Below, piece after piece: positions 1-64,000 of a stretch of DNA of 64,000 nucleotides. Positions within the stretch are counted from its first letter, which is position 1, and every line of letters starts with the position of its first letter. The DNA lies in contig JASJCF010000005.1 in assembly GCA_030066265.1 (NCBI GenBank), positions 414-64,413 on the forward strand. Direction: 5' to 3'. The notes below the pieces were generated by a model. That model had not been told where the DNA came from and did no database searches. It saw only the letters and a program-made list of their open reading frames with translations. The translations under genes were made by a program, and so were the position numbers. Origin of the DNA: Acidimicrobiia bacterium (GTDB lineage Bacteria; Actinomycetota; Acidimicrobiia; Spongiisociales; UBA5794).

Positions 1-120
1 TCGTCATGGTCTCGTCGGTGTCCATGACCCAGCAAGTCAGCTCCTGACCTGCGTCGATGCCCTCGACCACGGCGACACCGACGGTGTCCGTGTGATCGTG
101 AACGAGTATCTCGGGCGTCA
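1..120 (-). CDS. SAF / UxaA-N-terminal-like domain protein, 5' fragment (gene continues past window start)
   Basis: Reverse strand from ATG at 120 reads MTPEILVHDHTDTVGVAVVEGIDAGQELTCWVMDTDETMT. The LVH..D.VGVA...I..G pattern resembles SAF-domain N-termini. It is absent from the ORF track because it is truncated. Confidence 0.4.
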
Positions 121-414
121 TTGAGGCTCCAATCGTCTGGGAAGGAGTGTTGTCGATCCGGCATGGCGGAGCCGGATTGGATGCGTCGACCTCCGACGCA
201 ACGCCAGCCCATTGTGGCAGATCGCGGGGTGGTCGGTTCGACGACATTCACGCCCACGGGGATTGCTCGGGAGCATCCGCCCAATACGATTGCGCCGAGC
301 AGGAATCACACCGCGCCCAGATATCGGTCCGTGATCCCGGGCTCGAGTATCCAACGCTGGGTTGGCTTCCGGCAAACGCCCACACGGAGGCCCGGATCAT
401 GCGAGGATCGACGC

Positions 415-834
415 ATGGCAGAGCTCAAGACCCAGCCGCATGACGGTGACGTGGACGCCTTCCTCGCATCGGTGGACAACGAACGCCGGCGACGGGATGC
501 CATTGCCATGAGGGAGATCATGGCCCGGCTGTCCCGTGCGGAACCTCGGATGTGGGGGCCATCGATCATCGGCTTCGGCGAGTACCACTACACGAACCGG
601 TCCGGCAAGCACGTGTCGTGGATGCGCACCGGATTCGCTCCCCGGAAGCAAGCGCTCACCCTGTACATCATGGATGGCTTCGATGCATACGAATCCCTCC
701 TGGCCCGACTCGGGCCGCACTCCACCGGCAAGGCGTGTCTCTACATCAAGGATCTCTCCCGGATCGACCAAGCCGTGCTCGAAGAGCTGATCACGGCGTC
801 ACTCGCCCACATCGACGACCGGAGCGAGGGCTGA
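415..834 (+). CDS. DUF1801 (YdhG-like) domain protein
   Basis: Internal ATG of track ORF 121..834. MAELKTQPHDGDVDAFLASV...MWGPSIIGFGEYHY...ACLYIKDLSRID matches the YdhG/DUF1801 pattern. The upstream 98 codons are R/P/T-rich and look non-coding. Confidence 0.7.
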   Translation: MAELKTQPHDGDVDAFLASVDNERRRRDAIAMREIMARLSRAEPRMWGPSIIGFGEYHYTNRSGKHVSWMRTGFAPRKQALTLYIMDGFDAYESLLARLGPHSTGKACLYIKDLSRIDQAVLEELITASLAHIDDRSEG

Positions 835-862
835 CGCGCCGCCACGGTCAGGAACGATCTCC

Positions 863-892
863 TTGACAGGTAAGTGATTACTTACCTATAGT
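863..892 (+). promoter_or_regulatory. Sigma70-like promoter with embedded operator, probable leaderless transcript
   Basis: TTGACA (863-868), an 18-nt spacer, then TATAGT (887-892). A perfect inverted repeat AGGTAAGT-gatt-ACTTACCT (868-887) fills the spacer. The -10 ends 7 nt before the ATG at 900 and there is no SD. Confidence 0.55.
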
Positions 893-899
893 CCGCGGC

Positions 900-1664
900 A
901 TGGACGAGGTCTTCAAGGCAATCAACGATCCCAACCGACGCCTTCTGCTCGATGCCCTCTACGAGCGAGATGGTCAGTCGCTCGGCGAGCTGTGCCAACA
1001 GCTGCCGGCGATGACGCGCCACGGCGTGATGAACCATCTCCGGATCCTCGAGGGTGCCGGCCTCGTCACGACTCACCGTGCGGGCAGATCGAAGTTCCAC
1101 TACCTGAACCCGGTGCCCATCCGGCTCATCCATGATCGATGGATCAGCCGCTACGCCGAGCCACGCATCGGCCAACTCGCCGGAATGACCGTCACCCTGG
1201 AGGAAGGAGCCACGACCGTGACACGACCCGTTCACGTCTACAAGACCTACATTCGAGCCGACATCGCCGACGTCTGGGACGCCATCACCAATCCCGACAT
1301 GACGGCGCAGTACTTCTACGGGACCCGCGTCGCGTCCGACTGGACGCCCGGCTCCCGGATGACCTACTCGTATCCGGACGGATCCCTTGCTTCAGACGGG
1401 GAGATCATCTCGATCGACCCGCCAAAGCGGCTCGAGTTCACCTTCCACCCGCTGTGGGATGAGGAAATCGCCGCAGAAGGGCCATGTCGTGAGGTCTGGA
1501 CCCTGACCGAGATCGGCGAGATGGTCGAACTCGCCATCGAGCTGTTCGACCTCGTCGTCGACAGCGTGACCTACCGTGACTTCACCGGCGGGATCCCGTA
1601 CATCGCAGCCGGCTTGAAGAGCCTGCTCGAGACCGGTGAGCCACTTCCATCACAGGCGAGCTGA
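900..1664 (+). CDS. ArsR-family HTH regulator fused to an SRPBCC/AHSA1 (Aha1-like) domain
   Basis: The N-terminus FKAINDPNRRLLLDAL...LGELCQQLPAMTRHGVMNHLRILEGAGLV is a winged-helix ArsR/SmtB motif. The C-terminal ~150 aa (VHVYKTYIRADIADVWDAITNP...) is AHSA1/SRPBCC-like. Confidence 0.85.
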   Translation: MDEVFKAINDPNRRLLLDALYERDGQSLGELCQQLPAMTRHGVMNHLRILEGAGLVTTHRAGRSKFHYLNPVPIRLIHDRWISRYAEPRIGQLAGMTVTLEEGATTVTRPVHVYKTYIRADIADVWDAITNPDMTAQYFYGTRVASDWTPGSRMTYSYPDGSLASDGEIISIDPPKRLEFTFHPLWDEEIAAEGPCREVWTLTEIGEMVELAIELFDLVVDSVTYRDFTGGIPYIAAGLKSLLETGEPLPSQAS

Positions 1665-1730
1665 TCGGTCAATCCGACAAGCAGGCTGGACCACGAGAAA
1701 AGGCCGAATCAGGAAACGAGAGGGACCACG

Positions 1731-2087
1731 ATGCCATATGTGAGCTACGTCGAGTTCAACACCGGGGACCTCGAGCAAACGACTTCGTTCTATCGCTCGG
1801 TGTTCGACTGGGATCCCCAACCGTGGGGCGCCGACGACTACCTGGTGGCGAGCCACGGCGACGAGCCGGGTCTCGACACAGGCATCACGACGTCACAGGA
1901 CGGTCAACCCCTCACCGTGGCAACCATCACCGTCGACGATCTCGAGGGGTACATGGCCAAGGTCATCCTCGCAGGAGGCGAGATCGTGGTCCCGAAGTTC
2001 ACCATCCCCGGTGTGGGTCACGCCTGCTACTTCATCGATCCCACCGGCATGATCGTCGGAATGAACCAACCCGACACCGAGGCGTGA
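1731..2087 (+). CDS. VOC (glyoxalase/bleomycin-resistance) family protein
   Basis: 118 aa. VEFNTGDLEQTTSFYRSVFDW...GGEIVVPKFTIPGVGHACYFIDPTGMIVGM is a typical VOC fold signature. SD gagaggga lies upstream. Confidence 0.85.
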   Translation: MPYVSYVEFNTGDLEQTTSFYRSVFDWDPQPWGADDYLVASHGDEPGLDTGITTSQDGQPLTVATITVDDLEGYMAKVILAGGEIVVPKFTIPGVGHACYFIDPTGMIVGMNQPDTEA

Positions 2088-2124
2088 GCCATGAGCCATG
2101 AGCCATGAGCCATGAGCCATGAGC
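2085..2124. repeat. Heptamer tandem repeat (TGAGCCA)x5.7
   Basis: Read directly: tgagccatgagccatgagccatgagccatgagccatgagc. It starts on the stop codon of the VOC gene. Confidence 0.95.
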
Positions 2125-2157
2125 TGATTGTGCGAGCGAAGCTCGCTCCTCTTCACT

Positions 2158-2180
2158 CTCCCCCGGCTTTGCCGGGGGAG
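2158..2180 (+). terminator. GC-rich hairpin (possible terminator of the VOC gene)
   Basis: ctcccccggc-ttt-gccgggggag, a perfect 10-bp stem with a 3-nt loop. No U-tract follows, so a terminator function is uncertain. Confidence 0.3.
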
Positions 2181-2289
2181 ATGTCCGGAGGGAGGAACGA
2201 CCGAACGGGCAGAGGGGGCCAGCCCAGCACGCTGAGTCTTCCGACCGGCCCACCTCCGTCGACCAGTTCACTGTCGTCAGCCGGCCCCG

Positions 2290-2378
2290 CAGCTCCTCAG
2301 CTTCTTGGCTTCTCGGCTCCTCGGCTCCTTCGCTCCTCAGCTCCTCAGCTCCTCAGCTCCTCAGCTCCTCAGCTCCTC
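2290..2378. repeat. Octamer tandem repeat (CAGCTCCT)n with degenerate leading units
   Basis: cagctcctcagcttcttggcttctcggctcctcggctccttcgctcct followed by six perfect cagctcct units. It abuts the stop codon (2377-2379) of the large minus-strand gene. Confidence 0.95.
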
Positions 2379-5300
2379 ACAGTCCGAGGGCTCGGGCGAG
2401 GAAGGCTGCGATCTGGTATCGAGTGATGCGGTTCTCCGGGCAGAACTCCGTGTTGGCGGGCGGGTTGCAGCCGCGTGTCACGCCTGCCGTGGCGAGCTTG
2501 TCGATGTCGTTCTCGAAGATCGAGTCGTCGTCGTCGATGAACAAGTCTCCCCCACCATTGTCCACGTAGCCGAAGGCCCGGACGAAGAACGCCGCCGCCT
2601 GCCCGCGTGTGAGGAACTGATCGGGACAGAACCTCGTGTTCGCCGGCGGGTTGCAGCCCCGGGTGATGCCGGACGCGTAGAGCGCCTCGATGTCGTTCTC
2701 GAAGATCGAGTCGTCGTCATCGGTGAACGGATTCCCCGAACCCGGTGCGAGGTTGAGAGCACGATTCATCAGTGCTGCGAACTGCCCTCGCGTGACGTTG
2801 CTACTCCCGCAGTACCGGTCGTTGAGGGGGGGATTGCACCCGCGGGTGATGTCGGCCAGCGCAATGGCGTTGACATCCCGCTGGAAGATCGAGGCGTTGT
2901 CGTCGAAGAAGAAGTCAACGACCTCGACCGTCCGGAACGCCACGGCGAGATTCCCGCCGGAGTCCACGACCGAGTACTGAACGCGATACGAACCGGGCTC
3001 GGACGTGTCGACGTCCGTTGCATCGATGGTCAACAACGGTGTCAGATCGCCGTCCTGGCCATCGGTTGCCGTGGCACCGAGCTCGACATATGGGTTGCCG
3101 AAAGCGATCCGTTGCGGGTTCGGACCCGTCAACAGGATGAACGGCACATCGTCGGAGGCCACCGCCACGACTCGCCACACCGTCTCCGCCGCGTTGCCGG
3201 CGTCATCGCTGACGTCGTAGGTCACGAGGTAGCGTCCCGCCCGAGCATCGTCCACACCGGTCGAATCGGCAACGACGGACGCCGAAACGTCGCCGTCCAC
3301 GTCGTCCGTTGCGGTTGCCCCGAGCTCGGCGTACATCGCACCGGGGCCGACAACCTGGGTGGCCGGACCGATCAGACTGATCACCGGTGGGGTGACGTCC
3401 ACCACCTGCACCGTCCGCGTGAGCGTCGGTGCGGGATTGCCGTCGGAGTCGGAGACGTCGTAGGTGACGTCGTAGCTCCCGACTTTCGACGTGTTGACAT
3501 CTGAGTCATCGATGTCCGTCACGTTGATCGAGCCGTCCTTGTCATCTGCGGCATCTGCGCCGTACTCGACATACGTGCCGCCAACAGGGATCACGTATGG
3601 ATCCGGACCGGCGAGCGCCATCACGGGACCAGCCGAGCCGACGACGAGGACGGCACGCCCTTCACGAGCGATATTGCCCGCAGCATCGGTCGCCGTGTAC
3701 GTGACGGTGTATCCGCCTGCAACCGAGGTGTTGACCGATGAGTTGTTCACGACCAGGTTCGGCGATGGATCGATGTCATCCGTCACCGAGGCCCCCGGTT
3801 CGTTGTACGAGGCCCCCACGTCGAGCACCACCGGATTGTTGCCGCTCAGCGTGATGCCCGGCGGTGTCGTGTCGACGACCGGTGCGGCCACCACCTGCAC
3901 GGTGCGGGTCACCTGCGGTGCGGCCCCGGATCCGTTCGATACGTCGTACGTGACCAGGTAGATACCGGTCGTCGACGTATCGACCGCGTCGCCTCCAACG
4001 CTGATCGTGCCGGAGATATCGCCGCTCCCGTCGGCTGCTGCAGCACCTGGATCGGCGTAAAGATCGCCCTGCCTGATCACCTGTGGGTTTGCACCCTTCA
4101 ATGCCATCACCGGCGGTCCGGCTACGGGAGCCACGAGCACGGCACGTCCATCGGCCGAGCTGTTGCCCGAGCTGTCGGATGCCGAGAAGGCAACCGTGTA
4201 GGCGCCAGCCGCCGAGGTATTGACGACAGAGTCGTCGAACGAAACCGCGACCGAGCCGTCGACGTTGTCCAGCGCCGTGGCACCGGCATCGACGTACGTG
4301 GGATCACCGATCGCAAGCAGGACAGGATTGACGCCATTCAGCGTGATCACCGGTGGCGTGGTATCCGGTGATGCCGGTGAGGCGACCACCTGCACCGTAC
4401 GGGTGACCTGCGGGGCTGCGTTGCCGTCGTTGTCAGTGACGTTGTACGTGACCGAATAGGTTCCGATGGTCGATGCATTGACGGTGTCTCCCCCCACCAC
4501 GATCGACGGGGTGAGGTTGCCGTCCTTCTCGTCCCGGGCCGACGCTCCCAGATCGGTGTAGGCACCCCCTACGGTGATGACCTGGGGGTTGGCGCCCTTC
4601 AGCGCCAGGGATGGCCCACCGGAGCCGACCACGAGCACGGTCCGCTGTTTCTCGACGGCCTCGTTGCCAGCGGCATCTTCCACGTTGTAGGTGATGCGGT
4701 AGCCGCCCGCAACGTTGGTGTTGACGTTCGAGTCGACATCGATGCTGCCGGTGATGTTCCCGTCGGTGTCATCGGACGCCGTCGCCCCTGGGTCGACGAA
4801 CGGATCGCCGACATCGAGCACGATCGATGGGGAGCCCGCGAGGCTGATGATCGGCCGCGTCACGTCGACCACATTCACCGTCCGGGTCGCCGTCCCCCTG
4901 TTGCTCGAACTATCGAGCACGGAATACGTGACCGAATAGCTCCCGAGGAGCGCAGTGTTCACCGCACCTGCGTTGATGACGATCGAGCCAGTGACGTCAC
5001 CATCAACGTTGTCGTTCGCAACCGCCCCTCGCTCCACGTAGGCCCCTCCGAGAGGCACCACGAGCGGGTTGGGGCCGATGAGGTCGATCACGGGTGGGAG
5101 CGCATCGCGTACCGAGAACGTGCGAGTCTCAGGCAACGACGGCTGGCTTGCGGTGTCGATGGCGCGGACGGAGAGGACATAGGGCTGCGCTGACGGCAGC
5201 GTCGAGCCCAAGTCGAAGGTGTACGACCAGTTCGTCGAGGCACCACCCGGTGACGACAGTGAGGCGTTGAGGCTCGCCAGTGTGGGCTGGAACGACGTGC

Positions 5301-6705
5301 CGTTCCAGAACCGGCCGGTCACCTGATCCTGGATCGAGAGAAGGACTTCGGTGACGCCCGTTGCATCCGCAGCCGTGCCGGCGATGACGAGTGGCGAGTC
5401 TGCGATGGCTCCGTTCGGCGGTGTCGTGATCGCCACCGTGGGCGGCGCATCGGACGACGGGGTGATGTCGAGGTAGCGCAGGAGGGCTTCGGTGAAGAAG
5501 TAGTCCGCATAGATCGTGGAGACGTCGATCTCGGAGTTGCGGGGACGGTTCCCCGTCACGTGCAGCAGCAGCCCGGCGCTGTTGGATCCGTTCGAGCGAT
5601 ACGTCGACGACATGAGCGTCTCGAGGATGTCGCTCGCGGCGTCGAAGTACCGATCCGCCTCGGCTCCGGAGGTCAGGGTTGCGAGACGCAGCAGGCCCGC
5701 GGTCGCTATCGCCGCAGCCGAGCTGTCCTTGTCGCGCAGGCTGCTTCCGCCGGCGTCGAAGTCCCACCAGGGGATGTTGTCGGCGGGGAGGTTGTCGAGG
5801 AAGTAGTCAGCCAGATCCCTCGCCGCATTGAGGTTCGAGGCATCACCCGTGCGCTCGGCGAGCATCGCATAGCCGTAGATGCCCCAGGCTTGACCGCGCG
5901 CCCACGTGGTCTCGTCGCCCGCACCCGCATGCGTGCCTCGCTCGATGACGGCGCCGGTCGACGGGTTGAAGTCGACGAGGTGGTACGTGGACCCGTTGTT
6001 GCGAATGTGCTCGTCCGCTGTCACCTCTGCGTGACTGTCGACCATGCCGTTCCACGACGAGGTCTCGGATCCGTTGGTGGTCAGCTCGGCACCGTTGAGC
6101 AGGAGTTCGAGGTTGACCACGTTGTCGATGATCACCGGGAACGACCAGCTGCCAAAGCTCCACGATCGCGTGGCACCGACGTCGGGGTCGTAGCGAGTGG
6201 CGAGCGAGCGAGCCGCTGTCAGCAGGGTGTTGCGATAGGTGGTCTTGCCCGTCAGCTCGTATGCCAGCGATGCGGGGATGCCGACCATGAAACCGACATC
6301 GTGGGTGTCGGTTCGAGTCGCCTGTGATGACAGCGACGTGCTCCACGAGGTTGCCGCCGAGAGGAAGTCCGCCTGAGCCGTGTAGCGGTACATCTGCCAC
6401 AGGAGGGCTGGGAAGAACCCGCTCGTCCAGTCGGAGGCGGACACGGTGTCCCACTTCCCGTCTGATCCGGTCGACCGGGGGAACGACGTCGTCGACGGTA
6501 GATCGTCGATCGTGTCGCGGACCTGGTCCGCCACGAACTCCAGGGTGTCCCTCACCTCGGTCCGCAACTCGCCTGAGAACGCTTCAGCGCGCGACGCGCC
6601 ACGTGGGGCGCCGACGAGCGGCAGCATGGCAGCCGCCATGACCAGGACGACGAGAAGGGTTATCCGAGGTCTCCAACCCAGTCGTCCACCACCCTGGCTC
6701 CGCAT
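2377..6705 (-). CDS. Secreted multidomain protein: GH88-like unsaturated glucuronyl hydrolase + Ig-like region + 9 DUF5011/HYR-like repeats + 3 C-terminal Cys-pair (SLH-like) repeats
   Basis: Start set at ATG 6705 (SD GGAGG 5 nt upstream; signal peptide ...LPLVGAPRGASRAEA). GH88-type motifs present: WTSGFFPALLW, THDVGFM, WARGQAWGIYGY. There are nine ~72-aa repeats of the type G.NP....G..Y.D.GA.A.D..DG..T......V.T...G.Y.VTY.V.D..GN. Three C-terminal repeats read DD.SIFE.DI..L...GITRGCNPP.N..FCP....TRGQ.AAF..RA. Confidence 0.85.
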   Translation of the reverse strand: MRSQGGGRLGWRPRITLLVVLVMAAAMLPLVGAPRGASRAEAFSGELRTEVRDTLEFVADQVRDTIDDLPSTTSFPRSTGSDGKWDTVSASDWTSGFFPALLWQMYRYTAQADFLSAATSWSTSLSSQATRTDTHDVGFMVGIPASLAYELTGKTTYRNTLLTAARSLATRYDPDVGATRSWSFGSWSFPVIIDNVVNLELLLNGAELTTNGSETSSWNGMVDSHAEVTADEHIRNNGSTYHLVDFNPSTGAVIERGTHAGAGDETTWARGQAWGIYGYAMLAERTGDASNLNAARDLADYFLDNLPADNIPWWDFDAGGSSLRDKDSSAAAIATAGLLRLATLTSGAEADRYFDAASDILETLMSSTYRSNGSNSAGLLLHVTGNRPRNSEIDVSTIYADYFFTEALLRYLDITPSSDAPPTVAITTPPNGAIADSPLVIAGTAADATGVTEVLLSIQDQVTGRFWNGTSFQPTLASLNASLSSPGGASTNWSYTFDLGSTLPSAQPYVLSVRAIDTASQPSLPETRTFSVRDALPPVIDLIGPNPLVVPLGGAYVERGAVANDNVDGDVTGSIVINAGAVNTALLGSYSVTYSVLDSSSNRGTATRTVNVVDVTRPIISLAGSPSIVLDVGDPFVDPGATASDDTDGNITGSIDVDSNVNTNVAGGYRITYNVEDAAGNEAVEKQRTVLVVGSGGPSLALKGANPQVITVGGAYTDLGASARDEKDGNLTPSIVVGGDTVNASTIGTYSVTYNVTDNDGNAAPQVTRTVQVVASPASPDTTPPVITLNGVNPVLLAIGDPTYVDAGATALDNVDGSVAVSFDDSVVNTSAAGAYTVAFSASDSSGNSSADGRAVLVAPVAGPPVMALKGANPQVIRQGDLYADPGAAAADGSGDISGTISVGGDAVDTSTTGIYLVTYDVSNGSGAAPQVTRTVQVVAAPVVDTTPPGITLSGNNPVVLDVGASYNEPGASVTDDIDPSPNLVVNNSSVNTSVAGGYTVTYTATDAAGNIAREGRAVLVVGSAGPVMALAGPDPYVIPVGGTYVEYGADAADDKDGSINVTDIDDSDVNTSKVGSYDVTYDVSDSDGNPAPTLTRTVQVVDVTPPVISLIGPATQVVGPGAMYAELGATATDDVDGDVSASVVADSTGVDDARAGRYLVTYDVSDDAGNAAETVWRVVAVASDDVPFILLTGPNPQRIAFGNPYVELGATATDGQDGDLTPLLTIDATDVDTSEPGSYRVQYSVVDSGGNLAVAFRTVEVVDFFFDDNASIFQRDVNAIALADITRGCNPPLNDRYCGSSNVTRGQFAALMNRALNLAPGSGNPFTDDDDSIFENDIEALYASGITRGCNPPANTRFCPDQFLTRGQAAAFFVRAFGYVDNGGGDLFIDDDDSIFENDIDKLATAGVTRGCNPPANTEFCPENRITRYQIAAFLARALGL

Positions 6706-6972
6706 GATGCCCTCCGTATCCGCGCGGCCACCCAAGCCGTACACCACCAAGTGAAGTGACTCGCCTCGGTAGTGTCAATCCGCCCCCTCACCTGTGTTGG
6801 TTCGCTTTTCGCGAGCTGCCGACCCCATGCGGCTTCTCAGGATCCGACAAGAGGAGTCATCTGCGGAGCACTGGGTCTGCGAAGGGGCGCAGCGGCCCGT
6901 TTCGGGCCTCGGATGCGGACGAAGCTCAGGGCTACACGAAGTCGGCGCGCCTCGCGGGATTGACCGGAAGGC

Positions 6973-7986
6973 CTAGTTGTCGGCCCCGCGGTCTTCACCC
7001 CGTCGCGACCACGAGGGCCGATTCTCATCGACCGCCTTCTGGTCCACCGACTCCTCGTCCACCGATCCGGGGGCCTCCGAGCCCGAGCCTGCCGCCGTGG
7101 GACCGTCGTCGGTGTCCTCGCTCGCGTCGTCCTCCGGGAACGTGTTGGCGGGCTGGGGCGAGAAGAGCGTTGGCTTGCCAACGAGAGTGCGGCGCTCTCC
7201 CCGGCGTTGGGTGTAGATGACCCAGGCGACGCCACCGATGAACGCTGCGATCGACACCCAGCCGTTTCGGCTCAACCCGAGGAAACGGAAGGTCGTGTCG
7301 GTGCGCAACAGCTCCATCAGGAAACGGATGAAGGCGTACATGGCCACGTAGATGCCGAACGAGGCTCCTTTGGCCAGCTTGCCGTAGCGCTCCAGCACCA
7401 AGATGGTCGGCACGAGGATCAGCGCGTTCCAGATCGCCTCGTAGGCGAACGTGGGATGGAAGGTCTCGAACTCGCGGTAGGCCTCGGGACGACGGGCCGG
7501 ATCGATGATGATCGCCCAGGGAAGGTCACTCGGGGTTCCGAAGAGCTCCTGGTTGAAGTAATTCCCGAAGCGCCCGATCGCCTGCGCAAGCGGCACACCG
7601 ACGGCGACGGCGTCCCCGATGGCGAACAGATCGCCATTCCATCGGTTGACCATCCAAATCAGTGCGATTGCACCGAACAGCAGGCCGCCATAGAGAGCGA
7701 GCCCGCCCTCCCAGATGAACAGGACGGCCCACGGCCGACCTTCGAAACGAGCGGTATGAGTGATGACGTACGCGGCGCGGGCACCGAGGAACCCGATGAC
7801 GATGGCCCAGATCGCCACTCGCTCGAAGAGCTCGGAGCTCCCCCCGAATCGGATGTATCGCTGCCGAGAGACGATGATCGCAACGATCACGCCCACTGCG
7901 ATGAGGATCCCGTAGAAGTGGATCGTCAACGGGCCCAGTTCGAGAACGTTCTGGGCAGGGGAAGGGATCGCTGCGACGGGCATCAT
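6973..7986 (-). CDS. lgt: Prolipoprotein diacylglyceryl transferase
   Basis: LGPLTIHFYGILIAVG...GGLALYGGL...GRFGNYFNQELFG...HPTFAYEAIWN are typical Lgt motifs. Start set at ATGATG 7986, where ATGA overlaps the stop of the upstream gene. There is a long acidic low-complexity C-terminal tail. Confidence 0.9.
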   Translation of the reverse strand: MMPVAAIPSPAQNVLELGPLTIHFYGILIAVGVIVAIIVSRQRYIRFGGSSELFERVAIWAIVIGFLGARAAYVITHTARFEGRPWAVLFIWEGGLALYGGLLFGAIALIWMVNRWNGDLFAIGDAVAVGVPLAQAIGRFGNYFNQELFGTPSDLPWAIIIDPARRPEAYREFETFHPTFAYEAIWNALILVPTILVLERYGKLAKGASFGIYVAMYAFIRFLMELLRTDTTFRFLGLSRNGWVSIAAFIGGVAWVIYTQRRGERRTLVGKPTLFSPQPANTFPEDDASEDTDDGPTAAGSGSEAPGSVDEESVDQKAVDENRPSWSRRGEDRGADN

Positions 7987-8330
7987 CCGTATCGTTCCTT
8001 GAACTCCTGATAGGCGGCCCACGCCTTCGGTGCGTAGACGGTGCCGGGACCGCCGTTCATCTGGATAGCAACGCCCAGCGCCTCAGCGAATTCCTGCTCT
8101 GTCGCACCGTGGCGAACAGCCATGCGGGTGTGACTCGCGATGCAGCCTTCACACCGGTCCGAGATCGCAATACCGACTGCGATCAACTCTTTCGTCTTGG
8201 GCGAGAGTGCGCCGTCCGTGAACGCAGCGCGGTGCATGTGCACGAAGCCCTCGTAGACGTCGGGGATTCTCTCCCGGAGTTCTCGGGCAGATGCCTGCGT
8301 CGCCTTGATCTCGTCTTGGAAGTGGCCCAT
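7983..8330 (-). CDS. Carboxymuconolactone decarboxylase / AhpD-like family protein
   Basis: 115 aa with LSPKTKELIAVGIAISDRCEGCIASH (AhpD-type CxxC core). SD gaggag precedes the ATG at 8330. Confidence 0.85.
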   Translation of the reverse strand: MGHFQDEIKATQASARELRERIPDVYEGFVHMHRAAFTDGALSPKTKELIAVGIAISDRCEGCIASHTRMAVRHGATEQEFAEALGVAIQMNGGPGTVYAPKAWAAYQEFKERYG

Positions 8331-8452
8331 CGTGCTCCTCGCTCCGGTCTGTCACGGCCATGGTATGTCCGCCGCGCCCGTTCCACCCACGGACCCAGCG
8401 GTAACCCGACGGGTAGCCTGACGATCAGCTCAACGTCGAGAAACGAGGCACG

Positions 8453-9595
8453 GTGACGTACAAGGACACGGCCAGGGACCGCTTCGATCGAGTGGAGCCG
8501 GACCTCCAGGGATTGTCCCGATGGATGTACGAACACCCGGAGGTCGCCTTCGAGGAACACGAGACCTCCGCCCGCATGGCCGAGTTGCTGGCCGCCAATG
8601 GCCTCGAGGTCGAGTACCCGGCGTTCGGACTCGACACTGCATTCGCAGCACGTGTCGGCAGCGAGGGCCCCGAAGTGATCATCTGCGCGGAGATGGATGC
8701 CCTACCCGAGGTCGGGCACGCTTGTGGACACAACGTGATCGGAACGGCCGCCATGGGCGCAGGTATCGCCCTCGCCCCCATCGCCGACGAGTTGGGCGTT
8801 CGCATCACGGTGCTGGGCACCCCTGCTGAAGAGCACCTCGGTGGCAAGGTCGACCTCATCCAAGCAGGCGCCTTCGAGGGTGCAACGGCTGCGATGATGA
8901 TCCACCCGAGCACGAAGGACATCGTCGATCCCGCCTTCCTCGCCGTGAAGCACATCGACGTCGAGTTTCGGGGGAAGTCGTCGCACGCGTCGGGCGCGCC
9001 CGACCTCGGCATCAACGCGCTCGACGCTGCCGTCCAGGCGTACGTCAACGTCTCGACGTTGCGGCAACAGCTCGAGGACTCAGACCGCGTCCACGGCATC
9101 ATCACCTACGGTGGGGCGGCCCCCAACATCATCCCCGCCGTGACGACCATGGCGTGGTACGTGCGGGCAACGACAGATGACCGTCTCGCAGAGATCTACC
9201 CGCGAGTCGTCTCCTGTTTCGAGGCAGCGGCCATCGCCACGGGATGCTCGTTCGAGGTCCGACAGTCCGGCCACGAGTACGCCGACCTGCGAAGCGCTCC
9301 GGTCCTGGTCGATCTCTACGCGGAGAACTCGGCGGCTCTGGGGCGCCGGATGTACCGGTTGAGCGAACTCCCTCCCGAAACGTCGGGATCGACCGACATG
9401 GGGAATGTGAGCCATGTGGTGCCGTCGATTCATCCGATGCTCGACCTGCACTGCTACCCGACCGTCAACCATCAGCCGGAGTTCGCCGCCCACACGACCA
9501 CCGCCGACGGGGATGCGGCCATTCGGGACGGTGCTCTGGCCATGGCGTGGACGATCATCGACCTCGCCGAGGGCGACCGCTGGTCAGACCTCTGA
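8453..9595 (+). CDS. M20-family amidohydrolase/peptidase (AbgB-like)
   Basis: LSRWMYEHPEVAFEEHETS...ICAEMDALPEVGHACGHNVIG...GTPAEE are M20D signatures. GTG start at 8453. Confidence 0.85.
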   Translation: MTYKDTARDRFDRVEPDLQGLSRWMYEHPEVAFEEHETSARMAELLAANGLEVEYPAFGLDTAFAARVGSEGPEVIICAEMDALPEVGHACGHNVIGTAAMGAGIALAPIADELGVRITVLGTPAEEHLGGKVDLIQAGAFEGATAAMMIHPSTKDIVDPAFLAVKHIDVEFRGKSSHASGAPDLGINALDAAVQAYVNVSTLRQQLEDSDRVHGIITYGGAAPNIIPAVTTMAWYVRATTDDRLAEIYPRVVSCFEAAAIATGCSFEVRQSGHEYADLRSAPVLVDLYAENSAALGRRMYRLSELPPETSGSTDMGNVSHVVPSIHPMLDLHCYPTVNHQPEFAAHTTTADGDAAIRDGALAMAWTIIDLAEGDRWSDL

Positions 9596-12334
9596 CGCCA
9601 CCGCCGCGGGTTCCCGGCGGTCGAGCAGTCGACGCACGAGCTTCTCGCCCTCGACCACCCAGAACACGACCGTGGATGCGACGAGAACGACGGTGAGTTC
9701 GAAGCCCGTGAGCGCCTCGGTGCTCAGGAGGTTCTGCATCGGCTCCCAATAGATGATGATCACCTGGATGGCGAGCGTGATGAGCACCGTCCAGGTGAGA
9801 TACATGTTCGATCGGAGCCCGAGCGTGAACAGCGACTGCCGATCGGATCGAATCGCCAGCGCATTGCCGAGCTGAGAGAGCGCAAGCGTGGTGAACACCA
9901 TCGTCTGCCACGGGCGATCGCCGGCTTCGGCCCAGATGCCGACGCCCAGACACACGAGTCCCATCAACAGACCGACCAGGAGCACCTGCTGCCAGACCCC
10001 GCCCGCAAAGATGCTTTCGTTCGGCGGTCGGGGCTTGCGCTTCATCACGTCGGGCTCGGCTGGTTCGACGCCGAGCGCCAGGCCCGGGAACCCGTCGGTG
10101 ACGAGGTTGATCCAGAGGATCTGGACGGGCAGCAGCGGCAGGGCCAGCCCGACGAACGGGCCGAGGAACATCACCCAGATCTCACCGGCGTTGGACGTGA
10201 GGGTGTACCGCACGAAGCGGCGGATGTTGTCGTAGATCCGTCGACCCTCGCCGACCGCCGTCACGATCGAGGCGAAGTTGTCGTCCGTCAACACCATGTC
10301 GGCGGCTTCCTTCGCAACTTCCGTGCCCGCGATCCCCATCGCAACGCCGATGTCCGCAGTGCGCAGTGCCGGAGCATCGTTCACGCCGTCTCCGGTCATT
10401 GCGACGATGTCCCCATTGGCCTGCCATGCCTGCACGATGTCGAGCTTCTGTTCGGGCGAGGTGCGGGCGTACACCGCAACCGATGAGACCTCGTCGGCGA
10501 GGTCGGCGGCACCCTCCTCTGCTAGCTGCATGCCGGTCAGGACCCGTTCGTCGCCATCCATGATCCCGAGCCGAGTGGCGATCGCCTTGCCCGTGGCTGG
10601 GTGGTCACCCGTGATCATCACCGGCATGATCCCGGCCGTCCGACACGCAGCGACCGCTTGGCCGGATTCGTATCGCGGCGGGTCCGCCATGGCGACGAGG
10701 CCGTAGAGCACCAGCGCTGCCTCGGCTTGCTCAGCGGTCTCGATGGTCATGTCATGTTCGATGCGACCCGAGAGCGAGAGCACGCGATAGCCCTCGGCTG
10801 AGTACGTTGCTGCTCGTCCGAGGATCTGGTCACGCAACGACGGTGACAGTTCCACCGGGCCGTCAAGCGTGGCCACGAAGTCGATGGCGTCGATCGTCGC
10901 CTCGATCGCCCCCTTCACGGCACCAAGTGACGTCCCACCGTCTGCGGACGTGTGCAGCGTCACCATCCGCTTGCGCTCGGAGTCGAACGGTATCTCGGCA
11001 GTGCGCGGGTAGCGGGCGTTCGCCTCCGCTCGATGGAATCCCCCCTTTGCGGCCAGCGCCAGCAGAGCGCCCTCGGTCGGGTCACCGATGACGCTCCAGT
11101 CTTCGTCGTCGTCTTCGGGGGCAACGAGGGTTGCGTCGTTGCACAGGGCGGCAACCAGCAACAGATTCGACAGGGGGCCGCCCTCCTGCGGGTGGATGGG
11201 TTGCCCGTCGAGGACGATCTCACCCGCCGGTTCGAACCCCGTACCGGTCACGGCGAACTCTGCGTCGAGCGTCCACACCTTCTCGACGAGCATCCGGCCC
11301 TCCGTGAGCGTCCCCGTCTTGTCGGTACAGATGACGGTGACCGATCCCAGCGTCTCCACGGCGGGGAGGCGCCGGATGAGGGCATGGTGTTTGATCATCC
11401 GCTGGGCCCCCATGGCCAGACCGATCGTCACCACGGCGGGGAGCGCCTCGGGTATCGCCGCCACTGCGAGGCTGACCGCGGTGAGGAACATGATCTCGAC
11501 GTCCTCACCGCGCAACACACCGACCGCGAACACGATGATCGCAATGACGATGGCTGCTGCGGCGAGCCAGCGACCGAGCACGGCGAGGCGCTTCTGGAGT
11601 GGTGTCGCAGGAGCCTCATGGGTCTGGAGCAGGTCGGCGATCTGGCCGAGCTCGGTGTCCATGCCGGTTGCCACCACCACGGTTCGGGCACGCCCGTAGG
11701 CGACGGCAGTGCCCTTGAACGCCATGTTGGTGCGATCGCCGACCTGGCGACCGGCGTCCTCATCGATGACACCCACATCCTTGCTGACCGGTACCGACTC
11801 TCCGGTCAGTGCCGCCTCGTTCACGCGTAGATCGGGGGTATCGAGAATCCGTGCATCTGCGGCGACGAGATCACCGGCATCGAGGATGAGCACATCCCCG
11901 GGCACGAGCTCGGAAGCTGCCACCGTCGTTTCGACACCGTCCCTGACCACGCGGGCATGCGGAGCGGTCATGGTCCGGAGCGCCGCCATCGCCTGCTCGG
12001 CGCGATACTCCTGGAAGAACCCGATGGCTGCGTTGAGAATGACGATGGCGCCGATGACGATGGCATCGGTCGGTTCGCCGATTGCGACCATGATCGCCGC
12101 AGCGACCAGGAGCACGACGATCATGGTGTTGGCAAACTGGCGGAGGAAGAGTCTCCACCAGGGCTGCGTCGGCTCTTCCTCGAGTTCGTTCGGGCCGTAG
12201 ATCTCCTGCCGGTGCACCACCTGGTCCGCAGTGAGACCCATTGCGGCATCCGAGGCGACTACAGCGACGGCATCGTCCCCGCTGAGCGCCCACCATGAGC
12301 GATGCCCGACCCGATCGACCGTTTCCTCAGACAT
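9584..12334 (-). CDS. P-type cation-transporting ATPase, P2A (Ca2+-type)
   Basis: 916 aa with DKTGTLT, TGDGVNDAPAL, IPEALPAVVT (TM4) and WINLVTDGFPGLALG (TM6). The 3' end overlaps the convergent M20 gene by 12 nt. Confidence 0.9.
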   Translation of the reverse strand: MSEETVDRVGHRSWWALSGDDAVAVVASDAAMGLTADQVVHRQEIYGPNELEEEPTQPWWRLFLRQFANTMIVVLLVAAAIMVAIGEPTDAIVIGAIVILNAAIGFFQEYRAEQAMAALRTMTAPHARVVRDGVETTVAASELVPGDVLILDAGDLVAADARILDTPDLRVNEAALTGESVPVSKDVGVIDEDAGRQVGDRTNMAFKGTAVAYGRARTVVVATGMDTELGQIADLLQTHEAPATPLQKRLAVLGRWLAAAAIVIAIIVFAVGVLRGEDVEIMFLTAVSLAVAAIPEALPAVVTIGLAMGAQRMIKHHALIRRLPAVETLGSVTVICTDKTGTLTEGRMLVEKVWTLDAEFAVTGTGFEPAGEIVLDGQPIHPQEGGPLSNLLLVAALCNDATLVAPEDDDEDWSVIGDPTEGALLALAAKGGFHRAEANARYPRTAEIPFDSERKRMVTLHTSADGGTSLGAVKGAIEATIDAIDFVATLDGPVELSPSLRDQILGRAATYSAEGYRVLSLSGRIEHDMTIETAEQAEAALVLYGLVAMADPPRYESGQAVAACRTAGIMPVMITGDHPATGKAIATRLGIMDGDERVLTGMQLAEEGAADLADEVSSVAVYARTSPEQKLDIVQAWQANGDIVAMTGDGVNDAPALRTADIGVAMGIAGTEVAKEAADMVLTDDNFASIVTAVGEGRRIYDNIRRFVRYTLTSNAGEIWVMFLGPFVGLALPLLPVQILWINLVTDGFPGLALGVEPAEPDVMKRKPRPPNESIFAGGVWQQVLLVGLLMGLVCLGVGIWAEAGDRPWQTMVFTTLALSQLGNALAIRSDRQSLFTLGLRSNMYLTWTVLITLAIQVIIIYWEPMQNLLSTEALTGFELTVVLVASTVVFWVVEGEKLVRRLLDRREPAAVASEV

Positions 12335-12362
12335 GTCCGGAACAGAGCCTATGCGACCACGG

Positions 12363-13388
12363 TCACGACGAAGCCTCGTCCTCGTCGAGCCGCTTGTTCA
12401 CCCATTCGGTGACCGGTGCGGGCATCTCGGCCGGCCGATCTCCCCAGTCGTATACGACGACTGAGCCGGCTGCAGCATCGTGGAGGGATCTTCGCTGTGG
12501 GTTGAAGAGGATGCCGAGCAGTCCGAGGCCGAAGACGATGATCGAGATCGGAAGCACCAAGGTGCGTATCGCGGCGTGGCTTCCGGTGAGGACCCGGCCA
12601 TTGCGCCCGAGCACGCGGAGGCCGACGATCGCCATGCCGGCCGTCTTGCCCGCAATCGAGTACGAGGCCCAGTTGTACAGGAAGAGCCACGAGGAGAGCA
12701 CCATCAGGGCGAACAGCTGCCACGCCGTCGTGCTGGTGTCGATGTCGGTGAAGAAGTCGACCAGGAACGAGATGCCGAGTGCGATCAGGAGATAGCCGAG
12801 CCACATGAACACGACGTCGATGCCGAATGCGATCAGCCGGCTGACAGGGCCGGCGTAATGCCCGCTGATCTGGCCGCGGCCCGTCTCGTCCACCCCGGAT
12901 CCGGAGTCGAGGCCCTCGGGTGCAACGGGCCGCGTCTTCGGATCGCGTCCGACCAGGCGATAGGTGGAGTTGCCGATGATCACGTCGAGGGCGACCACCT
13001 GACGTCGGAACACATCGATCGCAGAACCTGCGATTGCACCCGTGCTCTCGGCGACGATGTCGCTGATCCCGGCTCGATCCACCAGCTCTTGCACATCCAC
13101 TCGGTCCATGAGGGCATCCACGTCGACGCGGTCCATGAGGGCATTGACGTCCACCCGATCGAGCAGCCGGTTGACGTCGACCCGGTCGAGCAAGTGGTTC
13201 ACGTCCACACGATCGAGCAGAGCGTTGACGTCGACCTTCTCGATGACAGCGTCGGGCTCGACGGCATCGACGACCACTCCCGTGGCCCGGGAGGTCAGGC
13301 GCGACAAGATCCCGGCACTGTGCTCATCACCGTCGTCAGCCGTCTGCGCGAGCAGCAACAGAAGCAGGAGTAGTTCACGATCCCTCAC
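12363..13388 (-). CDS. RDD-family membrane protein with N-terminal 9-aa tandem repeats
   Basis: The C-terminal half carries RLIAFGIDVV...GKTAGMAIVGLRVLGRNG...RSLHDAAAGSVVV (RDD domain). The N-terminal part has (DRVDVNALL)x6. The GTG start at 13388 is uncertain. The gene ends 28 nt before the ATPase start, so the two are probably co-transcribed. Confidence 0.75.
   Translation of the reverse strand: MRDRELLLLLLLLAQTADDGDEHSAGILSRLTSRATGVVVDAVEPDAVIEKVDVNALLDRVDVNHLLDRVDVNRLLDRVDVNALMDRVDVDALMDRVDVQELVDRAGISDIVAESTGAIAGSAIDVFRRQVVALDVIIGNSTYRLVGRDPKTRPVAPEGLDSGSGVDETGRGQISGHYAGPVSRLIAFGIDVVFMWLGYLLIALGISFLVDFFTDIDTSTTAWQLFALMVLSSWLFLYNWASYSIAGKTAGMAIVGLRVLGRNGRVLTGSHAAIRTLVLPISIIVFGLGLLGILFNPQRRSLHDAAAGSVVVYDWGDRPAEMPAPVTEWVNKRLDEDEASS
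13077..13238. repeat. 27-nt in-frame tandem repeat x6 inside the RDD gene
   Basis: Units begin at 13077, 13104, 13131, 13158, 13185 and 13212, e.g. gtccatgagggcatccacgtcgacgcg / gtccatgagggcattgacgtccacccg. They encode the VDVxxL(L/M/V)DR repeats. Confidence 0.9.
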
Positions 13389-13440
13389 AGTCCGGGACGT
13401 TATCCGATCGGTGAAGCTCGCGCAGACAACGATGAAGCAT

Positions 13441-13495
13441 CTCGGCTCCTCAGCTCGTTGGCTTCTCGGCTTCTGAGCTCACCTCCCGAGTCCCG
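13441..13495. repeat. Member of the dispersed short-tandem-repeat (STR) family
   Basis: ctcggctcctcagctcgttggcttctcggcttctgagctcacctcccgagtcccg. It shares the ctcagct.(c/g)ttggcttctcggct core with 2290-2330. It lies in a divergent intergenic region. Confidence 0.8.
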
Positions 13496-13546
13496 TAGGT
13501 CGCCGCATTGCTATCGTCGCTGCGATCCAGCCGCAGGAGCCTCGAC

Positions 13547-14353
13547 GTGACACCCGACGAGAACACTGACGCAACGGTTCGAAATCCCGGTGCGGTGCCC
13601 AGGTGGGTCGCCCTCGTGCTCCTGGCCGCGGTGCTCGTTGCCGGCTTCATGGCCGTCAGCTTCTCCTCGGATGCCGAGGACGCTCGCGCACAGGCCGACC
13701 TCCTCAAAGACGGCGTCGACCGGTCGAGCCTCCCGCTCGATCAAGCGGTTGCGCTTGCGGAACTCGCCCACGCACAGAGCGCCCCACTGCCCGCCTCCGA
13801 ACTCCACGACCATCATCACGATCATGGAGCCGAGCACACGGAGATGTCGCCCGAGGAGCAAGCCCTCTTCGAGGAGCAATGGCAGACGGCGGTCGAAGCG
13901 GCCGAAGGGCACGCCACCATGAAGCAGCTCGAGGAGTTGGGCTTCGTACGTTCATCCGGTGAGACCGACGGCGCAGGCGAGCATTGGACCAACTGGGAGC
14001 TCGTCGACCTCCCGTTCGACCCGGCACGCCCGTCACAGGTTCTGGTCGACGAGCTCGTCTTCGGTCAGGGACCCGAGCTGATCGCATTCTCGTACTGGGT
14101 CAGGTCGGACGGACCCCCGGAGGGATTCGCTGGCGATCTCGACGTGTGGCATCGGCACCGGGGCGTGTGCTTCGTCGACGGAATGATCATGGACGAGAAC
14201 CGCCAACCAGAAGAATGCGACGGCGACTGGTTCAATGGCGAGAACCTCTGGATGGTCCATGCCTGGGTCGTTCCGGGCGTCGAGAACGTCTACGGAGACT
14301 TCCACAACGTCAATCCCCTGCTCTGTGAGCGCGCATGCGGTCTGGAGGACTGA
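13547..14353 (+). CDS. Membrane-anchored His-rich hypothetical protein
   Basis: Start set at GTG 13547 (AGGAG 8 nt upstream). One N-terminal TM segment (WVALVLLAAVLVAGFMAV). His cluster HDHHHDHGAEH plus WHRHRGVCF and MVHAWV. No family recognised. Its end overlaps the copCD start by 19 nt. Confidence 0.6.
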   Translation: MTPDENTDATVRNPGAVPRWVALVLLAAVLVAGFMAVSFSSDAEDARAQADLLKDGVDRSSLPLDQAVALAELAHAQSAPLPASELHDHHHDHGAEHTEMSPEEQALFEEQWQTAVEAAEGHATMKQLEELGFVRSSGETDGAGEHWTNWELVDLPFDPARPSQVLVDELVFGQGPELIAFSYWVRSDGPPEGFAGDLDVWHRHRGVCFVDGMIMDENRQPEECDGDWFNGENLWMVHAWVVPGVENVYGDFHNVNPLLCERACGLED

Positions 14354-15960
14354 CCACGGGCCGCGGCGCAGCCGGCGAGCGGAACAGTCGGCGGTGGGAG
14401 CGGCTGACCATTGCAGCCGGCGCACTGATGATCTCGTTCACGTGGTTGCTGTTCTCGACGCCGGCACTCGCGCATACCGACCTCGCTGCGACGCGACCCG
14501 GCGATGGAGAGCTCTTGACCGACCCAGTCGCGCGCATCGAGCTCGAGTTCACCGGCGGGATCGCCGCCGAAGCGATCTCCATTCGACTGCTGGACGGTGA
14601 CGGGGGCGCCATCGCCGTCACGACGACGCTCGTCTCCGAGGAGCTGGTGGTCGTGGAGCCGCAGCTCGACCTCGAAGGCGGCCGGTACGCGGTGTTGTGG
14701 TCGGCGCGATCCGCCAGCGACGGGCATGAGGTCTCCGGATCGTTCGGTTTCGAGGTCGTCATTCCAGGATCGGGCGCCGACGCCGCACCGGTCCCGGAGG
14801 TCGAGTCCGCAGCGGAGGACGAGGTTGCGGCCGAGAACCCTCCGGCGGTCGATGACGCAGCCTCGGAGACCAGCGGGGACATCGTTGCGCCAGCAGCTGC
14901 TCCCGTCGCTGAACGACCCGCCGCAACGCCAACCGACACCGTCCCGTTGGCGGCAGCGGGTGAAGATGGTGGCGATGCGGTCGCAGCGTTCCTCGGATGG
15001 CTCGGCCGCTGGGTCTCGATGGCCGGAGCCATCATCGGGGTGGGAGCCATCGCTTTCGCGGGGACGTCGCTTGTCGGTACCGCAGGCGAAGTTCGAAGGG
15101 CGGCGTCGTGGATCCGCTTCGGCGGGATGCTCGTCTTGGCGGGATCGGTGATCGAGCTGACCGCAGCGGCGACCAGCGCGGGTCACGGCCTGCTGGCCGC
15201 GCTCATGCCCTGGACCTGGATCGACGTCCTGCCCGCGGCCCAGGCGTATGCGATGGTCCTCCGGATCGCCGGCGCCATTGCGATGCTCCAGAGCCCGCGC
15301 CTCGTTCGCACCTCGCCAGGCACGCCGGTGTCTGATCCACTCCGAGACGACGAGACGCAAGCGGCCGACCGGATGGAGGGTTCCACCGTTGCGACCGCGA
15401 CTCGAGCGGAGCCGCTGGGGAACCGCCTCGAGATCCAGCACGAGTGGGTGGCCCTCGCAGGCGCCACCATGGTGATCGGCTCCTTCGCCCTCGATGGGCA
15501 CACCGCCGACGCAGGCCTGATCGGGCGACTTGCGTCCATGGCGCACGTTCTCGCAGCCGGGGTCTGGGCCGGCGGCCTGGTGGTGATGGCTGACCTCCTG
15601 CTCCGTCGCCGTCGCACCTCGAGACGCACTGAAGCCGCTTCCGTAGCCATCCGGTTCTCCCGCGTTGCATCCGCAGCGCTCGTCCTCACGGCGATCGCAG
15701 GTGGAGCCCTCGCATGGTCACTCGTCGACGAACCCTCCGAGCTGTGGTCGGGTGCGTGGGGCCGCTCGCTCGCTGTCAAGCTGGCGTTCGTGGCGGCGGC
15801 TGCGGCGATCGGCGGCTACAACCACTTCCGGGTCGTCCCGCGCCTCGACCAGCCCGGGACGCATGCTTCCGATACGCTGCGCCGTACGGTGGCTATCGAG
15901 TCGTTGCTCATCATGGCCGTTCTCGCTGCCACGGCAGTCCTCGTGACCGCCGCCCCGTGA
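14335..15960 (+). CDS. CopC-CopD fusion copper-resistance/uptake protein (YcnJ-like)
   Basis: A signal peptide ending ALA is followed by HTDLAATRPGDGELL...GRYAVLWSARSASDGHEVSGSFGFEV (CopC fold with the mature N-terminal His). A polytopic CopD-like membrane domain follows. Confidence 0.85.
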   Translation: MRSGGLTTGRGAAGERNSRRWERLTIAAGALMISFTWLLFSTPALAHTDLAATRPGDGELLTDPVARIELEFTGGIAAEAISIRLLDGDGGAIAVTTTLVSEELVVVEPQLDLEGGRYAVLWSARSASDGHEVSGSFGFEVVIPGSGADAAPVPEVESAAEDEVAAENPPAVDDAASETSGDIVAPAAAPVAERPAATPTDTVPLAAAGEDGGDAVAAFLGWLGRWVSMAGAIIGVGAIAFAGTSLVGTAGEVRRAASWIRFGGMLVLAGSVIELTAAATSAGHGLLAALMPWTWIDVLPAAQAYAMVLRIAGAIAMLQSPRLVRTSPGTPVSDPLRDDETQAADRMEGSTVATATRAEPLGNRLEIQHEWVALAGATMVIGSFALDGHTADAGLIGRLASMAHVLAAGVWAGGLVVMADLLLRRRRTSRRTEAASVAIRFSRVASAALVLTAIAGGALAWSLVDEPSELWSGAWGRSLAVKLAFVAAAAAIGGYNHFRVVPRLDQPGTHASDTLRRTVAIESLLIMAVLAATAVLVTAAP

Positions 15961-15961
15961 C

Positions 15962-16022
15962 GGGAGTCGAGGGGGGACACTCGGAGCTTCTCAGCTCCTC
16001 AGCTTCTCGGCTCCTCAGCCCC
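15962..16022. repeat. STR-family member
   Basis: gggagtcgagggggg...ggagcttctcagctcctcagcttctcggctcctcagcc, lying between the convergent copCD and aapP ends. Confidence 0.8.
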
Positions 16023-16832
16023 CTAGAGAATCTGGCTGAGGAACAGCTTCGTGCGGTCGTGCTGCGGGTTCGTGAAGAAGTGCTCGGGCGTGCCTTCCTC
16101 CACGATCGTGCCGTAGTCGAAGAACATGACCCGGTCGGCGACCTCTCGGGCGAAGCCCATCTCGTGGGTGACGACCATCATCGTCATGCCCCCGAGAGCG
16201 AGTTCTTTCATCACGTCGAGCACTTCCTTGATCATCTCCGGGTCGAGCGCCGACGTCGGCTCGTCGAACAGCATGATCTTCGGCTTCATCGCAAGCGACC
16301 GTGCGATGGCAACCCGCTGCTGCTGACCGCCCGAGAGCTGGCCGGGATACTTGTCGGCCTGCTCGGGGATCCCGACCCGCTCGAGCAGCTCCATGGCGTA
16401 GTTCTCGGCTTCGTCCTTCGGCTGCTTGCGGACCCACTGTGGAGCGAGCGTGATGTTGTCCATCACCGTGAGATGCGGGAAGAGATTGAACTGCTGGAAG
16501 ACCATCCCGACCTCGGAACGGATCTTCTCGATGTTCTTGATGTCGTTCGTGAGCTCGATGCCGTCAACGATGATCGTGCCTTCTTGGTGCGCCTCGAGGC
16601 GATTGATGCAGCGGATATAGGTCGACTTGCCAGACCCCGACGGACCGATGACCACGACCACCTCGCGCTCGCGCACAGTTGCGGTCACGCCCTTGAGCGC
16701 CTGGAAATCGCCGAACCACTTCTTCACATCCTCCGTGACGACGATCGGATCACCGAGCGTCCGCGACGCCGCTTGGCCGCCGGCTGCGGCGTCGGTGTCC
16801 GGTGCTGACTGATCGCTGAATTCGTTGTCCAT
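16023..16832 (-). CDS. aapP: Amino-acid ABC transporter ATP-binding protein
   Basis: Walker [10 protein letters not shown], signature [13 protein letters not shown], Walker [17 protein letters not shown]-family ATPase. Confidence 0.9.
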
Positions 16833-16866
16833 GGTGCTCCTCTTGGGGTTCGAGACTATCGCACGA

Positions 16867-18759
16867 TCACCGCTCGCCGACGCCGAGTCTCTTCTCGAGA
16901 CGCAGGCTGATCCGCGAGAACGTGAAGGTGAAGAGCCAGTAGACGACCGCGGCGAAGATCAGTGTCTCCTTGATCGAGCCGAGGAAGCTGAACGGCTGGC
17001 TCTGCGCCGGAATGATCTGTCTGGCGATGTGAAGGAAGTCGAAGAGCCCGACGATCGTCACGAGTGACGTGTCCTTGAAGAGTGCGATCACCTGTCCGAC
17101 GAGTGCCGGGATGACGGCCCGCAAGGCTTGAGGGAGTGTGATGAAGACGATCATCTGGATCGTCGACATGCCGAGCGCCCGCGAGGCCTCCTTCTGGCCG
17201 GCGGGAATGGATTGCAGACCGCCGCGAACGTTCTCCGCGAGGTAGGCCGCACTGAAGAACGTCATCGCCCCGATGGCCCTCAGCACACCCCCGATCTCGA
17301 TGCCCTCCGGGAGAGCCACCGGGAGCATCAGGAATGCCACCAGCAACCAGGTGATCAGCGGCACGCCGCGAACGAGCTCGATGTACGCCGTGCAGAGCAG
17401 ACGGAAGATCGGCATCGTCGACGTGCGACCCAGAGCGAGGATCACCCCGAGGGGGAACGACAACACGATGGACGTGAAGGCGAGGACGATCGTCAAGGAC
17501 AAGCCGCCGAGGAAGAAGCTGCCGGGCACGTCGATCCCCGAGTCCGTGTCCATCGTGAACACGAAGAAGGCAACGAGGAACACCGTGATCAGCCACGCAA
17601 CGATCAGACCGCGGGATCCGTCACCTCCGAAGCTCGGCGCTGCCAAGGCGAACAGTGCCAGAGCGAGCAGCATGAATCGCCACACGAACGGCATCGGAAT
17701 GAACAGTGAGGCGAACGCGAGCAGCAGGAGGAACCCAGCGACGACACGGCCGACTTCGCCGGTGCCTGGCCTCGCCATCCACCACAGGAGAAGCGACCCA
17801 ATCGCCCCCATGACGAGGAAGCCGAGCCCGTGGACCGTGGCACCCTCCGCCCAGTCCCACTCGGGCTTCCGGAGCAGGATGAGGACGAGGACGGGGAACG
17901 CCAACACCCACAGGACGGTGAGGGTGCGCTTGATCGCAGCGTCGGCGGCGCTGCTGGCTCCTCCGACCAATCGGAAGAAGACGTAGACGATCACGGAGAC
18001 GACCGCGATCAGCGTCCACGGGATGGTGGTCGACTCGGCGACCGGTCGGAACACCTTCACCTGGGGTGCGCGGACACCCGCGGCCTCGGCTCCGTCGGTG
18101 ATCGCCTGGCCGTCCACGATCTTCGCAGGGACGGGCACATCGACAACCCAGATCACGGCGAGACCGAGGACGATCAGGACGCCCACGAGGCCCATGATCG
18201 GGATGATGGATTCCTTCGCCCGTTCGCCCGTCGCCGCCCGCAGCGCGTATCCGATCACCATGAGGACGGCACCGACGATGAACCACCAGATCCGCCCTTC
18301 CGAGATCCAGGCAGGGGCGTTGGGCGGTACCACGTCGGTCGAGTTGAACGGCCCCAACAGCCCTCCGAGGATGACGGCACCACCGACGCCCATGAGCACG
18401 GCGCCGATTCGGCGCGGCTCGGCCATGCCGCCGAGCCGCCACATCGCAAGCGAGGCGGCGAGCAAGCCGAAGACGATGCCCACGCTGAGCCAGACGCGCC
18501 ACATCTCGTCGCCGGGGTACGCCTGGACCATCAACAGCTTCATGTTGAAGGTGACCGCATCCCAGCGGCGGAGCGGATCGAACACGAAGTTGAGCAGCCC
18601 CCGGTACGCGAAGAGCACGATGACGATGGAAATGACCGTCATCACGCCGCTCGCGGGCGTCGAGAACAGGTTGTCGCGGAGCCAGATCCTCGGCCCCTTC
18701 GGGGGAGGCTCCGGAGCGAGTTCCTGATCGTCTACGAGGACGACGCCTTCGTCGGTCAT
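16867..18759 (-). CDS. aapM: Amino-acid ABC transporter permease with long N-terminal multi-TM extension
   Basis: The C-terminal part (...[16 protein letters not shown]...[24 protein letters not shown]) is a His/Glu/Gln/Arg-type permease core. At 630 aa it is much longer than typical AapM. Confidence 0.85.
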
Positions 18760-18760
18760 G

Positions 18761-20341
18761 TCAGCGCTCCACCAGTTGCATACGGCGGTTGAAGTAGTTC
18801 ACGATGGCCGAGATGATCAGGCTGCCCGTCAGGAAGAACGCCATCCACACACTGACGACGGGAAGCGACTGGCCGGTCTGGTTGATGATGGTGGTGCCCA
18901 CCGCCACGATGTCTGCGTACGCAACGGCGAGTCCCAGGGACGTGTTCTTGAAGAGGTTGAGGTACTGGTTCCCCAGTGGCGGGAGGATGATGCGGAATGC
19001 CTGCGGGAGGATGATCTGGCGCAGGTACTGACTGCGCTTCAGGCCGACGGCTTGCGCCGCCTCGGTCTGACCCTTCGGCACGGCCAGGATGCCGCCACGG
19101 ACGATCTCGGCGATGAATGCTGCGGTGTAGAGCGTCACACCGGTCCAGATGGCGAAGAAGGGCACCGTGAGGACCATGCCGGTCTCGCCGTACTGTGGGA
19201 TCTCGGCCGTGCCCCTGAGAATGACTGCGGCCTTCTCGAATACCAGCGGGCCTCCCGAACGTTGACCCTCGACCACCGTGTTGTAGTTCTCGGTCGAGAA
19301 GCTGCCGGCGAGCCATCCGAAGAAGTTCGCGATTCCATCGAGGATCAACTCGGCGACCGTCAGCTGCTCCCCGGAGATGGTGCGGATTTCGAATCCGCTC
19401 ACGACGAACGCGAGCAGGGCCACGACGATGCCGGAGAACCCGACGAAGATGACCCGGAACCAATCGTCGTCGGTCATCTTCCCGAACCCCGCCGGTGTTC
19501 GCCGCGACTCGAAGAAGTTGCGAATCCACAGTGCCGCACCGGCGATGGCGGCGATCGCCACCACGATCGGCACGATGACAGCCGGCAGGTCACGGATCAG
19601 GTCCGACACCCAGTCGAACACCGGCTCGAGCCAACCGAAGATCGGCCACGCGAACCACCCGACGACTGCGAAGAGCACGACCACGGCGAAGGCGTACCGT
19701 CCCCCGTGGCCGGGGTTCCCAGTCTCTTCTTGGTATCGCATACGGCGTTTCGAAACCCAGCGGCCGACAGCAATGCCGACCACGACGAAGATCAGCCAGG
19801 GCCAGAATCCGCCATCGGGGAAGATCCATGCGAAAGCGAAGCCCTTGTTCGAGGCCTTGAACCAATACTCCCCGACGTCGTCCGCCGTGAGTTCCGGGAG
19901 CCCGATGGCCAGGGCCGACCAGAAGAAGATCTGGACGAGGAGGGGGATGTTGCGGATCGTCTCGATGTAGACGACAGCAATCCGGTTGACGATCCAGTTG
20001 CTCGACAGCCGCGCGATGCCGATGATCGTGCCGAGAATCGTGGCGACGATGATGCCCGAGATGGCCACGCGGAGCGTGTTCATCATGCCGACGGTGAGTG
20101 CCCGAACGCCGGAGTCCGGGCTCGTGTCGATCCCCTCTCGAATCTGCACGCCGGTGGGATCAGAGAGCCAATCCCAACCGAAGGAGACATTGGAGGCGGT
20201 GAAGTTGGATGACGCCGTCTGGGCCAAGGTCACGAACACCACGATGACCGCGATCAGCACGAGGATCTGCGCACCCCACTTGAGGACTGCCGCGTTGCGC
20301 CACAGGGGCGTGCGCTGGTGCTGTCGAACCTCGACGGTCAT
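18761..20341 (-). CDS. aapQ: Amino-acid ABC transporter permease
   Basis: Contains YIETIRNIPLLVQIFFW and ...EAAQAVGLKRSQYLRQIILPQAFRIILPPLGNQYLNLFKNTSL. SD gaggaagg lies upstream. Its stop is 1 nt from the aapM start. Confidence 0.85.
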   Translation of the reverse strand: MTVEVRQHQRTPLWRNAAVLKWGAQILVLIAVIVVFVTLAQTASSNFTASNVSFGWDWLSDPTGVQIREGIDTSPDSGVRALTVGMMNTLRVAISGIIVATILGTIIGIARLSSNWIVNRIAVVYIETIRNIPLLVQIFFWSALAIGLPELTADDVGEYWFKASNKGFAFAWIFPDGGFWPWLIFVVVGIAVGRWVSKRRMRYQEETGNPGHGGRYAFAVVVLFAVVGWFAWPIFGWLEPVFDWVSDLIRDLPAVIVPIVVAIAAIAGAALWIRNFFESRRTPAGFGKMTDDDWFRVIFVGFSGIVVALLAFVVSGFEIRTISGEQLTVAELILDGIANFFGWLAGSFSTENYNTVVEGQRSGGPLVFEKAAVILRGTAEIPQYGETGMVLTVPFFAIWTGVTLYTAAFIAEIVRGGILAVPKGQTEAAQAVGLKRSQYLRQIILPQAFRIILPPLGNQYLNLFKNTSLGLAVAYADIVAVGTTIINQTGQSLPVVSVWMAFFLTGSLIISAIVNYFNRRMQLVER

Positions 20342-20431
20342 GTGCCTTCCTCAGCCGCGGGCCTCCATCCGCCCGCTGCGGAGGCACCATAGACGGAAGC
20401 CCCCCCGCTTTGCAGGGAAAATGCTGCGCCT

Positions 20432-20688
20432 TCAGCTCTGAGCGGTGAGCGGTAAGCCAATGGGCCGAGGAGCCGGGAGTGAGTCTCGAGTCTCGAGTCT
20501 CGAGTCTCGAGTTCTGAGCCTTGAGCCTTGAGCCAAGAAGCTCAGGAGCTGAGGAGCTGGGAGTGAGTCTCGAGTCCCGAGTTCTGAGCCTTGAGCCACG
20601 AAACTGAGGAGCTGAGAAGCCAGGGAGCTGAGGAGCTGGCAGGGAGTCTCGAGTCCCGAGTCCCGAGTCTCGAGTTCCTCGATCAGAC
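20432..20688. repeat. Composite STR array (heptamer/octamer units in ~80-nt higher-order modules)
   Basis: (gagtctc)n / gagtccc / gagttct, then (gagcctt)n, then gagccaagaa, then (gctgagga)n. This series occurs about 2.5 times and fills most of the aapQ / four-helix-bundle intergenic region. Confidence 0.95.
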
Positions 20689-20727
20689 CCCTTCCTTGCA
20701 ACGGCAAGCTGCGGTACGACTCGCCTC

Positions 20728-21087
20728 ATGCAGAACTTCAAGAAGCTGAGTGTCTGGAGAAAGGCCATGGAGGCCTCACGGGAGTGCTACGCAGTGACCG
20801 CCGGATTCCCAGCCGCAGAGCGGTTCGGTCTTCAGGCCCAGATGCGGCGGGCCGCTGTTTCGATTCCCAGCAATATCGCTGAGGGCAGCGGCCGCAGATC
20901 AAGTAAAGACTTCGTGCGCTTCCTGAGAATCGCCTACGGATCCTCTTGTGAACTCGAAACCCAGGCTCTGCTCGCGATCAGCCTCGAGTTCGGCGACGAA
21001 GCCGAGCTCCAGAAACTGCTGGCGGCGGTTGACGAGGTCCAGCGGATGCTGAGCACCCTCATCGACAGAGTGACCGGTGCGAGCTGA
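20728..21087 (+). CDS. Four-helix-bundle protein (23S rRNA intervening-sequence protein / Avd family)
   Basis: 119 aa. MQNFKKLSVWRKAMEASRECY...FPAAERFGLQAQMRRAAVSIPSNIAEGSGRRSSKDFVRFLRIAYGSSCELETQ is the family signature. It lies on the strand opposite to the surrounding aap genes. Confidence 0.9.
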   Translation: MQNFKKLSVWRKAMEASRECYAVTAGFPAAERFGLQAQMRRAAVSIPSNIAEGSGRRSSKDFVRFLRIAYGSSCELETQALLAISLEFGDEAELQKLLAAVDEVQRMLSTLIDRVTGAS

Positions 21088-21090
21088 ACT

Positions 21091-21145
21091 TCGAGCACGA
21101 GAACTCGGGACTCGAGACTCGGGACTCGAGACTCGGGACTCGAAG
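21091..21145. repeat. STR array in inverted orientation relative to 20432-20688
   Basis: tcgagcacgagaactcgggactcgagactcgggactcgagactcgggactcgaag, which is the reverse complement of a (gagtccc/gagtctc)n array. Confidence 0.9.
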
Positions 21146-21157
21146 CCTCCAAGACGA

Positions 21158-21189
21158 GAAGAAGGGCCGCCCGAGGGCGGCCCTTCTTT
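21158..21189. terminator. Bidirectional intrinsic terminator
   Basis: gaagaagggccgcc-cgag-ggcggcccttcttt. A 13-14 bp GC-rich stem with T-rich flanks on both strands, lying between the convergent four-helix-bundle gene and aapJ. Confidence 0.75.
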
Positions 21190-21209
21190 CGAGTTGCTAC
21201 TGGCTTCGC

Positions 21210-25110
<3,901 letters not shown>

Positions 25111-25126
25111 GATCGAGGGAGTATCG

Positions 25127-25573
25127 ATGAAGGTCGCGATCCTGATGGGTTCCGAGAAGGACATGCCGAAGATGCAGCCGTGCGCCGACGTGCTCGCAGA
25201 TTTCGGAATCGAACACGAGGTCCACGTCATGTCAGCCCACCGCACGCCGGAGCGGGTCGCCGAATTCGTCTCGGGCGCCCGAGAGGCCGGCTTCGGTGTT
25301 CTCGTGTGTGGCGCCGGCAAGGCCGCGCACCTGGCCGGGGCAGCGGCTGCTCATTCGACCCTCCCGGTGATCGGTGTGCCGATCGCGGCAGGCGGCATGG
25401 GCGGCGTCGACGCGCTCTACTCGACCGTCCAGATGCCCACGGGCATCCCCGTCGCCACGGTGGCCATCGACGGGGCGGCGAACGCCGGCTATCTCGCGGC
25501 ATCCATCCTCTCGGTCACGGATGAGGACGTCGCAACGAAACTCGCCGGCTACCGCGACCAGCTGAAGGGATGA
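25127..25573 (+). CDS. purE: N5-carboxyaminoimidazole ribonucleotide mutase (class I PurE)
   Basis: VAILMGSEKDMP...HVMSAHRTPE...GAGKAAHLAG...PVIGVPI. The AAHL(A/P)G motif suggests class I. No purK is present in the window. Confidence 0.9.
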   Translation: MKVAILMGSEKDMPKMQPCADVLADFGIEHEVHVMSAHRTPERVAEFVSGAREAGFGVLVCGAGKAAHLAGAAAAHSTLPVIGVPIAAGGMGGVDALYSTVQMPTGIPVATVAIDGAANAGYLAASILSVTDEDVATKLAGYRDQLKG

Positions 25574-26868
25574 TCCCTCGGTACTCCACACCGGAGATGA
25601 CCGAGCTGTGGTCTGAGGCCAACAAGCTCGCCGTGTGGAAGGAGATCGAGGCGCTGGTCGTCGAGGCCTGGGCGGAGCTCGACGTCGCTCCGGCAGAAGC
25701 AGCAGCAGCGGTGTGGGCCGCGCCTGAGGTGGATCCCGACGAGTGGAAGGAAAGAGAACGCGTCACCAACCACGACGTGGCGGCGTTCGTGGACCTCTTG
25801 GCTGCATCGACGTCCACCGGCGGGGAGTGGGTGCACTACGGCCTCACGTCCTCCGACGTGCTCGACACGGCGACAGGTGTTCTCCTCCGAGACGCAGGCG
25901 GACTCCTCCTCGAGGCGCTCGCGACACTGCATGCCACAGTGAAGCGTCGCGCCTTCGAGTTCCGCGACGATCCAATGGTGGGGAGGACGCACGGGATCTG
26001 GGCGGAGCCCACTTCGTTCGGCTTGAAGCTGGCGACCTGGGCCTTCGAGATCGAGCGAGACCACGATCGGCTCGTCGATGCCGTGAACGGTGTTGCCGTG
26101 GGGGCGATCTCGGGTGCCGTGGGCACCTACGCCCACACGCCTCCATCCATCGAGTTGTTCGTCTGCGATCGGCTCGGACTCAACGTCGAGCCTGCCTCGA
26201 CGCAGGTGGTGGCCAGGGACCGCCATGCGCACTTCCTGTCGGTTCTGGCGCTCATCGGTTCGTCCATCGAGCGGTTCGCCACCGAGATCCGCCATCTGCA
26301 GCGCTCCGAGGTGGGCGAAGCTCGCGAAGCGTTCCGGGAGGGCCAGAAGGGGTCGTCGGCGATGCCGCACAAACGCAATCCGATCGCCACGGAGAATCTG
26401 ACCGGTGCGGCGAGGCTGCTTCGGGGTTATGCCTCTGCCGGTCTCGAGAACGTCGCCCTGTGGCATGAACGGGACATCTCACACTCGTCCGTCGAGCGAG
26501 TGGTGCTGCCAGATGCGACGACGTTGCTCCACTACGCCCTGCAGCGCCTCACCGGGGTGATCGATCGCCTGGTGGTGGACACGGACCGGATGCTCGCCAA
26601 CCTCCAAGCCACGAGGGGGCTCGTGTTCAGCCAAGCCGTGCTGTTGGAGTTGATCGACACCGGCATGTCCCGTGACGAGGCGTATCGCATCGTCCAACGC
26701 AACGCTCTGGCGACCTGGGATGAGGGCGGCACCCTGCGCGAGCGCCTCGAGCGCGACGACGAGGTGACACTCGACGCCGCCACCCTCGAACGGTGCTTCA
26801 GCCCGGAGCGGTTCCTGGAGAACGCCGACATCGTCTTCGAGCGCCTGGAACAGTCTGTTCTTGCGTAG
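25570..26868 (+). CDS. purB: Adenylosuccinate lyase
   Basis: MIPRYSTPEM...GLTSSDVLDT...GSSAMPHKRNPI. ATGA overlap with purE. The last codons and the TAG lie inside palindromic element A. Confidence 0.95.
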   Translation: MIPRYSTPEMTELWSEANKLAVWKEIEALVVEAWAELDVAPAEAAAAVWAAPEVDPDEWKERERVTNHDVAAFVDLLAASTSTGGEWVHYGLTSSDVLDTATGVLLRDAGGLLLEALATLHATVKRRAFEFRDDPMVGRTHGIWAEPTSFGLKLATWAFEIERDHDRLVDAVNGVAVGAISGAVGTYAHTPPSIELFVCDRLGLNVEPASTQVVARDRHAHFLSVLALIGSSIERFATEIRHLQRSEVGEAREAFREGQKGSSAMPHKRNPIATENLTGAARLLRGYASAGLENVALWHERDISHSSVERVVLPDATTLLHYALQRLTGVIDRLVVDTDRMLANLQATRGLVFSQAVLLELIDTGMSRDEAYRIVQRNALATWDEGGTLRERLERDDEVTLDAATLERCFSPERFLENADIVFERLEQSVLA

Positions 26869-26906
26869 GGCATGCCCGCGTTCGCGGGCACCCCTTACGC
26901 AAGAAC
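26857..26906. repeat. Palindromic intergenic element, copy A
   Basis: GTTCTTGCGTAG-ggcatgcccgcgttcgcgggcacccc-TTACGCAAGAAC. The outer arms are 12-nt inverted repeats and the core is a GC-rich hairpin. Confidence 0.9.
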
Positions 26907-27809
26907 GGATCGAAGGGTCGAAATCGCCTGATCCGGACGGTGTGTGACGTCCGACCATGTGAACCGGAGGGTGCGCCAACCGAGGGCCTGCGTGCGGTTC
27001 TGCTTCTCACGATCCAACTGGAAGTCGCGACCGTCGGAGTGGTACGCACGACCATCCAGTTCGATGAGGAGAGCACGATCCGGGTAGGCGAAGTCCGCTC
27101 GGCACACGAATGTACCCCTCGGATCGAAGACCTCGTACTGCGGAATGGGCAGGCGTACGGCTCGCTCGTGGAGCACTCGAAGAAAGCGGTCCTCGAGGAC
27201 GCTCTGGGTCCGCCCATCGGACTCGAGGTGCACAGCGAGGAATGGCCGAATGACACCCACTCCCCTCCGACCTCGGCGCTGAACGCGCTTCACGAAGGCC
27301 GCCACCTCGCCGAACGTGAAGACGCCCCGACGCAGACCCTCGCTCAAGGCTCCCTCGACCAGCCACGGGCTCGTGGCACCGAGGTCGACGACTGTCCGGG
27401 CCGGATGCGTGAGCGGCAGGCCATCGATCACAATGCGATCGTGGTCCTCGAGGTCCAGCGACTCGTGGACCACGCACGACGTGCGATGCTCCCGCCGCCA
27501 ACGCCGCACCACGATGTGGATCGAGCGCGGGGCATGCTTGATCAGGCCCCATTCGTGGGCCGCTGTGTCGTGAGAGGCCACCGCCTCCGGCCCCACGCTG
27601 AGGATCTCCGCCAAGGTGTCCTGCCGCTCGAATCTCGGTGTGCCGGCGAAGCACAGGACGCTGTGTCTGCGGTGGACCAGCATTCCGCGTTGAATCCGTC
27701 GACCGATCGCAGAGTCCGTGAGGCCCGACCGACGGAGCTGATCGCGGTGTACCAATCCGAGTTGTGATTCGGCGATGTCGGCTGCCGCAGCGTCGGCTTC
27801 TGTCCACAC
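26895..27809 (-). CDS. DUF559 (Vsr/restriction-endonuclease-like fold) protein with AbiEi_4-like N-terminal domain
   Basis: N-terminus GLVHRDQLRRSGLTDSAIGRRIQRGMLV. C-terminus FVCRADFAYPDRALLIELDGRAYHSD...DREKQNRTQALGWRTLRFTW (DUF559 pattern). GTG start. The stop TAA is inside the right arm of element A. Confidence 0.8.
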   Translation of the reverse strand: MWTEADAAAADIAESQLGLVHRDQLRRSGLTDSAIGRRIQRGMLVHRRHSVLCFAGTPRFERQDTLAEILSVGPEAVASHDTAAHEWGLIKHAPRSIHIVVRRWRREHRTSCVVHESLDLEDHDRIVIDGLPLTHPARTVVDLGATSPWLVEGALSEGLRRGVFTFGEVAAFVKRVQRRGRRGVGVIRPFLAVHLESDGRTQSVLEDRFLRVLHERAVRLPIPQYEVFDPRGTFVCRADFAYPDRALLIELDGRAYHSDGRDFQLDREKQNRTQALGWRTLRFTWSDVTHRPDQAISTLRSVLA

Positions 27810-27853
27810 GCCCCAACCGTGTCAACGATCGGGTCGCAGATGAAGACCCCTGT

Positions 27854-27903
27854 GTTCTTGCGTAGCCGGTGCCCGGACGCGCGGGCACGCCCTACGCAAG
27901 AAC
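27854..27903. repeat. Palindromic intergenic element, copy B
   Basis: GTTCTTGCGTAG-ccggtgcccggacgcgcgggcacgcc-CTACGCAAGAAC. Confidence 0.9.
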
Positions 27904-27907
27904 GGAT

Positions 27908-28318
27908 TCACTGGTTCTGCATGTGGTGGGCGAGCGCGGTGATCCGGTCATCGAGGAAGGCTCGGATGTCGCCATCGACGCCGTTGCGATCCAGGGCTGT
28001 CGCCATGCAGGCGAGCCACTGCTCCACTTCGTCCGCACCGATCGCAAAGGGGAGATGACGCATCCGCATCCTGGGATGGCCCCGGCTCGGGGTGTATCGG
28101 GCTGGGCCGCCGGTCCACTCGACGAGGTACGCATGCAGCTTGTCGCGCGACACCGAGTCATCTCTCGGCAACATGGCGCGCAGCGTCGGGGCTTCCCGCT
28201 CGATCTCGTCGTAGAAGTCGTCGACGATCGCACGGATGCGATCTTCGCCACCGAGCGCCTCATACGGCGTCGGCTCCGGCCCCCATGGATTCGCCGCCGG
28301 GTTCGCCTCACTGGCCAT
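27908..28318 (-). CDS. glbO: Group II truncated haemoglobin (trHbO)
   Basis: YEALGGEDRIRAIVDDFYDEI...LHAYLVEWTGGPARYTPSRGHPRMRMRHLPFAIG...WLACM aligns by eye with mycobacterial GlbO. ATG 28318 is preferred, with GTG 28348 as an alternative. Confidence 0.8.
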   Translation of the reverse strand: MASEANPAANPWGPEPTPYEALGGEDRIRAIVDDFYDEIEREAPTLRAMLPRDDSVSRDKLHAYLVEWTGGPARYTPSRGHPRMRMRHLPFAIGADEVEQWLACMATALDRNGVDGDIRAFLDDRITALAHHMQNQ

Positions 28319-28377
28319 AGCGCGCAGGCTAGGTGCGGAGAACGTCACCGAGCCCGCCCGTCGCTAGCATCGCCACC

Positions 28378-29268
28378 GTGCCGGCGCTGGAACACATCGG
28401 GTCCGGGAAGGTCCGCGAGATCTTCCGCATCGACGACGACCACCTCCTCATCGTGGCGTCAGACAGGATCTCGGCATTCGACGTCGTGCTGGATCAACCC
28501 ATCCCCCACAAGGGTCAGGTGTTGACCGGCGTCTCGCTTCATTGGTTCGACCTGCTCGACACGCCACACCATCTCGTATCGGCCGACACCGCTGAGATGG
28601 GCTTCCTGTCCTCCGAGCAGCAGCGCGACTTCGCCGGCCGCGCCATGCTCGTGCACGCGGCGACGGTCATCCCGATGGAGTGCGTGATCCGGGGCTACCT
28701 CTACGGCTCGAGTTGGAAGGAGTACGAATCGGGCGGCGGGCCGACGACCGAGCACCTTCCTGAGGGTCTCCAGATGGCGAGCAAGCTCTCCGAGCCGATC
28801 TTCACTCCCGCCACGAAGGCCGAGGACGGCCACGACGAGAACCTCACGGAAGCCGAGGCCAGGGCGCTCGTGGGCGATGCGCTCTACGAGGAGCTGCGCA
28901 CGCGGTCGATGGGGATCTACGAGACCGGCGCCGACTACGCATCCGAACGGGGAATCATCCTCGCCGACACGAAGTTCGAGTTCGGGCGCAAGGACGGCGA
29001 AATCATCCTCATCGACGAGGTCCTCACCCCCGACAGCTCCCGGTACTGGCCCGTCGACTCCTGGGCTGAAGGGGCGGTGATGCCGTCGTTCGACAAGCAA
29101 CCCGTCCGTGACTGGCTCGAGGAACAAGACGGGTGGGACAAGCAGCCGCCTGCGCCCGCGATGCCTGATGACATCGTCCAGTTGACCTCCGATCGTTACA
29201 TCGACGCCTACGAGCGGTTGACCGGGAAGAGCTTCTCCGACTATCTCTCCGAGGCAGGTGCGGAGTGA
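28378..29268 (+). CDS. purC: SAICAR synthase
   Basis: LEHIGSGKVREIF...IVASDRISAFDVVL...ADTKFEFG. GTG 28378 chosen, so the start is uncertain; the track start is 28333. Confidence 0.9.
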   Translation: MPALEHIGSGKVREIFRIDDDHLLIVASDRISAFDVVLDQPIPHKGQVLTGVSLHWFDLLDTPHHLVSADTAEMGFLSSEQQRDFAGRAMLVHAATVIPMECVIRGYLYGSSWKEYESGGGPTTEHLPEGLQMASKLSEPIFTPATKAEDGHDENLTEAEARALVGDALYEELRTRSMGIYETGADYASERGIILADTKFEFGRKDGEIILIDEVLTPDSSRYWPVDSWAEGAVMPSFDKQPVRDWLEEQDGWDKQPPAPAMPDDIVQLTSDRYIDAYERLTGKSFSDYLSEAGAE

Positions 29269-29516
29269 CCGCATTCCGGTATCGGGTGACCATCAACCGC
29301 AAACGAGGGCTCTCCGATCCCGAAGGTGCGACGACCCGCAAGGCACTCCAGGACCTCGGCTTCATATCGGTGGAGTCCGTCTCGTTCGGTCGCATCCTCG
29401 ACCTCGAGGTCGACAGCAGCGACGCCGAAACCGCGCAGGCCGAGGTCGAGGCCATGTGTGCAAAGCTCCTCGCCAACCCGGTGATGGAAGACTTCACGAT
29501 CGAGGCGGTGTCGTGA
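29265..29516 (+). CDS. purS: FGAM synthase subunit PurS
   Basis: 83 aa. RYRVTINRKRGLSDPEGATTRKALQDLGF...LLANPVMEDFTIE. The GTG start overlaps the purC stop. Confidence 0.9.
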   Translation: MTAFRYRVTINRKRGLSDPEGATTRKALQDLGFISVESVSFGRILDLEVDSSDAETAQAEVEAMCAKLLANPVMEDFTIEAVS

Positions 29517-30205
29517 CGGTCGCCGTGGTGGTGTTTCCCGGCACGAACTGCGAACACGACATCGTCCACGCGCTCGACCTCGCAGGCGCCGAATCCGAGC
29601 TCGTGTGGCACACCGACACCGACCTCTCAGGTGCGATGGGCGTGGTCCTGCCGGGAGGATTCGCTCACGGTGACTACCTTCGCACGGGCGCCATCGCCAG
29701 ATTCTCTCCCATCATGGCCGAGGTGGAACGCCTCGCCATCGAGGGGACGCCGACGCTCGGCATCTGCAACGGATTCCAGATCCTGTGCGAGGCAGGCCTC
29801 CTCCCGGGAGCGCTCGTCGCCAACCGCGACCTCGCCTTCATCTGCAAGCCCGTCCACCTTCGGGTGGAGTCCACTGAGAGCATTCTGACCCGCAGTGCAA
29901 CGGTCGGGCAGGTCCTCGAGATCCCGCTGAACTCGTACGAGGGCAACTATGTGGCGGCAGACCTCGACGCCATCGAGGCAGACGGCGACGTGATCCTGCG
30001 CTACTGCGACGCCACCGGCCGCAGCGACGAGACCTCGAATCCGAACGGTTCGATGAATGCCATCGCCGGCATCACCAATCGAGGGCGAAACGTCGCCGGC
30101 CTCATGCCGCATCCCGAGCGGGCATCCGAGTCGATCCTCGGATCCGAGGACGGGATGGTGTTGATCGAGAGCTTCGTCGCTTCGCTGACGGTGCCCGCGA
30201 CATGA
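29513..30205 (+). CDS. purQ: FGAM synthase glutaminase subunit PurQ
   Basis: VAVVVFPGTNCEHD...GICNGFQIL...MPHPER. GTGA overlap with purS. Confidence 0.9.
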   Translation: MTVAVVVFPGTNCEHDIVHALDLAGAESELVWHTDTDLSGAMGVVLPGGFAHGDYLRTGAIARFSPIMAEVERLAIEGTPTLGICNGFQILCEAGLLPGALVANRDLAFICKPVHLRVESTESILTRSATVGQVLEIPLNSYEGNYVAADLDAIEADGDVILRYCDATGRSDETSNPNGSMNAIAGITNRGRNVAGLMPHPERASESILGSEDGMVLIESFVASLTVPAT

Positions 30206-32364
30206 CCGCCAAGGACCAGGCCCCACCGCACATCCAGCTCGGCATGACCGATGAGGAGTACGAGCATGTGATCGAGATCCTCGGGCGCGAGCCGATGGCC
30301 GCGGAGCTCGCCATGTACTCCGTCATGTGGTCGGAGCACTGCTCCTACAAGTCCTCGCGAGCGCACCTCGGTGCTTTCTCGGCAGATCAACCTTGGGTGG
30401 TCGTTGGACCGGGTGAGAACGCCGGGGTCGTCGACCTCGGCGACGGCTGGCTCGCCGCCCTGCGCATCGAGAGCCACAACCACCCGAGCTACGTCGAGCC
30501 GTACCAAGGTGCAGCAACCGGAGTCGGCGGCATCCTGCGTGATGTCTTCACGATGGGAGCACGCCCGATCGCCGTATGGGATCCCTTGCGCTTCGGGCCG
30601 CTCGACGAGCCACGCAATCGCTACCTGCTCGAAGGCGTCGTGTCCGGCATCGCCGGATACGGCAACGCCGTCGGGGTTCCGACCCTCGGCGGTGAGATCG
30701 AGTTTGCAGACCGGTTCTCACAGAACCCGCTCGTGAACGTCATGGCACTGGGCATCCTCCAACGTGATCAACTCGTCCTTTCAGCCGCCTCGGAAGTCGG
30801 CAGCCTGGCGATCCTGCTCGGCAACGCAACGGGACGCGACGGGATCGGCGGCGCCTCGATCCTCGCGTCGGCGTCCTTCGAGGAGGGCGACGAGGAGAAG
30901 CGTCCGAACGTCCAGGTCGGCGATCCGTTCGAGGAGAAGAAGCTCATCGAGGCGTGCCTGGAGTTGTACGACCGCGGTCTCGTCGAGGCGATCCAGGATC
31001 TCGGCGCGGCAGGGATCTCGTGTGCGACGTCGGAGACGGCGGGCAACGGCGGACGCGGGATGGAGGTCGATCTCGACCGCGTGCACCTGCGGGAGCCGGA
31101 CATGACTGCGGGTGAGATCCTCATGTCCGAGTCGCAGGAGCGCATGCTCGCCATCGTGCGGCCGGAGGACGAGGCGGAGGTGCTCGCCCTCGCAAAGCGG
31201 TGGGAGATCGAGGCCTCGACGATCGGCACCGTCACCGAAGGGCCCCAGCTCGTGGTTCATCATCGCGACGAGCTCGTTGCAGACGTGCCCGCCGCCTCCC
31301 TTGCGGACGACGCACCGGTGTACCACCGTCCGTTCGAGCGACCCGGCGATTTGGACGAGATCTGGGCTCGGGAACCTGAGGTGCCACCCGATGTCGACGC
31401 GGCGGCAACCCTTCGCCTCCTTCTCGACGATCCGGCAATCGGAGATCGGTCCTGGATCTGGACGCAGTACGACCACATGCTGTTCCTCAACACCGTCGTC
31501 GGGCCCGGCCACGACGGCTCCTTGCTCCGGATCAAGGAGACCGACAAGGGCCTCGCAGTCTCGACCGACGGAGATGCCCTTCGCACATACCTCGATGCTC
31601 GGCGGGGTGCAGCCCGGATCGTCTTCGAGTCGGCGCTCAACGTCGCCGTCACCGGGGCAAGGCCGTATGCGCTCGTGGACAACCTCAACTTCGGCAATCC
31701 CGAGGTGCCAGAGGTGATGTGGCAGTTCGTGGAGGCCGTCGAGGGCATGGCATGGGCCTGCGGAGAACTCGATGTGCCGGTCGTGGGTGGGAATGTCTCG
31801 TTCTACAACCAGACCGACGGCGTCGACATCTATCCCGCGCCCGTGGTCGGCATGCTCGGGTTCTGCGAACCGATGCCGGAGCGACCGCCGAGGCTGGACC
31901 GTGCCGAACCAGGGATGTCGATCTATGTGCTCGGGCCAGAGACGGTCGGAGACTTCGCTGCGTCGGCATACGACCGCATCGTCAACGGTGAGCTACGCGG
32001 ACGCCCGGCGGACGTGGATGGTGATGCCGCGCGCCATGTCGTTGCCGCAGCCGCCACCCTCGCCCACACGACCCCCGTCCTCCATGACATCTCGTCGGGC
32101 GGTCTGGCCGTCGCCCTTGCCGAGATCGCCATTGCCTCCCGGTGCGGGCTGACGGTCGACACGATGCCGGGACCGGAGCTCTTCGACGAGACCCCGCTGC
32201 GCTTCGTGGCGGTCACCCACGACGACGAGCTCGACACGAATGAGCCCCACCGGCGCATCGGCACGATGGGCGGGGACGTCCTCGACTTCGGTGACGCCGG
32301 GCGGATCGATCTCGCCGAAGCAACCGAGCTCTTCCGCAACGCCCTCCCACGCCGACTCCACTGA
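30202..32364 (+). CDS. purL: FGAM synthase subunit PurL
   Basis: EPMAAELAMYSVMWSEHCSYKSS...ESHNHPSYVEPYQGAATGVGGILRD. ATGA overlap with purQ. Confidence 0.95.
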   Translation: MTAKDQAPPHIQLGMTDEEYEHVIEILGREPMAAELAMYSVMWSEHCSYKSSRAHLGAFSADQPWVVVGPGENAGVVDLGDGWLAALRIESHNHPSYVEPYQGAATGVGGILRDVFTMGARPIAVWDPLRFGPLDEPRNRYLLEGVVSGIAGYGNAVGVPTLGGEIEFADRFSQNPLVNVMALGILQRDQLVLSAASEVGSLAILLGNATGRDGIGGASILASASFEEGDEEKRPNVQVGDPFEEKKLIEACLELYDRGLVEAIQDLGAAGISCATSETAGNGGRGMEVDLDRVHLREPDMTAGEILMSESQERMLAIVRPEDEAEVLALAKRWEIEASTIGTVTEGPQLVVHHRDELVADVPAASLADDAPVYHRPFERPGDLDEIWAREPEVPPDVDAAATLRLLLDDPAIGDRSWIWTQYDHMLFLNTVVGPGHDGSLLRIKETDKGLAVSTDGDALRTYLDARRGAARIVFESALNVAVTGARPYALVDNLNFGNPEVPEVMWQFVEAVEGMAWACGELDVPVVGGNVSFYNQTDGVDIYPAPVVGMLGFCEPMPERPPRLDRAEPGMSIYVLGPETVGDFAASAYDRIVNGELRGRPADVDGDAARHVVAAAATLAHTTPVLHDISSGGLAVALAEIAIASRCGLTVDTMPGPELFDETPLRFVAVTHDDELDTNEPHRRIGTMGGDVLDFGDAGRIDLAEATELFRNALPRRLH

Positions 32365-32486
32365 GGGAACGGGCGCGCCACGCACACCGAAGCGATGGTG
32401 TCCCGGGCCTGCACGGGGAGCGTGCGTCGCGTAGGTTGGCGCAGAAGGCGCCACCCGACGTTCGGCGCCATCGAAGGTAGAGGCAC

Positions 32487-32792
32487 ATGTACAAGCTCAC
32501 GCGCTCAGCCATGGTCGCCCAGGGCAAGGGCCCCGAGGCGGTTGCGTTCGCCACACAGGTGGCGGCGCACGTGACGGAACACCACACACCGGTCCAGGTC
32601 GGCGTCGAGATGGCTGGTGACCAGGGTCGCATTCATTGGTTCTCCGAGTACGAAAACGCTGCCGAGTGGGAACGAACCGGAATGGCTCTCGTAGCCGACG
32701 CGGAGTACCAGAACATGCTCGTCGCCGCGGGCGAGCTGTTCATTGCGGGAATGACACGGGACACGCTGGTTCGCCTGTTCCCGTCGGACTGA
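32487..32792 (+). CDS. Hypothetical protein (101 aa)
   Basis: High third-position GC (by eye) and an SD gaaggtagagg. No family recognised. Confidence 0.55.
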   Translation: MYKLTRSAMVAQGKGPEAVAFATQVAAHVTEHHTPVQVGVEMAGDQGRIHWFSEYENAAEWERTGMALVADAEYQNMLVAAGELFIAGMTRDTLVRLFPSD

Positions 32793-32894
32793 CGGCGCTC
32801 GACGACACGCCCAACCGAGAATCGGAGCCCCGCGCCACCGCTGCGGGGCTCCGGTGCGTTCCCGCTAAGACGCACACGACGGCAGGATCGCACC

Positions 32895-34328
32895 ATGACC
32901 GAACGCACCGACGCCAGAGACATCGTCTTGCTTCGGGCCGTCGACCAAGCGGCCATGTTGCGACGTCGGGAGATCTCAGCGACCGAGCTGCTGGAAGCCC
33001 ACCTCGATCAGATCGAACGAACGAACCCGGAACTCAACGCCATCGTCACGCTGACACCCGAGCGGGCGTTCGAGCTGGCTGCGGCTGCGGACGACCGCCT
33101 GTCCGAGGGTGGTTCGATTCCGCTCCTGACGGGCCTCCCGGTGGCACACAAGGATCTGCACGAAACGGCTGGGATCCGGACCACCTTCGGGTCGCGCGTC
33201 TACCGAAACTACGTACCCACCCGTAACGCGCTCATCGTTCAACGGCAGCTCGACGCTGGCGCGGTCACCGTGGGGAAGACCAACGCACCCGAGCACGGCG
33301 CTGGGAATCAGACCTTCAACGAGGTGTTCGGGGTGACGAGGAACCCATGGGACCTGTCCCTCACCCCTGGAGGATCATCCGGAGGTGCTGCGGTGGCCGT
33401 CGCAGCAGGCATGGTGTCGCTCGCCGACGGATCCGATCACGGCGCGTCCTTGCGCAATCCCGCTTCCTTCACCAATACGGTGGGCTTTCGACCATCCCCG
33501 GGCAGAATTCCCACCTGGCCGAGCAAGGACGTGTGGTGGACCCAGTCGGTGCACGGGCCGATGGCGCGCACCGTCGAAGACATCGCCTTGTTCATGGCCG
33601 CCACGGCGGGACCCGACCCGCGGATTCCCGTATCGATCGACCAGCCGGCATCGAGCTTCGCCACTCCCCTGCAAGCCGACTGGTCCGGTGTCACGCTGGC
33701 GTGGTCGGACGACCTCGGCGGACTCCCGGTCGAACCGGAGGTGACGACTGCGCTGCAGCCGGCGCGTGCGGCGCTCGAGGACGTCGGATTCACGGTGATC
33801 GACGCAGAACCTGACTTCAAAGGAGCCGAGGAGGTGTTCCAGGTCTTCCGCGGCCTGAGCTTCGTCCGGGAGTTCGGTGACGCTGTCCGGAGCGACCCGG
33901 ATAGCTACAAGGAGACGATCCACTGGAACACCGAGTACGGACGGTCGCTGACAGCAGCTGACATCGGCAAGGCCGCAGAGGCGCGCACTCGCCTGTTCAA
34001 TCGAGTCGCACGATTCCTGGATGAGCATCGATTCCTCGCGCTCCCCGCCTCTGCGGTTCCGCCCTTCTCCGTGGAGACCGAGTACCCGAGGGAAATCGCC
34101 GGGGTGAAGCAGGAGAACTACACCTCCTGGTTCGCATGCTGCTACTACATCTCAGCGATCGGACTGCCTGCCATCTCGGTCCCGGCTGGCTTCACCGACG
34201 ATGGGCTGCCCGTCGGGCTCCAGATCGTGGGCCGCCATCGCGCAGACCTGGACGTGCTCCGAGCAGCCTTCGTATTCCAGCAAGCGACGATGCTGTGGCA
34301 ACGTCACCCCCCTTCCGTTCTTGCGTAG
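32895..34328 (+). CDS. Amidase-signature (AS) family amidase
   Basis: GKTNAPEHGAGNQT...GGSSGGAAVAVAAGM...GSDHGASLRNPASF. The final codons plus the TAG are supplied by palindromic element C. Confidence 0.9.
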   Translation: MTERTDARDIVLLRAVDQAAMLRRREISATELLEAHLDQIERTNPELNAIVTLTPERAFELAAAADDRLSEGGSIPLLTGLPVAHKDLHETAGIRTTFGSRVYRNYVPTRNALIVQRQLDAGAVTVGKTNAPEHGAGNQTFNEVFGVTRNPWDLSLTPGGSSGGAAVAVAAGMVSLADGSDHGASLRNPASFTNTVGFRPSPGRIPTWPSKDVWWTQSVHGPMARTVEDIALFMAATAGPDPRIPVSIDQPASSFATPLQADWSGVTLAWSDDLGGLPVEPEVTTALQPARAALEDVGFTVIDAEPDFKGAEEVFQVFRGLSFVREFGDAVRSDPDSYKETIHWNTEYGRSLTAADIGKAAEARTRLFNRVARFLDEHRFLALPASAVPPFSVETEYPREIAGVKQENYTSWFACCYYISAIGLPAISVPAGFTDDGLPVGLQIVGRHRADLDVLRAAFVFQQATMLWQRHPPSVLA

Positions 34329-34366
34329 ACGGTGGTCGCGCGGCCGGGCACGGCCTACGCAAGAAC
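34317..34366. repeat. Palindromic intergenic element, copy C
   Basis: GTTCTTGCGTAG-acggtggtcgcgcggccgggcacggc-CTACGCAAGAAC. The arms extend to 16 nt (ttccgttcttgcgtag / ctacgcaagaacggaa). Confidence 0.9.
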
Positions 34367-34400
34367 GGAACAGGACGGCGTTCGGCGTCGTTACCGTTCC

Positions 34401-35243
34401 ATGACCATGAGCGACTCGACCATCACCACGTGCTACCGGCACCCGGATCGCGAGACCCGGCTGTCGTGTACGTCGTGTGGCCGCCCGATCTGCGTCGAAT
34501 GCAGTCACGACGCCTCGGTCGGTCAGCGGTGTCCTGAGTGCTCCGTTCCGGAGGGACGCAACCAGGTGGTCGCTGCCCGCCGGAGCGTCGGCCGCCCGAC
34601 GTTCCAGACCGCCCCGGTGTCCTTCTCGATCCTGGGTATCACGATCGCGATCTTCGCAGCGGGTCTCCTGTCGGCAGACATGGACACCTTCTTGTTCCGC
34701 AATCTCGCCCAGGCGAACTTCCTCGTCGCCGACGGCGAGGTCTACCGCATCTTCACGGCAGCCCTCCTCCATGGCGGCATCATGCACGTCTTCTTCAACA
34801 TGTACGCGCTGTACCTGTTCGGGCCTCGGCTCGAACAGCAGGTCGGGTCGCCTGCGTTTGCGTCCCTCTATGTCGCCGCCGCCGCGGCGGGTGGCATGGT
34901 CTCGTACGTCTTCGGGCCGATCAACCAGGTCTCGATCGGGGCTTCGGGTGCGATCTTCGGGCTCTTCGGCGCATGGATGTTCGTCGCCTGGAAGATGCGG
35001 GGGACTCCCGGTGGCCGGGCCATGTTCAACCAGCTCGGCGTCCTCCTTGCGATCAACCTGGCGCTCCCCCTGTTCGTGGGCGGAATCGACTGGCGCGCCC
35101 ACCTCGGTGGCCTCGGGGCAGGCGTCCTGATCGCCTGGCTGTGGTCGGTGTATGCGGTCGGCCAGCCCAATGCGAGGACGATCCGGACCATCATCGGTGC
35201 AGCGGTCGCGTTCGGTGCGCTGGTGATCACGATCTTCGTCTAG
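34401..35243 (+). CDS. Rhomboid-family intramembrane serine protease with N-terminal zinc ribbon
   Basis: CYRHPDRETRLSCTSCGRPICVEC...CPEC, then RIFTAALLHGGIMHVFFNM, GASGAIFGL and AHLGGLGAG. ATG 34401 chosen. Confidence 0.85.
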   Translation: MTMSDSTITTCYRHPDRETRLSCTSCGRPICVECSHDASVGQRCPECSVPEGRNQVVAARRSVGRPTFQTAPVSFSILGITIAIFAAGLLSADMDTFLFRNLAQANFLVADGEVYRIFTAALLHGGIMHVFFNMYALYLFGPRLEQQVGSPAFASLYVAAAAAGGMVSYVFGPINQVSIGASGAIFGLFGAWMFVAWKMRGTPGGRAMFNQLGVLLAINLALPLFVGGIDWRAHLGGLGAGVLIAWLWSVYAVGQPNARTIRTIIGAAVAFGALVITIFV

Positions 35244-35311
35244 CCGCACCTCTGCCCCTGCAAACGAGGGGCCCCGTCAGAAACCCCTTGCGATTCCGCT
35301 GACATCGGATA

Positions 35312-35671
35312 ATGTACAACCAAATGGTTGTAGATACCCTCCCCGACGAAGAGATCGACCTGCTGTTTCACGCGCTTGCCGACACCACGCGGCGTGACAT
35401 CGTCAAGCGAGCCATGGCCGGCGAACACTCGGTGTCCGGCCTGGCGAGGGGGTATGCCATGAGCTTCGCAGCGGTGCAGAAACACATCGCCGTGCTCGAG
35501 CGTGCTGGGCTGGTGACGAAGACGCAAAGGGGCCGAGAGCGCCTGGTTCGCACGGATATCGCCGCCATTGATCAAGCGTCCCGACTCCTCGACCAGTTCG
35601 AGGAGCTGTGGCGGAGGAGAGTCGACAAGATGGGCGAGATCCTCGCCCTGGAAACCGGAGCAGACACATGA
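35312..35671 (+). CDS. ArsR/SmtB-family transcriptional regulator
   Basis: LFHALADTTRRDIVKRAMAGEHSVSGLARGYAMSFAAVQKHIAVLERAGLV. An alternative start is the ATG at 35324. Confidence 0.85.
   Translation: MYNQMVVDTLPDEEIDLLFHALADTTRRDIVKRAMAGEHSVSGLARGYAMSFAAVQKHIAVLERAGLVTKTQRGRERLVRTDIAAIDQASRLLDQFEELWRRRVDKMGEILALETGADT
35315..35332. promoter_or_regulatory. Inverted repeat (putative ArsR operator) overlapping the arsR start
   Basis: TACAACCA-aa-TGGTTGTA, a perfect 8-2-8 palindrome beginning 3 nt into the annotated ArsR ORF. Confidence 0.45.
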
Positions 35672-36159
35672 CCGTCACCGCCATCCACAAGGACCCGGAG
35701 AACCTCACGATGTCGTTCACCGCCGAGTTCGACGCCACGCCGGAACGGGTGTGGAAGCTCTGGGAAGACCCTCGCCTGTTCGAGAAGTGGTGGGGTCCGC
35801 CGGAGTACCCGGCGACGGTGGTGACCCACGAATTCATCCCAGGGGGCAACGTGCGGTACTACATGACCGGACCAGACGGCGAGCAGTACCACGGCTGGTC
35901 CCGATTCATCGCAATCGATGCGCCGTCGTCGCTCGAATTCGGGGACGGGTTCTTGGACGACGACGGCAACGAGGTCGAAGGCATGCCGACCATGACCAGC
36001 CGGGTGGACATCACAGCCACCGGAAGCGGCACCCGGATGGTGATCACGACCACATTCCCGACCCTCGACGCCATGAACCAGCTCATCGAGATGGGCGCAG
36101 AGGAAGGCATGAAGGGCTCGCTGGGGCAGGTGGACGACCTCCTGGCGACCATGGCGTAG
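35668..36159 (+). CDS. SRPBCC/AHSA1 (Aha1-like) domain protein
   Basis: FDATPERVWKLWEDPRLFEKWWGPPEYPATV... . ATGA overlap with the ArsR gene. Confidence 0.85.
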   Translation: MTVTAIHKDPENLTMSFTAEFDATPERVWKLWEDPRLFEKWWGPPEYPATVVTHEFIPGGNVRYYMTGPDGEQYHGWSRFIAIDAPSSLEFGDGFLDDDGNEVEGMPTMTSRVDITATGSGTRMVITTTFPTLDAMNQLIEMGAEEGMKGSLGQVDDLLATMA

Positions 36160-36326
36160 CCGATACCGGCTGCGCCGAAGTCGCAGGTCTCGTTCTGCGA
36201 TACGAGGTCGGCAAGACACGAGGCAAGGACGAGAGCCCAGGCCTCCACGCTGCCTCCACGCTGCCTCCCCGATGGCCGCCGCCAGGAGGCCGTGGACCGT
36301 GCACCGCCCCCGGTACACTCCCGGCC

Positions 36327-37751
36327 GTGAGTCAGCACCCCCTGAGCGATCCACCAGTCGACCGGCCCGGTGAGGCCTGCGGGGTGTTCGGTGTTCGAGG
36401 CAACGATGTCGATGCCGCCCGGCTCACCTACTTCGGCTTGTTCGCGCTCCAGCATCGCGGTCAGGAGAGCGCAGGCATCGCTGTGAGTGATGGCGACAAC
36501 ATCACGGTCTACAAGGACATGGGGCTCGTGGCGCAGGTCTTCGATGAGACCGTGCTCGCCGGGCTCGGCGGCGATCTCGCAATCGGCCACACGCGATACT
36601 CGACGACCGGCTCCAATCGATGGGAGAACAGCCAACCGGTCTTCCGACATCTCGGCAGCAACGGCATCGCCCTCGCACACAACGGCAATCTCACCAACAC
36701 GGCGACGCTCGCAGCCGAGGTCGGACCGGTTGCTGCGACGACCGACTCCGAGCTCATGACCGAGGCGATCGCCGATGCCATGCAGTCGGGCGAGCTATCG
36801 CTCGACGAGGCCCTCACCACCGTCCTCCCGCGGTTCGAGGGCGCCTTCACTCTTGCGGTGATGGATTCGACGACGCTTGTCGGTGTTCGGGACCCACACG
36901 GATTCCGGCCGCTGTGTCTCGGGAACCTCGGTGACACCTGGGTCATTGCGTCCGAGACGGCTGCACTCGACATTCTCGGCGCAGACCTCGTGCGCGAAAT
37001 CGAACCGGGCGAAATGGTGATCGTCGACGACCACGGTCCCCGCTTCGTGAATCCCTTCCCCAAATCGAAGAGCTCTCTGTGCATCTTCGAGTTCGTGTAC
37101 TTCGCGCGCCCGGACTCGACCCTGCTGGGCCGGAATGTCCATACCAAACGCCAGCTCATGGGGCGGCTCCTCGCAGAGCAAGCGCCCGTCGAGGCCGACG
37201 TGGTGGTGCCCGTCCCCGAGTCGGGGATCCCGGCCGCACAGGGCTTCGCCGAGGTGAGCGGCGTCCCCTACTCGGACGGCCTCGTCAAGAACCGCTACGT
37301 GGGCCGAACCTTCATCCAGCCTGCCCAGGAGATGCGCGATCGGGGTGTGCGCATGAAGCTCAACGCCATGCCGAGCGTCATCGACGGCAAACGCGTGGTG
37401 CTCGTCGACGACTCCATCGTCCGAGGCTCGACGACCAAGCAACTCGTCGCCATGGTGCGAGAGGCCGGCGCAACCGAGGTGCACCTGCGCATCTCCTCGC
37501 CGCCGTACCGATGGCCCTGCTTCTACGGGATGGACACGGGAGACCGCTCCACCCTCCTGGCAGCCGATCGCTCCGTCGATGAGATCGCTTCCCATCTCGA
37601 CGTCGACTCCGTGGTGTATCTCACGCTCGAGAACCTCACAAGGGCCACGAGGTCGGATCCCGATGCCTTCTGCACGGCCTGCCTCACCGGCGCGTATCCC
37701 ACGGAGGTACCGCTCGCCGACAGCAAGTTCCTCCTCGAGCAGCCGTCATGA
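36327..37751 (+). CDS. purF: Amidophosphoribosyltransferase
   Basis: ...GEACGVFGV...LQHRGQESAGI...GHTRYSTTG...VPESG...DDSIVRGST. GTG 36327 gives a short propeptide before the Cys nucleophile, so the start is uncertain. Confidence 0.9.
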   Translation: MSQHPLSDPPVDRPGEACGVFGVRGNDVDAARLTYFGLFALQHRGQESAGIAVSDGDNITVYKDMGLVAQVFDETVLAGLGGDLAIGHTRYSTTGSNRWENSQPVFRHLGSNGIALAHNGNLTNTATLAAEVGPVAATTDSELMTEAIADAMQSGELSLDEALTTVLPRFEGAFTLAVMDSTTLVGVRDPHGFRPLCLGNLGDTWVIASETAALDILGADLVREIEPGEMVIVDDHGPRFVNPFPKSKSSLCIFEFVYFARPDSTLLGRNVHTKRQLMGRLLAEQAPVEADVVVPVPESGIPAAQGFAEVSGVPYSDGLVKNRYVGRTFIQPAQEMRDRGVRMKLNAMPSVIDGKRVVLVDDSIVRGSTTKQLVAMVREAGATEVHLRISSPPYRWPCFYGMDTGDRSTLLAADRSVDEIASHLDVDSVVYLTLENLTRATRSDPDAFCTACLTGAYPTEVPLADSKFLLEQPS

Positions 37752-38764
37752 CGAGCTACGAGCAAGCGGGGGTCAATCTCGATGCGGCCGATGAGCTCGT
37801 CGATCGCATCTCATGGCGCGTGACGTCGACCTGGACCGAGGACGTGGTTGGCGGCTTCGGAGGCTTCGCGGCTGGCCTCCAGATCCCGGCCGGCTTCGAC
37901 ATGCCGGTCCTCATGATGTCCACGGACGGTGTGGGGACGAAGGCCGATCTGGCTCGTCAGGCCAGGTTGGTGGAAGGCCTCGGCTACGACCTCGTCGCAA
38001 TGGTGGCGGATGACCTCGCCGCCGCCGGAGCTCAGCCCATTGCGATGACGGACTACATCGCCATCGGGAAGCTCGATGTCGATCTGGTCGAGACACTCGT
38101 CGAATCGATCACGGATGCCGCATCCGAGGCCGACATCGCGCTTCTCGGCGGCGAGACCGCCGAACATCCCGGCGTGATGCCGGCCGATCAGTTCGACCTC
38201 TCCGCCACGGCTCTCGGCATCGTCGAGATGGGGGACGAGGTGAATCCGGAGGAGGTCTCCTCGGGAGATGTCATCGTGGGCGTGAAGAGCCCGAATCTGC
38301 GATCGAACGGCTTCTCCCTGGTGCGAGCGATCGTTGCCCAGCAACTCCCCCTCGACGAGGACTTCCCGGACACGACGACACCGACCGCCGAGGTGCTCCT
38401 CGAACCGAGCATCGTGTATGCGCCGGCGATCGTGAACATGCTCGCAAGGGTCCATCCTCATGGCCTGGCACACATCACCGGGGGCGGTCTCCCCGGGAAC
38501 GTGATCCGCGTCCTACCCGATGGCCTTCGGGCGATCATCGAACGGGATAGGTGGGAGATCCCCCACGTCTTCAACGTCCTTCAGGCAACCGGGGGCGTGC
38601 CGCTCGGCGACATGTTCCGCACGTTCAACATGGGCATCGGATTCGTTGCGGTGGTTGGTGAGGACGACGTCGATGCGGCCCTGAAGGCGTTCGAGACCAG
38701 CGATCTCGAAGCTGCCGTCATCGGCCACATCACCGAGGGCGACTGGGGCGTTGAGATTCGATAG
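37748..38764 (+). CDS. purM: AIR synthase
   Basis: SYEQAGVNLDAAD...MSTDGVGTK...GGETAEHPG. ATGA overlap with purF. Confidence 0.95.
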   Translation: MTSYEQAGVNLDAADELVDRISWRVTSTWTEDVVGGFGGFAAGLQIPAGFDMPVLMMSTDGVGTKADLARQARLVEGLGYDLVAMVADDLAAAGAQPIAMTDYIAIGKLDVDLVETLVESITDAASEADIALLGGETAEHPGVMPADQFDLSATALGIVEMGDEVNPEEVSSGDVIVGVKSPNLRSNGFSLVRAIVAQQLPLDEDFPDTTTPTAEVLLEPSIVYAPAIVNMLARVHPHGLAHITGGGLPGNVIRVLPDGLRAIIERDRWEIPHVFNVLQATGGVPLGDMFRTFNMGIGFVAVVGEDDVDAALKAFETSDLEAAVIGHITEGDWGVEIR

Positions 38765-38841
38765 TGAGCCCTGCGAACGGGCCCGCACGCAGGCGGGTTC
38801 GCACGGGGTACCCGTTCCATCCGGCGTACGCTGCCGTTGGC

Positions 38842-39630
38842 ATGGAAACGGCGCTGCTCATCCTCGGAATCCTGATCGCAGGCTTCATCTTCGGGTCGAT
38901 CGCACGGTTCCTCGTGCCCGGCCACCAGCCGTTCTCCCTCGCCGAGACGACGATCATCGGCATGGTCGGCGCCGCCATCGGAGCGATCGCCGTGAACGCC
39001 ATCTTCGGGACTCAAGACGTCGACCGCCTCGATCTCGGGAGCATCGTCGGAGGCATCGTCGGATCAGTGATCGTGCTCATCGTGGCCACCGTGGTGGTCG
39101 AGCGCTTCGGGTGGCGAGATCGCCAGGACAGCGTTGAGCCCAGCATCGCCGACGTGATCGAGGGGGGCGAATCGACGGACGTCGAGTTCAAGTCGACGTC
39201 GCGGTGGAATCTGCACACCGGGTCGAAGGACGACCGGATGGAGCTGGCCGTGACGAAGACGGTGGCTGGCTTCCTGAACTCCGACGGCGGAACGCTCATC
39301 GTCGGTGTCGACGACGACGGCCGTCCGGTCGGCCTCGAACACGATCTCTCGCTGATGAAGGCACCCGACCACGACCGGTACGAACTCTGGCTCACCGACC
39401 ATCTGCAGAAGACGCTCGGGAAGCCTGCGATGACGTTCGTGTCGATCCGCTTCGAGCCGTACCTCCAATCGACCGTGGTGGTCATCGCCGTGTCTCCATC
39501 GGACCGGCCGGTGTTCGTGAACGAGCCCAAGGGCAACCGGACTGCCGACTTCTACGTGCGTATGGGAAACTCGACGCGCAAACTCCTGACGGACGAGTTC
39601 GCCGACTACCAGGCATCGAGGTGGAGATGA
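38842..39630 (+). CDS. GlsB/YeaQ/YmgE-type membrane domain fused to an AlbA_2 (Schlafen-like) putative nucleic-acid-binding domain
   Basis: The N-terminal ~85 aa (LLILGILIAGFIFGSIARFLVPG...IIGMVGAAIGA...GSIVGGIVGSVIVLIV) resembles YeaQ. The C-terminus has GESTDVEFKST...VAGFLNSDGGTLIVGVDDDG (AlbA_2 signature). Confidence 0.75.
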   Translation: METALLILGILIAGFIFGSIARFLVPGHQPFSLAETTIIGMVGAAIGAIAVNAIFGTQDVDRLDLGSIVGGIVGSVIVLIVATVVVERFGWRDRQDSVEPSIADVIEGGESTDVEFKSTSRWNLHTGSKDDRMELAVTKTVAGFLNSDGGTLIVGVDDDGRPVGLEHDLSLMKAPDHDRYELWLTDHLQKTLGKPAMTFVSIRFEPYLQSTVVVIAVSPSDRPVFVNEPKGNRTADFYVRMGNSTRKLLTDEFADYQASRWR

Positions 39631-40241
39631 CCGAGGAGACACCCTATCCCATCGATTTCGACGTGCCGGTCGACAGCGAGTACCGCAGCCGTGGCCTGGC
39701 CGCTCTCGGAGTCCTGCTCTTCGCCAAGGCGATCCTGCTGATCCCCCATCTGTTCCTGTTGCTCCTGTACTTCTTCGTGATCCAGGTCGTCGTGTGGATC
39801 GGGTATTGGTTCATCCTCTTCCAGGGTGGCAAACCGTTCTGGGTTGAGAACCTCGAGATCATCTTCGTGTCCTGGGCGTCGCGCGTGTTCGCCTGGTTCA
39901 CCAGCACCACCGACGTCTACCCGACCTTCGGCGCCGACGCCGACTACCCAGCCCAGGTGTCCGTCGTGGAGGCCCCCGAGCCTCAGAACCGTTGGCTGGC
40001 GGCTGCGGGGATCGTGCTCATCAGGCCCATCCTCGCCATCCCGCACCTGTTCATCCTCCTGTGGCTGACGCTGGGCACGCTGTTCGCAGCCTGGTTCGGT
40101 TACGTCGTGATCCTCATCACGGGTCAGCTCCCGCTGTCACTCCACTGGTACTTCGTGGCCTTCCATCGATGGTGGGCCCGCGTGTGGGGATGGATCGCAG
40201 CCCTGACGGACGAATACCCACCGTTCCACTTCCGGAGGTGA
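39627..40241 (+). CDS. DUF4389-type membrane protein (two repeats)
   Basis: Duplicated motif LIPHLFLLLLYFFV...W / AIPHLFILLWLTLG...W...YPPF. ATGA overlap with the previous gene. Confidence 0.7.
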   Translation: MTEETPYPIDFDVPVDSEYRSRGLAALGVLLFAKAILLIPHLFLLLLYFFVIQVVVWIGYWFILFQGGKPFWVENLEIIFVSWASRVFAWFTSTTDVYPTFGADADYPAQVSVVEAPEPQNRWLAAAGIVLIRPILAIPHLFILLWLTLGTLFAAWFGYVVILITGQLPLSLHWYFVAFHRWWARVWGWIAALTDEYPPFHFRR

Positions 40242-40298
40242 CGTGCGCCGGCGGGGCGCCGCCGATCGAGCGACATCCCCGCCGACGACAGTCTGAGG

Positions 40299-41252
40299 TC
40301 AGCCTTCGGCTGGGCACTGCCGCCTCACCGCTCGCTGGGACAGGCGAAGCACGGCGTACGCGAAGAGCACCAGCATGGCGATCGGGATCGCCACGGCACC
40401 GCCGATGATGATGAAGCTCACCGTTGCGAGCAAGACCTCGCCCGCCTGCTCGAAAGCCTCGGCGATGGGATTCGGATCTGCGGGATCGGCCGGCACACCC
40501 GGACCACCATCGGGCGCTTCGCTCACGCCGACGGTCAACGTTGCGTAGGCCGTTCTCGAGTCCAGGTATCGCAGCCGACCTTCGATCTGCTCGATCGTCA
40601 AGAGGACGTCCTGCATCCTGGTCTGGATCGTCACGAGATCCTGGATCGTGGTCGCCTCGGCCAGGAGGCGCCGATGGAACTGCTCTTGATCCCTCCAATA
40701 GCTCAGCCGGCCCTCGAGATCCACGTACTCCTCGGTGACGTCCTGGCTCGAGACCTGCGCGGCGACACGCTCACCGAGCTGCTCGACCCGAGAGACGGCC
40801 TCGTCGAAGCGCTCGGTCGGGACCTTGATCGTGAACCAGCCGACGGCATAGCGCTCGTCGTCGACATCCTCGATGCGGGACTCGCCGGATGCGACGTAGC
40901 CGCCGAGATCGCTGGCAATCACCCGAATCTGGCCGGCCGTGGCACCGAATGCACCGGGGTCGATGCGGATGTCCACCGAACCGTCCCGGATGATCTTGGC
41001 GTCGAAGGTGCCCGGCTCGATGTTCTCGAAGATGACGCGTCCGTCCTCGACAACGGCCCGGTACGCGCCCTCGCCGCTGGCATCGCTCTGCTCGGCGATG
41101 GGTTCAGCCTCGGCGACATCTCCGCCGTCGTCGACTGCCAGCATGCTCGCGTCGTCGTCAGACGAGCACGCTGCAACTGCCAACACGGCCACAACAGCCA
41201 GGATGATCAGGCGCAGGGTGACGGAATCGCTCCGCCCACTTCGTGTCTTCAT
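40299..41252 (-). CDS. DUF4349-domain lipoprotein
   Basis: Start ATG 41252 (SD ggagagag). Lipobox LAVAACSS. A central coiled region (VDLEGRLSYWRDQE...IEGRLRYLDSRTAYATLTV) and a C-terminal TM segment. Confidence 0.75.
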   Translation of the reverse strand: MKTRSGRSDSVTLRLIILAVVAVLAVAACSSDDDASMLAVDDGGDVAEAEPIAEQSDASGEGAYRAVVEDGRVIFENIEPGTFDAKIIRDGSVDIRIDPGAFGATAGQIRVIASDLGGYVASGESRIEDVDDERYAVGWFTIKVPTERFDEAVSRVEQLGERVAAQVSSQDVTEEYVDLEGRLSYWRDQEQFHRRLLAEATTIQDLVTIQTRMQDVLLTIEQIEGRLRYLDSRTAYATLTVGVSEAPDGGPGVPADPADPNPIAEAFEQAGEVLLATVSFIIIGGAVAIPIAMLVLFAYAVLRLSQRAVRRQCPAEG

Positions 41253-41403
41253 TGCTCTCTCCATTCGGTCTGCCGGCCCCCCGACCGGCTGCGCGTAGGA
41301 CGGGTGAACACGGCTACGAGGTTCCCGGCCGGACTCCTCGCCCGCCTTCCTCATGTCCCGTTCGAGCACGTCGCCATGCCGCCACCGGGCTAGCGTGCGG
41401 CCC

Positions 41404-42261
41404 ATGACACACCCATCCATCCCGGCCTCCGCCGTTGTGTCCGCCGACATCGACGATCATGTCGCCACCGTGTGGCTCGATCGGGCCGAGGCGAGGAACG
41501 CCTTTGCGCCGGAGTTCTGGCGGGACTTCCCCGCCGTCATCGAGGCCGTGGCTGCGGACCCCCGAACGCGGGTGATCATCGTTGCTGCCCGGGGGGACGC
41601 GTTCACGGTCGGCATCGACTTGAAGGCGTTCGGACCGATCCTGATGAGCGGAGGCGTCGATCCGGACGATCCGAGCCCGCCCGGTTCCGAGGTGGGACGA
41701 CGGCGTGCGATGTACGAACGCATCCGGGCCATGCAGCACACCTTCTCGGCCATCGCCGATTGTCCACAACCGGTGATTGCCGCCGTCCATGGCTACTGCA
41801 TCGGAGCCGGGGTCGACCTCATCACCGCATGTGACATGCGGTTCGCCTCCGCCGATGCCGTGTTCTCCGTGCGCGAGACCAAGCTGGCCATGGTCGCCGA
41901 CGTCGGGACCCTGCAGCGGCTCCCCGGCATCGTCGATCCCGGCTGGCTCGCTGACGTCGTGTACACGGGGCGAGACTTCGATGCCGCCGAGGCGCTCGAC
42001 CGGGGCCTGGTGTCGAAGGTGGCTGCGGATCCCGACGGCGTGCTCGAGCTCGCCCGTGCGGTCGCAGGGGACATCGCCGCGAACTCGCCTCTTGCCGTGC
42101 AAGGGGCGAAAGCCGTGCTACGGGCAGGCGAGGGCCGAGACGTCACCCAACACCTCGACTACGTCGCATTGTGGAACGCTGCGTTCATCCACTCGAACGA
42201 CTTCACCGAGGCGGCCATGGCATTTCTCCAGAAGCGGCCGCCGGAGTTCACCGGCGAGTAG
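41404..42261 (+). CDS. Enoyl-CoA hydratase/isomerase (crotonase) family protein
   Basis: VATVWLDRAEARNAF...VIIVAARGDAFTVGIDL...AAVHGYCIGAGVDLITACDMRFAS. Confidence 0.85.
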   Translation: MTHPSIPASAVVSADIDDHVATVWLDRAEARNAFAPEFWRDFPAVIEAVAADPRTRVIIVAARGDAFTVGIDLKAFGPILMSGGVDPDDPSPPGSEVGRRRAMYERIRAMQHTFSAIADCPQPVIAAVHGYCIGAGVDLITACDMRFASADAVFSVRETKLAMVADVGTLQRLPGIVDPGWLADVVYTGRDFDAAEALDRGLVSKVAADPDGVLELARAVAGDIAANSPLAVQGAKAVLRAGEGRDVTQHLDYVALWNAAFIHSNDFTEAAMAFLQKRPPEFTGE

Positions 42262-42409
42262 CGCCGGGGGATTTTCCCCGGTCGCATGATGAGCTTGTAC
42301 CATCAGTGCATGCACGGAATGCCCCGACATCATCGACGGCACCTGTTCGCAGCTCCGTAGGCGACGCTCTCGACGCGTCCCACCACCCACGAATGAACGG
42401 AGTACCGAC

Positions 42410-43681
42410 ATGACCGACCTGCAGAAACGCCTCCACGAGATCATCGCCCCCGTGATCGCCTTCGACAACGAGATCGAGATCACCGAGGGCAAGGGCAGTT
42501 GGGTGACGGGAGCCGACGGCAAGCAATACCTCGACTTCGCCTGCGGCATCGCAACGACGAACCTCGGACATCGGCCAGACGATGTCGTCGCCGCCGCCCA
42601 GGCGCAATTGAACAAGCTCTGGCACGCAGGCGGAGCGTTTCTGTACGAGCCCATCATCGAGGCCGCAGAGGCGATCGTCGGCATTGCGCCCGACAGCATC
42701 GAGAAGGCGTTCTTCATGAACTCGGGCGCCGAGGCGGTCGAGGCATCCGTGAAGCTCGCCCGCAAGGTGAGCGGGCGCCAGGGGATCATCACCTTCCGCG
42801 GTGCGTTCCATGGCCGAACGATGGGGTCGGTGACCTACACCACGTCGAAGGCGAAGTACCGACAGGGGTACCACCCGCTTCTGCCGTCGGTCTTCGTCAC
42901 ACCCTTCCCCCACCCCTTCGGTTGGGACATGACCCAGGAAGAGGCGAACGCATACGCGCTGCGCGAGCTCGAGATGAAGTTCCGCTACGAGGTGACGCCG
43001 CACGAGATCGCGGCGTTCCTGGTCGAGCCGATGCAAGGTGAGGGTGGGTATTACCCGGCAAGCCGCGAGTTCCTGCAGTCCCTCCGTGAGATCGCCGACG
43101 AGCATGGCATCCTCTTGATGATCGACGAGGTGCAGACCGGCTTCGGCCGCACCGGCGATTGGTTCACGAGTCAGGTCTACGACGTCGAGCCCGACGTGAT
43201 GATCATGGGCAAGGCAATTGCCAACGGCCTTCCGCTGTCGGGCGTTGCATCATCGGCCGAGATCATGGATCAGTGGCGTCCTGGTTCGCACGGGACCACC
43301 TTCGGCGGTAACCCCGTGTCATGTGCGGCATCCGCTGCGACCGTTGCCGGCCTCCGGGACGTGGTCCCCACCGTGCCGGCGACATCCGAGTACGCGTTCT
43401 CCCGCTGGAACGAACTCAAGGACCGCCATCGCACCATCGGCGACGTGCGAGGTCTCGGACTGATGATCGGAATCGAGCTGGTCAGCGAGGGGAACACCCC
43501 CGATCCACATGCCTTCGAAGCGATCTCCGCTCATGCGATCGATCGCGGCATGTTCATCCTCAATTGCGGTCCCGACGGAAACGTGATCCGGTTCATCCCG
43601 CCCCTCAACGTGTCCCGGGAGGATCTGGATCTCGGGATCGACATCCTCGCCGAGGGCATCGCCGCGTACGAGAACCGCTGA
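42410..43681 (+). CDS. Class-III (GabT-like) PLP aminotransferase
   Basis: LDFACGIATTNLGH...NSGAEAVEASVKLAR...LMIDEVQTGFGRTG...MGKAIANGLPL...HGTTFGGNP. Confidence 0.9.
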   Translation: MTDLQKRLHEIIAPVIAFDNEIEITEGKGSWVTGADGKQYLDFACGIATTNLGHRPDDVVAAAQAQLNKLWHAGGAFLYEPIIEAAEAIVGIAPDSIEKAFFMNSGAEAVEASVKLARKVSGRQGIITFRGAFHGRTMGSVTYTTSKAKYRQGYHPLLPSVFVTPFPHPFGWDMTQEEANAYALRELEMKFRYEVTPHEIAAFLVEPMQGEGGYYPASREFLQSLREIADEHGILLMIDEVQTGFGRTGDWFTSQVYDVEPDVMIMGKAIANGLPLSGVASSAEIMDQWRPGSHGTTFGGNPVSCAASAATVAGLRDVVPTVPATSEYAFSRWNELKDRHRTIGDVRGLGLMIGIELVSEGNTPDPHAFEAISAHAIDRGMFILNCGPDGNVIRFIPPLNVSREDLDLGIDILAEGIAAYENR

Positions 43682-43726
43682 CTGCTCGAGACCGCCTGCG
43701 GGCGGACTCGCAGTCACCGACGCAGA

Positions 43727-43752
43727 GAAGCCCCGGCACTCGCCGGGGCTTC
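43727..43752. terminator. Bidirectional hairpin terminator
   Basis: gaagccccggc-actc-gccggggcttc, a perfect 11-bp stem between convergent genes. Confidence 0.65.
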
Positions 43753-43775
43753 CGATCTTCACCGACGGAGTCGGC

Positions 43776-43967
43776 CTACTCCTCGCTGGTGAGAACGCCG
43801 CGCAGGCGCGGGTACCGCACCGGACGATGGGTGTGGCAGAACTCTGCCCGGTTGTATCGCGACAACTGCGTCGTGCACTCGGCGTGTGCGCAGGTCCGGT
43901 CCTCGTCGTAGGTCTTGGGACGACGAGAGCGGCCCTTGGGCCGCGATGCCTTGAGGATGTCAGACAT
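43776..43967 (-). CDS. Small conserved-looking Cys/His protein (63 aa)
   Basis: MSDILKASRPKGRSRRPKTYDEDRTCAHAECTTQLSRYNRAEFCHTHRP... has a C.H..C....C.H pattern. It lies immediately downstream of lnt on the same strand. Confidence 0.55.
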   Translation of the reverse strand: MSDILKASRPKGRSRRPKTYDEDRTCAHAECTTQLSRYNRAEFCHTHRPVRYPRLRGVLTSEE

Positions 43968-44071
43968 GTATCTAGGTGCCTTTCTTCGTGCCTCGAAAAA
44001 CGGCGCCGGCCTGGTCGAAGACACGCGGCAACGGCACCGGGAAGATCTCGGTTGCTGCGATTCTATTGGCC

Positions 44072-45583
44072 CTACCCCGAAGGTGCAAAACCATTCGAAG
44101 CTCCGCGGCCGCCAACGGCCGTCTTGTCGCGCTCGGAACTGCGGCTGACCACCACGGCGGCGAGGGCGGCAGCCATGGCGAGGAAGGCCAGCCAGTCTCC
44201 AAATCGGGCCCACAGCGTCGGGCCATCAGTGTTGAACCGCATGGTTCCGTAGAGCACCCGTTCTTCGAGCTGATCGGTGGTCTCACCGACGGTTCCGTCA
44301 GCGCCGATGAACGTGGACTTCCCGGTGATCGAGGCATACGCCGTGTCCAGTCCGATCGCCGCAGCGTTGACACGAACCATGCCGATCGCCTGATCCGTTG
44401 CGGGCGATCGACCATACGACGACGTGTTGGTGGTGACCACCATCATCTCCGCCCCAGCATTCGCCGTGGACCTGACCGAGCGTGCGAACGATCCCTCGAA
44501 CGAGATGACCGAGCCCAACGCACCCTCGCTGGTCGGGAAGACGACCGCTTCGGTGCCTCGGATCATGTCTCGGGGGACCCGGTCGAGCTGAGGGACGAAG
44601 TCGAACAGGCCCCGAAGCGGGACGAACTCTCCGAAGGGAACCGGATGCCGCTTGAGGTACTCACCAACCTTGACGCCATCGGGCGAATACAGGATGTTCA
44701 CGTTGAAGAAGTTGTCGTCTCCCTCGACCCGCGTGCCGGAGATGAGGATGTAGGCATCGAGGCGTCTCGCCTGCTCGATGATCGCCTGGAAGACCTCATC
44801 GTTGTTCTCGGGTTCGTACGGCGTGCCCGTCGAGTTCTCCGGCCAGATCACGAAGTCCACCGAACCGGCGGGGATGCCCTGCGTGAGCTCGAGATGTTGC
44901 TCGAAGATGCGCTGATTCTCGTTCTGGCACCGGGTCATCGGGCACGGTGAACCTCCCTGGACGATCGCCGACCTCCACACCTGCCCCGCCGGCGACGGAG
45001 CGAGGAAGAACCCGGCGATCGACAGCAGGATGATCACGCTGCCTGCATCGACGACCATCCGCCAGTCCTTGTGATGCTCGATCACCAGTGTCACCCCCGC
45101 CGCAAAGGCGACGACGAGCACCGTCCATCCCGCAGGTCCGATCCATTGCACGGAGCCGATAGGACCGGGGAGGCCCGCTGCGGGGTATCCGATATCGCCC
45201 CACGGAAAACCACCGAAGGGGAATCGGCCACGAATGAACTCCATGGCGACCCATCCCCCGACGGCGATCAGCCACCAGCGCCACGGCGTCCACAGACGGA
45301 AGACCCAGATCACCGCCACGTACAACGCGGTGAACGACCCCATGACGATGGAGAGAGGGAACCACGCAACGAATCCGAGCACCATCAACCAGTTGAGGAG
45401 CAGACCGAAGAACGCAGCCCCCCAGAAGAACCCGAGCGCAACGGCGTATGCGGCGCGTTCGACCATCCGTATGCCGATGAAGAGCGGCACCGGCGCGACG
45501 AAGGCGAGGGCTCCGAACCCGACAGGCGGGAACGCTGCCCACATCAGGACGGCGCTCGCTGCGACCAAGGCGAACGGGATCAT
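44072..45583 (-). CDS. lnt: Apolipoprotein N-acyltransferase homologue (nucleophile position is Ser)
   Basis: Polytopic N-terminus plus a CN-hydrolase domain. FVIWPENS, YLKRHPVPFGEFVPL and GSVISFEG align by eye to E. coli IIWPESA (E267), YNKNHLVPFGEFVPL (K335) and AAICYEI (C387). Confidence 0.85.
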   Translation of the reverse strand: MIPFALVAASAVLMWAAFPPVGFGALAFVAPVPLFIGIRMVERAAYAVALGFFWGAAFFGLLLNWLMVLGFVAWFPLSIVMGSFTALYVAVIWVFRLWTPWRWWLIAVGGWVAMEFIRGRFPFGGFPWGDIGYPAAGLPGPIGSVQWIGPAGWTVLVVAFAAGVTLVIEHHKDWRMVVDAGSVIILLSIAGFFLAPSPAGQVWRSAIVQGGSPCPMTRCQNENQRIFEQHLELTQGIPAGSVDFVIWPENSTGTPYEPENNDEVFQAIIEQARRLDAYILISGTRVEGDDNFFNVNILYSPDGVKVGEYLKRHPVPFGEFVPLRGLFDFVPQLDRVPRDMIRGTEAVVFPTSEGALGSVISFEGSFARSVRSTANAGAEMMVVTTNTSSYGRSPATDQAIGMVRVNAAAIGLDTAYASITGKSTFIGADGTVGETTDQLEERVLYGTMRFNTDGPTLWARFGDWLAFLAMAAALAAVVVSRSSERDKTAVGGRGASNGFAPSG

Positions 45584-45665
45584 GGGCAGAGAGGATAGGG
45601 AACGAGGTCGGTGTCGACCGTGAGACCTCCGATGCGGACGATCGGGAGCTGACTACTGTCGCCCC

Positions 45666-46457
45666 ATGGACGACCTGCACCTTGCGATCGAAGCGGCACG
45701 AGCAGGTGGGGCGGTGGTATCCCGGTTCTTCGGATCGCCTCCCGACCCGGAGTACAAGGGGAAATTCGACCCGGTCACCGTGGTCGACCGCGCAGCCGAG
45801 GAGGCGATCATCAGCCTCATCCGAAAGGAGCGGCCCGACGACGCCATCCTGGCCGAGGAGGCGGGTGGCACGGTCTCGGACGGACGGCAGTGGATCATCG
45901 ATCCCCTCGACGGGACCGTCAACTTCGTTCACTCGATCCCACACGTATCGGTGAGCATCGCCCTGTACGAGGGGCCCAGAGCTCTGGTCGGGGTTGTCCT
46001 CGATCCGCTCCGCGACGAGCTGTTCAGCGCTGCCGCCGACGAAGGTGCACGACTCAACGGTCACGTCATCTCGGTCTCCGCCGAGCATGACCTCGAACGC
46101 TCCGTGGTGGCCACGGGATTTCCCTACGACCACGATCAGCACGCGGACGATCTCGCCGTCGTGCTTCGCGAGATGCTCCGACGCGTCAACGGCATTCGGA
46201 GGCTCGGTTCGGCGGCTCTCGACCTCGCGTGGGTGGCGGCGGGCCGATACGAGGCGTACTGGGAGCTGGGCATCGCCCCGTGGGATGGTGCTGCGGGGAT
46301 GATGCTCGTCCGCGAAGCAGGAGGTCGGGTGACCGATCCCTACGGCCGGGATTCCACGCCGCACAACGGCCTCGTGGTCGCCTCCAACGGCGTCGTCCAC
46401 GACGAGTTCCGCGGCGTGGTCGAATCCTGGATGCCGATGCGCCTCGTCGATCCGTGA
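45666..46457 (+). CDS. Inositol monophosphatase family protein
   Basis: ILAEEAGG...WIIDPLDGTVNFVH...ATGFPY...WDGAAG. Confidence 0.9.
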   Translation: MDDLHLAIEAARAGGAVVSRFFGSPPDPEYKGKFDPVTVVDRAAEEAIISLIRKERPDDAILAEEAGGTVSDGRQWIIDPLDGTVNFVHSIPHVSVSIALYEGPRALVGVVLDPLRDELFSAAADEGARLNGHVISVSAEHDLERSVVATGFPYDHDQHADDLAVVLREMLRRVNGIRRLGSAALDLAWVAAGRYEAYWELGIAPWDGAAGMMLVREAGGRVTDPYGRDSTPHNGLVVASNGVVHDEFRGVVESWMPMRLVDP

Positions 46458-48022
46458 GGAAGCTCATCACGGCCGAGGCGGTGGTCACCGGGGCGGGCCA
46501 CCGCGGCACGGCCGTGCTGGTCGACCGGGGAAAGATCCTTGCCGTCGGGCAGCGAGAGGACCTCGAGCAACCCGGCCTCGAGCACGTGGCGCATCGGGAC
46601 GGATTCCTCTACCCGGGGTTTCGAGATGCGCACCTCCATGCGGTCCCCTACGCGTCGCTCCTGGCGGGCTGTTCGCTGAAGCGAGCGACATCCATCGACG
46701 ATCTCGTTGCTCGGCTGGAGTCTCATGCCGAGCGGCTGCCACCCGGCAAGCCCGTCGTGGCCACTCGCATGGATGACGAGCACCTCGCAGAGCGCCGCCT
46801 CCCGACCCGATGGGACCTCGATCGTGCGGTGCCGGATCGCCCTGCCGTCATCTACCGGTATTGCGGCCACGTGGCCGTGGCGAACAGCGAGGCGCTGGCA
46901 GCGTCAGGCATCAACAGCACCACCCCGGACCCTGAGGGTGGCACCATCGACCGCGACGCCTCTGGACATCCGAATGGAATCCTGCGCGAGACGGCCGCCG
47001 GAATGATCGCTCCTGCGCTCGCCCGTGGCAGCGACCTCGACCCAGCGACGCTCATCGCCGGTCTCGAGCGTCTTGCGAGCCTCGGCATCACCTCGGTCGG
47101 CGCCATGATGGGATACGGCGAGCAACCATCGGAGAAGCTCGAGGCGGAGGTCGAGGTCTGGCGGGCCGCAGCTCCGGACCTTCCCATCAACGTCGCAGGC
47201 ATCACGATCACCGACGATCCCGCTCTCTTGAGGCATGCTGCCGATCGACTCACCGGGGCAAGTCCCCGCCTCCGATGGCTCGGGGTCAAGCGGTTCGCCG
47301 ACGGGAGCTTGGGTGGGCACACCGCCGCCATGAGCGCACCGTTCGCCGACGTCGAGACCGCAGGCACCTATCGGCTCACCGAAGCGGACGCCGCCGTGGC
47401 GAAGAACGCCCTCGAACTCGACGGCATGGTCTGCATCCACGCCATCGGTGATGGCGCCGTCGAAGGTGTCCTCGACCTGTTCTCCGAGCTGATTGCGACC
47501 GGCGCCGACCCGAAGCGGCTTCGCATGGAGCACGCATCGGTGATCCGGCCAGACCAGGTGCGCCGGTTTGCAGATCTCGGTGCAACCGCCTGCGTACAGC
47601 CCGCCTTCCTCGCCTCGGAGGCGGACTGGGTCGCAGATCGAGTCGGACCCGAGCGGGCACCGTGGCTGTATCCGTTTCGGTCCATGCTCGAGGCCGGAAT
47701 CCCTCTGGCCGGATCGTCAGACTGCCCGGTCGAGCCTCCCCATCCCCTGTGGGGCATGGCCGCCGCTGTCGACCGATGCGGCATCTCGCCTTCGGAGGCA
47801 CTCACGGCGCATCAGGCAGTCGACATGTTCACGACGGGCGCCGCAGCGGCCATCGACGAGCCAACCCCCCTCGACACCGGAACGTCGGCAGATCTGGTGG
47901 TGCTGGACCGGGATGTGTCCGAGGCGACGCCGGAGGAGATCCGCAACGCCACCGTTCTCGCCACCTACGTCGCAGGCGAGCCCGTGGCGTGGGACCCTTC
48001 CCCACCGGCATGGATCGATTGA
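46454..48022 (+). CDS. Amidohydrolase-3 (YtcJ-like) metal-dependent hydrolase
   Basis: The GTG start overlaps the IMPase stop (GTGA). YPGFRDAHLH...VCIHAIGDGA...GSDCPVEP. Confidence 0.85.
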   Translation: MRKLITAEAVVTGAGHRGTAVLVDRGKILAVGQREDLEQPGLEHVAHRDGFLYPGFRDAHLHAVPYASLLAGCSLKRATSIDDLVARLESHAERLPPGKPVVATRMDDEHLAERRLPTRWDLDRAVPDRPAVIYRYCGHVAVANSEALAASGINSTTPDPEGGTIDRDASGHPNGILRETAAGMIAPALARGSDLDPATLIAGLERLASLGITSVGAMMGYGEQPSEKLEAEVEVWRAAAPDLPINVAGITITDDPALLRHAADRLTGASPRLRWLGVKRFADGSLGGHTAAMSAPFADVETAGTYRLTEADAAVAKNALELDGMVCIHAIGDGAVEGVLDLFSELIATGADPKRLRMEHASVIRPDQVRRFADLGATACVQPAFLASEADWVADRVGPERAPWLYPFRSMLEAGIPLAGSSDCPVEPPHPLWGMAAAVDRCGISPSEALTAHQAVDMFTTGAAAAIDEPTPLDTGTSADLVVLDRDVSEATPEEIRNATVLATYVAGEPVAWDPSPPAWID

Positions 48023-48088
48023 GGCGTCGATCGCGGCGTTGGTCGATCGCGGCGTTGATCGATCGCGATGTTGATCGAACGAGACCGT
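48023..48088. repeat. Decaying 16-nt tandem repeat rich in CGATCG
   Basis: ggcgtcgatcgcggcgtt / ggtcgatcgcggcgtt / gatcgatcgcgatgtt / gatcgaacgagaccgt, directly after the stop codon. Confidence 0.8.
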
Positions 48089-48143
48089 CCATCGAGACCT
48101 GGAACAACGGAAGCGTGAATCAGCGGGAGGACTCGGCGTCGGA

Positions 48144-48332
48144 TCAGGCAGGTCGCCCGGACCAACAGCCGGTGCAGTACGCGCCCCATTCGCCGTAGCG
48201 CGGGTCGTGGGTGAGCGCCTCGCCACAGGAGGTGCAACGGGACCGCACGAAGTCGTCGGCGACGCGCACGTGGGGGCCGTCCGAGGAAAGCAGTTCGGAC
48301 ACCAGGATCGCGTTGGATCGGCCATTCACCAT
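48144..48332 (-). CDS. Small zinc-ribbon-like hypothetical protein (62 aa)
   Basis: MVNGRSNAILVSELLSSDGPHVRVADDFVRSRCTSCGE...YCTGCWSGRPA. High GC3 and two CxxC pairs. It lies 40 nt downstream of the SelW-like gene. The SD is weak. Confidence 0.45.
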   Translation of the reverse strand: MVNGRSNAILVSELLSSDGPHVRVADDFVRSRCTSCGEALTHDPRYGEWGAYCTGCWSGRPA

Positions 48333-48372
48333 CGCCGGAAGGTACCGCCGTACCCGGCCTAGATGCCGGCGC

Positions 48373-48645
48373 TCAGCCTTCTTGGCTCTCCGGGACCGGC
48401 CCCACGATGGCGTCGATCGATGCGATGACCTCTTCGATGGTTGCGTGGCGGCCCAGCTCCTTCTTGGAGAACACGAGCTGGTCGCCCACTTCGACCTCGA
48501 AGACGCCTCCACGGCCGGGGATCACCGTGACGGACTCGATGTAGTGCTCGAACTTGTCGAGGATTGCCTGAACCATGCTCACGGCACGGTCGGTATAGCC
48601 TCAAGCCGCGCAGTATTCGAGGGATAGCTTCTTCATGCGCAGCAT
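48373..48645 (-). CDS. SelW/Rdx-family redox protein with in-frame TGA (probable selenocysteine) in a CxxU motif
   Basis: Track ORF 48373..48582 lacks the redox motif. Reading upstream in the same frame gives MLRMKKLSLEYCAA-TGA(48603..48601)-GYTDRAVSMVQAILDKF...IPGRGGVFEVEV.G.LVFSKKE.G. This matches the Rdx pattern IEYCxx[C/U]. SD GAGGA lies 8 nt before ATG 48645. Confidence 0.65.
48571..48591 (-). promoter_or_regulatory. Candidate bacterial SECIS hairpin
   Basis: On the mRNA: UGA-ggcuauacc-GACCGUG-ccgugag-CAUGGUU. A 7-bp stem (two G-U pairs) and a 7-nt loop containing GU. The loop begins about 17 nt after the UGA. Confidence 0.4.
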
Positions 48646-48750
48646 GCTACCGATCCTCGGAGACCTCGCTCCGCACCACTGTCTTGATGGGCCTCATCGG
48701 GCTCGACGCTATCGACGCCTACGAACGCAGACGGGCGGACGTCGGGCAGG

Positions 48751-49098
48751 TCAGGCCGCCCTGAACACCATCCCGTAGTAGCTGTCGTACGGCTCCCTTC
48801 GCACGACATCCACTTCGCCGACGACGGCCATCCCGATCTCCGGCTCGTCGATTTCGAGTTGACCGAGCATCCGCATCCCGTTCTCGAGCTCCACGATGCC
48901 GATCCCGAGCGTGGCGACCTCGTATTGCGCGGGAAGGTTGTGGACTCGCGTCCAGGTGACGAGTGAGCCGGTCCTCGGAAGCGGCACGGTGTCGAACTCG
49001 AAGAAGTCGTTCTGCTTGCACTCCTTGCAGACCATGCGGAACGGGTAGTGGGACGCCCCACACCGCCGGCACACGTATGCGTAGATGTTGCGATCCAT
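48751..49098 (-). CDS. DUF35 Zn-ribbon/OB-fold protein
   Basis: MDRNIYAYVCRRCGASHYPFRMVCKECK... followed by an OB-fold region. The start shares one nucleotide with the stop of the thiolase-like gene (TGATG). Confidence 0.85.
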   Translation of the reverse strand: MDRNIYAYVCRRCGASHYPFRMVCKECKQNDFFEFDTVPLPRTGSLVTWTRVHNLPAQYEVATLGIGIVELENGMRMLGQLEIDEPEIGMAVVGEVDVVRREPYDSYYGMVFRAA

Positions 49099-50273
49099 CA
49101 CGACTCCCTCACGAAGGTGCAGCACACCACGTTGTTCCCGAATCCGCCGAAGTTGCAGGTGAACCCGACCCGAGCACCTTCCACCTGTCGGGTCCCGCCG
49201 TCACCACGCAGCTGCGTGACGATCTCCCAGGCTTGGGCAACACCGGTCGCTCCCACAGGGTGGCCTCGGCCCTTCAACCCGCCGCCCACGTTGATCGGGA
49301 TGGTCCCCCCAAGGGCGGTCTCACCCTTCTCGAGCGCCAGGTGCCCCTCGCCCCTCGGGAAGAACCCGACCTCTTCGCTCTCGACGATCTCGAGGATGGT
49401 GAAGGCGTCATGGAGCTCTGCAACGTCAACGTCCTGTGGCGTGATGCCTGCCATGGCGAAGGCATCGTTCGCCGCCTTGCGCACGGCGAGCAGATCGGTG
49501 GGTTCGTCGCGCTCGAACACGGCGTGTGTGTCGGTGGCCTGCCCGATGCCGCTGATGCGGACGAGGGGACGGCCCAGCTCACGAGCCTTCTCCTCCGACA
49601 CGAGCACGAGGGCTGCTCCGCCGTCGGAAACCGGGCATGCGTCGAAGAACCGCAGCGGTTCGGCCACGTAGGGGTTGTTCGTCATCGCCTCGGGCGAATC
49701 CAGGATTCCCTCGATGGTGATGGGTTGTTGCAGGTGCGCCCACTCATTTGCGAGCGCAGCGTTCTGGTTCTTCACCGACACCATCGCCAGATGCCGCTCG
49801 GTGACGCCGTATCGCTCCATGTACAACCGCGTGAACATGGCTGCGTGCGCCGGCAGCGTCACCCCGTAGATGTACTCAGCAAGGGGATGGGTGAGGGTCG
49901 CGACGAAGTCGGTGGCCTCGAGGTTGTTGACCTCGCGCATCCGTTCGGCGCCCGCGACGAGCACGACGTCGTCCATGCCGGAGGCCACCGCTTGGAATCC
50001 CGCCTTGATGGCTGCAGCTCCCGATGCCGGACCGTTCTCGATCGCAGCGGCACCGGCCGGCATGAGGCTCAGGCTGTCGACCACGGCGCTGGCGAGCGCA
50101 GTCTGGTGGTTCACTCGCGGCGAGCCCATGTTGGCCACGTAGACCTGGTCGACCTCGGTCACCCCGGCATCTCGAAGGGCCATCATCGATGCGTACGAAG
50201 CGATCTCGACCAGGGGATACTCGAGCCTCGTGAACGTGGTGATGCCGATTCCGGCCACATAGACGTCACGCAT
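49098..50273 (-). CDS. Thiolase-fold (SCP-x/Ltp-type) protein lacking the N-terminal nucleophile Cys
   Basis: MRDVYVAGIGITTF...IENGPASGAAAIKAG...VLVAGAERM...GGGLKGRGHPVGATG...TCNFGGFG. Pro occupies the usual (C)ASG Cys position. SD ggaggggagg precedes the start. Confidence 0.85.
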   Translation of the reverse strand: MRDVYVAGIGITTFTRLEYPLVEIASYASMMALRDAGVTEVDQVYVANMGSPRVNHQTALASAVVDSLSLMPAGAAAIENGPASGAAAIKAGFQAVASGMDDVVLVAGAERMREVNNLEATDFVATLTHPLAEYIYGVTLPAHAAMFTRLYMERYGVTERHLAMVSVKNQNAALANEWAHLQQPITIEGILDSPEAMTNNPYVAEPLRFFDACPVSDGGAALVLVSEEKARELGRPLVRISGIGQATDTHAVFERDEPTDLLAVRKAANDAFAMAGITPQDVDVAELHDAFTILEIVESEEVGFFPRGEGHLALEKGETALGGTIPINVGGGLKGRGHPVGATGVAQAWEIVTQLRGDGGTRQVEGARVGFTCNFGGFGNNVVCCTFVRES

Positions 50274-51024
50274 CGGCCGACCTCCCCTCCATCTCCCAAC
50301 GTTGAGCCATGAGCGATGTCCCCGTCGGGTCGTACATCGATCGCGTCGCCGCAAGCGGATCCAACGGCGGTGTCGGCGGATCCGATGGCGGCAGGATCGC
50401 GTCCATTGCCTTGTCCAGCAGGTCCGCGGGCACGGGGCGACGGCCGACGACGAGCGTGGCGCGAGCAGCGTCGAACAGCTCCCGGGTGAGTGCCCACGAT
50501 GGCACACCGCCGAGCTCGTGGGGAGTGTCGAAGCGCTTCTCGAGCCGATACTCGATCATCCAACGCCGGAACCCGATCGGCGATTCGGCGACGATGAGGA
50601 CCTCATCGTGTCCGAGCGTGTCGATGTGGTACTCCATCTTGGCCGCAAACGCATGGGCACCGACACGCAGGCCCCGACGCAGCGCCAGCGTGTGGAGTGA
50701 CATCCCGAGGTCCGGGGTGACCTGCCTACCGTTGACGATGGCCGCCAGCTCGCCGTCGATCTGGACGGCGAGCACGTACTGGTCCTGATAGCGGTGGCGA
50801 TAGTGCGCCAGCAGCTCGGAGTAGACGCGGGCGGCCACCACGTCGTAGTAGTCGCGCTCGACATGGAGCAAGGGCTCCACGTGTCTCAGCAGGTCCGGGA
50901 TCTCATCACGATCGACCTGCCTCACCACCGCCGCTTCGCCGCTGGCGAGCATCATGTACTTGGGCTCGTACGGCTTCATCGGGGTGTCGACCGGCCGCAG
51001 GATCTTCTCTAGGTCGACGGACAT
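50266..51024 (-). CDS. Hypothetical protein (252 aa), operon member
   Basis: ATG 51024 with SD aaggagaagg. Its end overlaps the thiolase-like start by 8 nt. No family recognised. Confidence 0.6.
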   Translation of the reverse strand: MSVDLEKILRPVDTPMKPYEPKYMMLASGEAAVVRQVDRDEIPDLLRHVEPLLHVERDYYDVVAARVYSELLAHYRHRYQDQYVLAVQIDGELAAIVNGRQVTPDLGMSLHTLALRRGLRVGAHAFAAKMEYHIDTLGHDEVLIVAESPIGFRRWMIEYRLEKRFDTPHELGGVPSWALTRELFDAARATLVVGRRPVPADLLDKAMDAILPPSDPPTPPLDPLAATRSMYDPTGTSLMAQRWEMEGRSADA

Positions 51025-51049
51025 CGGGCTCCTTCTCCTTCGGTGGTCA

Positions 51050-53431
51050 TCAGGTCGGCGACGCGGAAACTGCCTGCGCAACCTTCTCCTGGGTGATCGG
51101 CATGGACGTGATGCGGACGCCGAGCGCATCGAAGACGGCGTTGGCGATCGCCGGAGCGGCGCCGATCATCGTGTGTTCCCCCACGCCTCTGGCGCCGAAC
51201 GGGCCATCCGGCTGGGGAACTTCGATGATGATGGGGATCATCTCGTCGGGGATGTCGAACGCCGTGGGGATCTTGTAGTCGGTGAAGTTCGGGTTCAGCA
51301 GCCGGCCGTCTTCGTCGAAGCGCATGTCCTCGTACAGCACGGTCGCCAGCCCCTGTACGAGACCGCCGGTGATCTGCCCTCTCACGAGGTCCGGGTTGAT
51401 CGCCTTCCCGGCGTCGACGGCGAGCGCCGCCTTGCGCACGAAGATGCGTCCGGTGTGCGTGTCGATCTCGATCACCATGCCGCATGCGCCAACCGTGTAG
51501 TGCACGTTGGGATGGCCGCCCTGACCGGTCTCCGGATCGCTGTTCGCGTTGGTGAACTCGGGCATGAACTTCCCACTGGCGACGATCGGGCCGCCGCGCC
51601 ACGTGCCGTCCTCGGTTTGGATCCCGTCGATCACGAAGTCCCGCAGGGGCTTGGCGAAGTCGGGGTCGGTGGTGCACTTCACCTGCTCGTCGGCCAGATA
51701 CAACGTGTCGTCCTCGTAGCCGTACACCTGGTGGATGACGTCGAAGATCTTCTCGCGCGCCTCCACCGCGGCCCTCTCGACCGCCAGGCCCGAGCTCCAG
51801 GTGACATGCGACGCCACGGTCTGCCACTCGTACGGATTGCGGTCGGTGTCCGGCGTCTCCACGCGGACCTTCTCGACAGGGAGACCGAGCACCTCGGCGG
51901 CGATCTGCGCCATCACGGTGAGGTATCCCTGCCCGAGCTCCATGCCCGAGACGCTGACGTTGACGCTGCCATCCTCGTTGAACTTCAAGAACGATGCCGA
52001 TGAGGCATTCGGCGGCATGGCGGGCGCCTTCCAGAACAGCGCGATGCCCTTTCCGATCACGGTGTTCGGATCGTCGGATTGCTCCTCCACGCCCCAGTCG
52101 ATCGCCGACGCCGTCTCATCGATGGCGGGGAGCAGACCGGACGGATTCATGTGGGCGCCGTAGGACAGCTCGTCGCCCTCGACGATGGCGTTCTTCCGCC
52201 GGAAGTCGACCGGATCCATGCCGATCGCCGCGGCGACCCGATCCAGGTGCGATTCGAGACCGAAATGGAACTCCGAATAGCCAAATCCCCGATAGGGGCC
52301 GCCAGGCGGCAGGTTGGTGTACACGCACAACGAGTCGTTGCGGATGTTCGGCACCCGGTACGGCCCGGTGGCTGAGAGACCCGCTGCATTGACCACGTTG
52401 GCGCCGTACTCGACGTAGGCACCGGCGTCCCAATAGAGCGTGTGCTCGACGGCGGTGATGGTGCCGTCGTTCATCACGCCCACCTTGAGTTCGGCAACCA
52501 CACCCTGGCGCTGGTAGGTGTTGTAGAACTCCTGCTCCCGGGTGAAGCGAAGCTTGACGGGATGCCCCTTCACCGCTGTCGCCATCGCCGCACCGATGAC
52601 CTCCATGGTCACCCCTGCCTTGCCGCCGAAGCCACCGCCCACATAGGGGGTGATCACGCGCACGTCCTTGTGGCTGAAGCCCAGCGGAGCGAGCGCCTCG
52701 GCGAAGAGGTGGCGCTGGGTGTGCGGCGATTGCGATGCCGTCCACACGGTCAGCCGGCCTGCGTGATCGAGCTTGCCGACGGTGACGTGCGGCTCGATGG
52801 CGCAGTGGGCGTACCGCGGAACCCGGTAGGTGTCGGCCAGCACGTAGTCGGCTTCGGCGAAGGCGCGCTCGGTGTCGCCCTTGCGGATCTTGCGCCAGTG
52901 AGCGATGTTCGTGCCGGCCTTGGGGAAGAACCAGGGCACATGGCTGTATTCGCCGAGATCCGGATGGATCAGTGGAGCTCCGTCGGCCACTGCCTCCTTC
53001 GGGTCGAGGAGCGCCTCGAGGACCTCGTACTCGACCTCGACCAGCTTGGCGGCCTGCACTGCCTGGCGATGGGTCCTGGCGATGACGCCTGCGACCTGCT
53101 CACCGACGAAGCGGACATGGCCCTGGGCGAAGATGTACCGGTCCCCCATGTACATACCGAAGTTGTACGGGAAGTCCTGGCCGGTGACGACCTTGACGAC
53201 ACCGGGAGCGTCCTCGGCTTTCGAGGTGTCGATGGAGACGATGCGTGCGTAGGCGTGAGGGCTCTCGACGACCGCACCGTGGAGCAGGCCCGGACCGAAG
53301 TCGAGGTCGTCGACGAACTGGGCGGCGCCACTGATCTTGTCGATCCCATCGATGCGCACGGCGGACGTTCCCACGGCATTGAGCTCGCCGTTGCGTTCGG
53401 CCTCCGCCTCGAACGGGTGGGTGGTCGTCAT
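51050..53431 (-). CDS. Molybdopterin-binding large subunit of a xanthine-dehydrogenase-family hydroxylase
   Basis: VGTSAVRIDGIDKISGAAQFVDDL...GGGFGGK... in 793 aa. ATGA overlap with the 2Fe-2S subunit gene. No CODH-type AYRCSFR motif was seen. Confidence 0.9.
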   Translation of the reverse strand: MTTTHPFEAEAERNGELNAVGTSAVRIDGIDKISGAAQFVDDLDFGPGLLHGAVVESPHAYARIVSIDTSKAEDAPGVVKVVTGQDFPYNFGMYMGDRYIFAQGHVRFVGEQVAGVIARTHRQAVQAAKLVEVEYEVLEALLDPKEAVADGAPLIHPDLGEYSHVPWFFPKAGTNIAHWRKIRKGDTERAFAEADYVLADTYRVPRYAHCAIEPHVTVGKLDHAGRLTVWTASQSPHTQRHLFAEALAPLGFSHKDVRVITPYVGGGFGGKAGVTMEVIGAAMATAVKGHPVKLRFTREQEFYNTYQRQGVVAELKVGVMNDGTITAVEHTLYWDAGAYVEYGANVVNAAGLSATGPYRVPNIRNDSLCVYTNLPPGGPYRGFGYSEFHFGLESHLDRVAAAIGMDPVDFRRKNAIVEGDELSYGAHMNPSGLLPAIDETASAIDWGVEEQSDDPNTVIGKGIALFWKAPAMPPNASSASFLKFNEDGSVNVSVSGMELGQGYLTVMAQIAAEVLGLPVEKVRVETPDTDRNPYEWQTVASHVTWSSGLAVERAAVEAREKIFDVIHQVYGYEDDTLYLADEQVKCTTDPDFAKPLRDFVIDGIQTEDGTWRGGPIVASGKFMPEFTNANSDPETGQGGHPNVHYTVGACGMVIEIDTHTGRIFVRKAALAVDAGKAINPDLVRGQITGGLVQGLATVLYEDMRFDEDGRLLNPNFTDYKIPTAFDIPDEMIPIIIEVPQPDGPFGARGVGEHTMIGAAPAIANAVFDALGVRITSMPITQEKVAQAVSASPT

Positions 53432-53898
53432 GGCGTCACCTCGCCGGAGCGCTGTCCCACCGCCAGCACGGCATCGATGATGGGCTCGTATCCCGTGCAG
53501 CGGCACAGGTTCCCGGACAGGGCTTCCTGGACATCGTGGCGGTCCGGGTTCGGGTTCTCGTCGAGGAGCTCCGTGGCGGACAGCACGATGCCCGGGGCAC
53601 AGAATCCACATTGGAAGGAGTTCAGGGTGATGAAGAGCTCCTGCAGGTCGCTCAGCCGGTCAGCACCGATTCCCTCGACCGTCGTGACTTCGTGGCCCTC
53701 GACCTCCACGGCCAAGACGAGACAGCTCCGCACGGTGCGTCTGTCGAGCAACACGGTGCATGAGCCGCAATCGCCCCGTTCGCAACCGATCTTCGGGCTC
53801 TTGACACCGATCTGCTCGCGAAGGACGTCGAGCAGGACATCTGCCGGCGCCACATCGAGATCCCACGACTCGCCGTTGACGGTGATCGTCACCTGCAT
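53428..53898 (-). CDS. [2Fe-2S]-binding small subunit of the Mo hydroxylase
   Basis: GCERGDCGSCTVLLD...FQCGFCAPG...NLCRCTGY. Confidence 0.9.
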   Translation of the reverse strand: MQVTITVNGESWDLDVAPADVLLDVLREQIGVKSPKIGCERGDCGSCTVLLDRRTVRSCLVLAVEVEGHEVTTVEGIGADRLSDLQELFITLNSFQCGFCAPGIVLSATELLDENPNPDRHDVQEALSGNLCRCTGYEPIIDAVLAVGQRSGEVTP

Positions 53899-53909
53899 CG
53901 TTCCTCCCT

Positions 53910-54794
53910 TCAGATCAGTCGAGTTCGATACTCGGGCCCGTCACCGTTCCTCCGCTGATCGGCTGCCACCAGCCCACGGGCGAGCATGACCTCGCACATG
54001 TGGGCCCGGTACTCCGCTGTCGCCCGCAAGTCGTTGATGGGACTGATCTCGCTCCGAACCATGGCCACTGCCTCGGCGATCACGTCTTCGGTGGGCGCTC
54101 TGCCCCGGATGGCGTCCTCGACTGCGTGGGCACGAACGGGGGTGGGCGCCACGGCACCGAAGGCGATCCGGTAGTCGTGGGCGTCGTCGACGACGATGGC
54201 GACCGCCGCCTGGGCGAGGTCCTCGCCTCCGTATCGCATGAGCTTGACGTAGCACCCCCCGTGTGTGGGCAGCTCCATGGTGAGGTGCGTGACGATCTCG
54301 TCCTCTCGCCTCGCCGTCTGTCGGAGGCCGACGAACCACGCTTCGATCGGCACCGAGCGGAACCCCTCGGGTCCCACGAGATGCACGTGCGCGTCGTAGG
54401 CCAACAGCACGGGACCGGCGTCGCACGAGGGCACAGCCGAGCAGATGTTGCCGACCACCGTCGCTCGATTGCGGATGCCGGGGGAAGCAACCGTCTCCGC
54501 CGCCTCGGACAGGAGCGGCGCATGCTCTGCGACGACGGACGACTCCATCAGGTCCGTGAATGTCACGAGGGATCCGACCGTCATCGTCCGGTCCGCAACA
54601 GCGAGGTCGCGAAGGCCGTCGATCGCCTTGATGTCGACAACGAGATCAGGGTGCACGGCATCGTCCCTCAGCCAAGCAACCAGGTCCGTCCCCCCAGCGA
54701 GCACCTGAGCGGAGCCGGAACAGTCCGCCAGGGCCCGGGTTGCCTCTTCGAGCGTGTTCGGCCTCACGTACTCGAAGTCGTGCGGGATCACCAC
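53910..54794 (-). CDS. FAD-binding medium subunit of the Mo hydroxylase
   Basis: FEYVRPNTLEEA...VLAGGTDLV... (CoxM/XdhB-like). GTG start with SD GAGGAGG. Confidence 0.85.
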   Translation of the reverse strand: MVIPHDFEYVRPNTLEEATRALADCSGSAQVLAGGTDLVAWLRDDAVHPDLVVDIKAIDGLRDLAVADRTMTVGSLVTFTDLMESSVVAEHAPLLSEAAETVASPGIRNRATVVGNICSAVPSCDAGPVLLAYDAHVHLVGPEGFRSVPIEAWFVGLRQTARREDEIVTHLTMELPTHGGCYVKLMRYGGEDLAQAAVAIVVDDAHDYRIAFGAVAPTPVRAHAVEDAIRGRAPTEDVIAEAVAMVRSEISPINDLRATAEYRAHMCEVMLARGLVAADQRRNGDGPEYRTRLI

Positions 54795-54887
54795 GGTGCC
54801 CTCCTCTCAGACCACCCAACAGGGGACCACCCAACAGTACGTGACCGGCCACCCGACGGCGATGACATCCGGGTATCGGCCATGCCG

Positions 54888-56294
54888 CTACCGCACCGCC
54901 TCGGCGAGCGCCTCGATGCCATCGACGAACACCTCCATCGGCGCCTCGACCAGACCGGCACCGACCATGCCGGTGCCCGGGATCCGCCCGGCGATCCCCG
55001 TGTTGATCTGAGGCTGAATGCCCGTGCGTACCACGAGGCCGGCATCGATGCCGACAGGGGTGCCGCGGAACTCGAGCATCGGGATCTGATAGGCCGGGTG
55101 CTCGGCCAGCGTGATCTCGTACATCTGCAGGGTTCGCCGCACGGCACCCGTGGCGGTCCCGCCGACGAAGCCCACGATGGCTGGCGCAGCAGCCATGGCG
55201 AAACCCCCGAGGCCGACGGTCTCGGTGATGGTGGAATCACCGATGTCGGGGCTTGCGTCATCGGCGCTGAATCCTCCGAGATAAAGGCCTTCGACACGTG
55301 GTGCCGGCGCGGTGAACCAGCGGTTGCCGGTTCCCGAGAGGCGGATCCCGAACTCCGTGCCGTTGCGCGCCATGACGGTGACGAGGCTCGAGGCGTCGAC
55401 ACCGGAGGCGGCGTCGGAGCCGAGCTTGCCGGCCGCCATGACGAGATTCAGCATGAAGTGATCGTTGCCATCGATGAAGTCGAATACCGCCCTTCGCTGG
55501 TCCGAGGGGGAATCGACGCCGTCGATCAGCGCCGATCCGATCTGGCGCAGGAAGAGGGAGGTGACGGCGCGGTTCCGGTTGTGTCCGTCGTCGCCCATCT
55601 GCAACGCTTGGGCGATCAGGGATTGGAGATCCACCGGTCCGCGGGTGCGCAGGACCGCGCCGAGCACCGGTCCCAGCACCGAGTCCATCCAACGCAGACG
55701 ATCGATGACCTCTGGGGCGAACGCGCCGTACCGCAGTACCTTGCCGAGCCCTTCGTTGAGGGTGGAGTACGCGACACCGTCGCCTGCATCGTCGTGGACG
55801 ACCGCAACCGGCATCGATGGCGAGATGACCCCGGCCATCGGGCCGACCGCGCTGTGGTGATGGCATGGCGAGAGTTCGATGTCACCGCGCGCCGCCAACG
55901 TCTCGGCTTGCTCCGGGCTCTCGGCAAGACCCTCGTAGAGCATGGCACCGATCAGCGCGCCCCGGAGCGGGCCACTCGCGTCGGCCCACTCCACCGGCGG
56001 CCCGGCATGCAGGAACGTTCGCTCGGCCATATCCGGCAGACACTCGCCTGCGGTGCCGATATCGACGAGCATCGGGCGAACGCCGAGCATGCGATCCACC
56101 GCGAGGCGGTTCGCTGCGAATGTCTTCCCGGCTGCCGCAAGAGTGGGGAGCGACGCCGCCGAGCCCGACACCGGCGGTCTCCAGTCGACGCGATACACCG
56201 TGGCACCCTGTTCCTCGACAGCAGCTGCGAGCAGGTCGGCCCCGGCTGCCACCACCGTGGGTTCGGAGTCGAGCAAACGGTCGAGCGATGTCAT
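54888..56294 (-). CDS. DUF1116 protein (E. coli YlbE/AllG-like)
   Basis: ...FLHAGPP...LSPCHHHSAVGPMAGVISPSMPV...NEGLGKVLRYG... . The start shares one nucleotide with the fdrA-like stop. Confidence 0.8.
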   Translation of the reverse strand: MTSLDRLLDSEPTVVAAGADLLAAAVEEQGATVYRVDWRPPVSGSAASLPTLAAAGKTFAANRLAVDRMLGVRPMLVDIGTAGECLPDMAERTFLHAGPPVEWADASGPLRGALIGAMLYEGLAESPEQAETLAARGDIELSPCHHHSAVGPMAGVISPSMPVAVVHDDAGDGVAYSTLNEGLGKVLRYGAFAPEVIDRLRWMDSVLGPVLGAVLRTRGPVDLQSLIAQALQMGDDGHNRNRAVTSLFLRQIGSALIDGVDSPSDQRRAVFDFIDGNDHFMLNLVMAAGKLGSDAASGVDASSLVTVMARNGTEFGIRLSGTGNRWFTAPAPRVEGLYLGGFSADDASPDIGDSTITETVGLGGFAMAAAPAIVGFVGGTATGAVRRTLQMYEITLAEHPAYQIPMLEFRGTPVGIDAGLVVRTGIQPQINTGIAGRIPGTGMVGAGLVEAPMEVFVDGIEALAEAVR

Positions 56295-57721
56295 CAGCGT
56301 TCCTCCATTCGCGCAGCGAGCCCGGCGGCGTGGCGAGCTGCTGCCGCGTTCGACACGTAGACAGCCGCTCCGGCGCTGTTGAGCGTCGCCGCCTGCCGTG
56401 CGAGCCCCTGGGGGTCACCCTTCGTCCCACACAGGGAGGCGATGACGGCGACGCCCGCATCGACGACCTGCTCGATCGCGGGCGCCAACTCGCCAGCCGG
56501 ATCGGGATTGGCACCGTGCCCCAGCACCACATCCAGAAGAGCGATTCCCACGGTCTCGTCACGTGCGGCTTCCGCCAGACGATCGAGGCGCACCGTCTGG
56601 TCGATCATGGGATGGGCGCGGCCTCTGGTGTAGCGGTCGTCCCCGTAGTCGACGAAGACGTGTCCCGACGACCCTTCGCTCGTGCCCACGGTTGCGCCGA
56701 GGGCGCGTTCCACGACGAACCGGGCATCGTCGCGCAAGGTTCCGCCCGAGAACAGGCCGCGAATGGTGCCCGGTCGACGATCGGACCGGGACGCGGGCCA
56801 CGCCGAATACGCTCGGGGCTCGCGGCCCAGCACTGCCAGAACCTCACCGGACCCGTCCTCGAGCGTCGTGTCGCCCATGAAGACGACGACCACCGGCGTG
56901 TCGCAGGCAGCTGCGGCGTCCCGCACCTCGGCGGCAACCGCCTCTGCCGGAGGTTTGGAGATCACCACGATCACGTCCGTTGCCGGATCCGCATCGAGGG
57001 CATGCATTGCTTGTTTCGTCGAACGTCCCCCGACCTCGCCGGAGAGATCCCGGCTCCCCGTGCCGATGGCATGACGGACACCGACACCGGCGTCGTCGAG
57101 GAGGCAGCACAACTGCTGGATGCCCGTGCCGGACGCACCAACCATGCTGACGGGGCCCGGCAGCACCGCATTCGCAAAGCCGAGGCCCACGCCGTTGATG
57201 ATCGTCGTGCCACAGTCGGGCCCCATGACGAGCAACCCGCGTTGGGCAGCTCTCTTCTTGAGCGCCATCTCATGCTCGATGGAGACGTTGTCGCTGAAGA
57301 CCATCACGTGCAGGCCGAGTTCCAAGGCCTCAGCGGCCTCTGCGTAGGCATGCTCGCCTGGCATCGAGATCAAGGCGACGTCGGCATCCCGAGCGGCATG
57401 ACCGATGGTCCTGGGGTCCGGAGCGTCCCAGCCACCCTCGGGAGACGGGCGCGCTACGAGCGCCTGTGCCAGGACCTCGCGTGCGACCTCGAGCGCAGCC
57501 TCGTCCTCGGCTCGGATCGCAACCAGGAGATCGTCGGCGCCCCAGTCGTCCGCTTCGGCGGTGTCGAACCCCATGTCGGCCAGGAGATCGAGATTCAGCT
57601 CGGTTGCCATGGCGACCAGTGCGGCGTGAACGCCTGCGACGTCGCCGACGGCCCGGCTGGCCTGCATCAATCGCACGGAGTCGTGGTAGCGGCCCCGATG
57701 TATCTGGATGCTGCTGATCAT
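56294..57721 (-). CDS. FdrA-like (succinyl-CoA-synthetase-alpha-like) protein
   Basis: IHRGRYHDSVRLMQ...LISMPGEHA...VMVFSDNV...GPDCGTTIING...GASGTG. ATGA overlap with the DUF2877 gene. Confidence 0.8.
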   Translation of the reverse strand: MISSIQIHRGRYHDSVRLMQASRAVGDVAGVHAALVAMATELNLDLLADMGFDTAEADDWGADDLLVAIRAEDEAALEVAREVLAQALVARPSPEGGWDAPDPRTIGHAARDADVALISMPGEHAYAEAAEALELGLHVMVFSDNVSIEHEMALKKRAAQRGLLVMGPDCGTTIINGVGLGFANAVLPGPVSMVGASGTGIQQLCCLLDDAGVGVRHAIGTGSRDLSGEVGGRSTKQAMHALDADPATDVIVVISKPPAEAVAAEVRDAAAACDTPVVVVFMGDTTLEDGSGEVLAVLGREPRAYSAWPASRSDRRPGTIRGLFSGGTLRDDARFVVERALGATVGTSEGSSGHVFVDYGDDRYTRGRAHPMIDQTVRLDRLAEAARDETVGIALLDVVLGHGANPDPAGELAPAIEQVVDAGVAVIASLCGTKGDPQGLARQAATLNSAGAAVYVSNAAAARHAAGLAARMEER

Positions 57722-58629
57722 CGGTGCACTCCTCCTGTGCGGCGGGAGACACGCTCGACGACGGTGCGGAGGCCGAGCACCATGCCTGCTGCCAACGCAG
57801 GCCCGGAGGAATGCCCGATGTCGGTCACCGAGCGGTGCGTCGCTTCCACATCGCCGCGTCCGCACACGGCGCGCAGGAACGCTCCCGCTGGTGCGGCGAC
57901 TTCGCCGCGAACGGCATGCCCGAGCAGCGAGGCCGACAGTGAAGTCGTCCTACGCGAGGCGATCGCACTGAGCGGCGCTGCGATCGAACCGAGGAGCGGT
58001 GCGGCCTCCAGGTCGCCGGTGGCGGGGCCGACGATCCGCACCGATGCCAGCATGCCTGCCACGTAGTCGTCGGCTTCGGGTGTGAGGCCGCTGCCTCGTC
58101 CGAGGATGCGATCCGCCGCCGCCACGACCGCATCAGCTCGCCCGGCCTCGATGGCCGAGGCGACCTCACAGCCAGTGACGCCCTCGATGGAATCCGGGAG
58201 AGCCTCGATGCGCTCGGCGACCTCGGCGGCGGCTGGCGTACCCACGCTCGGCGATGGATCCCACCATCGGGTCACAGCGACCGGCATCCGGGCATCGAGC
58301 GTGCCCTGACCCACCGTCACCAACGAGCCTGGAGGCAGCAACACACCCACCTCGGTTCGCAACCTCGGCGGGATGATCTCGATGCCATTGGGAAGCCGGG
58401 GACCGCCCCTGTCGGTGATCACCATGACGCCGTCTGACGTCTCCACCCATGCCGTGTGGCCGGAGCCGCCGAGAACGCATCCCTCTCGCTTCGACCCGGT
58501 GATGATCGCACGGATCCCGAGGCTGGCGACAGCGCGGATCGCCGACCGTGGAGGCCGCATTGTTGTGCCGACCCCGGGCGCGGTCACGAAATCAGCCCAG
58601 ATCGACGATCGCAGCGACGGGACCACCAC
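57718..58629 (-). CDS. DUF2877 protein (E. coli YlbF/AllH-like)
   Basis: ...[19 protein letters not shown]...[12 protein letters not shown]. The start is either GTG 58629 (overlapping the upstream gene by 38 nt) or ATG 58560. Confidence 0.7.
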
Positions 58630-59689
58630 CGGAGGGACCTTGATGCAGAGCCGCTACCGACACGAAGACGGCGGGATCGTCGACAGCCGCGGCGATGACG
58701 CCGCCGACAGCGCCCTTGATGTGGCGATGATGATGCACGTCCGAATCGTCGAGGGACACCTGCCTGCGTCCCCGCAAACGCGACGTGGGATCCGCTTCGC
58801 ACTTCGCAAACACGTTGACCAGCTTCCCATCGAGGTCCTCTGCGCGTGCGCGCTCGGGGAGCTCGAGGCCTGCCGAACGAATTGCCCGGTACACACCCTC
58901 GAAGTCGAGAGCATCGTGCATGACATCGTGACCGATGCGGTACCTCCCCCCGGCTCCGCGCACGTTGCCCACGACGACCGTCTGAGCCCGGTCGAGTTCG
59001 ACACCCGACGAACACGATGCCACCGACGAGTAGAGGCTCAGGTCGTGTCCGATCTGATCGGCGCCCGGCATGGGTATCTCGCCGAGCGCGACGGCGATAC
59101 CCAACGCAGAGGTGCCGTTGGACACGTTCATCGATTCGAGCGGGTCCTCGGTGTACACGGTGTGGCCGCGAGCCTTGGCGTCGTTGATCGTCTCCATCAC
59201 GAGCAGCGGCGTCTTCGTCTGGACGTAGTGCACGTCGGCAGGGTCGTCGATGCCTGCCTCGGCCATGGCACGCTGCACACCTCCGGCCACCTTTTCCACC
59301 ATGGCGGGACGGCCGATGTCTTCGGGGAGGATCACATCGCTCATGGCGTAGCCGACGGCCAGACGGGGATCGTCACCAGCGGGCGCGACATCATCGACAC
59401 GAGCGAAGACCGTGGCGTGTGGGCACAGGATGCCGTCGGTTCCCCCCGACCACACCATCGGGATCTCCGCGACCTCGGCCTCCGAGCGAGTTCCCCGCGC
59501 CATGAGGACCTCGCGGAACGCCTGATCGGCCAGGATCCGCGTGAAATCGTTGACACCGCCATTGCCTTCGGTCTTGCCCACCACGGCGATCACGCCATCG
59601 GCGTCGAAGACCCCTTCGTCGATCGCCTCGGACAAGCCCGAAGCGTCGCTCACACTCTCGAGCACGACCTTCCGTACCTCGATGGCCAT
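58592..59689 (-). CDS. Ring-opening amidohydrolase of the barbiturase / cyanuric acid amidohydrolase (AtzD/TrzD) family
   Basis: [49 protein letters not shown] and [14 protein letters not shown], i.e. the repeated Ser/Lys-containing motifs of this family. ATG 59689 with SD gggagatg. Confidence 0.85.
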
Positions 59690-59904
59690 CAACATCTCCC
59701 TTGCATCACTGGCCCCTGCACCGGATCCGAACCACCGAACCTCGCCAGTGAGCAACGGTGGCCACCTCCAAACCTACGCGAAGGCACCGGGATCGGAGGG
59801 CCTCGAGTCTCGAGATCGCAAGGGCTCGCGAAATGAGCATCGAGTCTCGCGCGCCGAGTTGACGCGTCGCCGCCCAATCGGGGACGCACCTCCAGGTGAC
59901 ACCG

Positions 59905-61572
59905 TCAGTCGAGCACGGCGCCGGACTCGGCGGAGCCGACCAACTTCGCATACTTCGCGAGGGCGCCCGTCGTGTACCGGGGCTCGACCGGAGCCAGATG
60001 GGCAAGCCGATCTTCCATGACATCGACATCCACCAGGACGTCCAACGTGCGGTTCGGGATGTCGACCCGGATGGTGTCCCCGTCCTCGACCAGCCCGATC
60101 GGGCCACCGTGGGCGGCCTCGGGGGCGACGTGACCGATGCACAAGCCCGTGGTCCCGCCGGAGAAGCGGCCATCGGTGATGAGCAGGACGTCCTTACCGA
60201 GTCCGGCACCCTTGATCGCGGCTGTGATGGCGAGCATCTCGCGCATGCCGGGGCCGCCCTTGGGGCCCTCGTAGCGGATCACGACGACATCGCCCGGGTG
60301 CAGGTCATGCCCCCAGAGCGCCTCGAGTGCGTGCTGCTCATCGTCGAAGACGCGCGCTCGCCCTTCGAATACGTCGAACTCGACGCCCGCAGTCTTGACG
60401 ACGGCACCGCCAGGGGCCAGAGACCCGCGAAGGATCGCAATCCCGCCCTGGTCCGCCAGCGGATGATCGATCGATGCAACGACATCCTGATCGTGCGGTG
60501 TGCTCACGTCGGTCAGGTTCTCGGCCATCGTGCGGCCGGTCACCGTCGGCACGTCACCGTGGATCAATCCGGCGTTCAACAGCTCGCGCAACACCACCGG
60601 AACTCCGCCGATCCGATCCAGATCGACCATGTGGTACCGACCGAACGGCTTCATGTCTCCGATGTGAGGCGTCCGACGCGAGATGCGATCGAAGTCCTCG
60701 AGCGTGAGATCCACACCTGCTTCATGGGCGATCGCCAGCAGATGGAGGACGGCGTTGGTCGAGCCCCCCAACGCCATGACCACGGTGATCGCATTCTCGA
60801 ACGCCTGCCGAGTCATGATGTCTCTCGGCCTGACACCTGACTCGAGCAGCCGGACCGCTGCAGCGCCCGAGGCACGCGCATAGTCGTCCAAACGGGCATC
60901 GACCGCCGGGACCGACGCCGATCCCGGGAGAGACATCCCGATCGCCTCGCCCACCGAGGCCATCGTGTTGGCCGTGAACATGCCTGCGCATGATCCAGCG
61001 CCTGGGCAGGCATTCTGCTCGAGCTCCAAGAGGCGATCGTCGCTGATGCGGCCCTCCGAATGGGCGCCGATGCCTTCGAACACATCGACGATGGAGATGT
61101 CGACGCCGTCGACCGTGCCAGGCAAGCTCGACCCCCCGTAGAGGAACACCGACGGGAGATTGTGACGCGCTGCTGCCATCAGCATCCCCGGGAGCGACTT
61201 GTCGCAGCCGGCGATCGACACCATCGCGTCAAACCGCTCGGCATGCATCACGAGCTCGACGGAATCAGCGATCGTCTCTCGCGAGACGAGCGACGCACGC
61301 ATCCCCTCGTGTCCCATGGAGATGCCGTCCGACACGGCGATGGTTGCGAACTCGAGACCGACGGCCCCGGCCTCGCGGACGCCCACCTTGGCGAAGCCGG
61401 CGAGCTTGGGGCCGGTCACGTTGCACGGCGTGACTTCGTTTCCTGCCGACACGACGCCGACCTGGGGCTTGTCGAAGTCGTCCTCGCCGAGGCCGACGGC
61501 CCGCAGCATGGCGCGCGCCCCCGCCCGAGAGGGACCGATCGTGACGTCCTGGGAGTGGATCTTGTTGGCCAT
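59905..61572 (-). CDS. ilvD: Dihydroxy-acid dehydratase
   Basis: ...[12 protein letters not shown]...[10 protein letters not shown]...TDGRFSGGT... in 555 aa. Confidence 0.95.
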
Positions 61573-61654
61573 CTCACCAGCGTACCGGCTGGCCCGATCC
61601 AGGGGGATGGACCGAGGTGACTAGTGAGGGAGCGACCGTAGTCTGGCTCCCACG

Positions 61655-62692
61655 ATGTCCCAGATCACCGAGACATTCCCGGAGATCCCACGCGTCGAAC
61701 CCCCCGAGCAGCCGAAACGGCGTCGTTGGAGCTTCGCGCAGAGAGCCGTCATCTTCCTCCTGTCGATGATGGTCATCGCCGCGTTCGGCGTATACGGCTT
61801 CCTCCGATACACCGAGGGCAAGATCGACCGGATCGCCGCCAGTGACCTGACCTCGCTCGAGCCCGTTGCAGCAGGTGGTGGAGCGCCCGTGAACTTCCTC
61901 CTGGTCGGTGTCGATGATCGATCGACCTTGCCGGACGACTGGGACGACACCTTCGGCGAGTTCGCGGGCCGCCGCACCGACGTCATCATGATCGCCCACC
62001 TCGTGCCGGGGAGGAGCATCCAGATGGTCAGCGTCCCGCGCGACTGGAAGGCATCGATCCCCGGGCATGGCACCAATCGCATCAACGCCGCGTACGTCCT
62101 CGGAGGGCCCGATCTCCTCGTCCAGACCGTCCAATCCGAGACCGGCATCCCGATCAACCACTATGTCGAGATCGACTTCGCCGGTGTCGGTGCCATCGTC
62201 GACTCCCTCGGCGGGGTGACCCTCGACTTCACCTACCCGGGCAGGGACCTGAAGTCCGGATTCCAGATCGACGCCGGGCGGCACACCCTCGACGGGGAGC
62301 AGGCGGTCGCCTATTCACGATCCCGTAAGTACCAGGAGCTTCGCAACGGAGAGTGGGTCTCGTCACGAGGTGGTGACATCGCAAGGACGGGCCGCCAGCA
62401 GGAGATCCTCATGGCACTGTTCGCCCAGGTCACGTCTCCGTCCGCTGCGTTCAACCTCGCGAGCTTCCTCCCCACCTTTGCCGACCAGATCTCAGCTGAC
62501 GAAGGGCTCACCCTCGGCCTCATGGCCGATCTTGGCAGGGACGCCCTGACCCTCGACTCCCGCTCGATCGATGCCAGGACGCTCCCGGTCGAGAACAGCA
62601 AGGGATCCGACGGACGGGCCTACGTCGTTCCGATCGACACCACGCAGTCCTTCATCGACGCCTTCATCGCAGGCGACCCCTTCCCCGGCTGA
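61655..62692 (+). CDS. LytR-CpsA-Psr (LCP) family protein
   Basis: An N-terminal TM segment, then NFLLVGVDDR...RTDVIMIAHL...VSVPRD...INAAY...VEIDFAG...LDGEQAVAYSRSR. Confidence 0.9.
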   Translation: MSQITETFPEIPRVEPPEQPKRRRWSFAQRAVIFLLSMMVIAAFGVYGFLRYTEGKIDRIAASDLTSLEPVAAGGGAPVNFLLVGVDDRSTLPDDWDDTFGEFAGRRTDVIMIAHLVPGRSIQMVSVPRDWKASIPGHGTNRINAAYVLGGPDLLVQTVQSETGIPINHYVEIDFAGVGAIVDSLGGVTLDFTYPGRDLKSGFQIDAGRHTLDGEQAVAYSRSRKYQELRNGEWVSSRGGDIARTGRQQEILMALFAQVTSPSAAFNLASFLPTFADQISADEGLTLGLMADLGRDALTLDSRSIDARTLPVENSKGSDGRAYVVPIDTTQSFIDAFIAGDPFPG

Positions 62693-62734
62693 CGCAGCCC
62701 ACCTGCAACGGCCACCACGGCAGCGGCCTCGGCT

Positions 62735-63913
62735 TCAGCGGTTCGACAGGATCTCGTCCAGGGCCTGCGCGAGCAGATCGATCTCGCCCGTCGTGTTGTA
62801 GGCGTGCACCGAGACGCGGAGCATCTCGGAGATCTCGCGACGGTTCATGTCGATGGGTGCAGACGAGGCACCGGTCACCGAGACGTTGATGGCACGCCGA
62901 CGCAGGGCGTTGCGGACCGAAGTGGCGTCCGCACCCTGCAACTCCACCGTCACGATGCCACCGGTCACGTCTCCGAGGTCGCGGACCGATGCCCCCGGAA
63001 TCGATCCGAGCGTGCGTCGTGCGTGAGCTGCCAGCTCTCGAATCCGCTGCCAGATCGGGTCGATGCCGATGTCGAGTGCGTACCGGGCTGCGGAACCGAA
63101 TCCGGCGATGGCGGCGTAGTTCTTCTCCCACGTCTCGAATCGGCGGCGATCTGAGCGAAGTTCGATGCTGTGAGGACCGACGTCGGCCGTCTCGAGTTCG
63201 ACGAGCGGCGGACGAATGCGCTCCCGGATTTCGGGTGCGACGTAGAGAAAGCCGACACCTCTGGGCCCTCGGAGGTACTTGCGAGATGTCCCGGAGAGCA
63301 GGTCGCAACCGATCGCTCCCACATCGATCGGGATCTGGCCGACCGTCTGACACGCATCGAGGAGAAACGGGATGCCATGCTCTCCAGCCACCCGGCCGAT
63401 CTCGGTGACGGGATTGACGAGGCCGCCGTTGGTCGGCATGTGGTTGACGGCGATCAACGCGACCCGTTCGTCGACCATCGCCTCGAGCGCTGCGACATCC
63501 AACGCCCCGGATGCGGTGTCAGGGACCACTTCGACTCGCACGCCCACCCGGTTGCGGACGTCGAGGAATGCTGCGAGGTTGGATGCGTACTCCGACGTCG
63601 TCGTGAGGATGCGATCTCCCGCAGACCACGGCATGCCGTAGAACGCCATGTCCCAAGCACGAGTCGCATTGTCCGACAGCGAAACCGTGGAGGAATCGGT
63701 GCCGATGAGCTCGGCCACGGCTTCGTACGCCCCGCTGATGCGATGCGCCATGGCATCACGGGTCTCGTAGCCGCCGTGGGCCGCCTCATGGTGGAGGTAG
63801 TCCACCACCGCATCGACGACCGGAGCCGGCATCAGCGCTGCGCCGGCGTTGTTCAGATGGGTGACCGTCTCGACTCCGGGGGTGTCGAGCCTCAGCCGGT
63901 CGACATCGATCAC
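62735..63913 (-). CDS. Class-V aminotransferase-fold PLP enzyme (cysteine-desulfurase-like)
   Basis: HLNNAGAALMP...FLLDACQTVGQIPIDV...SGTSRKYLRGPRGVGFLYV. The GTG start overlaps the upstream stop (GTGA). Confidence 0.85.
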   Translation of the reverse strand: MIDVDRLRLDTPGVETVTHLNNAGAALMPAPVVDAVVDYLHHEAAHGGYETRDAMAHRISGAYEAVAELIGTDSSTVSLSDNATRAWDMAFYGMPWSAGDRILTTTSEYASNLAAFLDVRNRVGVRVEVVPDTASGALDVAALEAMVDERVALIAVNHMPTNGGLVNPVTEIGRVAGEHGIPFLLDACQTVGQIPIDVGAIGCDLLSGTSRKYLRGPRGVGFLYVAPEIRERIRPPLVELETADVGPHSIELRSDRRRFETWEKNYAAIAGFGSAARYALDIGIDPIWQRIRELAAHARRTLGSIPGASVRDLGDVTGGIVTVELQGADATSVRNALRRRAINVSVTGASSAPIDMNRREISEMLRVSVHAYNTTGEIDLLAQALDEILSNR

Positions 63914-64000
63914 GGGGTGACCCGTCCTTCCATCCCGCCGGCGACCACCACCACCTGGCCGGTCTGATGTGAGCTGACCGTGTCCGATGCCAGCACCAGC
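63910..64000 (-). CDS. Short-chain dehydrogenase/reductase, 3' fragment (gene starts beyond window end)
   Basis: Reverse translation gives ...LVLASDTVSSHQTGQVVVVAGGMEGRVTP-stop, which matches the SDR C-terminal LASD..S..TGQ...V.GG pattern. Confidence 0.55.
   Translation of the reverse strand, partial: LVLASDTVSSHQTGQVVVVAGGMEGRVTP

Follow-up and report, generated by a model that had tools for sequence, protein, structure and literature searches.

What is a gene for a four-helix-bundle (4HB) protein, bracketed by inverted arrays of short tandem repeats, doing between two genes of an ABC transporter? The window, a 64,000-nucleotide stretch of an Acidimicrobiia bacterium genome, raises this question through an 868-bp insert in its aapJ|aapQ gap (20342–21209), consisting of an array, a 4HB gene and a second array. 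An earlier sequence-only reading of this DNA had described the same layout, with the second array as a reverse complement, and our annotation placed all three parts at essentially the same coordinates. The ORFs within ~5 kb of the 4HB gene comprise aapP-, aapM-, aapQ- and aapJ-like genes, purA and purD. Neither the neighbouring ORFs of the window nor their Pfam matches revealed a transposase, reverse transcriptase or rRNA near the gene, and no rRNA match was obtained in 19500–22500, bearing out the earlier statement that none lies nearby; the insert also lacks a match to any Rfam family. The features on which the analysis draws are:

18761–20341, minus strand: aapQ-side neighbour, BPD_transp_1 permease (Pfam)
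21210–22586, minus strand: aapJ-side neighbour, SBP_bac_3 binding protein (Pfam)
20728–21087, plus strand: 4HB gene, 119 aa, TIGR02436/PF05635 ('S23p') (Pfam, NCBIfam, 2GSC match, AF2 and Foldseek)
20432–20688, plus strand: 5' (upstream) composite array of 7/8-nt units, 257 bp (TRF, repeat families, enrichment over chance)
21098–21143, plus strand: 3' (downstream) array, (CGAGACT/CGGGACT) x6.4 (repeat finding, predicted RNA folds)
20692–20727, plus strand: putative promoter-like segment from the array to the ATG (alignment A2)
20386–20414, minus strand: putative aapQ promoter-like motif, a host feature outside the cassette (conservation in relatives)
21159–21188, no strand assigned: aapJ terminator hairpin, a host feature, GAAGGGCCGCCC...GGGCGGCCCTTC (perfect 14-nt inverted repeat)
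2085–2379, no strand assigned: (TGAGCCA) x5.7 and (CAGCTCCT) x11 arrays with a 165-bp spacer between them, without a 4HB gene
15985–16019, no strand assigned: solo octamer array (AGCTYCTC) x4.4, just 3' of an aapP-like ABC ATPase gene

Composition and copy number of the arrays in the window

The upstream array is built from blocks of TGAGCGG (x2.7), GAGTCTC (x4.6), TGAGCCT (x2.9), AGCTGAGG-type octamers (the octamer being GAGGAGCT) and GAGTCCC (x4.6), arranged as about three copies of a 63–79-bp higher-order unit. The downstream array is the reverse complement of GAGTCYC, and the best inverted repeats between the two arms extend over 35 nt and 34 nt, each at 94%. A complementary partner downstream exists only for the three GAGTCYC blocks (20481–20512, 20565–20581 and 20644–20675); the TGAGCSN and GAGGAGCT blocks have none. 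With up to two mismatches allowed, chance would give 0.26 matches to GAGTCYCGAGTCYCGAG in the window; there are 16, of which 15 fall inside the insert.

The repeat classes of the insert recur without a 4HB gene at 2085–2124, 2290–2379 and 15985–16019, the arrays of 2085–2379 filling a convergent intergenic region. A search with hmmsearch --max recovered no 4HB remnant from gene-less array pairs, including this one. In the source metagenome, array words are 10–50 times as deep as the flanking sequence, which shows that it is the arrays rather than whole cassettes that are multi-copy. Two DNA runs yield a short contig that joins 20675 to 21098, skipping the ORF, with only 33 nt on one side; as an allele this joint is ambiguous, the depth being unfit for an extra allele, and it could be an assembly artefact of inverted arrays that share canonical k-mers. 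We also considered the heptamers as suppliers of stops in three frames and dropped the idea, as a stop occurs in 22 of 43 upstream units against ~35% expected, which is too weak.

The encoded protein is a member of the 23S-IVS family

The 119-aa protein matches PF05635 (23S_rRNA_IVP; E 1.9e-37, 128.2 bits, cut-off 33.8) and TIGR02436 (121.9 bits, cut-off 24), and a sequence search pairs it with PDB 2GSC at E 1e-24. Its AF2 model consists of four helices (pLDDT 96.4), which Foldseek aligned with 2GSC at TM 0.94 and with 2RLD at TM 0.79. The family motif S-I-P-S-N-I-A-E-G is present, with S45, S48, N49, I50, E52 and G53 invariant in alignment A1. Membership in the 23S-IVS four-helix-bundle family, proposed from the letters of the DNA, is thus upheld by both profiles, by 2GSC and by the predicted fold. 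At least 7321 homologues were retrieved at E<=1e-3, yet we know of no function for the 4HB/S23p family, despite crystal structures since 2006; PADLOC returned no defence-system match to the protein. The ORF is intact and conserved inside the element, and the designation 'non-autonomous' given to the element previously is not established.

The gene had also been labelled Avd, and an Avd-type accessory protein of a diversity-generating retroelement would indeed share its four-helix-bundle fold. bAvd (PDB 4DWL) aligns with the AF2 model at TM 0.79, and some 4HB homologues also match the PF22296 bAvd profile. Avd assembles as a pentamer and has a nucleic-acid- and reverse-transcriptase-binding role. 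What survives of the label is a distant structural relationship: identity to bAvd is 12%, the partners of such a retroelement are absent, there being neither a reverse transcriptase near the gene in the window or in syntenic relatives nor a TR/VR pair, and tblastn against 50,697 phage records gave no homologue. We consider this explanation refuted for the present locus, its remaining probability being close to nil.

The array–gene–array block is exchanged as a unit at the aapJ|aapQ gap

At least seven contigs from related Acidimicrobiia have a 4HB gene in this gap too. Such recurrence would be expected if the gene were an ancestral resident of the aap locus, such as a transporter regulator or accessory gene, that descended vertically while microsatellites arose in place. 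Sharing of GAGYCYC units by the window, L001 and L002 agrees with this, as do the two 4HB genes that L003/L004 carry around a related transporter adjoining purA; in these contigs, a 4HB cassette follows the ATPase gene at a position equivalent to that of the solo array at 15985–16019.

The 4HB tree, however, is incongruent with that of AapQ. L002 and L087 encode AapQ proteins that are 99% identical and 4HB proteins that are 49% identical, and other pairs stand at 86/52 and 74/70 (AapQ/4HB, per cent). The flanks of L002 and L087 are 93.4% and 98.0% identical right to the outer edges of the arrays; between these edges, the interiors (509–577 bp) are unrelated apart from a 105-bp core of the ORF. 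Array, gene and array have therefore been swapped as a block between near-identical backgrounds, which supports the earlier idea that the inverted arrays mark the ends of a discrete element. This clean swap represents one pair of backgrounds, with the L087 side recovered from two samples (L086 and L087), and its borders bear no target-site duplication; no recombinase was found.

Other relatives fill out the range of states. In L090 the cassette is reversed and accompanied by what is left of an L089-type array. Gaps without the gene (L101, L088, L091 and L092/L100) lie inside or beside occupied clades, and the relatives further include gene-less arrays, a solo array and truly empty gaps of 114–128 bp, the last forming a separate AapQ clade. 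The search for an empty site that had been suggested for this junction thus uncovered the unit present, absent, inverted or decayed. The sequence-only reading had added that finding the same gene at the same site without repeats would indicate ancestral synteny: relatives do carry a 4HB gene at the site, but their repeats are present and their genes are non-orthologous. Against vertical residence there also stands the same architecture at fadB/fadA, nrdB/nrdA and many other unrelated contexts, and we regard that explanation as largely refuted and highly improbable. What is gained, lost, inverted or replaced at the aapJ|aapQ gap is the array–gene–array block as a whole.

Inverted heptad arrays are the rule for the 4HB family

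Across 85 4HB loci from many phyla, the inverted-repeat score between the two flanks of a gene has a median of 16, compared with 8 for mismatched pairs (Mann–Whitney p 1e-36), and flank complementarity exceeds the 95th percentile of the mismatched-pair controls in 85% of the loci. The repeat unit varies from locus to locus, with complementarity of both sides retained. Strong arrays have a period of 7 (78 arrays) or 8 (7 arrays) and no other. 4HB genes on cyanobacterial (Nostocales) plasmids are likewise flanked by arrays, and a published table lists a GGGAATC array abutting the start of the gene for XCC0516, a crystallised member of the family. The inverted array–gene–array architecture is the rule for the 4HB family across bacterial phyla, and our literature search found no paper that states a family-wide link of 4HB genes with heptad arrays.

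The arrays also have a polarity with respect to the gene: G exceeds C in the 5' arm in 51 loci against 6 (p 6e-10), the sense-strand composition being G 30%/C 13% in the 5' arm and C 29%/G 14% in the 3' arm, and 26 of 59 units contain AGT when read on the sense strand, versus 3 of 59 on the antisense strand. The genes themselves are oriented, 53 loci being co-directional with both neighbours as against 5 antisense (p 3.5e-11). None of 20 tested 4HB loci lies in an rRNA context. The P0075 copies, considered as evidence of transposition, were dropped since they always lie between fadB and fadA, a single context, and no second copy of one cassette at another site was found in the 64 kb of the window or for P0075.

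These data bear directly on the possibility that the arrays are independent intergenic SSRs, generated genome-wide by polymerase slippage, and that 4HB genes merely share the same permissive gaps. The three gene-less places in the window and the high depth of array words fit that account, as do 37 period-7 arrays lying far from 4HB genes in 80 loci. In many bacterial genomes no long SSR is commoner than the heptanucleotide repeat (PMC4692102, PMC4679880), and X. campestris alone has 186 heptamer arrays, with some heptanucleotide arrays forming inverted pairs (PMC4692102). Against slippage in shared gaps stands the density of period-7 arrays, which is 1.90/kb within 250 bp of the ORF and 0.097/kb elsewhere in the same loci, a 20-fold enrichment. 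Against it, too, each gene's flanks are complementary to each other and not to the flanks of other loci, the arrays are polar, and the exchange takes arrays and gene at once, breaking at the outer edges of the arrays. Unit similarity, moreover, follows protein similarity (Mantel p ~0.0015), 4HB pairs with identical units averaging 65% protein identity versus ~43%. We therefore hold independent SSRs to be an unlikely explanation.

Transcription signals and predicted RNA folds

The cassette sits exactly between the aapJ terminator and the aapQ promoter-like motif. The latter comprises a -10-like TATGGT (reverse complement of 20386–20391) and a -35-like TGCAAA (reverse complement of 20409–20414) with a 17-nt spacer, and GTCTATGGTGCC upstream of aapQ is conserved at occupied and empty junctions alike. 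The hairpin is kept directly after aapJ in all relatives, empty sites included. By the earlier argument, aapJ and aapQMP had to be uncoupled by the insertion unless its repeats held a promoter; this is not supported, because the terminator and GTCTATGGTGCC, with its TATGGT, are already in place at the empty 114–128-bp gaps, and the uncoupling therefore predates the insert. The aapJ hairpin probably also ends the convergent 4HB transcript.

Between the upstream array and the ORF lies a promoter-like segment made up of TTCCTT (20692–20697), 17 nt, TACGACT (20715–20721), 6 nt and the ATG. In alignment A2, which covers nine Acidimicrobiia cassettes, its TT, TA and T positions are invariant at a fixed distance from the start codon. 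Judged by its sequence, the segment is a putative promoter that would fit a leaderless mRNA. Its place, after the 5' array and ahead of the ORF, means that an mRNA of the gene started there would not include the 5' arm. A promoter and terminator scan of 20250–21300 with E. coli-type rules returned nothing from this high-GC actinobacterial sequence. The sole metatranscriptome covers aapJ only, and the 4HB gene is without coverage in RNA runs.

In predicted RNA folds of both strands, the arrays pair around the ORF (z -8.0 and -4.9). A G.U wobble test for a strand-specific RNA stem gave 62 versus 64, without a signature, and in a test on 12 loci the order in which variant units occur in one arm was not significantly mirrored in the other (p 0.16); the data thus do not demonstrate selection for a precise stem.

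The arrays could alternatively be Rho-loading or insulator sites that stop outward transcription and protect the neighbours, their inverted symmetry being a by-product. The composition of the arms would suit this role, as outward transcripts read C-rich, G-poor repeats, and so would a cassette with a promoter-like motif of its own. Most cassettes, however, lie in sense orientation within co-directional gene strings, where a terminator would exert polar effects on the host genes that follow, and a 7-nt periodicity is, to our knowledge, no requirement of rut sites. We rate this possibility as very unlikely.

A proposed selfish IVS-type cassette outside rRNA

The explanation we favour, with a probability of roughly 0.6, is that the insert is a self-contained selfish IVS-type cassette residing outside rRNA, with the arrays as its cis-acting ends. 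Relatives of the protein in IVSs of 23S rRNA are already known. ORF-bearing 23S IVSs have been suspected of being mobile since the early 1990s, and we know of no mechanism for that mobility. They occur in Leptospira, Coxiella burnetii, Brucella, Xanthomonas and Haemophilus, have the S23p/PF05635 protein in common with the window cassette and, like it, place the ORF between terminal inverted repeats that can pair into a long stem. Their ORF lies on the rRNA sense strand, matching the sense bias of the 4HB loci. The two differ in location, the 23S IVS sitting in helix 25 or 45 of 23S rRNA and the window cassette in an ABC-transporter intergenic gap, antisense to its host genes; the cassette also has far longer, composite arrays and its own promoter-like motif.

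The Coxiella 23S IVS offers the closest published detail: it holds an S23p ORF preceded by two to three tandem GACAGAT heptamers, variable in number, and has a 28-bp terminal stem; RNase III cleavage falls within this stem, at the first of the heptamers (PMC4990558). The same source describes 2GSC as a homopentamer (PMC4990558). RNase III processing is known from the rRNA copies, and the non-rRNA cassettes are likened to them through their predicted stem. In transcripts crossing the cassette, the arrays would pair as a dsRNA stem of at least 30 bp that encloses the ORF, by analogy with the RNase III substrate of 23S IVSs. With a stem of this type, the cassette could be clipped from host RNA, which would make its presence in operons and rRNA tolerable. 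The oriented heptads with their AGT core would probably serve, in addition, as a putative binding platform for an oligomeric 4HB protein. Movement at the DNA level may depend on a trans-acting enzyme, whether the host's or the element's. The window copy runs antisense to aap, with the aapJ terminator as a shield. Expression of its gene probably starts at its own promoter and yields a leaderless mRNA, and aap expression is probably little affected by the cassette.

Some properties recall MITEs and small transposons, namely inverted ends, presence/absence and replacement polymorphism and short gene-less derivatives in the form of inverted array pairs 50–170 bp apart, as in L091. Unlike these, the cassette has no transposase, no target-site duplication was seen, and its ends are tandem 7-mers that differ between copies even in near-identical genomes.

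Relation to heptanucleotide repeats in other bacteria

The cassette links three puzzles: the function of the very large 4HB/S23p family, the suspected mobility of 23S IVSs and the abundance of heptanucleotide repeats, for which we know of no accepted explanation. This link rests on polar inverted arrays that bracket genes of the family, on the replaceable block and on the same repeats at the Coxiella IVS and at XCC0516. 4HB cassettes may help account for the commonness of 7-base tandem repeats in bacterial genomes. Annotators gain a rule for recognising the cassettes, and possibly fewer false repeat-array or CRISPR-like calls beside them.

Cyanobacterial STRRs, Xanthomonas GGGAATC, Nostoc GGGGAYT and Beggiatoaceae TAACTGA are, like the cassette arrays, intergenic tandem 7-mers of variable copy number; we liken them by description. 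The window arrays show the same properties that characterise SSRs and STRRs, being tandem 7-nt repeats, intergenic and variable in copy number between relatives. The papers on heptanucleotide repeats treat them as SSRs of unknown function and leave the 4HB gene unmentioned, and most published heptamer arrays have no 4HB gene adjoining. Given the many heptamer arrays without a 4HB gene and the gene-less pairs without a 4HB remnant, the arrays may have a life of their own.

A broader proposal, which we advance tentatively and at clearly less than even odds, is that 4HB genes with inverted AGT-core arrays constitute a hitherto unrecognised class of transposase-less mobile elements that extends across bacteria. 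The protein would bind one heptad per subunit and recognise the ends for mobility or RNA processing, gene-less pairs and solo arrays would be non-autonomous or decayed progeny, and the class would be the source of the heptamer excess (STRRs, GGGAATC) and of ORF-bearing 23S IVSs.

Layout of the insert and its four-helix-bundle gene

The minus-strand ABC-transporter genes aapJ (binding protein) and aapQ (permease) of the window are separated by an insert carrying a plus-strand four-helix-bundle (4HB) gene:

18761-20341, minus: ABC permease gene, flanking the insert
20383-20394, minus: GTCTATGGTGCC motif, conserved upstream of aapQ at the aapJ-aapQ junctions of most relatives with AapQ identity >=67% (among L085-L105)
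20432-20688, upstream of the 4HB gene: composite 5' array of heptamers TGAGCGG, GAGTCTC/GAGTCCC and TGAGCCT plus octamer GAGGAGCT
20692-20697 (TTCCTT), 20715-20721 (TACGACT) and 20728 (ATG), plus: putative promoter elements of the 4HB gene, from alignment A2 of nine cassettes
20728-21087, plus: 4HB ORF, 119 aa; PF05635 (23S_rRNA_IVP) E 1.9e-37, TIGR02436 121.9 bits against a cut-off of 24
21098-21143, downstream of the 4HB gene: 3' array (CGAGACT/CGGGACT) x6.4, reverse complement of the GAGTCYC blocks
21159-21188, after the 3' array: perfect inverted repeat, 14 nt
21210-22586, minus: family-3 solute-binding protein gene, flanking the insert

Sequence reading, profile matches and repeat analysis bore out the sequence-only reading's description of the insert as a gene with an upstream array and a reverse-complement downstream array, a unit we term a cassette. 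The 5' array comprises about three copies of a higher-order unit of 63-79 bp and shares inverted repeats of 34-35 nt (94%) with the 3' array. Where 0.26 matches to a GAGTCYC dimer pattern were expected in the window, 16 occurred, 15 of them within the insert. The bracketing of the gene by inverted arrays holds for the GAGTCYC blocks, which alone are paired downstream; the other repeat classes of the 5' array have no partner.

By all criteria tested, the protein is a member of the 4HB family (S23p, encoded in intervening sequences, IVSs, of 23S rRNA). Its AlphaFold2 model has four helices (pLDDT 96.4), and the closest solved structure, XCC0516 of Xanthomonas campestris (PDB 2GSC, E 1e-24), superposes on it with a TM of 0.94. 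BT_0352 (2RLD) and Bordetella-phage Avd (4DWL), the accessory protein of a diversity-generating retroelement (DGR), each reach 0.79, the latter at just 12% identity. A DGR Avd, one of the identities first suggested for the gene, was excluded on that identity, the lack of a nearby reverse transcriptase and the lack of any match in phage genomes. The protein has at least 7321 homologues at E<=1e-3; among the matches listed, the nearest share 63-70% identity, and those with a named source are Acidimicrobiia MAGs. Metagenome runs X1 and X2 also contain another allele of window 20736-20878, which differs from the reference by 9 substitutions over 143 nt, including 5 in third codon positions. The two alleles have similar depth, so the gene is apparently present in two co-existing strains.

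Cassette turnover between aapJ and aapQ

A metagenome scan with AapQ recovered 24 related loci, which were oriented from aapJ to aapQ. Their gaps include the empty sites that a comparison of this junction among relatives had been proposed to reveal.

State of the aapJ-aapQ gap in the window and related loci
Window, L001, L002: 4HB cassette antisense to aap; unit GAGYCYC
L085: 4HB cassette antisense to aap; unit TGAGCYT
L086, L087: 4HB cassette antisense to aap; unit GTGAGTT
L089: 4HB cassette antisense to aap; unit CCGTTTT
L090: 4HB cassette sense to aap; unit GCACAGA, plus a remnant L089-type CGGAAAA array on the aapQ side
L091: inverted arrays without a gene; AGTTCAC / TGTGAAC
L105: solo array; GCACAGA x3
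L092, L100: hairpin-like remnant; gap of 194 bp
L088, L101: no gene and no clear arrays; 260 bp and 202 bp
L094-L096, L098, L099: empty gap, 114-128 bp; terminator followed directly by a TATGGT-type motif (motif not evident in L099)
L102-L104, more distant: empty gap, ~100 bp

In the AapQ tree, empty sites formed a separate clade, and the occupied clades were mixed in gap state. Identities of the transporter and cassette proteins diverged: AapQ versus 4HB identity was 99% versus 49% for L002/L087, 86% versus 52% for L001/L085, 74% versus 70% for L001/L002 and 83% versus 54% for L089/L090, whose cassettes lie in opposite orientation. Judged by these comparisons, the 4HB genes of cassettes at this gap are non-orthologous. 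The L002/L087 pair shows the exchange most plainly. Their flanks are 93.4% identical over 1844 nt on the aapJ side and 98.0% over 1612 nt on the aapQ side, up to the outer array edge on both sides, and their interiors (577 and 509 bp) are unrelated except for a 105-bp, 77% stretch in the ORF core. The replaceable unit is thus exactly array-gene-array. No target-site duplication was visible at the L002/L087 borders. An assembly artefact is unlikely for the L087-type form, which was recovered from two different samples (L086 and L087) at 99.94% identity. The cassette turns over as a block, and the aapJ-aapQ gap is a hotspot of this turnover.

Among closer relatives (AapQ identity >=67%), the aapJ terminator hairpin opens every informative junction, and GTCTATGGTGCC (with its -10-like TATGGT) or a close variant ends the junction ahead of aapQ in most, empty ones included. 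The sequence-only reading had proposed that the insertion must uncouple aapJ from aapQMP or else supply a promoter within the repeats; because terminator and motif border the gap whether occupied or empty, aapJ and aapQMP were already separated by a terminator/promoter pair, and that claim is not supported. The cassette would then occupy transcriptionally quiet space between the terminator and the promoter-like motif. In the window, TGCAAA (reverse complement of 20409-20414) lies 17 nt upstream of TATGGT. We read GTCTATGGTGCC as a putative -10 region; a leader element of a different kind is the alternative, and the motif matched no Rfam family.

Array architecture across the 4HB family

In the first relatives compared, each 4HB gene had a heptamer array on one side and the reverse complement of that array on the other; the unit varies by copy (GAGYCYC in L001 and L002; CAGAGGA in one L003 copy and YACCGTC in the other). 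We extended this to 80 loci, one genome per species, chosen via the family alignment with a single conserved peptide pattern, S[IV]PSNIAEG, as the best-matching 80 of ~600 or more matches. The taxa include Bacteroidota, Acidobacteriota, Planctomycetota, the candidate-phyla radiation, Clostridia, Proteobacteria and Actinomycetota; gene boundaries came from tblastn, making gene-to-array distances approximate.

Repeat-free copies elsewhere had been named as a potential refutation; instead, 85% of 85 usable loci exceeded the control's 95th percentile for inverted matching of their own 250-bp flanks (median best score 16, versus 8 for mismatched upstream/downstream pairs; Mann-Whitney p 1e-36). All strong flanking tandem arrays had a period of either 7 (78 arrays) or 8 (7 arrays), and period-7 arrays were 20-fold denser within 250 bp of the ORF (1.90/kb) than elsewhere in the same loci (0.097/kb). 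The arrays are also polar: G outnumbers C in the sense-strand 5' arm at 51 loci versus 6 (p 6e-10), and AGT is found in 26 of 59 units read on the sense strand and 3 of 59 on the antisense strand. Unit similarity follows protein similarity, with pairs sharing an identical unit averaging 65% protein identity versus ~43% (Mantel p ~0.0015). Nostocales plasmid copies are likewise array-gene-array; in one, (GGGAGTA)n and (TCCCTAC)n enclose a 4HB gene that runs antisense between its neighbours nrdB and nrdA. The literature searched, whose incomplete coverage leaves room for a prior description, contained no statement of a family-wide heptad-array architecture or of cassette swapping.

Expression, proposed processing and known systems

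Nine Acidimicrobiia cassettes (A2) share invariant positions between 5' array and start codon: the TT of a TTGAnn-like -35, the TA....T of a (TG)nTAnnnnT -10-like element, and a start codon 5-7 nt on. Judged from the alignment, this spacing is that of a leaderless mRNA, a type of transcript common in Actinobacteria. If the putative motif is the 4HB promoter, the gene's own transcript would lack the 5' array. With neighbour orientation taken from longest-ORF heuristics, 53 of 66 cassettes were co-directional with both neighbours and just 5 were antisense between co-directional neighbours, like the window copy (binomial p 3.5e-11). Cassettes are usually wedged within gene strings (e.g. fadB-4HB-fadA in L115-L121), with median gaps to the neighbours of ~84 and ~40 bp (80 loci, L005-L084); at such short distances, most copies are likely co-transcribed in sense with host genes.

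The nearest known parallel is the 23S IVS of Coxiella burnetii, which encodes S23p of the 4HB family on the rRNA sense strand and has terminal inverted repeats forming a 28-bp stem and 2 or 3 tandem GACAGAT heptamers (number strain-dependent) upstream of the ORF; RNase III removes this IVS by cleaving the stem at the first repeat (PMC4990558). The window cassette shares this anatomy but lies outside rRNA. It is probably an IVS-type element with the arrays as cis-acting ends: in transcripts across it the arrays would pair into a long dsRNA stem, and host RNase III would clip it out as in the 23S IVS, which would explain both its tolerance in operons and rRNA and the sense-orientation bias. In predicted folds of both strands the 3' array pairs with the GAGTCYC blocks and encloses the ORF (MFE -375.7, z -8.0; MFE -354.2, z -4.9). 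Two results count against the stem model: a G.U wobble test gave no strand-specific signature (62 versus 64), and no mirrored order of unit variants between arms was detectable. Polarity and the AGT core, needless for a mere stem, suggest that the arrays are also recognised in an oriented way, for which the simplest candidate is the oligomeric 4HB protein. PMC4990558 describes 2GSC as a homopentamer. The layout of the cassette, its spread across the family, array polarity and turnover as a block were observed; we infer RNase III processing outside rRNA, 4HB binding to the arrays and the way in which cassette DNA moves. Like a transposon or MITE, the window cassette has inverted ends and is polymorphic; unlike one, it has no transposase nearby and no visible target duplication.

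Arrays without a 4HB gene

Within the 64 kb available of the source genome, the TGAGCCN and GAGGAGCT classes recur without a 4HB gene in other gaps (2085-2124, 2290-2379 and 15985-16019), arranged as follows:

2085-2379, convergent intergenic region: (TGAGCCA) x5.7, a 165-bp spacer with a small hairpin, (CAGCTCCT) x11
15985-16019, between an ABC ATPase gene (16023-16832, minus) and the convergent ORF 14335-15960: solo (AGCTYCTC) x4.4 octamer array

Gene-less heptamer arrays occur singly or in inverted pairs separated by 50-170 bp (L021, L054, L091, window 2085-2379), and no 4HB remnant was detectable in those four. Array words in the source-metagenome runs X1-X3 reach 10-50x the depth of flanking single-copy DNA (window 20440-20695 and 21080-21143), and many different sequences border the window arrays there, so the same heptamer arrays lie at many loci of the sediment community. 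Elsewhere, X. campestris has 186 GGGAATC-type arrays, some in inverted pairs, and Nostoc has abundant GGGGAYT arrays, both of unknown function according to the survey (PMC4692102); PMC4679880 cites reports that, among long SSRs, heptanucleotide repeats are the commonest class in many genomes. The 4HB family is mentioned in neither PMC4692102 nor PMC4679880, yet repeat 15 (GGGAATCGGGAGTGGAGAATCGGGAATC) of the PMC4692102 supplementary table overlaps the start annotated for XCC0516, the protein of crystal structure 2GSC.

Solo arrays may descend from cassettes, as decayed or non-autonomous forms; the main alternative is a separate SSR class of which cassettes make use. That 4HB cassettes are a transposase-less mobile class seeding bacterial heptamer repeats is a tentative reading, to which we give roughly one chance in four.

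Several smaller observations concern these sites. The first TGAGCCA unit supplies, with its TGA, the stop codon of ORF 1731-2087, and that of the 1457-aa ORF 2377-6750 (minus) falls in the last octamer unit of the same region; by eye, the translation of the latter has many tandem Ig-like repeats, with S-layer-homology-like repeats at the C-terminus. A figure-legend passage in PMC10910872 could reflect biology, or arrays beside 4HB genes mistaken for CRISPR-like arrays. In L003 and L004, a complete 4HB cassette stands just after the ATPase gene homologous to window 16023-16832. Adjoining the downstream array of a 4HB cassette in L003, a 13-codon remnant (1886-1927) matches the signal peptide of the window's binding protein; a solute-binding gene appears to have been deleted there beside the cassette.

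What the first reader, a model, noticed from the sequence alone, without database searches (positions are those of the whole stretch)
44072..45583. Apolipoprotein N-acyltransferase homologue with Ser instead of the catalytic Cys
The CN-hydrolase domain aligns unambiguously by eye with E. coli Lnt around all three catalytic-triad positions:
- FVIWPENS versus IIWPESA (Glu)
- YLKRHPVPFGEFVPL versus YNKNHLVPFGEFVPL (Lys)
- GSVISFEG versus AAICYEI (Cys387)

The nucleophile codon is TCG (Ser); I checked atc tcg ttc gag on the reverse strand. In E. coli the Cys forms the thioester acyl-enzyme and is essential.

A Glu-Lys-Ser version could be an oxyester-forming variant, an inactive paralogue, or a TGC to TCG assembly or sequencing artefact. 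lgt is also in this window, so lipoprotein maturation is clearly operating.
Basis: partly seen in the sequence, partly recalled or inferred. Interest (0 to 1): 0.6.

Follow-up and report, generated by a model that had tools for sequence, protein, structure and literature searches.

The report
Natural serine-nucleophile Lnt acyltransferase
This marine-sediment actinobacterium's only lipoprotein N-acyltransferase (Lnt) really does carry serine where the enzyme family's "essential" catalytic cysteine sits. The same holds across a large, strongly conserved clade, which points to a working oxygen-nucleophile version of the enzyme, although no activity has been measured.

Summary
Window 44072..45583(-) encodes a full-length 503-aa Lnt: TIGR00546 187 bits against a cut-off of 132.9, LNT_N plus CN_hydrolase, and an AF2 model matching E. 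coli Lnt at TM about 0.8. Codon 361 (TCG, 44501..44503) aligns with E. coli Cys387.

It is not an artefact. Contigs from two other studies and a second NCBI assembly carry the same codon, and all 120 closest homologues (57-100% identity) have Ser.

It is not a spare paralogue. It is the only Lnt in a genome that also has lgt, lspA and dozens of lipobox proteins.

Evidence that the protein is maintained as an enzyme:
- Nearly every family of its order has Ser at this site.
- Glu249, Lys311, Glu319 and Glu363 are invariant across three Ser clades.
- dN/dS is 0.05-0.36, similar to Cys-type Lnt.
- The site uses TCN, AGY and TGY codons, with at least 8 codon-family switches and never Thr. Ser and Cys therefore seem to interconvert.

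A Ser-type Lnt paralogue, BCG_2279c, was noted in mycobacteria in 2013 and was inactive on four lipoproteins. A corynebacterial Ser paralogue, probably the same kind, falls in a different clade from the window protein.

Best reading: an active O-acyl-enzyme Lnt. This is unproven, because E. coli C387S is inactive. I class it as a new variant of a known kind.

The parts
44072..45583 (-). lnt: 503-aa apolipoprotein N-acyltransferase homologue with a Glu-Lys-Ser site
   Evidence: TIGR00546 187 bits against a cut-off of 132.9. Pfam LNT_N 10-162 plus CN_hydrolase 206-451. AF2 pLDDT 86, pTM 0.87. Foldseek top 24 hits are all Lnt, TM about 0.75-0.80.
44501..44503 (-). Codon 361, TCG = Ser, at the position of the E. 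coli Cys387 nucleophile
   Evidence: It lies at the junction of strand 355-360 and helix 361-364 in the model. There is no variant in contigs of two other studies.
44837..44839 (-). Codon 249, GAG = Glu, equivalent to E. coli Glu267 (general base)
   Evidence: Invariant in Ser-type and Cys-type Lnt.
44651..44653 (-). Codon 311, AAG = Lys, equivalent to E. coli Lys335
   Evidence: Invariant.
44627..44629 (-). Codon 319, GAG = Glu, equivalent to E. coli Glu343, in the VPFGE motif
   Evidence: Invariant.
44495..44497 (-). Codon 363, GAG = Glu, equivalent to E. coli Glu389
   Evidence: Invariant in the Ser-type alignment.
44927..44944 (-). C214-P-M-T-R-C219: the CPxxxC loop specific to the window's clade. 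These are the only two cysteines of the protein, and the loop takes the place of the E. coli Trp237 loop.
   Evidence: Invariant in the 56-sequence alignment. Cys is present in 93% and 80% of clade A, and the pair is kept in the clade's Cys-nucleophile members. pLDDT is below 50 at residues 215-218.
6973..7986 (-). lgt, prolipoprotein diacylglyceryl transferase: the first step of the same pathway
   Evidence: TIGR00544 167 bits against a cut-off of 118.9, at G000:C8:7611-8381 = window 7198-7968. ORF boundaries.
45666..46457 (+). Divergently transcribed inositol-monophosphatase-family gene, a conserved neighbour of Ser-type lnt
   Evidence: PF00459. Its best NCBIfam match is inositol-1-monophosphatase, below the cut-off. 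tblastn finds it beside lnt in more than 40 loci of the order.
43776..43967 (-). 63-aa Cys/His-rich protein directly downstream of lnt, function unknown
   Evidence: It is a called gene in the second assembly. It is conserved next to lnt in the closest genomes. It has no Pfam or NCBIfam match.

Best explanation
This is the organism's single, orthologous Lnt, and the nucleophile has been replaced by serine during evolution.

Proposed mechanism, inferred by analogy with E. coli Lnt:
1. Glu249 deprotonates Ser361.
2. Ser361 attacks the sn-1 ester of a membrane phospholipid.
3. Lys311 and Glu319 stabilise the tetrahedral intermediate.
4. An O-acyl-serine (oxyester) enzyme forms and the lysolipid leaves.
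5. The alpha-amino group of the diacylglyceryl-cysteine of a lipoprotein made by Lgt and LspA attacks the oxyester, giving a triacylated lipoprotein.

Shown here: the Ser is real. It is fixed and under selection across a large clade, together with the rest of the catalytic site. The gene is the only Lnt in the genome. Ser and Cys have replaced each other repeatedly in Lnt evolution.

Inferred, not shown: that Ser is catalytically competent, that the acceptor is still lipoprotein, and that the selective reason is resistance of an extracytoplasmic nucleophile to oxidation.
For: Family and fold:
- Full-length Lnt by family model and fold.

Distribution of Ser:
- All 120 nearest homologues have Ser.
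- So do 52 of 151 sequences (the query plus 150 representatives clustered at 50% identity).
- So do 67 of 111 Lnt genes read from a sample of 151 Acidimicrobiia genomes.
- Every sampled family of the window's order has Ser except one.

Sole copy within a complete pathway:
- Sole Lnt in the own genome, which is 91% complete.
- Sole Lnt in a closed genome, OZ241842.1, and in single-contig genomes such as G023, G014 and G095.
- lgt, lspA and dozens of LAAC-type lipobox ORFs are present.

Conservation and selection:
- Across three Ser clades with 27-57% identity, the 16 invariant columns include E249, K311, E319, S361 and E363.
- dN/dS is 0.05-0.36, against 0.09-0.18 in Cys-type pairs.
- The one sequence with Gly at the site (P0127) has also lost the VPFGE motif, which shows what a decaying copy looks like.

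Codon evidence:
- In 110 genes the site reads TCN 60, AGY 6 and TGY 44, with no Thr. The tree needs at least 8 codon-family changes.
- TCN and AGY are two substitutions apart, and Cys (TGY) is a one-step intermediate between them.
- A TGC member is sister to an AGC member (L108 and L109). The TGC trio is sister to a TCC member (L062).

Other points:
- Trees need at least 4-6 Cys/Ser changes.
- The cytoplasmic CN-hydrolases of the same genome keep Cys.
- E. coli C387S does form the O-acyl intermediate, so step 1 is chemically feasible with Ser (PMC6828757).
Against: - E. coli Lnt C387S forms the acyl-enzyme but cannot pass the acyl group to the apolipoprotein (PMC6828757; PMC3850990).
- The only Ser-type homologue tested genetically, M. 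bovis BCG_2279c, did not restore N-acylation of four lipoproteins in a BCG_2070c deletion mutant (PMC3850990).
- No compensating active-site change shared by all Ser clades was found.
- There is no biochemical, lipidomic or transcript evidence for this protein, and no RNA run holds the gene.
- Lnt is dispensable in monoderm bacteria, so being the sole copy does not force it to be an Lnt by function.
Confidence: 0.58

Rival explanations
1. A neofunctionalised Lnt-fold enzyme. The Glu-Lys-Ser site is active, but it transfers the acyl chain to water (phospholipase A1-like) or to an acceptor other than the lipoprotein N-terminus, such as an inositol lipid, a lipoglycan or another envelope molecule. 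Lipoproteins in these organisms would then stay diacylated.
For: - E. coli C387S performs only the first half-reaction.
- BCG_2279c does not N-acylate four tested lipoproteins.
- In Corynebacterium sp. L4757, and in two Acidimicrobiia genomes (G123, G128), a Ser-type copy coexists with a Cys-type Lnt. That is what one expects for a distinct function.
- The Trp237 loop, essential in E. coli, is replaced by a CPxxxC loop.
- An inositol-monophosphatase-family gene is a conserved divergent neighbour.
Against: - The coexisting paralogues belong to a different Ser clade (B). The window's clade A behaves as the single-copy orthologue.
- Repeated Ser/Cys toggling inside otherwise uniform clades suggests one function served by either nucleophile.
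- The protein scores above the curated equivalog cut-off for Lnt.
- The Lgt and LspA pathway and its substrates are present.
Confidence: 0.28
2. A catalytically dead pseudo-enzyme retained for a structural, scaffolding or lipid-binding role.
For: The canonical nucleophile is missing, and the equivalent laboratory mutation inactivates E. coli Lnt.
Against: - Glu, Lys and both further Glu residues are invariant, and Ser itself is invariant, across clades down to 27% identity. A dead site should drift, as in P0127.
- Only Ser or Cys ever occupy the site, never Ala, Thr or Asn.
- dN/dS is like that of Cys-type enzymes.
Confidence: 0.08
3. A sequencing, assembly or binning artefact (TGC misread as TCG), or a relocated cysteine acting as the real nucleophile.
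For: TCG is one substitution from TGC. The protein has two invariant cysteines in a loop that in E. coli borders the active site.
Against: - The same codon is in an independent NCBI assembly and in contigs from two other studies.
- Ser at this site is spelled with six different codons in relatives.
- The CPxxxC pair is also kept in the clade's Cys-nucleophile members.
- The other Ser clade has no conserved Cys, and many of its members have no Cys at all.
Confidence: 0.02

Closest known systems
Apolipoprotein N-acyltransferase Lnt of E. coli and P. aeruginosa (PDB 5N6H, 5N6M, 8B0K-P; TIGR00546)
   Same: The same two-domain architecture, with an N-terminal helical membrane bundle, a periplasm-side nitrilase fold and a C-terminal helix. 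TM-score is about 0.8 over about 510 columns. The equivalents of Glu267, Lys335, Glu343 and Glu389 are conserved. The genome context includes Lgt and LspA.
   Different: The nucleophile is Ser, not Cys387. The Trp237 loop is replaced by a CPxxxC loop. Tyr388 is Phe. Sequence identity is only about 22%. The host is a monoderm actinobacterium with no Lol pathway requirement.
E. coli Lnt C387S laboratory mutant (PDB 5VRH, 8B0M)
   Same: It has the same Glu-Lys-Ser arrangement, and it is the top Foldseek hit. It shows that a Ser at this site can be acylated by phospholipid (PMC6828757).
   Different: The mutant is blocked in the second half-reaction and does not support growth. The natural protein has been fixed by selection in a whole clade as the only Lnt.
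M. bovis BCG_2279c / M. tuberculosis Rv2262c-Rv2261c, an Lnt homologue with Ser at position 387 (PMC3850990)
   Same: A natural Lnt homologue with the Cys387 position occupied by Ser and with Glu and Lys retained.
   Different: It is a second paralogue beside a functional Cys-type Lnt, and it did not N-acylate four lipoproteins. The corynebacterial Ser paralogue examined here falls in Ser clade B, sister to the Actinomycetes Cys-type Lnt. The window's protein belongs to a separate Ser clade A and is the sole copy.
Cys-type Lnt of Actinomycetes (Streptomyces, Kribbella, Nocardioides, Microbacterium; M. smegmatis MSMEG_3860 and C. glutamicum Ppm2 by literature)
   Same: The same phylum, the same architecture, the VPFGEY motif and Phe after the nucleophile.
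   Different: All named Actinomycetes sequences read here keep Cys (VICFEVAYD). There is no ppm1 fusion or adjacency at the window locus.

Membership tests
Apolipoprotein N-acyltransferase (Lnt, TIGR00546 equivalog) | Whole-protein score above the curated cut-off of the equivalog model | tested here: met
   187 bits against a cut-off of 132.9; 191 bits in the genome search.
Apolipoprotein N-acyltransferase (Lnt, TIGR00546 equivalog) | LNT_N membrane domain followed by a CN-hydrolase domain, with an overall fold like the solved Lnt structures | tested here: met
   PF20154 10-162 plus PF00795 206-451. AF2 pLDDT 86, with helices through residue 193 and at 464-478. Foldseek TM 0.75-0.80 to 24 Lnt chains.
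Apolipoprotein N-acyltransferase (Lnt, TIGR00546 equivalog) | Glu-Lys-Cys catalytic triad (E. coli E267, K335, C387) | tested here: not met
   Glu249 and Lys311 are present, but the Cys position is Ser361 (TCG).
Apolipoprotein N-acyltransferase (Lnt, TIGR00546 equivalog) | The other residues essential in E. coli (W237, E343, Y388, E389) | tested here: inconclusive
   E343 and E389 are conserved as E319 and E363. Y388 is Phe, as in most Cys-type actinobacterial Lnt. The W237 loop is replaced.
Apolipoprotein N-acyltransferase (Lnt, TIGR00546 equivalog) | Transfer of an acyl chain from phospholipid to the alpha-amino group of diacylglyceryl-cysteine | not testable with these tools
   There are no biochemical data. 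The pathway partners Lgt and LspA and lipobox substrates are present.
Nitrilase / CN-hydrolase superfamily | Alpha-beta-beta-alpha fold with a cysteine nucleophile at the strand-helix elbow | tested here: not met
   The fold is met. The elbow residue is Ser. The two cytoplasmic superfamily members of the same genome keep Cys.
BCG_2279c-type Ser paralogue of Mycobacteriales (Ser clade B) | Groups with the Ser paralogues that coexist with a Cys-type Lnt; signature K-V-R-R-VPFGEY ... ISWEVFF | tested here: not met
   The window protein lies in clade A. The Corynebacterium Ser paralogue and the Ilumatobacteraceae sequences lie in clade B (support 100), which is sister to the Actinomycetes Cys clade. 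The window genome has no second Lnt.

The most novel reading that the evidence does not exclude
Lnt is a nitrilase-fold enzyme whose nucleophile can be either Cys or Ser. Whole lineages of Acidimicrobiia would then run lipoprotein N-acylation through an O-acyl-serine intermediate on a Glu-Lys-Ser(+Glu) site. The residue has toggled between Ser and Cys many times through single-nucleotide steps (TCN <-> TGY <-> AGY). This would be the first natural serine-nucleophile branch of the nitrilase superfamily. It would also show that the inactivity of E. coli C387S depends on context and is not intrinsic to the chemistry.
Probability: 0.5. Interest if true: 0.8.

Novelty: new variant of a known kind. 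Interest (0 to 1): 0.62.

Why it matters
In every mechanistic paper and review I read, Cys387 is treated as the indispensable nucleophile of Lnt, and thiol-directed inhibition is used as a tool.

A clade-wide, sole-copy Glu-Lys-Ser Lnt gives a natural system for three questions:
- How can a nitrilase-fold active site drive aminolysis of an oxyester?
- Which second-shell changes rescue the half-reaction that is dead in E. coli C387S?
- Is avoidance of an exposed extracytoplasmic thiol selected in some environments?

It also bears on how lipoproteins of abundant marine and freshwater Acidimicrobiia are lipidated. It warns against calling Lnt function, or loss of function, from the triad alone. 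Finally, it puts the unexplained mycobacterial Ser paralogue into an evolutionary frame.

Tried and rejected
- **Artefact:** rejected.
- **Second hidden Lnt in the genome:** none found. The two weak hits are a soluble CN-hydrolase and NadE.
- **Relocated cysteine nucleophile (C214/C219):** rejected. The pair persists in the clade's Cys-type members, and clade B proteins have no conserved Cys, often none at all. I could not measure the distance from the loop to Ser361, because model coordinates are not exposed and the loop has low confidence.
- **A universal compensating substitution shared by all Ser clades:** none found. Candidates such as G364, T420 and position 387 track clades, not the nucleophile.
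- **Proof of a Ser-to-Cys reversal:** the Cys trio (family f6) is nested inside Ser clade A in both trees. However, a post hoc AU test does not reject Ser monophyly (p = 0.33). The f6 locus also lacks the IMPase neighbour, so the direction of change there stays open.
- **Transcript evidence:** no RNA run holds the gene.
- **Taxon names for the other Ser clades:** the cluster look-up returned none.
- **Literature:** searches for natural Ser-type Lnt or Ser-nucleophile nitrilase-superfamily members found only the 2013 BCG paper.

Full report
**1. Observation**

The ORF at window 44072..45583 on the minus strand encodes 503 aa. It matches Pfam LNT_N (residues 10-162) and CN_hydrolase (206-451). 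It also matches the NCBIfam equivalog TIGR00546 'lnt' at 187 bits, against a cut-off of 132.9.

phmmer against all PDB chains finds only Lnt of E. coli and P. aeruginosa (E about 1e-23). It aligns WPE-N with IIWPE-S (Glu267), KRHPVPFGEFVPL with KNHLVPFGEFVPL (Lys335, Glu343), and VISFEG with AICYEI (Cys387, Glu389). The codon is TCG at 44501..44503.

**2. Not an artefact**

- An identical protein is encoded on a 7.7-kb contig of another NCBI assembly.
- Logan contigs from two different studies of marine-sediment metagenomes cover the codon without a difference, while differing at seven other sites in the 301-bp stretch. These are assemblers' contigs, not raw reads.
- All 120 nearest homologues (57-100% identity) have Ser at this column.

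**3. How far Ser reaches**

Among the query plus the 150 best representatives at 50% clustering, the column reads 93 Cys, 52 Ser, 1 Gly and 5 gaps from fragments.

I searched 151 genomes of the window's class with TIGR00546 (141 had a match) and read 111 Lnt genes. Of these, 67 have Ser and 44 have Cys.

In the window's own order, every sampled family has Ser (VISFEG-type) except one (f6: G078, G126), which has Cys. The roughly 1-Mb genomes of family f11, in a different order, also have Ser.

A FastTree of 241 sequences and IQ-TREE subsets show three Ser groups:
- **Clade A** holds the window's protein. It has 73 rows: 69 Ser, a nested trio of Cys, and one degenerate Gly sequence.
- **Clade B** has the signature K-V-R-R-VPFGEY ... 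ISWEVFF. It contains Ilumatobacteraceae and other Acidimicrobiales plus one nested Cys member. It is sister (support 97-98) to the all-Cys Lnt of Actinomycetes (Streptomyces, Kitasatospora, Kribbella, Nocardioides, Microbacterium).
- **Clade C** is a small group inside a Cys-dominated clade.

The trees need at least 4-6 Cys/Ser changes.

**4. Sole copy in a complete pathway**

The own genome (2.35 Mb, 91% complete) has one Lnt. The two other CN-hydrolase hits are a soluble 280-aa enzyme and the glutaminase domain of NadE. Both keep their Cys nucleophile (GVYICYD and GISICED).

lspA is on another contig. A lipobox scan finds 100 candidates, most of the first 80 printed being convincing signal peptides of the ...LVAAAC(S/G)SD type.

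Most same-order genomes, including single-contig ones, have one Lnt match, and it is Ser-type. A closed 3.0-Mb chromosome, Candidatus Spongiisociaceae OZ241842.1, has a Ser-type clade-A Lnt as its only Lnt.

**5. Signs of function**

- An alignment of 33 Ser-type proteins from all three clades (27-57% identity to the window's) has only 16 invariant columns. Among them are W247, E249, K311, the VPFGE motif with E319, S361 and E363.
- Pairwise dN/dS within Ser clades is 0.05-0.36, against 0.09-0.18 in Cys-type pairs. Many dS values are near saturation, so these figures are rough.
- The single Gly sequence (P0127) has also lost the VPFGE motif. That is what decay looks like.
- The AF2 model (pLDDT 86, pTM 0.87) puts Ser361 at the junction of strand 355-360 and helix 361-364, and it superposes on Lnt structures at TM 0.75-0.80.

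**6. Codon evidence**

At this site, 110 genomic genes use TCN (60), AGY (6) and TGY (44), and Thr never appears. The tree needs at least 8 changes among these three codon families.

TCN and AGY serine codons are two substitutions apart, and the one-step intermediates are Cys (TGY) or Thr (ACN). Cys is seen nested in both Ser clades: the TGC trio is next to a TCC member, and TGC L108 is sister to AGC L109. Thr is never seen. I therefore infer that lineages pass between Ser and Cys. That is hard to reconcile with only one of the two residues being functional.

Caveat: an AU test chosen after seeing the tree does not reject a tree with all clade-A Ser sequences together (p = 0.33). So I cannot say whether family f6 reverted to Cys or kept it. 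If the GTDB ranks are taken at face value, clade A needs at least two changes either way.

**7. What is known**

- E. coli C387S forms an O-acyl intermediate but cannot transfer the acyl chain to the apolipoprotein (PMC6828757).
- Bruelle et al. 2013 (PMC3850990) noted that M. bovis BCG_2279c (M. tuberculosis Rv2262c/2261c) has Ser at position 387. It does not N-acylate four lipoproteins when the Cys-type BCG_2070c is deleted.
- Here, Corynebacterium sp. L4757 carries both a Cys-type Lnt, which falls in the Actinomycetes clade, and a Ser-type paralogue, which falls in clade B. I infer, without having its sequence, that BCG_2279c is of clade-B type.
- The window's clade A is a separate origin of Ser and acts as the single-copy orthologue.
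- Reviews and structural papers treat Cys387 as the nucleophile and describe no natural Ser enzymes. Five further literature searches found nothing more.

**8. Mechanism**

I commit to a ping-pong acyl transfer through an O-acyl-Ser361 intermediate. Glu249 acts as the base, and Lys311 and Glu319 provide stabilisation. The most likely acceptor is still the lipoprotein N-terminus.

The first half-reaction has direct precedent in C387S. The second half-reaction is the uncertain step. From general knowledge, aminolysis of O-acyl-serine enzymes is ordinary chemistry in other families, such as transpeptidases and mycolyltransferases.

A possible selective reason, by inference only, is that an exposed extracytoplasmic thiol is vulnerable to oxidation or mis-pairing. 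Two facts fit this: the cytoplasmic CN-hydrolases of the same genome keep Cys, and clade A carries a conserved CPxxxC pair that probably forms a disulfide.

The main rival is a changed acceptor or a hydrolase function. It fits the BCG result and the coexisting paralogues of clade B.

**9. Earlier notes of this scan**

Notes on other genomes describe the same phenomenon. I reached them after my own analysis. They agree with it but are not independent evidence.

**10. Verdict**

This is a real, selected, clade-wide serine replacement of the Lnt nucleophile in the sole Lnt of the organism. It is a new variant of a known enzyme kind, and its activity is untested.

Noticed in passing
window 45666-46457 (+) with 44072-45583 (-): An inositol-monophosphatase-family gene is divergently paired with Ser-type lnt in more than 40 loci across the families of the order. 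It is not found at the Cys-type f6 locus or at the family f11 loci. This could hint at co-regulation or a link to inositol-lipid metabolism.
   Followed up: partly
window 43776-43967 (-): A 63-aa basic protein with a C-x4-C ... C-x-H pattern (CAHAEC...CHTH) lies directly downstream of lnt. It is conserved there in the closest genomes (48-95% identity) and has no Pfam or NCBIfam match.
   Followed up: partly
window 44927-44944 (-); protein residues 214-219: A CPxxxC motif is invariant in the window's Lnt clade and replaces the loop that carries the essential Trp237 in E. coli. It holds the only two cysteines of the protein and is probably a disulfide. The AF2 model has low confidence here.
   Followed up: partly
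L050 (G062:C7:17000-21200): One same-order genome has two tandem Ser-type lnt genes. The second copy is more diverged (VLSYEATVDR).
   Followed up: no
P0127 (representative protein, 489 aa): A clade-A Lnt homologue with Gly at the nucleophile position and an eroded VPFGE motif (AEPFIER). It is apparently a decaying copy and serves as a useful contrast to the conserved Ser-type genes.
   Followed up: no
L004, L005, L197 (G004, G123, G153): A deep-branching Cys-type Lnt group (DKMRLVPFGEY ... LVCFESAFPD) sits in open frames of 951-1406 aa, which suggests fusion to another large domain. It coexists with Ser-type Lnt in G123 and G153.
   Followed up: no
L205 8458-9357 (G078) and L114 6636-7589: A DUF4349 gene lies directly upstream of the Cys-type lnt of family f6, and 2.8 kb from lnt at the window's locus. 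This is a remnant of shared neighbourhood despite rearrangement.
   Followed up: partly

What the first reader, a model, noticed from the sequence alone, without database searches (positions are those of the whole stretch)
48373..48645. Hidden selenoprotein: SelW/Rdx-family gene with CxxU motif split by an in-frame TGA
The ORF track shows only a 69-aa fragment (48373..48582) that matches the C-terminal two thirds of Rdx/SelW-like proteins (IPGRGGVFEVEV.G.LVFSKKE.G) but lacks their N-terminal redox motif.

Reading the same frame upstream gives MLRMKKLSLEYCAA-TGA-GYTDRAV. This reproduces the family's IEYCxx[C/U] motif with TGA (48603..48601) exactly at the second redox position, where SelW-family members carry Sec or Cys.

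Supporting details:
- A good SD (GAGGA, 8-nt spacing) precedes ATG 48645. I saw no comparable SD before the internal GTG.
- A 7-bp hairpin with a GU-containing loop starts 9 nt after the UGA, which makes it a SECIS candidate.

Sec decoding would require selA/selB/selC/selD elsewhere in the genome. In my experience that trait is uncommon among actinobacteria.
Basis: partly seen in the sequence, partly recalled or inferred. Interest (0 to 1): 0.75.

Follow-up and report, generated by a model that had tools for sequence, protein, structure and literature searches.

The report
Mis-called SelW-like selenoprotein gene
This is very likely a genuine small selenocysteine-containing redox protein gene of the well-known bacterial SelW-like (Rdx) family, which ordinary gene finders cut short because they read its selenocysteine codon (TGA) as a stop; it is a correct catch but an ordinary one.

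Summary
On the minus strand, 48636..48373 reads MKKLSLEYCAA-TGA-GYTDRAVSMVQ…ESQEG. With Cys in place of TGA it matches Pfam Rdx (E 1.6e-19, profile 2-73/74) and NCBIfam TIGR02174 CXXU_selWTH (64.8 bits, cut-off 34.2).

The TGA is not a mutation. All 80 related loci fetched (Acidimicrobiia, other Actinomycetota, Chloroflexota MAGs) carry TGA at this position. The peptide before it is conserved while its codons vary synonymously.

A hairpin 17 nt after the UGA (48591..48571, loop CGUGA) meets all four criteria of the published bacterial SECIS model. Its codons are frozen at synonymous sites in the 30 nearest sequences, and it shows compensatory changes.

TGA is otherwise the normal stop here (25 of 33 long ORFs, including this gene's own).

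The proposed SD is not conserved.

Not testable: selA/B/C/D are absent from the 64-kb window. One relative's contig carries a Sec-type SelD about 8.5 kb from its SelW-like gene.

SelW-like selenoproteins have been described since 2005, so this is a new member of a known kind.

The parts
48644..48649 (-). -10-like promoter hexamer TAGCAT (TAnnnT), 7 nt upstream of the ATG at 48636.
   Evidence: A TAnnnT lies 5-8 nt upstream of the conserved start in 55 of 78 homologues, against 1.1% of 30,116 background ATGs for spacers of 6-7 nt. Inferred promoter; the TSS has not been mapped.
48634..48636 (-). Most likely start codon ATG (M of MKKLSLEYC)
   Evidence: It aligns with the M(K/H)LS[IL]EYC start shared by relatives, several of which have an in-frame stop or no ATG further upstream.
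48373..48636 (-). Full SelW-like/Rdx selenoprotein CDS: 87 residues, Cys9-Ala-Ala-Sec12, ending in an ordinary TGA stop at 48375..48373
   Evidence: Pfam PF10262 E 1.6e-19, profile 2-73/74. TIGR02174 64.8 bits, cut-off 34.2. Aligns with PDB 3DEX and 2FA8 across the CxxC motif.
48610..48612 (-). Cys codon TGC, first redox residue of CxxU
   Evidence: Read. TGC in 74 and TGT in 5 of 79 sequences.
48601..48603 (-). In-frame TGA = predicted selenocysteine codon (Sec12)
   Evidence: TGA in 81 of 81 sequences at the homologous position. It aligns with the second Cys of CxxC in solved Rdx proteins.
48571..48591 (-). Bacterial SECIS hairpin: 5' arm 48591..48584, apical loop CGUGA 48583..48579, 3' arm 48578..48571. 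It encodes D-R-A-V-S-M-V.
   Evidence: 8 bp, 5-nt loop with G at loop position 2, 17 nt after the UGA, dG -9.9 kcal/mol; all four criteria of the bSECIS model quoted are met. 94.7% of cells paired, with 3 pairs changed on both sides. Codons frozen at synonymous sites.
48373..48582 (-). The mechanically called 69-aa GTG ORF, an artefact of reading UGA as stop. Its GTG is the Val codon inside the SECIS loop.
   Evidence: Database relatives are likewise called as 62-69 aa fragments.

Best explanation
The gene at 48636..48373 (minus strand) encodes an 87-residue SelW-like (Rdx family) protein, inferred by homology to have a thioredoxin-like fold, with a Cys9-x-x-Sec12 redox centre. Inferred mechanism of decoding: the mRNA probably starts at or next to the AUG (a leaderless transcript from a TAnnnT -10 box). 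When the ribosome reaches UGA at codon 12, the hairpin 17 nt downstream (a bacterial SECIS, loop CGUGA) recruits SelB-GTP-Sec-tRNA(Sec), and selenocysteine is inserted instead of termination. The ribosome then melts the hairpin, translates it as DRAVSMV, and terminates at the ordinary UGA at 48375..48373, which has no such hairpin. Inferred mechanism of the protein: like other CxxC/CxxU Rdx proteins, it cycles between a selenol/thiol and a selenenylsulfide and acts as a small thiol-dependent oxidoreductase; its substrate and reductant are unknown. Shown here: family membership, conservation of the UGA and of the flanking peptide, and RNA-level constraint on the hairpin. Inferred: actual Sec insertion, leaderless transcription and redox function.
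For: Family: PF10262 Rdx E 1.6e-19 over profile 2-73/74 when the stop is read as Cys, against profile 19-73 for the 69-aa fragment. TIGR02174 CXXU_selWTH scores 64.8 bits, above its 34.2 cut-off. The site aligns with the second Cys of 'IEYCTQC' in 3DEX and 2FA8. Conservation: TGA at the site in the window and all 80 loci, which span protein identities of 42-83% and include Acidimicrobiia, other Actinomycetota and Chloroflexota MAGs. All 120 best database homologues are 62-69 aa truncated calls; none is a full-length Cys form. Translation of the pre-UGA peptide: the amino acids are conserved while the codons vary (Leu 2.03 bits, Ser 2.0 bits, Ala 1.58 bits). SECIS: codons +4 to +9 are frozen (GAC 30/30, CGT 30/30, GCC 29/30, GTG 29/30, AGC 26/26), while Arg and Ser codons elsewhere show 1.2-2.2 bits. 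94.7% of cells are paired against 15-48% in slid controls, with compensatory U-A to C-G changes. A second register in other lineages also shows double-sided changes. All four published bSECIS criteria are met. No global recoding: TGA ends 25 of 33 long ORFs, including this gene. Orthologous, stable locus: the convergent amidohydrolase, IMPase, Lnt and aminotransferase are syntenic in 24-40 loci. Sec use in the wider lineage: a Sec-type selD (SHGAG-TGA-ACKLGP; TIGR00476 403.7 bits) lies about 8.5 kb from the SelW-like gene on the L035 contig. The literature reports selA/B/C/D in all 84 complete Actinomarina genomes. Known family.
Against: No selA, selB, selD or tRNA-Sec is present in the 64-kb window, so Sec decoding in this particular genome is unverified. 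The source contig is not on record. No second selenoprotein gene was found in the window. Rfam has no matching model. The single-sequence fold is only marginally better than shuffles and prefers another hairpin. Covariation is modest in absolute terms (3-4 pairs with double changes), and I assigned sequences to the two registers by their best pairing, which biases the pairing percentages upward. No fold prediction could be run. Attempts to tie SelD to the MAGs of the closest relatives failed.
Confidence: 0.9

Rival explanations
1. The TGA is a nonsense mutation of a Cys codon, and the gene is a pseudogene in this strain.
For: No Sec machinery is seen in the window. One relative (L011) carries an additional TAG inside the gene, showing that damaged or mis-assembled copies exist.
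Against: TGA is present at the same codon in 80 of 80 relatives across at least two phyla, and no TGC/TGT form was found. Both flanks are under purifying selection. The locus is syntenic and stable.
Confidence: 0.02
2. The real product is the short 67-69-aa protein started at the internal GTG/ATG. The upstream stretch is an untranslated leader, and the hairpin is a regulatory or ribosome-access element.
For: Gene callers in public databases all predict this short form. An ATG (the Met of SMVQ) lies in the 3' arm of the hairpin in the window's clade.
Against: The short form lacks strand 1 and the CxxC/U centre that define the family (profile 19-73 only). The upstream 11 codons are conserved as amino acids with free synonymous change, which is not expected of a leader. 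In the type-B lineages the peptide at this site is RAVGLTE, with no Met. No SD precedes the internal start.
Confidence: 0.03
3. UGA is read through, but not as selenocysteine in this organism. For example, Cys or Trp could be inserted by near-cognate or SelB-mediated mis-charging, or this genome has lost the Sec pathway and the gene is now silent.
For: The Sec machinery cannot be confirmed from the window. Published work documents loss of the Sec trait or of individual selenoproteins in bacterial lineages.
Against: The SECIS hairpin in the window is intact and identical to that of its relatives. After loss of the pathway it would be expected to decay, or the TGA to revert to TGC. TGA functions as a normal stop in 25 of 33 ORFs.
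Confidence: 0.05

Closest known systems
Bacterial SelW-like selenoproteins (CXXU), described by Zhang, Gladyshev and colleagues (PMC1088965, 2005; PMC1794560, 2006)
   Same: A small protein of about 80-90 aa matching the Rdx/SelW profile, with a CxxU motif near the N-terminus, a SECIS stem-loop immediately downstream of the UGA with a G in a small apical loop, few or no Cys-containing orthologues, and routine mis-annotation as a truncated ORF.
   Different: Nothing fundamental. This copy belongs to an uncultured Acidimicrobiia-type clade not named in those surveys, and it appears to be expressed from a leaderless-type promoter.
Bacterial CxxC Rdx proteins of solved structure: SAV_2001 of Streptomyces avermitilis (PDB 3DEX) and Atu0228 (PDB 2FA8)
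   Same: Homologous over residues 3-63 and 3-78 (E 4.4e-9 and 8.2e-8). The redox motif is in the same place, 'IEYCTQC' against 'LEYCAAU'.
   Different: Those proteins have Cys at the second position and need no recoding. They are about 105 aa, against 87 here.
Mammalian selenoprotein W (SelW, Rdx family)
   Same: The same family and the same CxxU arrangement, with Sec as the second redox residue (my own knowledge of the family; family match).
   Different: The eukaryotic SECIS lies in the 3' UTR and has a different structure (stated in PMC1088965). Here the SECIS lies inside the coding sequence 17 nt after the UGA.
E. coli fdhF-type bacterial SECIS / the consensus bSECIS model (PMC13188914, Fig. 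2A)
   Same: A stem-loop in the coding region just after the UGA, with a small apical loop carrying G followed by U and spacing within 16-37 nt.
   Different: The sequence is unrelated. The hairpin is short (7-8 bp). Orthologues in other lineages use a hairpin shifted 4 nt downstream.

Membership tests
Rdx / SelT-SelW-SelH family (Pfam PF10262; NCBIfam TIGR02174 CXXU_selWTH) | Profile-HMM match above the curated cut-off over the whole domain | tested here: met
   PF10262 70.3 bits (cut-off 22.6), profile 2-73/74. TIGR02174 64.8 bits (cut-off 34.2), profile 2-73/74. The narrower equivalog NF041051 SelTWH_Campy scores 74.7 bits, below its cut-off of 88, so the protein is not a member of that sub-model.
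Rdx / SelT-SelW-SelH family | CxxC or CxxU redox motif directly after the first beta-strand near the N-terminus | tested here: met
   LEYC-A-A-(TGA) aligns column for column with IEYC-T-Q-C of 3DEX and IRYC-T-Q-C of 2FA8.
Rdx / SelT-SelW-SelH family | Thioredoxin-like fold | not tested
Only sequence homology to solved Rdx structures is available.
Bacterial selenoprotein gene | In-frame UGA at a position occupied by Cys in homologues and conserved as UGA in orthologues | tested here: met
   81 of 81 TGA. Cys at the same column in PDB homologues.
Bacterial selenoprotein gene | bSECIS element: apical loop of 3-9 nt, upper stem of 4-16 bp, G in the first two loop positions, 16-37 nt from the UGA, MFE of -7.5 kcal/mol or lower (PMC13188914) | tested here: met
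   Window: 8 bp, loop CGUGA, 17 nt, -9.9 kcal/mol. All 79 sequences meet the geometric criteria, and 51 of 79 also meet the energy criterion on the apical hairpin alone. Supported by pair counts and frozen synonymous sites.
Bacterial selenoprotein gene | Sec-decoding machinery (selA, selB, selC tRNA-Sec, selD) in the same genome | not testable with these tools
   Only 64 kb of the genome is available. It holds no tRNA and no SelA/B/D hit, and the source contig is not on record. Indirect evidence: a Sec-type selD on the same contig as the SelW-like gene in L035.
Bacterial selenoprotein gene | Selenium actually incorporated into the polypeptide | not testable with these tools
   Requires 75Se labelling or mass spectrometry.
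Actinobacterial leaderless transcript | TAnnnT -10 hexamer about 6-7 nt upstream of the start codon and no Shine-Dalgarno sequence | tested here: met
   Window: TAGCAT, a 7-nt spacer, then ATG 48636, with no SD core at -5..-17. 55 of 78 homologues share the box, against a 1.1% background.
Actinobacterial leaderless transcript | Transcription start mapped at the first base of the start codon | not testable with these tools
   Needs 5'-RACE or differential RNA-seq.

The most novel reading that the evidence does not exclude
In the Acidimicrobiia clade the whole Sec-recoding unit may sit at the extreme 5' end of a leaderless mRNA. The AUG would be at +1, the UGA at codon 12 and the SECIS hairpin at about nt +49 to +69. 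That would make it a natural minimal cassette of about 70 nt in which initiation without an SD and SelB-dependent recoding happen within the first 70 nt. In addition, orthologues in other lineages have moved the SECIS hairpin 4 nt downstream, with a matching change of the encoded peptide from RAVSMV to RAVGLT, which documents turnover of a SECIS inside one orthologous gene. In the held library, a search for 'leaderless' with 'SECIS' and 'selenoprotein' found no description of a leaderless bacterial selenoprotein mRNA. That is not proof that none exists.
Probability: 0.55. Interest if true: 0.35.

Novelty: new member of a known kind. Interest (0 to 1): 0.25.

Why it matters
Practically, it is an annotation fix. 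The gene, and at least 80 orthologues in public MAGs plus some 120 database entries, are recorded as 62-69-aa fragments that lack the catalytic centre. It also marks this uncultured Acidimicrobiia-type organism as a probable selenium user, adding to recent evidence that Sec use is common in that class. Scientifically it adds little that is new: SelW-like CXXU proteins were already the most abundant selenoprotein family found in the Sargasso Sea survey of 2005, and their biochemical role remains unknown. The compact arrangement of a leaderless start, the UGA and a short SECIS could be a convenient natural template for Sec-insertion reporters in high-GC Gram-positive hosts.

Tried and rejected
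1. Single-sequence folding of the 67 nt around the UGA. The MFE structure uses another hairpin (loop AUG) that is broken in close relatives such as L001 (GTT to GTG), so I rejected it in favour of the conserved ACCGUGC/GCAUGGU stem.
2. Rfam at gathering and at permissive thresholds. Nothing relevant; the one hit (E 9.2) is noise.
3. A hairpin-anchored alignment combining both registers. MAFFT restored the codon register, so the two groups were tested separately.
4. Exact look-ups of the 69-aa product and of the neighbouring thiolase, to find the source contig. Neither is on record.
5. tRNA-Sec near the SelW-like genes in 60 loci. None found.
The only hit was SelD in L035, later verified with NCBIfam.
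No match beyond L035, so this is inconclusive for the nearest relatives.
8. A scan of the window for other TGA-interrupted coding frames. None was convincing; the candidates are antisense shadows or ordinary gene ends.
9. Structure prediction of the U-to-C product.
10. Rejected because neither is conserved, whereas the TAnnnT box and the ATG 48636 position are.
11. A functional link to the upstream DUF35/thiolase/Mo-hydroxylase genes. Rejected because that side of the locus is not syntenic in relatives.

Full report
OBSERVATION. The minus strand of the window between 48660 and 48373 translates as PRIGSMLRMKKLSLEYCAA*GYTDRAVSMVQAILDKFEHYIESVTVIPGRGGVFEVEVGDQLVFSKKELGRHATIEEVIASIDAIVGPVPESQEG*. 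The mechanical ORF list holds only the 69-aa GTG ORF at 48373..48582. From the position ruler:
- the in-frame stop is TGA at 48603..48601
- the preceding Cys codon TGC is at 48612..48610
- there are two in-frame ATGs, at 48645 and 48636
- GAGGA lies at 48658..48654

FAMILY. With Cys written for the stop, the product matches Pfam Rdx (PF10262) at E 1.6e-19 over profile positions 2-73 of 74. The 69-aa fragment covers only positions 19-73. NCBIfam TIGR02174 'CXXU_selWTH' scores 64.8 bits against a cut-off of 34.2. Among solved structures the best matches are the bacterial CxxC Rdx proteins SAV_2001 (3DEX, E 4.4e-9) and Atu0228 (2FA8). In those alignments the TGA codon falls on the second Cys of 'IEYCTQC'.

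IS THE TGA A LESION OR A CODON? A search of 5.8 billion proteins returned 180 homologues. All 120 listed are 62-69 aa and cover only about 57-74% of the query, so they were truncated at the same place by gene callers. I fetched 80 genomic loci encoding relatives (42-83% identical). They come from MAGs labelled Acidimicrobiia, Actinomycetota, and Anaerolineae or other Chloroflexota. Read upstream in frame, every locus shows ...[LI][ST][IL]EYCxx-stop-.... The stop is TGA in 79 of 79 sequences scored automatically and in the two remaining loci, L055 and L078, which makes 81 of 81 with the window. No TGC or TGT form was seen.

Among the 30 nearest sequences the codons before the TGA keep their amino acids but vary freely at synonymous sites (Leu 2.03 bits, Ser 2.0, Ala 1.58). 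This is the signature of a translated peptide, not of a leader. TGA is otherwise the ordinary terminator in this window: it ends 25 of 33 long coding-like ORFs, including this gene at 48375..48373. Genome-wide reassignment of TGA is therefore excluded. The locus is orthologous and stable, since the convergent amidohydrolase, the inositol-monophosphatase-like gene, lnt and an aminotransferase downstream are syntenic in 24-40 of the loci.

THE RNA ELEMENT. Counting the U of UGA as position 1, the window forms the stem 13/14-20 with 26-32/33 and the loop 21-25 (CGUGA). In window coordinates this is 48591..48571. Fifty-four of the 79 sequences use this register (type A). The other 25 form a hairpin shifted 4 nt downstream, with stem 20-24/30-34 and loops such as GGUCU, AGGUU and CGUGC (type B). 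L038 is ambiguous between the two registers.

Pair counts on de-duplicated, ungapped alignments gave the following:
- Type A: 94.7% of cells paired, against 15-48% when the partner is slid by 1-3 columns. Three pairs change on both sides, for example U-A to C-G where CGT/ATG becomes CGC/GCG. None of 500 shuffles reached the observed covariation score.
- Type B: 78.6% paired over 7 pairs, with the inner five essentially always paired. Four pairs change on both sides, for example CCGUC/GACGG to CCACC/GGUGG.

An independent signal is the freezing of synonymous sites. Codons +4 to +9 are GAC 30/30, CGT 30/30, GCC 29/30, GTG 29/30, AGC 26/26 and ATG 29/29. Arg and Ser codons elsewhere in the same gene show 1.2-2.2 bits of codon entropy.

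I compared the element with the published consensus bSECIS model: loop of 3-9 nt, upper stem of 4-16 bp, G in the first two loop positions, 16-37 nt from the UGA, MFE of -7.5 kcal/mol or lower (PMC13188914). The window element meets all four criteria, with 8 bp, loop CGUGA, 17 nt and -9.9 kcal/mol. All 79 sequences meet the geometric criteria, and 51 also pass the energy threshold on the apical hairpin alone.

Caveats: I assigned sequences to registers by best pairing. The absolute number of compensatory events is small. The single-sequence MFE fold prefers a different hairpin that is not conserved. Rfam has no model that matches.

START AND PROMOTER. The relatives start at M(K/H)LS[IL]EYC. 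Several have an in-frame stop or no ATG further upstream. A TAnnnT hexamer lies 5-8 nt upstream of that start in 55 of 78 sequences. Only 1.1% of 30,116 background ATGs in the same loci have one at a spacer of 6-7 nt. Of the 23 sequences without the hexamer (largely Chloroflexota and more distant Actinomycetota), 22 have a GGAG-type Shine-Dalgarno core instead. In the window the hexamer is TAGCAT (48649..48644), followed by 7 nt and ATG 48636. From my own knowledge, a TAnnnT box about 6-7 nt before the start codon is the usual layout of actinobacterial leaderless genes. I therefore take ATG 48636 as the start (an 87-residue product with Cys9 and Sec12) and a leaderless transcript as likely. 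No consensus sigma-70 promoter or intrinsic terminator was found by the simple scans.

SEC MACHINERY. I found no second TGA-interrupted coding frame.

The indirect evidence is as follows. On the L035 contig a gene about 8.5 kb from the SelW-like gene reads SFSHGAG-TGA-ACKLGP and scores 403.7 bits on TIGR00476 selD. It is thus a Sec-type selenophosphate synthetase, which itself requires Sec decoding. Relatives of that SelD are mostly called about 20-30 residues short at the N-terminus, and all six fetched places (four distinct proteins) have the same TGA. I could not tie any of them to the MAGs of the nearest SelW relatives.

The literature adds two points. A 2026 preprint reports selA, selB, selC and selD in all 84 complete Actinomarina (class Acidimicrobiia) genomes. 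Zhang et al. 2006 count Actinobacteria among the three selenoprotein-family-rich phyla.

COMPARISON WITH WHAT IS KNOWN. SelW-like CXXU proteins with a bacterial SECIS were the most abundant selenoprotein family in the Sargasso Sea survey, with 48 genes (PMC1088965). They were noted to have very few or no Cys homologues in Sec-using organisms (PMC1794560), which matches the 81 of 81 TGA seen here. The same papers state that such genes are almost universally mis-annotated. The finding is therefore a correct detection of a new member of a well-described family. Its biochemical function is still inferred only from the CxxU motif and, by homology, a thioredoxin-like fold.

VERDICT. A genuine SelW-like selenoprotein gene with a functional-looking SECIS (confidence 0.9). 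The start codon is revised to 48636, probably on a leaderless transcript (confidence about 0.65). The rivals together carry about 0.1: a pseudogene, a short internal-start product, or read-through that is not Sec or a pathway that has been lost. Interest is low to moderate (0.25). The only mildly new aspects are the leaderless context and the two SECIS registers within one orthologous gene.

Noticed in passing
L035 536..1456 (= L081 about 9930..10969); also L082-L086: The selenophosphate synthetase genes in these actinobacterial contigs are Sec-type (SHGAG-TGA-ACKLGP). Public gene calls truncate them to 322-329 aa. They share a conserved MgtE-SelD arrangement, and no selA or selB lies within 10 kb.
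   Followed up: partly
L001-L080, first 40 nt after the Sec TGA: Orthologues use two different SECIS registers offset by 4 nt: type A has loop nt 21-25 and type B has loop nt 25-29. The encoded peptide changes to match, from RAVSMV to RAVGLT. This looks like evolutionary turnover of a SECIS within one gene.
   Followed up: partly
L001-L080, 25 nt upstream of the start codons: There is a clean split in how the same gene is expressed. Sequences have either a TAnnnT box 5-8 nt before the start (55 of 78, leaderless type, mainly Acidimicrobiia) or a GGAG-type Shine-Dalgarno (22 of the other 23, mainly Chloroflexota-labelled MAGs).
   Followed up: yes
L011 about 1797..1799 (codon 59 of the printed read-through translation, MPRMHLS…): This relative has TAG in place of the invariant Ser codon of FSKKEL (VF*KKEL). 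It is either an assembly error on a 2.1-kb contig or a real pseudogene copy.
   Followed up: no
L015 (CAXMSN010000092.1) and L020 (SMXV01000020.1): These contigs are labelled Kiloniellales (Alphaproteobacteria) and Acidobacteria. Both carry a SelW-like gene 66-67% identical to the window's, and L015 also carries the Acidimicrobiia-type syntenic neighbours (Lnt 68% and aminotransferase 79% identical to the window's). The contigs are probably mis-binned.
   Followed up: no
window 51050..53659 (-), with further subunit-like ORFs at 53910..54806 and 54888..56414 (-): A molybdenum hydroxylase large subunit resembling XdhA or 4-hydroxybenzoyl-CoA reductase. All equivalog scores are below their cut-offs, including 360.9 bits on the selenium-dependent XDH model (cut-off 830). 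Its position near the selenoprotein gene is not conserved in relatives.
   Followed up: no
window 48751..50507 (-): A pair of genes for a DUF35/BbsA-like zinc-ribbon protein and an SCP-x-type thiolase lies immediately upstream of the selenoprotein gene. They are separated from it by the 114-nt promoter-bearing spacer and are not syntenic in relatives.
   Followed up: partly
window 50266..51129 (-): A 287-aa ORF with a coding-like GC3 pattern and no NCBIfam match at E of 1e-5 or below.
   Followed up: no

Follow-up and report, generated by a model that had tools for sequence, protein, structure and literature searches.

The oxidative pyrimidine pathway of Rhodococcus erythropolis proceeds through uracil/thymine dehydrogenase, barbiturase and ureidomalonase, and hydrolytic ureidomalonase activity is known in Rhodococcus. 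Thiolase-fold/DUF35 assemblies include the archaeal thiolase-HMGCS-DUF35 complex, PhlACB, the Ltp2-ChsH2 aldolase and BbsAB. AllF is a relative of the alpha subunit of succinyl-CoA synthetase, and the E. coli yahEFG-yahI-yahJ cluster is an uncharacterised paralogue of allFGHK. In the anaerobic allantoin pathway of E. coli, which also employs the carbamate kinase AllK, the oxamic transcarbamylase AllFGH has been shown experimentally to catalyse the reversible reaction oxalurate + Pi <-> carbamoyl phosphate + oxamate (PMC11326118).

Here we describe a ten-gene locus (G1-G10) of an uncultured Acidimicrobiia bacterium within a 64-kb window, the whole stretch of DNA analysed, that combines elements resembling each of these systems. 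We propose, with a probability of roughly 0.55, that the locus is a single catabolic operon for the oxidative (barbiturate) pyrimidine route in which ureidomalonate would be cleaved with phosphate. The locus shares with the barbiturase cluster of Rhodococcus the predicted logic of C6 ring oxidation followed by hydrolytic opening. In Rhodococcus, however, an amidase that is likely the ureidomalonase directly follows barbiturase and no AllFGH genes were found within 10 kb of it, whereas here the barbiturase-like gene is followed by an AllH/F/G trio, and nitrogen is predicted to be released as carbamoyl phosphate instead of urea. The Rhodococcus cluster also encodes two RutG/uracil-permease-like transporters, UPRT, PucR regulators, a CoA-transferase and a carboxyltransferase, and is without G8-G10.

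Results

All ten ORFs lie tightly packed on the minus strand at 48751-59689 (Table 1), as the first-pass annotation had placed them, and its named family calls were confirmed against Pfam and NCBIfam profiles, in which G8 has no match and the other nine products are assigned. Neighbouring genes meet in ATGA overlaps at G2/G3 and G6/G7, in TGATG overlaps at G3/G4 and G9/G10, and across gaps of 93, 11 and 25 nt at G4/G5, G5/G6 and G7/G8. The earlier list of junctions thus holds for the three gaps and most overlaps but not for G8/G9, which had been read as ATGA or TGATG and is an 8-nt overlap, ATGCGTGA. The start of G2 also needs revision: GTG 58587, 4 nt past the G1 stop, is most likely used, because orthologue N-termini read MTAPAV...VASLA, which the previously suggested GTG 58629 and ATG 58560 (giving 280 aa) fit more poorly. 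The operon is flanked in the window by IlvD and Rdx/Amidohydro_3. A search of the ilvD-G1 intergenic region for a sigma-70-like site, a terminator and an Rfam element found none, and no carbamate kinase, permease or regulator was found in the 64-kb window, which counts against the proposed reading.

Table 1. The ten genes and the upstream region, in window coordinates
Feature	Assignment	Length	Position	Strand	Evidence
G1	Barbiturase orthologue	365 aa	58592..59689	-	PF09663 Amido_AtzD_TrzD, 475 bits; TIGR02714, 504 bits
G2	AllH/DUF2877-like subunit	289 aa	57718..58587	-	PF11392 AllH, 69 bits
G3	AllF/FdrA-like subunit	475 aa	56294..57721	-	CoA_binding + Ligase_CoA domains
G4	AllG/DUF1116-like subunit	468 aa	54888..56294	-	PF06545, 307 bits
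G5	FAD subunit, xanthine-dehydrogenase-family Mo hydroxylase	294 aa	53910..54794	-	PF00941 FAD_binding_5 + PF03450 CO_deh_flav_C
G6	2x[2Fe-2S] subunit	156 aa	53428..53898	-	PF01799 Fer2_2 + PF00111 Fer2
G7	Mo-cofactor subunit	793 aa	51050..53431	-	PF01315 Ald_Xan_dh_C + PF02738/PF20256 MoCoBD_1/2
G8	Orphan with GNAT-like fold	252 aa	50266..51024	-	AF2 model + Foldseek
G9	Thiolase-fold protein without nucleophilic cysteine	391 aa	49098..50273	-	Thiolase_N + Thiolase_C_1
G10	DUF35 protein, zinc ribbon + OB fold	115 aa	48751..49098	-	PF01796 OB_ChsH2_C + PF12172 zf-ChsH2
ilvD-G1 intergenic region	Presumed promoter/operator	215 nt	59690..59904	-	Position only

Several lines of evidence identify G1 as a barbiturase orthologue, which would open the ring of barbiturate to give ureidomalonate. 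G1 scores 532 bits against the barbiturase structure 5hwe in the PDB and at most 307 bits against every cyanuric acid hydrolase. Its identity to the crystallised barbiturase of Rhodococcus is ~69%, and it shares that enzyme's complete specificity signature, N191/H321/K325/V345/A346. These residues correspond to the Asn/His/Lys/Val/Ala positions defined for the barbiturase group (PMC3758960). Many close homologues of G1 have been named cyanuric acid amidohydrolase by sources including JGI annotations.

G2-G4 belong to the same three protein families as E. coli AllFGH. Over its C-terminal ~110 aa G2 is 31% identical to AllH and 28% to YahE, while G3 is 39% and 38% identical to AllF and YahF, and G4 45% and 43% to AllG and YahG. 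The trio is therefore only 31-45% identical to AllFGH and equidistant from AllFGH and the uncharacterised YahEFG, which counts against the proposed reading, as does the score of G3 on the FdrA model NF004760 (400.9 bits, under the cut-off of 433). The motifs that G3 has in common with both AllF and YahF of E. coli (MGPDCGT, G(A)SGTG, SKPP, GGT and HPMID) are conserved, as is every residue that does not vary among AllF, YahF and more distant homologues, and PF27530 HMA_AllF_N is found in G3 orthologues. The gene order is H-F-G, in contrast to F-G-H in AllFGH, and the genomic context is barbiturase and a Mo hydroxylase, not allECD. The order DUF2877, FdrA-like, DUF1116 is that of the yah cluster, which likewise links these genes to a carbamate kinase and an amidohydrolase; YahJ, however, is an amidohydrolase-superfamily protein, unlike the Toblerone-fold G1, and the yah cluster has neither a Mo hydroxylase nor G8-G10.

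G5-G7, with G7 as the Mo subunit, constitute a candidate uracil/thymine C6-hydroxylase. All scores of G5 against NCBIfam equivalogs fall under their cut-offs and G7 reaches no NCBIfam equivalog; the best solved relative of G7 is the alpha subunit of 4-hydroxybenzoyl-CoA reductase (325 bits). A three-subunit Mo hydroxylase of the xanthine-dehydrogenase family is also present in the Rhodococcus barbiturase cluster, in keeping with the earlier coupling of such an enzyme to ring opening. Its Mo subunit is only 27% identical to G7, counting against the proposed reading, and to judge from the sequences the enzyme described here is a non-orthologue from a different lineage. The nearest G7 orthologues outside the clade (67-69% identity) occur in low-GC metagenome loci beside AllF/AllG homologues, some of which also hold a nucleobase permease. 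These loci are without barbiturase and have a cyclase-family (PF04199) hydrolase instead, and therefore the substrate of the Mo enzyme need not be uracil.

G8 represents a small family, with 196 representatives among 1.84 billion. Its AF2 model (pLDDT 71) has GNAT topology, and the top Foldseek matches in the PDB are nearly all GNAT-type acyltransferases (E~1e-4). Distant G8 paralogues adjoin cyclase-family hydrolases and AllH/F/G, and at three loci have an MmdA-like Na+-translocating acyl-CoA decarboxylase as a neighbour. The best PDB matches of G9 are the archaeal-type thiolases 7yvy, 4yzo and 6esq, and, as in known thiolase-fold/DUF35 assemblies, a DUF35 gene comes next, its start codon overlapping the G9 stop codon. 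The previous thiolase-fold call stands for the fold but not for the catalytic cysteine: G9 reads IENGPASG where 7yvy and 6esq read AACASG, so that Pro replaces the nucleophile, and ENGPASG is invariant across 37 G9 orthologues, including those at just 50-54% identity. Without this cysteine, classical thiolysis or Claisen condensation via an acyl-enzyme is excluded. G10, whose translation shows CxxC...CxxC, is the presumed partner of G9. The three genes G8-G10 are translationally coupled and their products probably form a complex, in which the third partner would be the GNAT-like orphan, unlike the HMG-CoA synthase or KAS III-type partner of the known assemblies.

G1-G10 occur in identical order in ~25 species-representative genomes, all from one related group of Acidimicrobiia, and the flanks vary, with flagellar genes at L086 in place of the IlvD and Rdx/Amidohydro_3 of the window. 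The ten-gene cluster is far beyond chance. Of the 62 barbiturase loci whose flanks extend to 4.5 kb or more, 58, among them those of Haliangium and Egibacteraceae, have AllF/AllG homologues. Six loci with AllF/AllG also include a carbamate kinase gene in the cluster. In four of them (L068, L070, L079 and L081) it stands immediately between barbiturase and the AllH/F/G genes; in L077 a permease gene precedes it, and in L075 it lies past AllG on the other strand. This linkage recalls E. coli allFGHK and yahEFG-I. In the loci found to contain a G8-family gene, no carbamate kinase was detected. Counting against the proposed reading, L033 and L050 have no AllH between G1 and G3, and the carbamate kinase gene that adjoins barbiturase in Nocardioides has no AllFGH genes within 10 kb. 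In L087 and L088 the gene after G10 is uracil-permease-like, cytidine/cytosine-deaminase-fold genes flank G1-G4 in many loci, and related loci contain PucR-type regulators.

Discussion

The proposed pathway begins with oxidation of uracil and/or thymine at C6 by G5-G7, which would yield (5-methyl)barbiturate, and continues with hydrolysis of the barbiturate ring by G1, for which orthology argues strongly, to ureidomalonate (N-carbamoyl-malonamate; 3-oxo-3-ureidopropanoate). By analogy with AllFGH and from gene linkage, G2-G4 would then act as a carbamoyltransferase that uses phosphate to convert ureidomalonate into carbamoyl phosphate and malonamate, with no urea formed. Ureidomalonate is the CH2 homologue, one carbon longer, of oxalurate, the known AllFGH substrate, and so suggests itself as the substrate of the trio. 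Phosphorolysis is indicated because no other partner of barbiturase is as conserved as the trio, which occurs with carbamate kinase in sister clades. Carbamate kinase, encoded within the operon in those clades though not in the window, could convert carbamoyl phosphate to ATP, NH3 and CO2; alternatively, carbamoyl phosphate may feed arginine or pyrimidine synthesis. With either fate urease would be dispensable and energy conserved. More speculatively, G8-G10 may handle the three-carbon (malonyl/malonamate) fragment by CoA-type chemistry.

Up to barbiturase this would be the known pathway, and what appears to be new is that phosphate rather than water cleaves the opened ring; no description of a phosphate-cleaving (carbamoyl-phosphate) barbiturate route was found in the literature. 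The first-pass annotation had advanced the locus as a candidate oxidative pyrimidine/N-heterocycle catabolic operon of undescribed composition. The candidate is supported in silico by the grouping of G1 with a characterised barbiturase in preference to cyanuric acid hydrolases, by a neighbourhood that is strongly conserved instead of unique to one genome, and by the permease, deaminase-fold and regulator genes of related loci that strengthen the pyrimidine link, and a full-text literature search turned up no account of an operon like this. The six genes that it had left without a pathway role now divide: G8-G10 remain so, whereas a role is proposed for the trio.

The operon might instead act on another N-heterocycle, either a 5-substituted or modified pyrimidine or a non-pyrimidine ring, with G5-G10 as a substrate-specific and possibly CoA-dependent front end converging on a barbiturate-like intermediate. 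The separability of the G5-G10 block (L049, L052, L087), the non-orthology of G7 to the Rhodococcus-type enzyme, the CoA thioester substrate of its nearest solved relative and the G7 orthologues found with a cyclase-family hydrolase are all consistent with this, as is the fact that G8-G10 accompany the G7-type Mo enzyme and were not observed beside the Rhodococcus type in any barbiturase locus. We nevertheless consider it unlikely, since G1 keeps all barbiturase specificity residues, the transporter associated with barbiturase loci scores best as uracil permease, and a Rhodococcus-type Mo enzyme (56-59% identity) fills the G5-G7 position in orthologous Bar-AllHFG operons of sister Acidimicrobiales, for which the simplest explanation is that both Mo types share one job. 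Rather unlikely, too, is a pathway that is the same as far as ureidomalonate but in which the trio performs CoA or acyl-phosphate cleavage to malonyl-CoA or malonyl-phosphate plus urea, and G8-G10 decarboxylate or use the malonyl thioester. Against it, the sole characterised family member makes carbamoyl phosphate with no CoA in the reported reaction, the AllF catalytic motifs are fully kept in G3, and sister loci without G8-G10 place carbamate kinase between barbiturase and the trio. Such chemistry would nonetheless accommodate the CoA_binding and CoA-ligase domains of G3, the GNAT-like (CoA-binding) fold of G8 and the thiolase fold of G9, the Na+-pumping (methyl)malonyl-CoA-type decarboxylase adjoining G8 paralogues, and the absence of carbamate kinase from the window and its non-detection alongside G8-family genes.

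A role of the cluster in s-triazine/cyanuric acid breakdown, with G1 as a cyanuric acid hydrolase, is highly improbable. G1 does belong to the same Toblerone-fold ring-opening family as AtzD/TrzD (PF09663) and scores 458 bits on the 'cyanuric acid amidohydrolase' equivalog NF052395 (cut-off 360), in agreement with the names of many close homologues; however, NF052395 gives even the experimentally characterised barbiturase of Rhodococcus 478 bits, so this label is non-discriminating. Barbiturase is ~225 bits closer to G1 than any solved cyanuric acid hydrolase, the G1 signature is that of barbiturase and not AtzD, and the partner genes differ, with no biuret hydrolase, AtzE or allophanate hydrolase gene in the operon by Pfam and NCBIfam. 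Quite improbable, though less so, is that G1-G4 and G5-G10 are unrelated modules kept side by side through shared ancestry. The restriction of ten-gene loci to one Acidimicrobiia group would fit this, as would the rearrangements in which the two blocks change places, each staying intact (L049, L052), or have a 6-kb alpha-2-macroglobulin gene between them (L085, L087), but the blocks remain neighbours after rearrangement, and some type of Mo hydroxylase follows AllG in both clades and is also present in the Rhodococcus barbiturase cluster. Moreover, homologues of G3, G4, G5-G7 and G8 again cluster at distant low-GC loci, joined by G9-G10 in L157 and L159.

Operon organization and identity of the ring-opening enzyme

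The ten minus-strand genes comprise G1, of the barbiturase family; the AllH/F/G-like trio G2-G4; G5-G7, the FAD, 2Fe-2S and Mo subunits of a hydroxylase; the orphan G8; the thiolase-fold G9; and the DUF35 protein G10. The boundaries placed by the first-pass annotation are confirmed, and searches against Pfam and NCBIfam uphold every family that it assigned to the operon products. Its description of the junctions also holds with two corrections: G8 and G9 overlap by 8 nt (ATGCGTGA), and the start of G2 is moved to a GTG that lies 4 nt past the G1 stop. This codon is most likely the start because translation from it (VTAPGVGTT...AVASL) agrees with the N-termini of the orthologues (MTAPAV...AVASLA). 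The GC content of the window is 65%, and the operon is flanked by housekeeping genes: ilvD on its upstream side, then on the downstream side a small Rdx gene and an Amidohydro_3 gene in convergent orientation, with pur genes farther off. Promoter, terminator and Rfam scans of positions 48000-60200 gave nothing usable.

Coordinates of features in the window and in related loci (L numbers) of other genomes and metagenomes
Sequence	Position	Strand	Feature
Window	48751-59689	-	G1-G10
Window	58592-59689	-	G1, AtzD/TrzD/barbiturase family
Window	58587	-	GTG, most likely start of G2
Window	48373-48582	-	Rdx-family (selenoprotein W-like) small gene
Window	32895-34328	+	Amidase-signature protein
Window	38764-39630	+	288-aa AlbA_2/Transgly_assoc protein
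L006	10001-17565		Two barbiturase paralogues in one MAG
L033	7495-9949		AllF close behind barbiturase
L050	10001-12481		AllF close behind barbiturase
L040	133-5841		G1-G2 followed directly by G5-G7
L082	1-21251		Rhodococcus qingshengii barbiturase neighbourhood
L083	9061-11104		Nocardioides anomalus, carbamate kinase and barbiturase
L084	4240-6299		Carbamate kinase and barbiturase
L085	15322-21098		Alpha-2-macroglobulin-like gene, strand opposite to the operon genes
L087	1-6017		Alpha-2-macroglobulin-like gene, strand opposite to the operon genes
L104	10001-19264		Barbiturase-less gene set
L106	227-14363		Barbiturase-less gene set
L106	7962-9053; 7012-7347		Lipoate-protein-ligase-like and thioredoxin-like genes
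L157	7212-8303		Lipoate-protein-ligase-like and thioredoxin-like genes
L131	5347-11664		G8-family and cyclase genes beside decarboxylase genes

G1 matches its family over the full length (PF09663, 475 bits, residues 4-363; TIGR02714, 504 bits, cut-off 153). Compared with all PDB sequences it scores 532 bits with the Rhodococcus barbiturase 5hwe and 242-307 bits with five cyanuric acid hydrolases (6bum, 5t13, 6dhj, 4bvq and 4nq3), and its identity to Rhodococcus barbiturase is ~69%. Peat et al. (2013) described five positions that distinguish barbiturase (Asn194, His324, Lys328, Val348 and Ser or Ala349) from AtzD (Arg, Thr, Arg, Gly and Gly) (PMC3758960). At the corresponding positions of a gap-free alignment G1 has Asn191, His321, Lys325, Val345 and Ala346, which is the complete barbiturase signature. 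The first-pass annotation had left room for a grouping with the cyanuric-acid-specific enzymes, but by score, identity and signature G1 falls with barbiturase. On every sequence feature that could be tested, G1 is a barbiturase orthologue belonging to group VI of the AtzD/TrzD/Bar Toblerone-fold family.

The reading of G1 as a cyanuric acid hydrolase was rejected, although it scores 458 bits on the NCBIfam equivalog NF052395, 'cyanuric acid amidohydrolase' (cut-off 360). That label is uninformative for G1 because a genuine barbiturase, the crystallised Rhodococcus enzyme, receives it too, with 478 bits. Barbiturase orthologues, including many with JGI names (among the G1-related proteins P0002-P0240), are systematically named cyanuric acid hydrolases, and this mislabelling matters for surveys of triazine degradation potential.

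Conservation and rearrangement of the ten-gene unit

A scan of one genome per species yielded 460 relatives of G1, and the window proteins were mapped onto the best 80 loci by tblastn together with the collection's own gene calls. The complete order G1-G10 was found again in ~25 loci among these best 80, so the neighbourhood, whose conservation the first-pass annotation had left to be established, is not unique to one genome. Identities in the ~25 loci are 55-67% for G3, 67-80% for G4, 72-89% for G7, 73-94% for G8, 76-92% for G9 and 60-84% for G10. Flagellar genes border the set on both sides in L086, so that G1 and G10 mark the exact limits of the unit, and in L049 and L052 the genes G5-G10 come first, followed by G1-G4. 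Among the 62 loci whose flank reaches 4.5 kb or more, 58 have AllF/AllG genes near barbiturase, including those of Haliangium (Myxococcota) and Egibacteraceae. Barbiturase and the AllH/F/G trio are the core of the conserved ten-gene unit.

Several loci depart from this layout. In at least one lineage (L085 and L087) a 6-kb alpha-2-macroglobulin-like gene (2041 aa) separates G1-G4, with a deaminase gene, from G5-G10, with a uracil-permease-like gene. A locus class with G1-G4 only (L058 and others) was dropped, since in L085 and L087 this insert moves G5-G10 outside the fetched flank. In L006 the paralogous barbiturases share 90% and 70% identity with G1 and have a PucR-like regulator on the opposite strand between them; AllH follows the first copy, and AllF and AllG follow the second.

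The AllH/F/G-like trio and the fate of ureidomalonate

G2, G3 and G4 belong to the AllH/DUF2877 (PF11392), AllF/FdrA (CoA_binding and Ligase_CoA domains, with the FdrA model as best match) and AllG/DUF1116 (PF06545) families and are encoded together. PF27530 (HMA_AllF_N) is found on G3 orthologues, and G3 scores 400.9 bits on the FdrA model NF004760, under its cut-off of 433. The E. coli all operon has the order allF-allG-allH-allK beside the allantoin genes allECD, whereas the window has the order H-F-G with neither carbamate kinase nor allantoin genes; the order of the E. coli yah genes is the same as in the trio. Given this shared order and the similar identities to AllF, AllG and AllH (39, 45 and 31%) and to YahF, YahG and YahE (38, 43 and 28%), the trio is a third lineage rather than an AllFGH orthologue. 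In alignment G3 retains the full set of residues that AllF, YahF and distant homologues share without exception (MGPDCGT, SGTG, SKPP, GGT and HPMID). The His of the G3 'GHGA' motif was rejected as evidence for a phosphohistidine like that of succinyl-CoA synthetase, since it is not kept and is Phe or Tyr in homologues.

Carbamate kinase genes accompany the trio in relatives of the operon. In distant Acidimicrobiales loci (L068, L070, L079 and L081) the order is barbiturase, carbamate kinase, AllH, AllF, AllG and Mo hydroxylase; the kinase follows barbiturase directly in L067 and L078 and lies elsewhere in the cluster in L075 and L077. The layout of kinase and trio in these sister loci resembles E. 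coli allFGHK and yahEFG-I, and the kinase is ~50% identical to that of Nocardioides and ~40% to E. coli AllK and YahI. The Nocardioides protein itself scores 316 bits as carbamate kinase on PRK12352 (cut-off 266) and 339 bits on arcC.

Oxalurate (H2N-CO-NH-CO-COO-) and ureidomalonate (H2N-CO-NH-CO-CH2-COO-), which barbiturase produces, are the same N-acylurea, the latter with one methylene more. AllFGH was shown in 2024 to be an oxamic transcarbamylase, which interconverts oxalurate plus Pi with carbamoyl phosphate plus oxamate (PMC11326118). The trio could therefore stand in place of ureidomalonase and would convert ureidomalonate and phosphate to carbamoyl phosphate and malonamate. This proposal draws on the chemistry of AllFGH, the likeness of the substrates, the kept AllF residues, the kinase-bearing sister loci and the arrangement in Rhodococcus. 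In Rhodococcus qingshengii, a near relative of the strain that served to elucidate the pathway, an amidase is encoded directly 3' of barbiturase and AllFGH is absent within 10 kb. That arrangement fits the hydrolytic ureidomalonase, yielding urea and malonate, described for Rhodococcus (PMC3758960). A carbamoyl-phosphate route of this kind frees the ureido nitrogen without urease, as Kim and Kim argued for E. coli (PMC11326118), and a carbamate kinase would add a yield of ATP.

Two lineages of Mo hydroxylase

G5-G7 carry the canonical domains of the xanthine dehydrogenase family (PF01315/PF02738/PF20256, PF00941/PF03450 and PF00111/PF01799). No equivalog with a stated substrate fits them, all 13 NCBIfam models tried scoring under their cut-offs (the best, XdhA, 517 bits against 780), and the nearest solved relative of G7 is the alpha subunit of 4-hydroxybenzoyl-CoA reductase. 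The Rhodococcus barbiturase cluster has its own three-subunit Mo hydroxylase (840, 300 and 214 aa). Purified Rhodococcus uracil-thymine dehydrogenase is reportedly a Mo/FAD/Fe-S heteromer with subunits of ~91, 36 and 20 kDa, which would fit that trio of genes. G7 is 27% identical to the Mo subunit of the Rhodococcus cluster, which falls short of orthology, and on NF040766, 'CODH group 5', the Rhodococcus subunit scores 1401 bits and G7 343 bits. Enzymes of the Rhodococcus type (56-59% identical) are encoded directly 3' of AllG in sister Acidimicrobiales loci.

The neighbourhood in R. qingshengii (L082) encodes XdhC, two PucR regulators, two RutG/uracil-permease-like transporters, a carboxyltransferase, a CoA-transferase and UPRT, and further barbiturase, a PRK07486-type amidase, an aminotransferase and the Mo hydroxylase trio, followed by a 223-aa unknown protein and hydantoinase A. 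From its gene content it reads like a complete oxidative pyrimidine regulon, and we found no paper on it in the literature searched. Gene context in relatives of the operon supports a barbiturate-supplying role of the Mo hydroxylase: the best score of a transporter encoded 3' of G10 in L087 and L088 is to uracil permease, genes of the cytidine/cytosine-deaminase fold flank G1-G4 in ~10 loci, and PucR-type regulators are divergently oriented upstream in many.

G8-G10 and barbiturase-less relatives

G8 has no match in Pfam or NCBIfam. Its family counts 3049 proteins in 90% clusters, all unnamed, and among 1.84 billion proteins a profile search recovered 196 representatives only; Ser109, His111 and Lys129 of G8 are conserved in all of the family. 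An identical copy of G8 is present on a contig of GCA_029979885.1, and close homologues of window proteins are named as Acidimicrobiia MAG proteins, in line with an uncultured Acidimicrobiia bacterium as the source of the window. The AlphaFold (AF2) model (pLDDT 71, pTM 0.72) has the GNAT order beta1-alpha1-alpha2-beta2-4-alpha3-beta5-alpha4, and the top 50 Foldseek matches in the PDB are almost all GNAT-type acyltransferases, although weak (E ~1e-4, TM 0.4-0.55). On this predicted fold, G8 would be a GNAT-like orphan. G9 has the thiolase domains PF00108 and PF22691 and is closest to the archaeal-type thiolases 7yvy (260 bits), 4yzo and 6esq. Where 7yvy and 6esq read AACASG, G9 reads ENGPASG, with Pro at the position of the nucleophilic Cys, and 37 orthologues, with identities as low as 50%, all share this motif. 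A classical thiolase role for G9 was rejected, the catalytic Cys being missing. G10 combines a DUF35 zinc ribbon and an OB fold. The start and stop codons overlap at G8/G9 and at G9/G10, which suggests that the three proteins form a complex. The archaeal thiolase/HMG-CoA synthase/DUF35 complex shares DUF35 with this set, but the third gene here, G8, encodes a putatively GNAT-like protein and not HMGCS.

G8 is absent from the carbamate-kinase-bearing barbiturase loci, from those of Rhodococcus and Nocardioides, and from both E. coli loci, all and yah. When metagenomes were scanned with remote members of its family (28-41% identical), 80 loci (L090-L169) from diverse bacteria were obtained, with GC contents of 27-74%. 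Among the 40 long ones a PF04199 cyclase occurs in 29, AllF in 17, and AllG and a Mo hydroxylase in 15 each, with no barbiturase or carbamate kinase in any of the 40. Several of these Mo hydroxylases are 63-69% identical to G7. The usual order, as in L104 and L106, is the G8 homologue, AllH, AllF, AllG, cyclase, FAD, FeS and Mo subunits, with or without a nucleobase permease, and L157 and L159 also have orthologues of all of G8, G9 and G10 (56, 53 and 38% identical). PF04199 is the family of kynurenine formamidase and isatin hydrolase, and its member may be a non-homologous ring-opening enzyme in the barbiturase-less gene set. In L131 (also L119 and L134) the G8 homologue and cyclase genes lie directly 3' of genes for an MmdA-like carboxyltransferase, OAD_gamma, a biotin carrier and a Na+-translocating decarboxylase beta subunit, and AllH of L131 is next on the other strand, without AllF or AllG beside it. 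In low-GC loci (L106 and L157) lipoate-protein-ligase-like and small thioredoxin-like genes stand between the Mo hydroxylase and G8-family genes; the pathway proposed here would have no need of them.

By comparison, the Rhodococcus cluster encodes a CoA-transferase of family III together with a carboxyltransferase of the AccD/AccA type. From these decarboxylase, CoA-transferase and carboxyltransferase contexts we speculate that the G8 family handles a malonyl-type fragment by CoA chemistry; on that view G9 and G10 might be a soluble counterpart of the Na+-translocating decarboxylase.

A candidate oxidative pyrimidine pathway

Taken together, the operon could encode a hitherto unrecognised urease-independent, energy-conserving oxidative pyrimidine pathway that resembles the Rhodococcus pathway up to ureidomalonate and E. 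coli AllFGH(K) after it. It would comprise a 'ureidomalonate phosphorylase / malonamate transcarbamylase' from a new AllFGH branch, G5-G7 as a second, non-orthologous uracil/thymine dehydrogenase set, and a novel G8-G10 complex that turns over malonamate or malonyl by chemistry linked to CoA, such as an N-to-S malonyl transfer and then a decarboxylation that proceeds with no acyl-enzyme. For this scheme as a whole the odds are roughly three in ten, and we put it forward tentatively.

Several observations speak against this model. In Nocardioides anomalus (L083) and L084 carbamate kinase ends 4 nt ahead of barbiturase, and one metagenome contig has the two called as a fusion, yet no AllFGH is found within 10 kb of the Nocardioides pair; genes for hydantoinase A/B, a deaminase and a CoA-transferase of family III lie close by. 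The model does not account for a source of carbamoyl phosphate there, which counts against it. So do L033 and L050, where AllF begins 17-49 nt past barbiturase and leaves no space for AllH between G1 and G3, and L040, without AllF or AllG. Genes for carbamate kinase, a nucleobase permease, a deaminase or a cyclase-family protein were not found in the 64-kb window, nor were a transporter or regulator, and the lack of kinase, transporter and regulator again weighs against the pathway. For the oxidation step, the two Mo lineages occupy the same slot in otherwise orthologous operons, and the simplest explanation is that both do the same job, supplying barbiturate. However, G7-type enzymes occur without barbiturase, and their substrate could therefore differ from uracil or thymine. 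The cyclase-family protein could also be a non-homologous barbiturase in those loci.

The first-pass annotation knew of no described operon of this composition, and we found none in full text, most subscription papers lying outside the search. With the same coverage, queries on a barbiturase/AllFGH/Mo hydroxylase operon, malonamate, ureidomalonase genes and yahEFG function returned nothing relevant. A 2025 survey of nitrifier genomes places allFGHK by biuret genes and not by barbiturase. Judged by sequence similarity, the G1-G10 system is not close to AllFGH, to any characterised Mo hydroxylase or to catalytic thiolases. To our knowledge barbiturase alone has a firm gene in the oxidative pyrimidine pathway, uracil/thymine dehydrogenase and ureidomalonase being without sequences. 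The operon and its relatives are of interest in that they offer candidate genes for these orphan steps (from two lineages in the case of the oxidation), a possible further substrate for an enzyme family with little characterisation so far, and a conserved set of three proteins with unassigned chemistry. From them it seems that the hydrolytic ureidomalonase may be skipped in many uncultured Actinomycetota and in some Myxococcota; the ureido group would come back as carbamoyl phosphate, for ATP or as a biosynthetic precursor, with no urease. If the scheme is true, the AllFGH-type transcarbamylases, with one characterised member now, gain a second substrate class, the uncharacterised E. coli yahEFG genes gain a lead, and the orphan G8 family and the conserved Cys-less thiolase/DUF35 pair become testable.

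Other genes in the window

The Rdx-family gene follows G10 on its strand after 168 nt and is also called in L001. Within the pur gene cluster an amidase-signature protein reaches 461.7 bits on PRK07486 (cut-off 465), with 38% identity to the amidase adjoining Rhodococcus barbiturase (715 bits on PRK07486), which is of the same subfamily; the window protein may be a candidate malonamidase or ureidomalonase, or may be unrelated. Directly 3' of purM in the purine biosynthesis cluster is a 288-aa protein that joins a Schlafen AlbA_2 domain to a Transgly_assoc domain.
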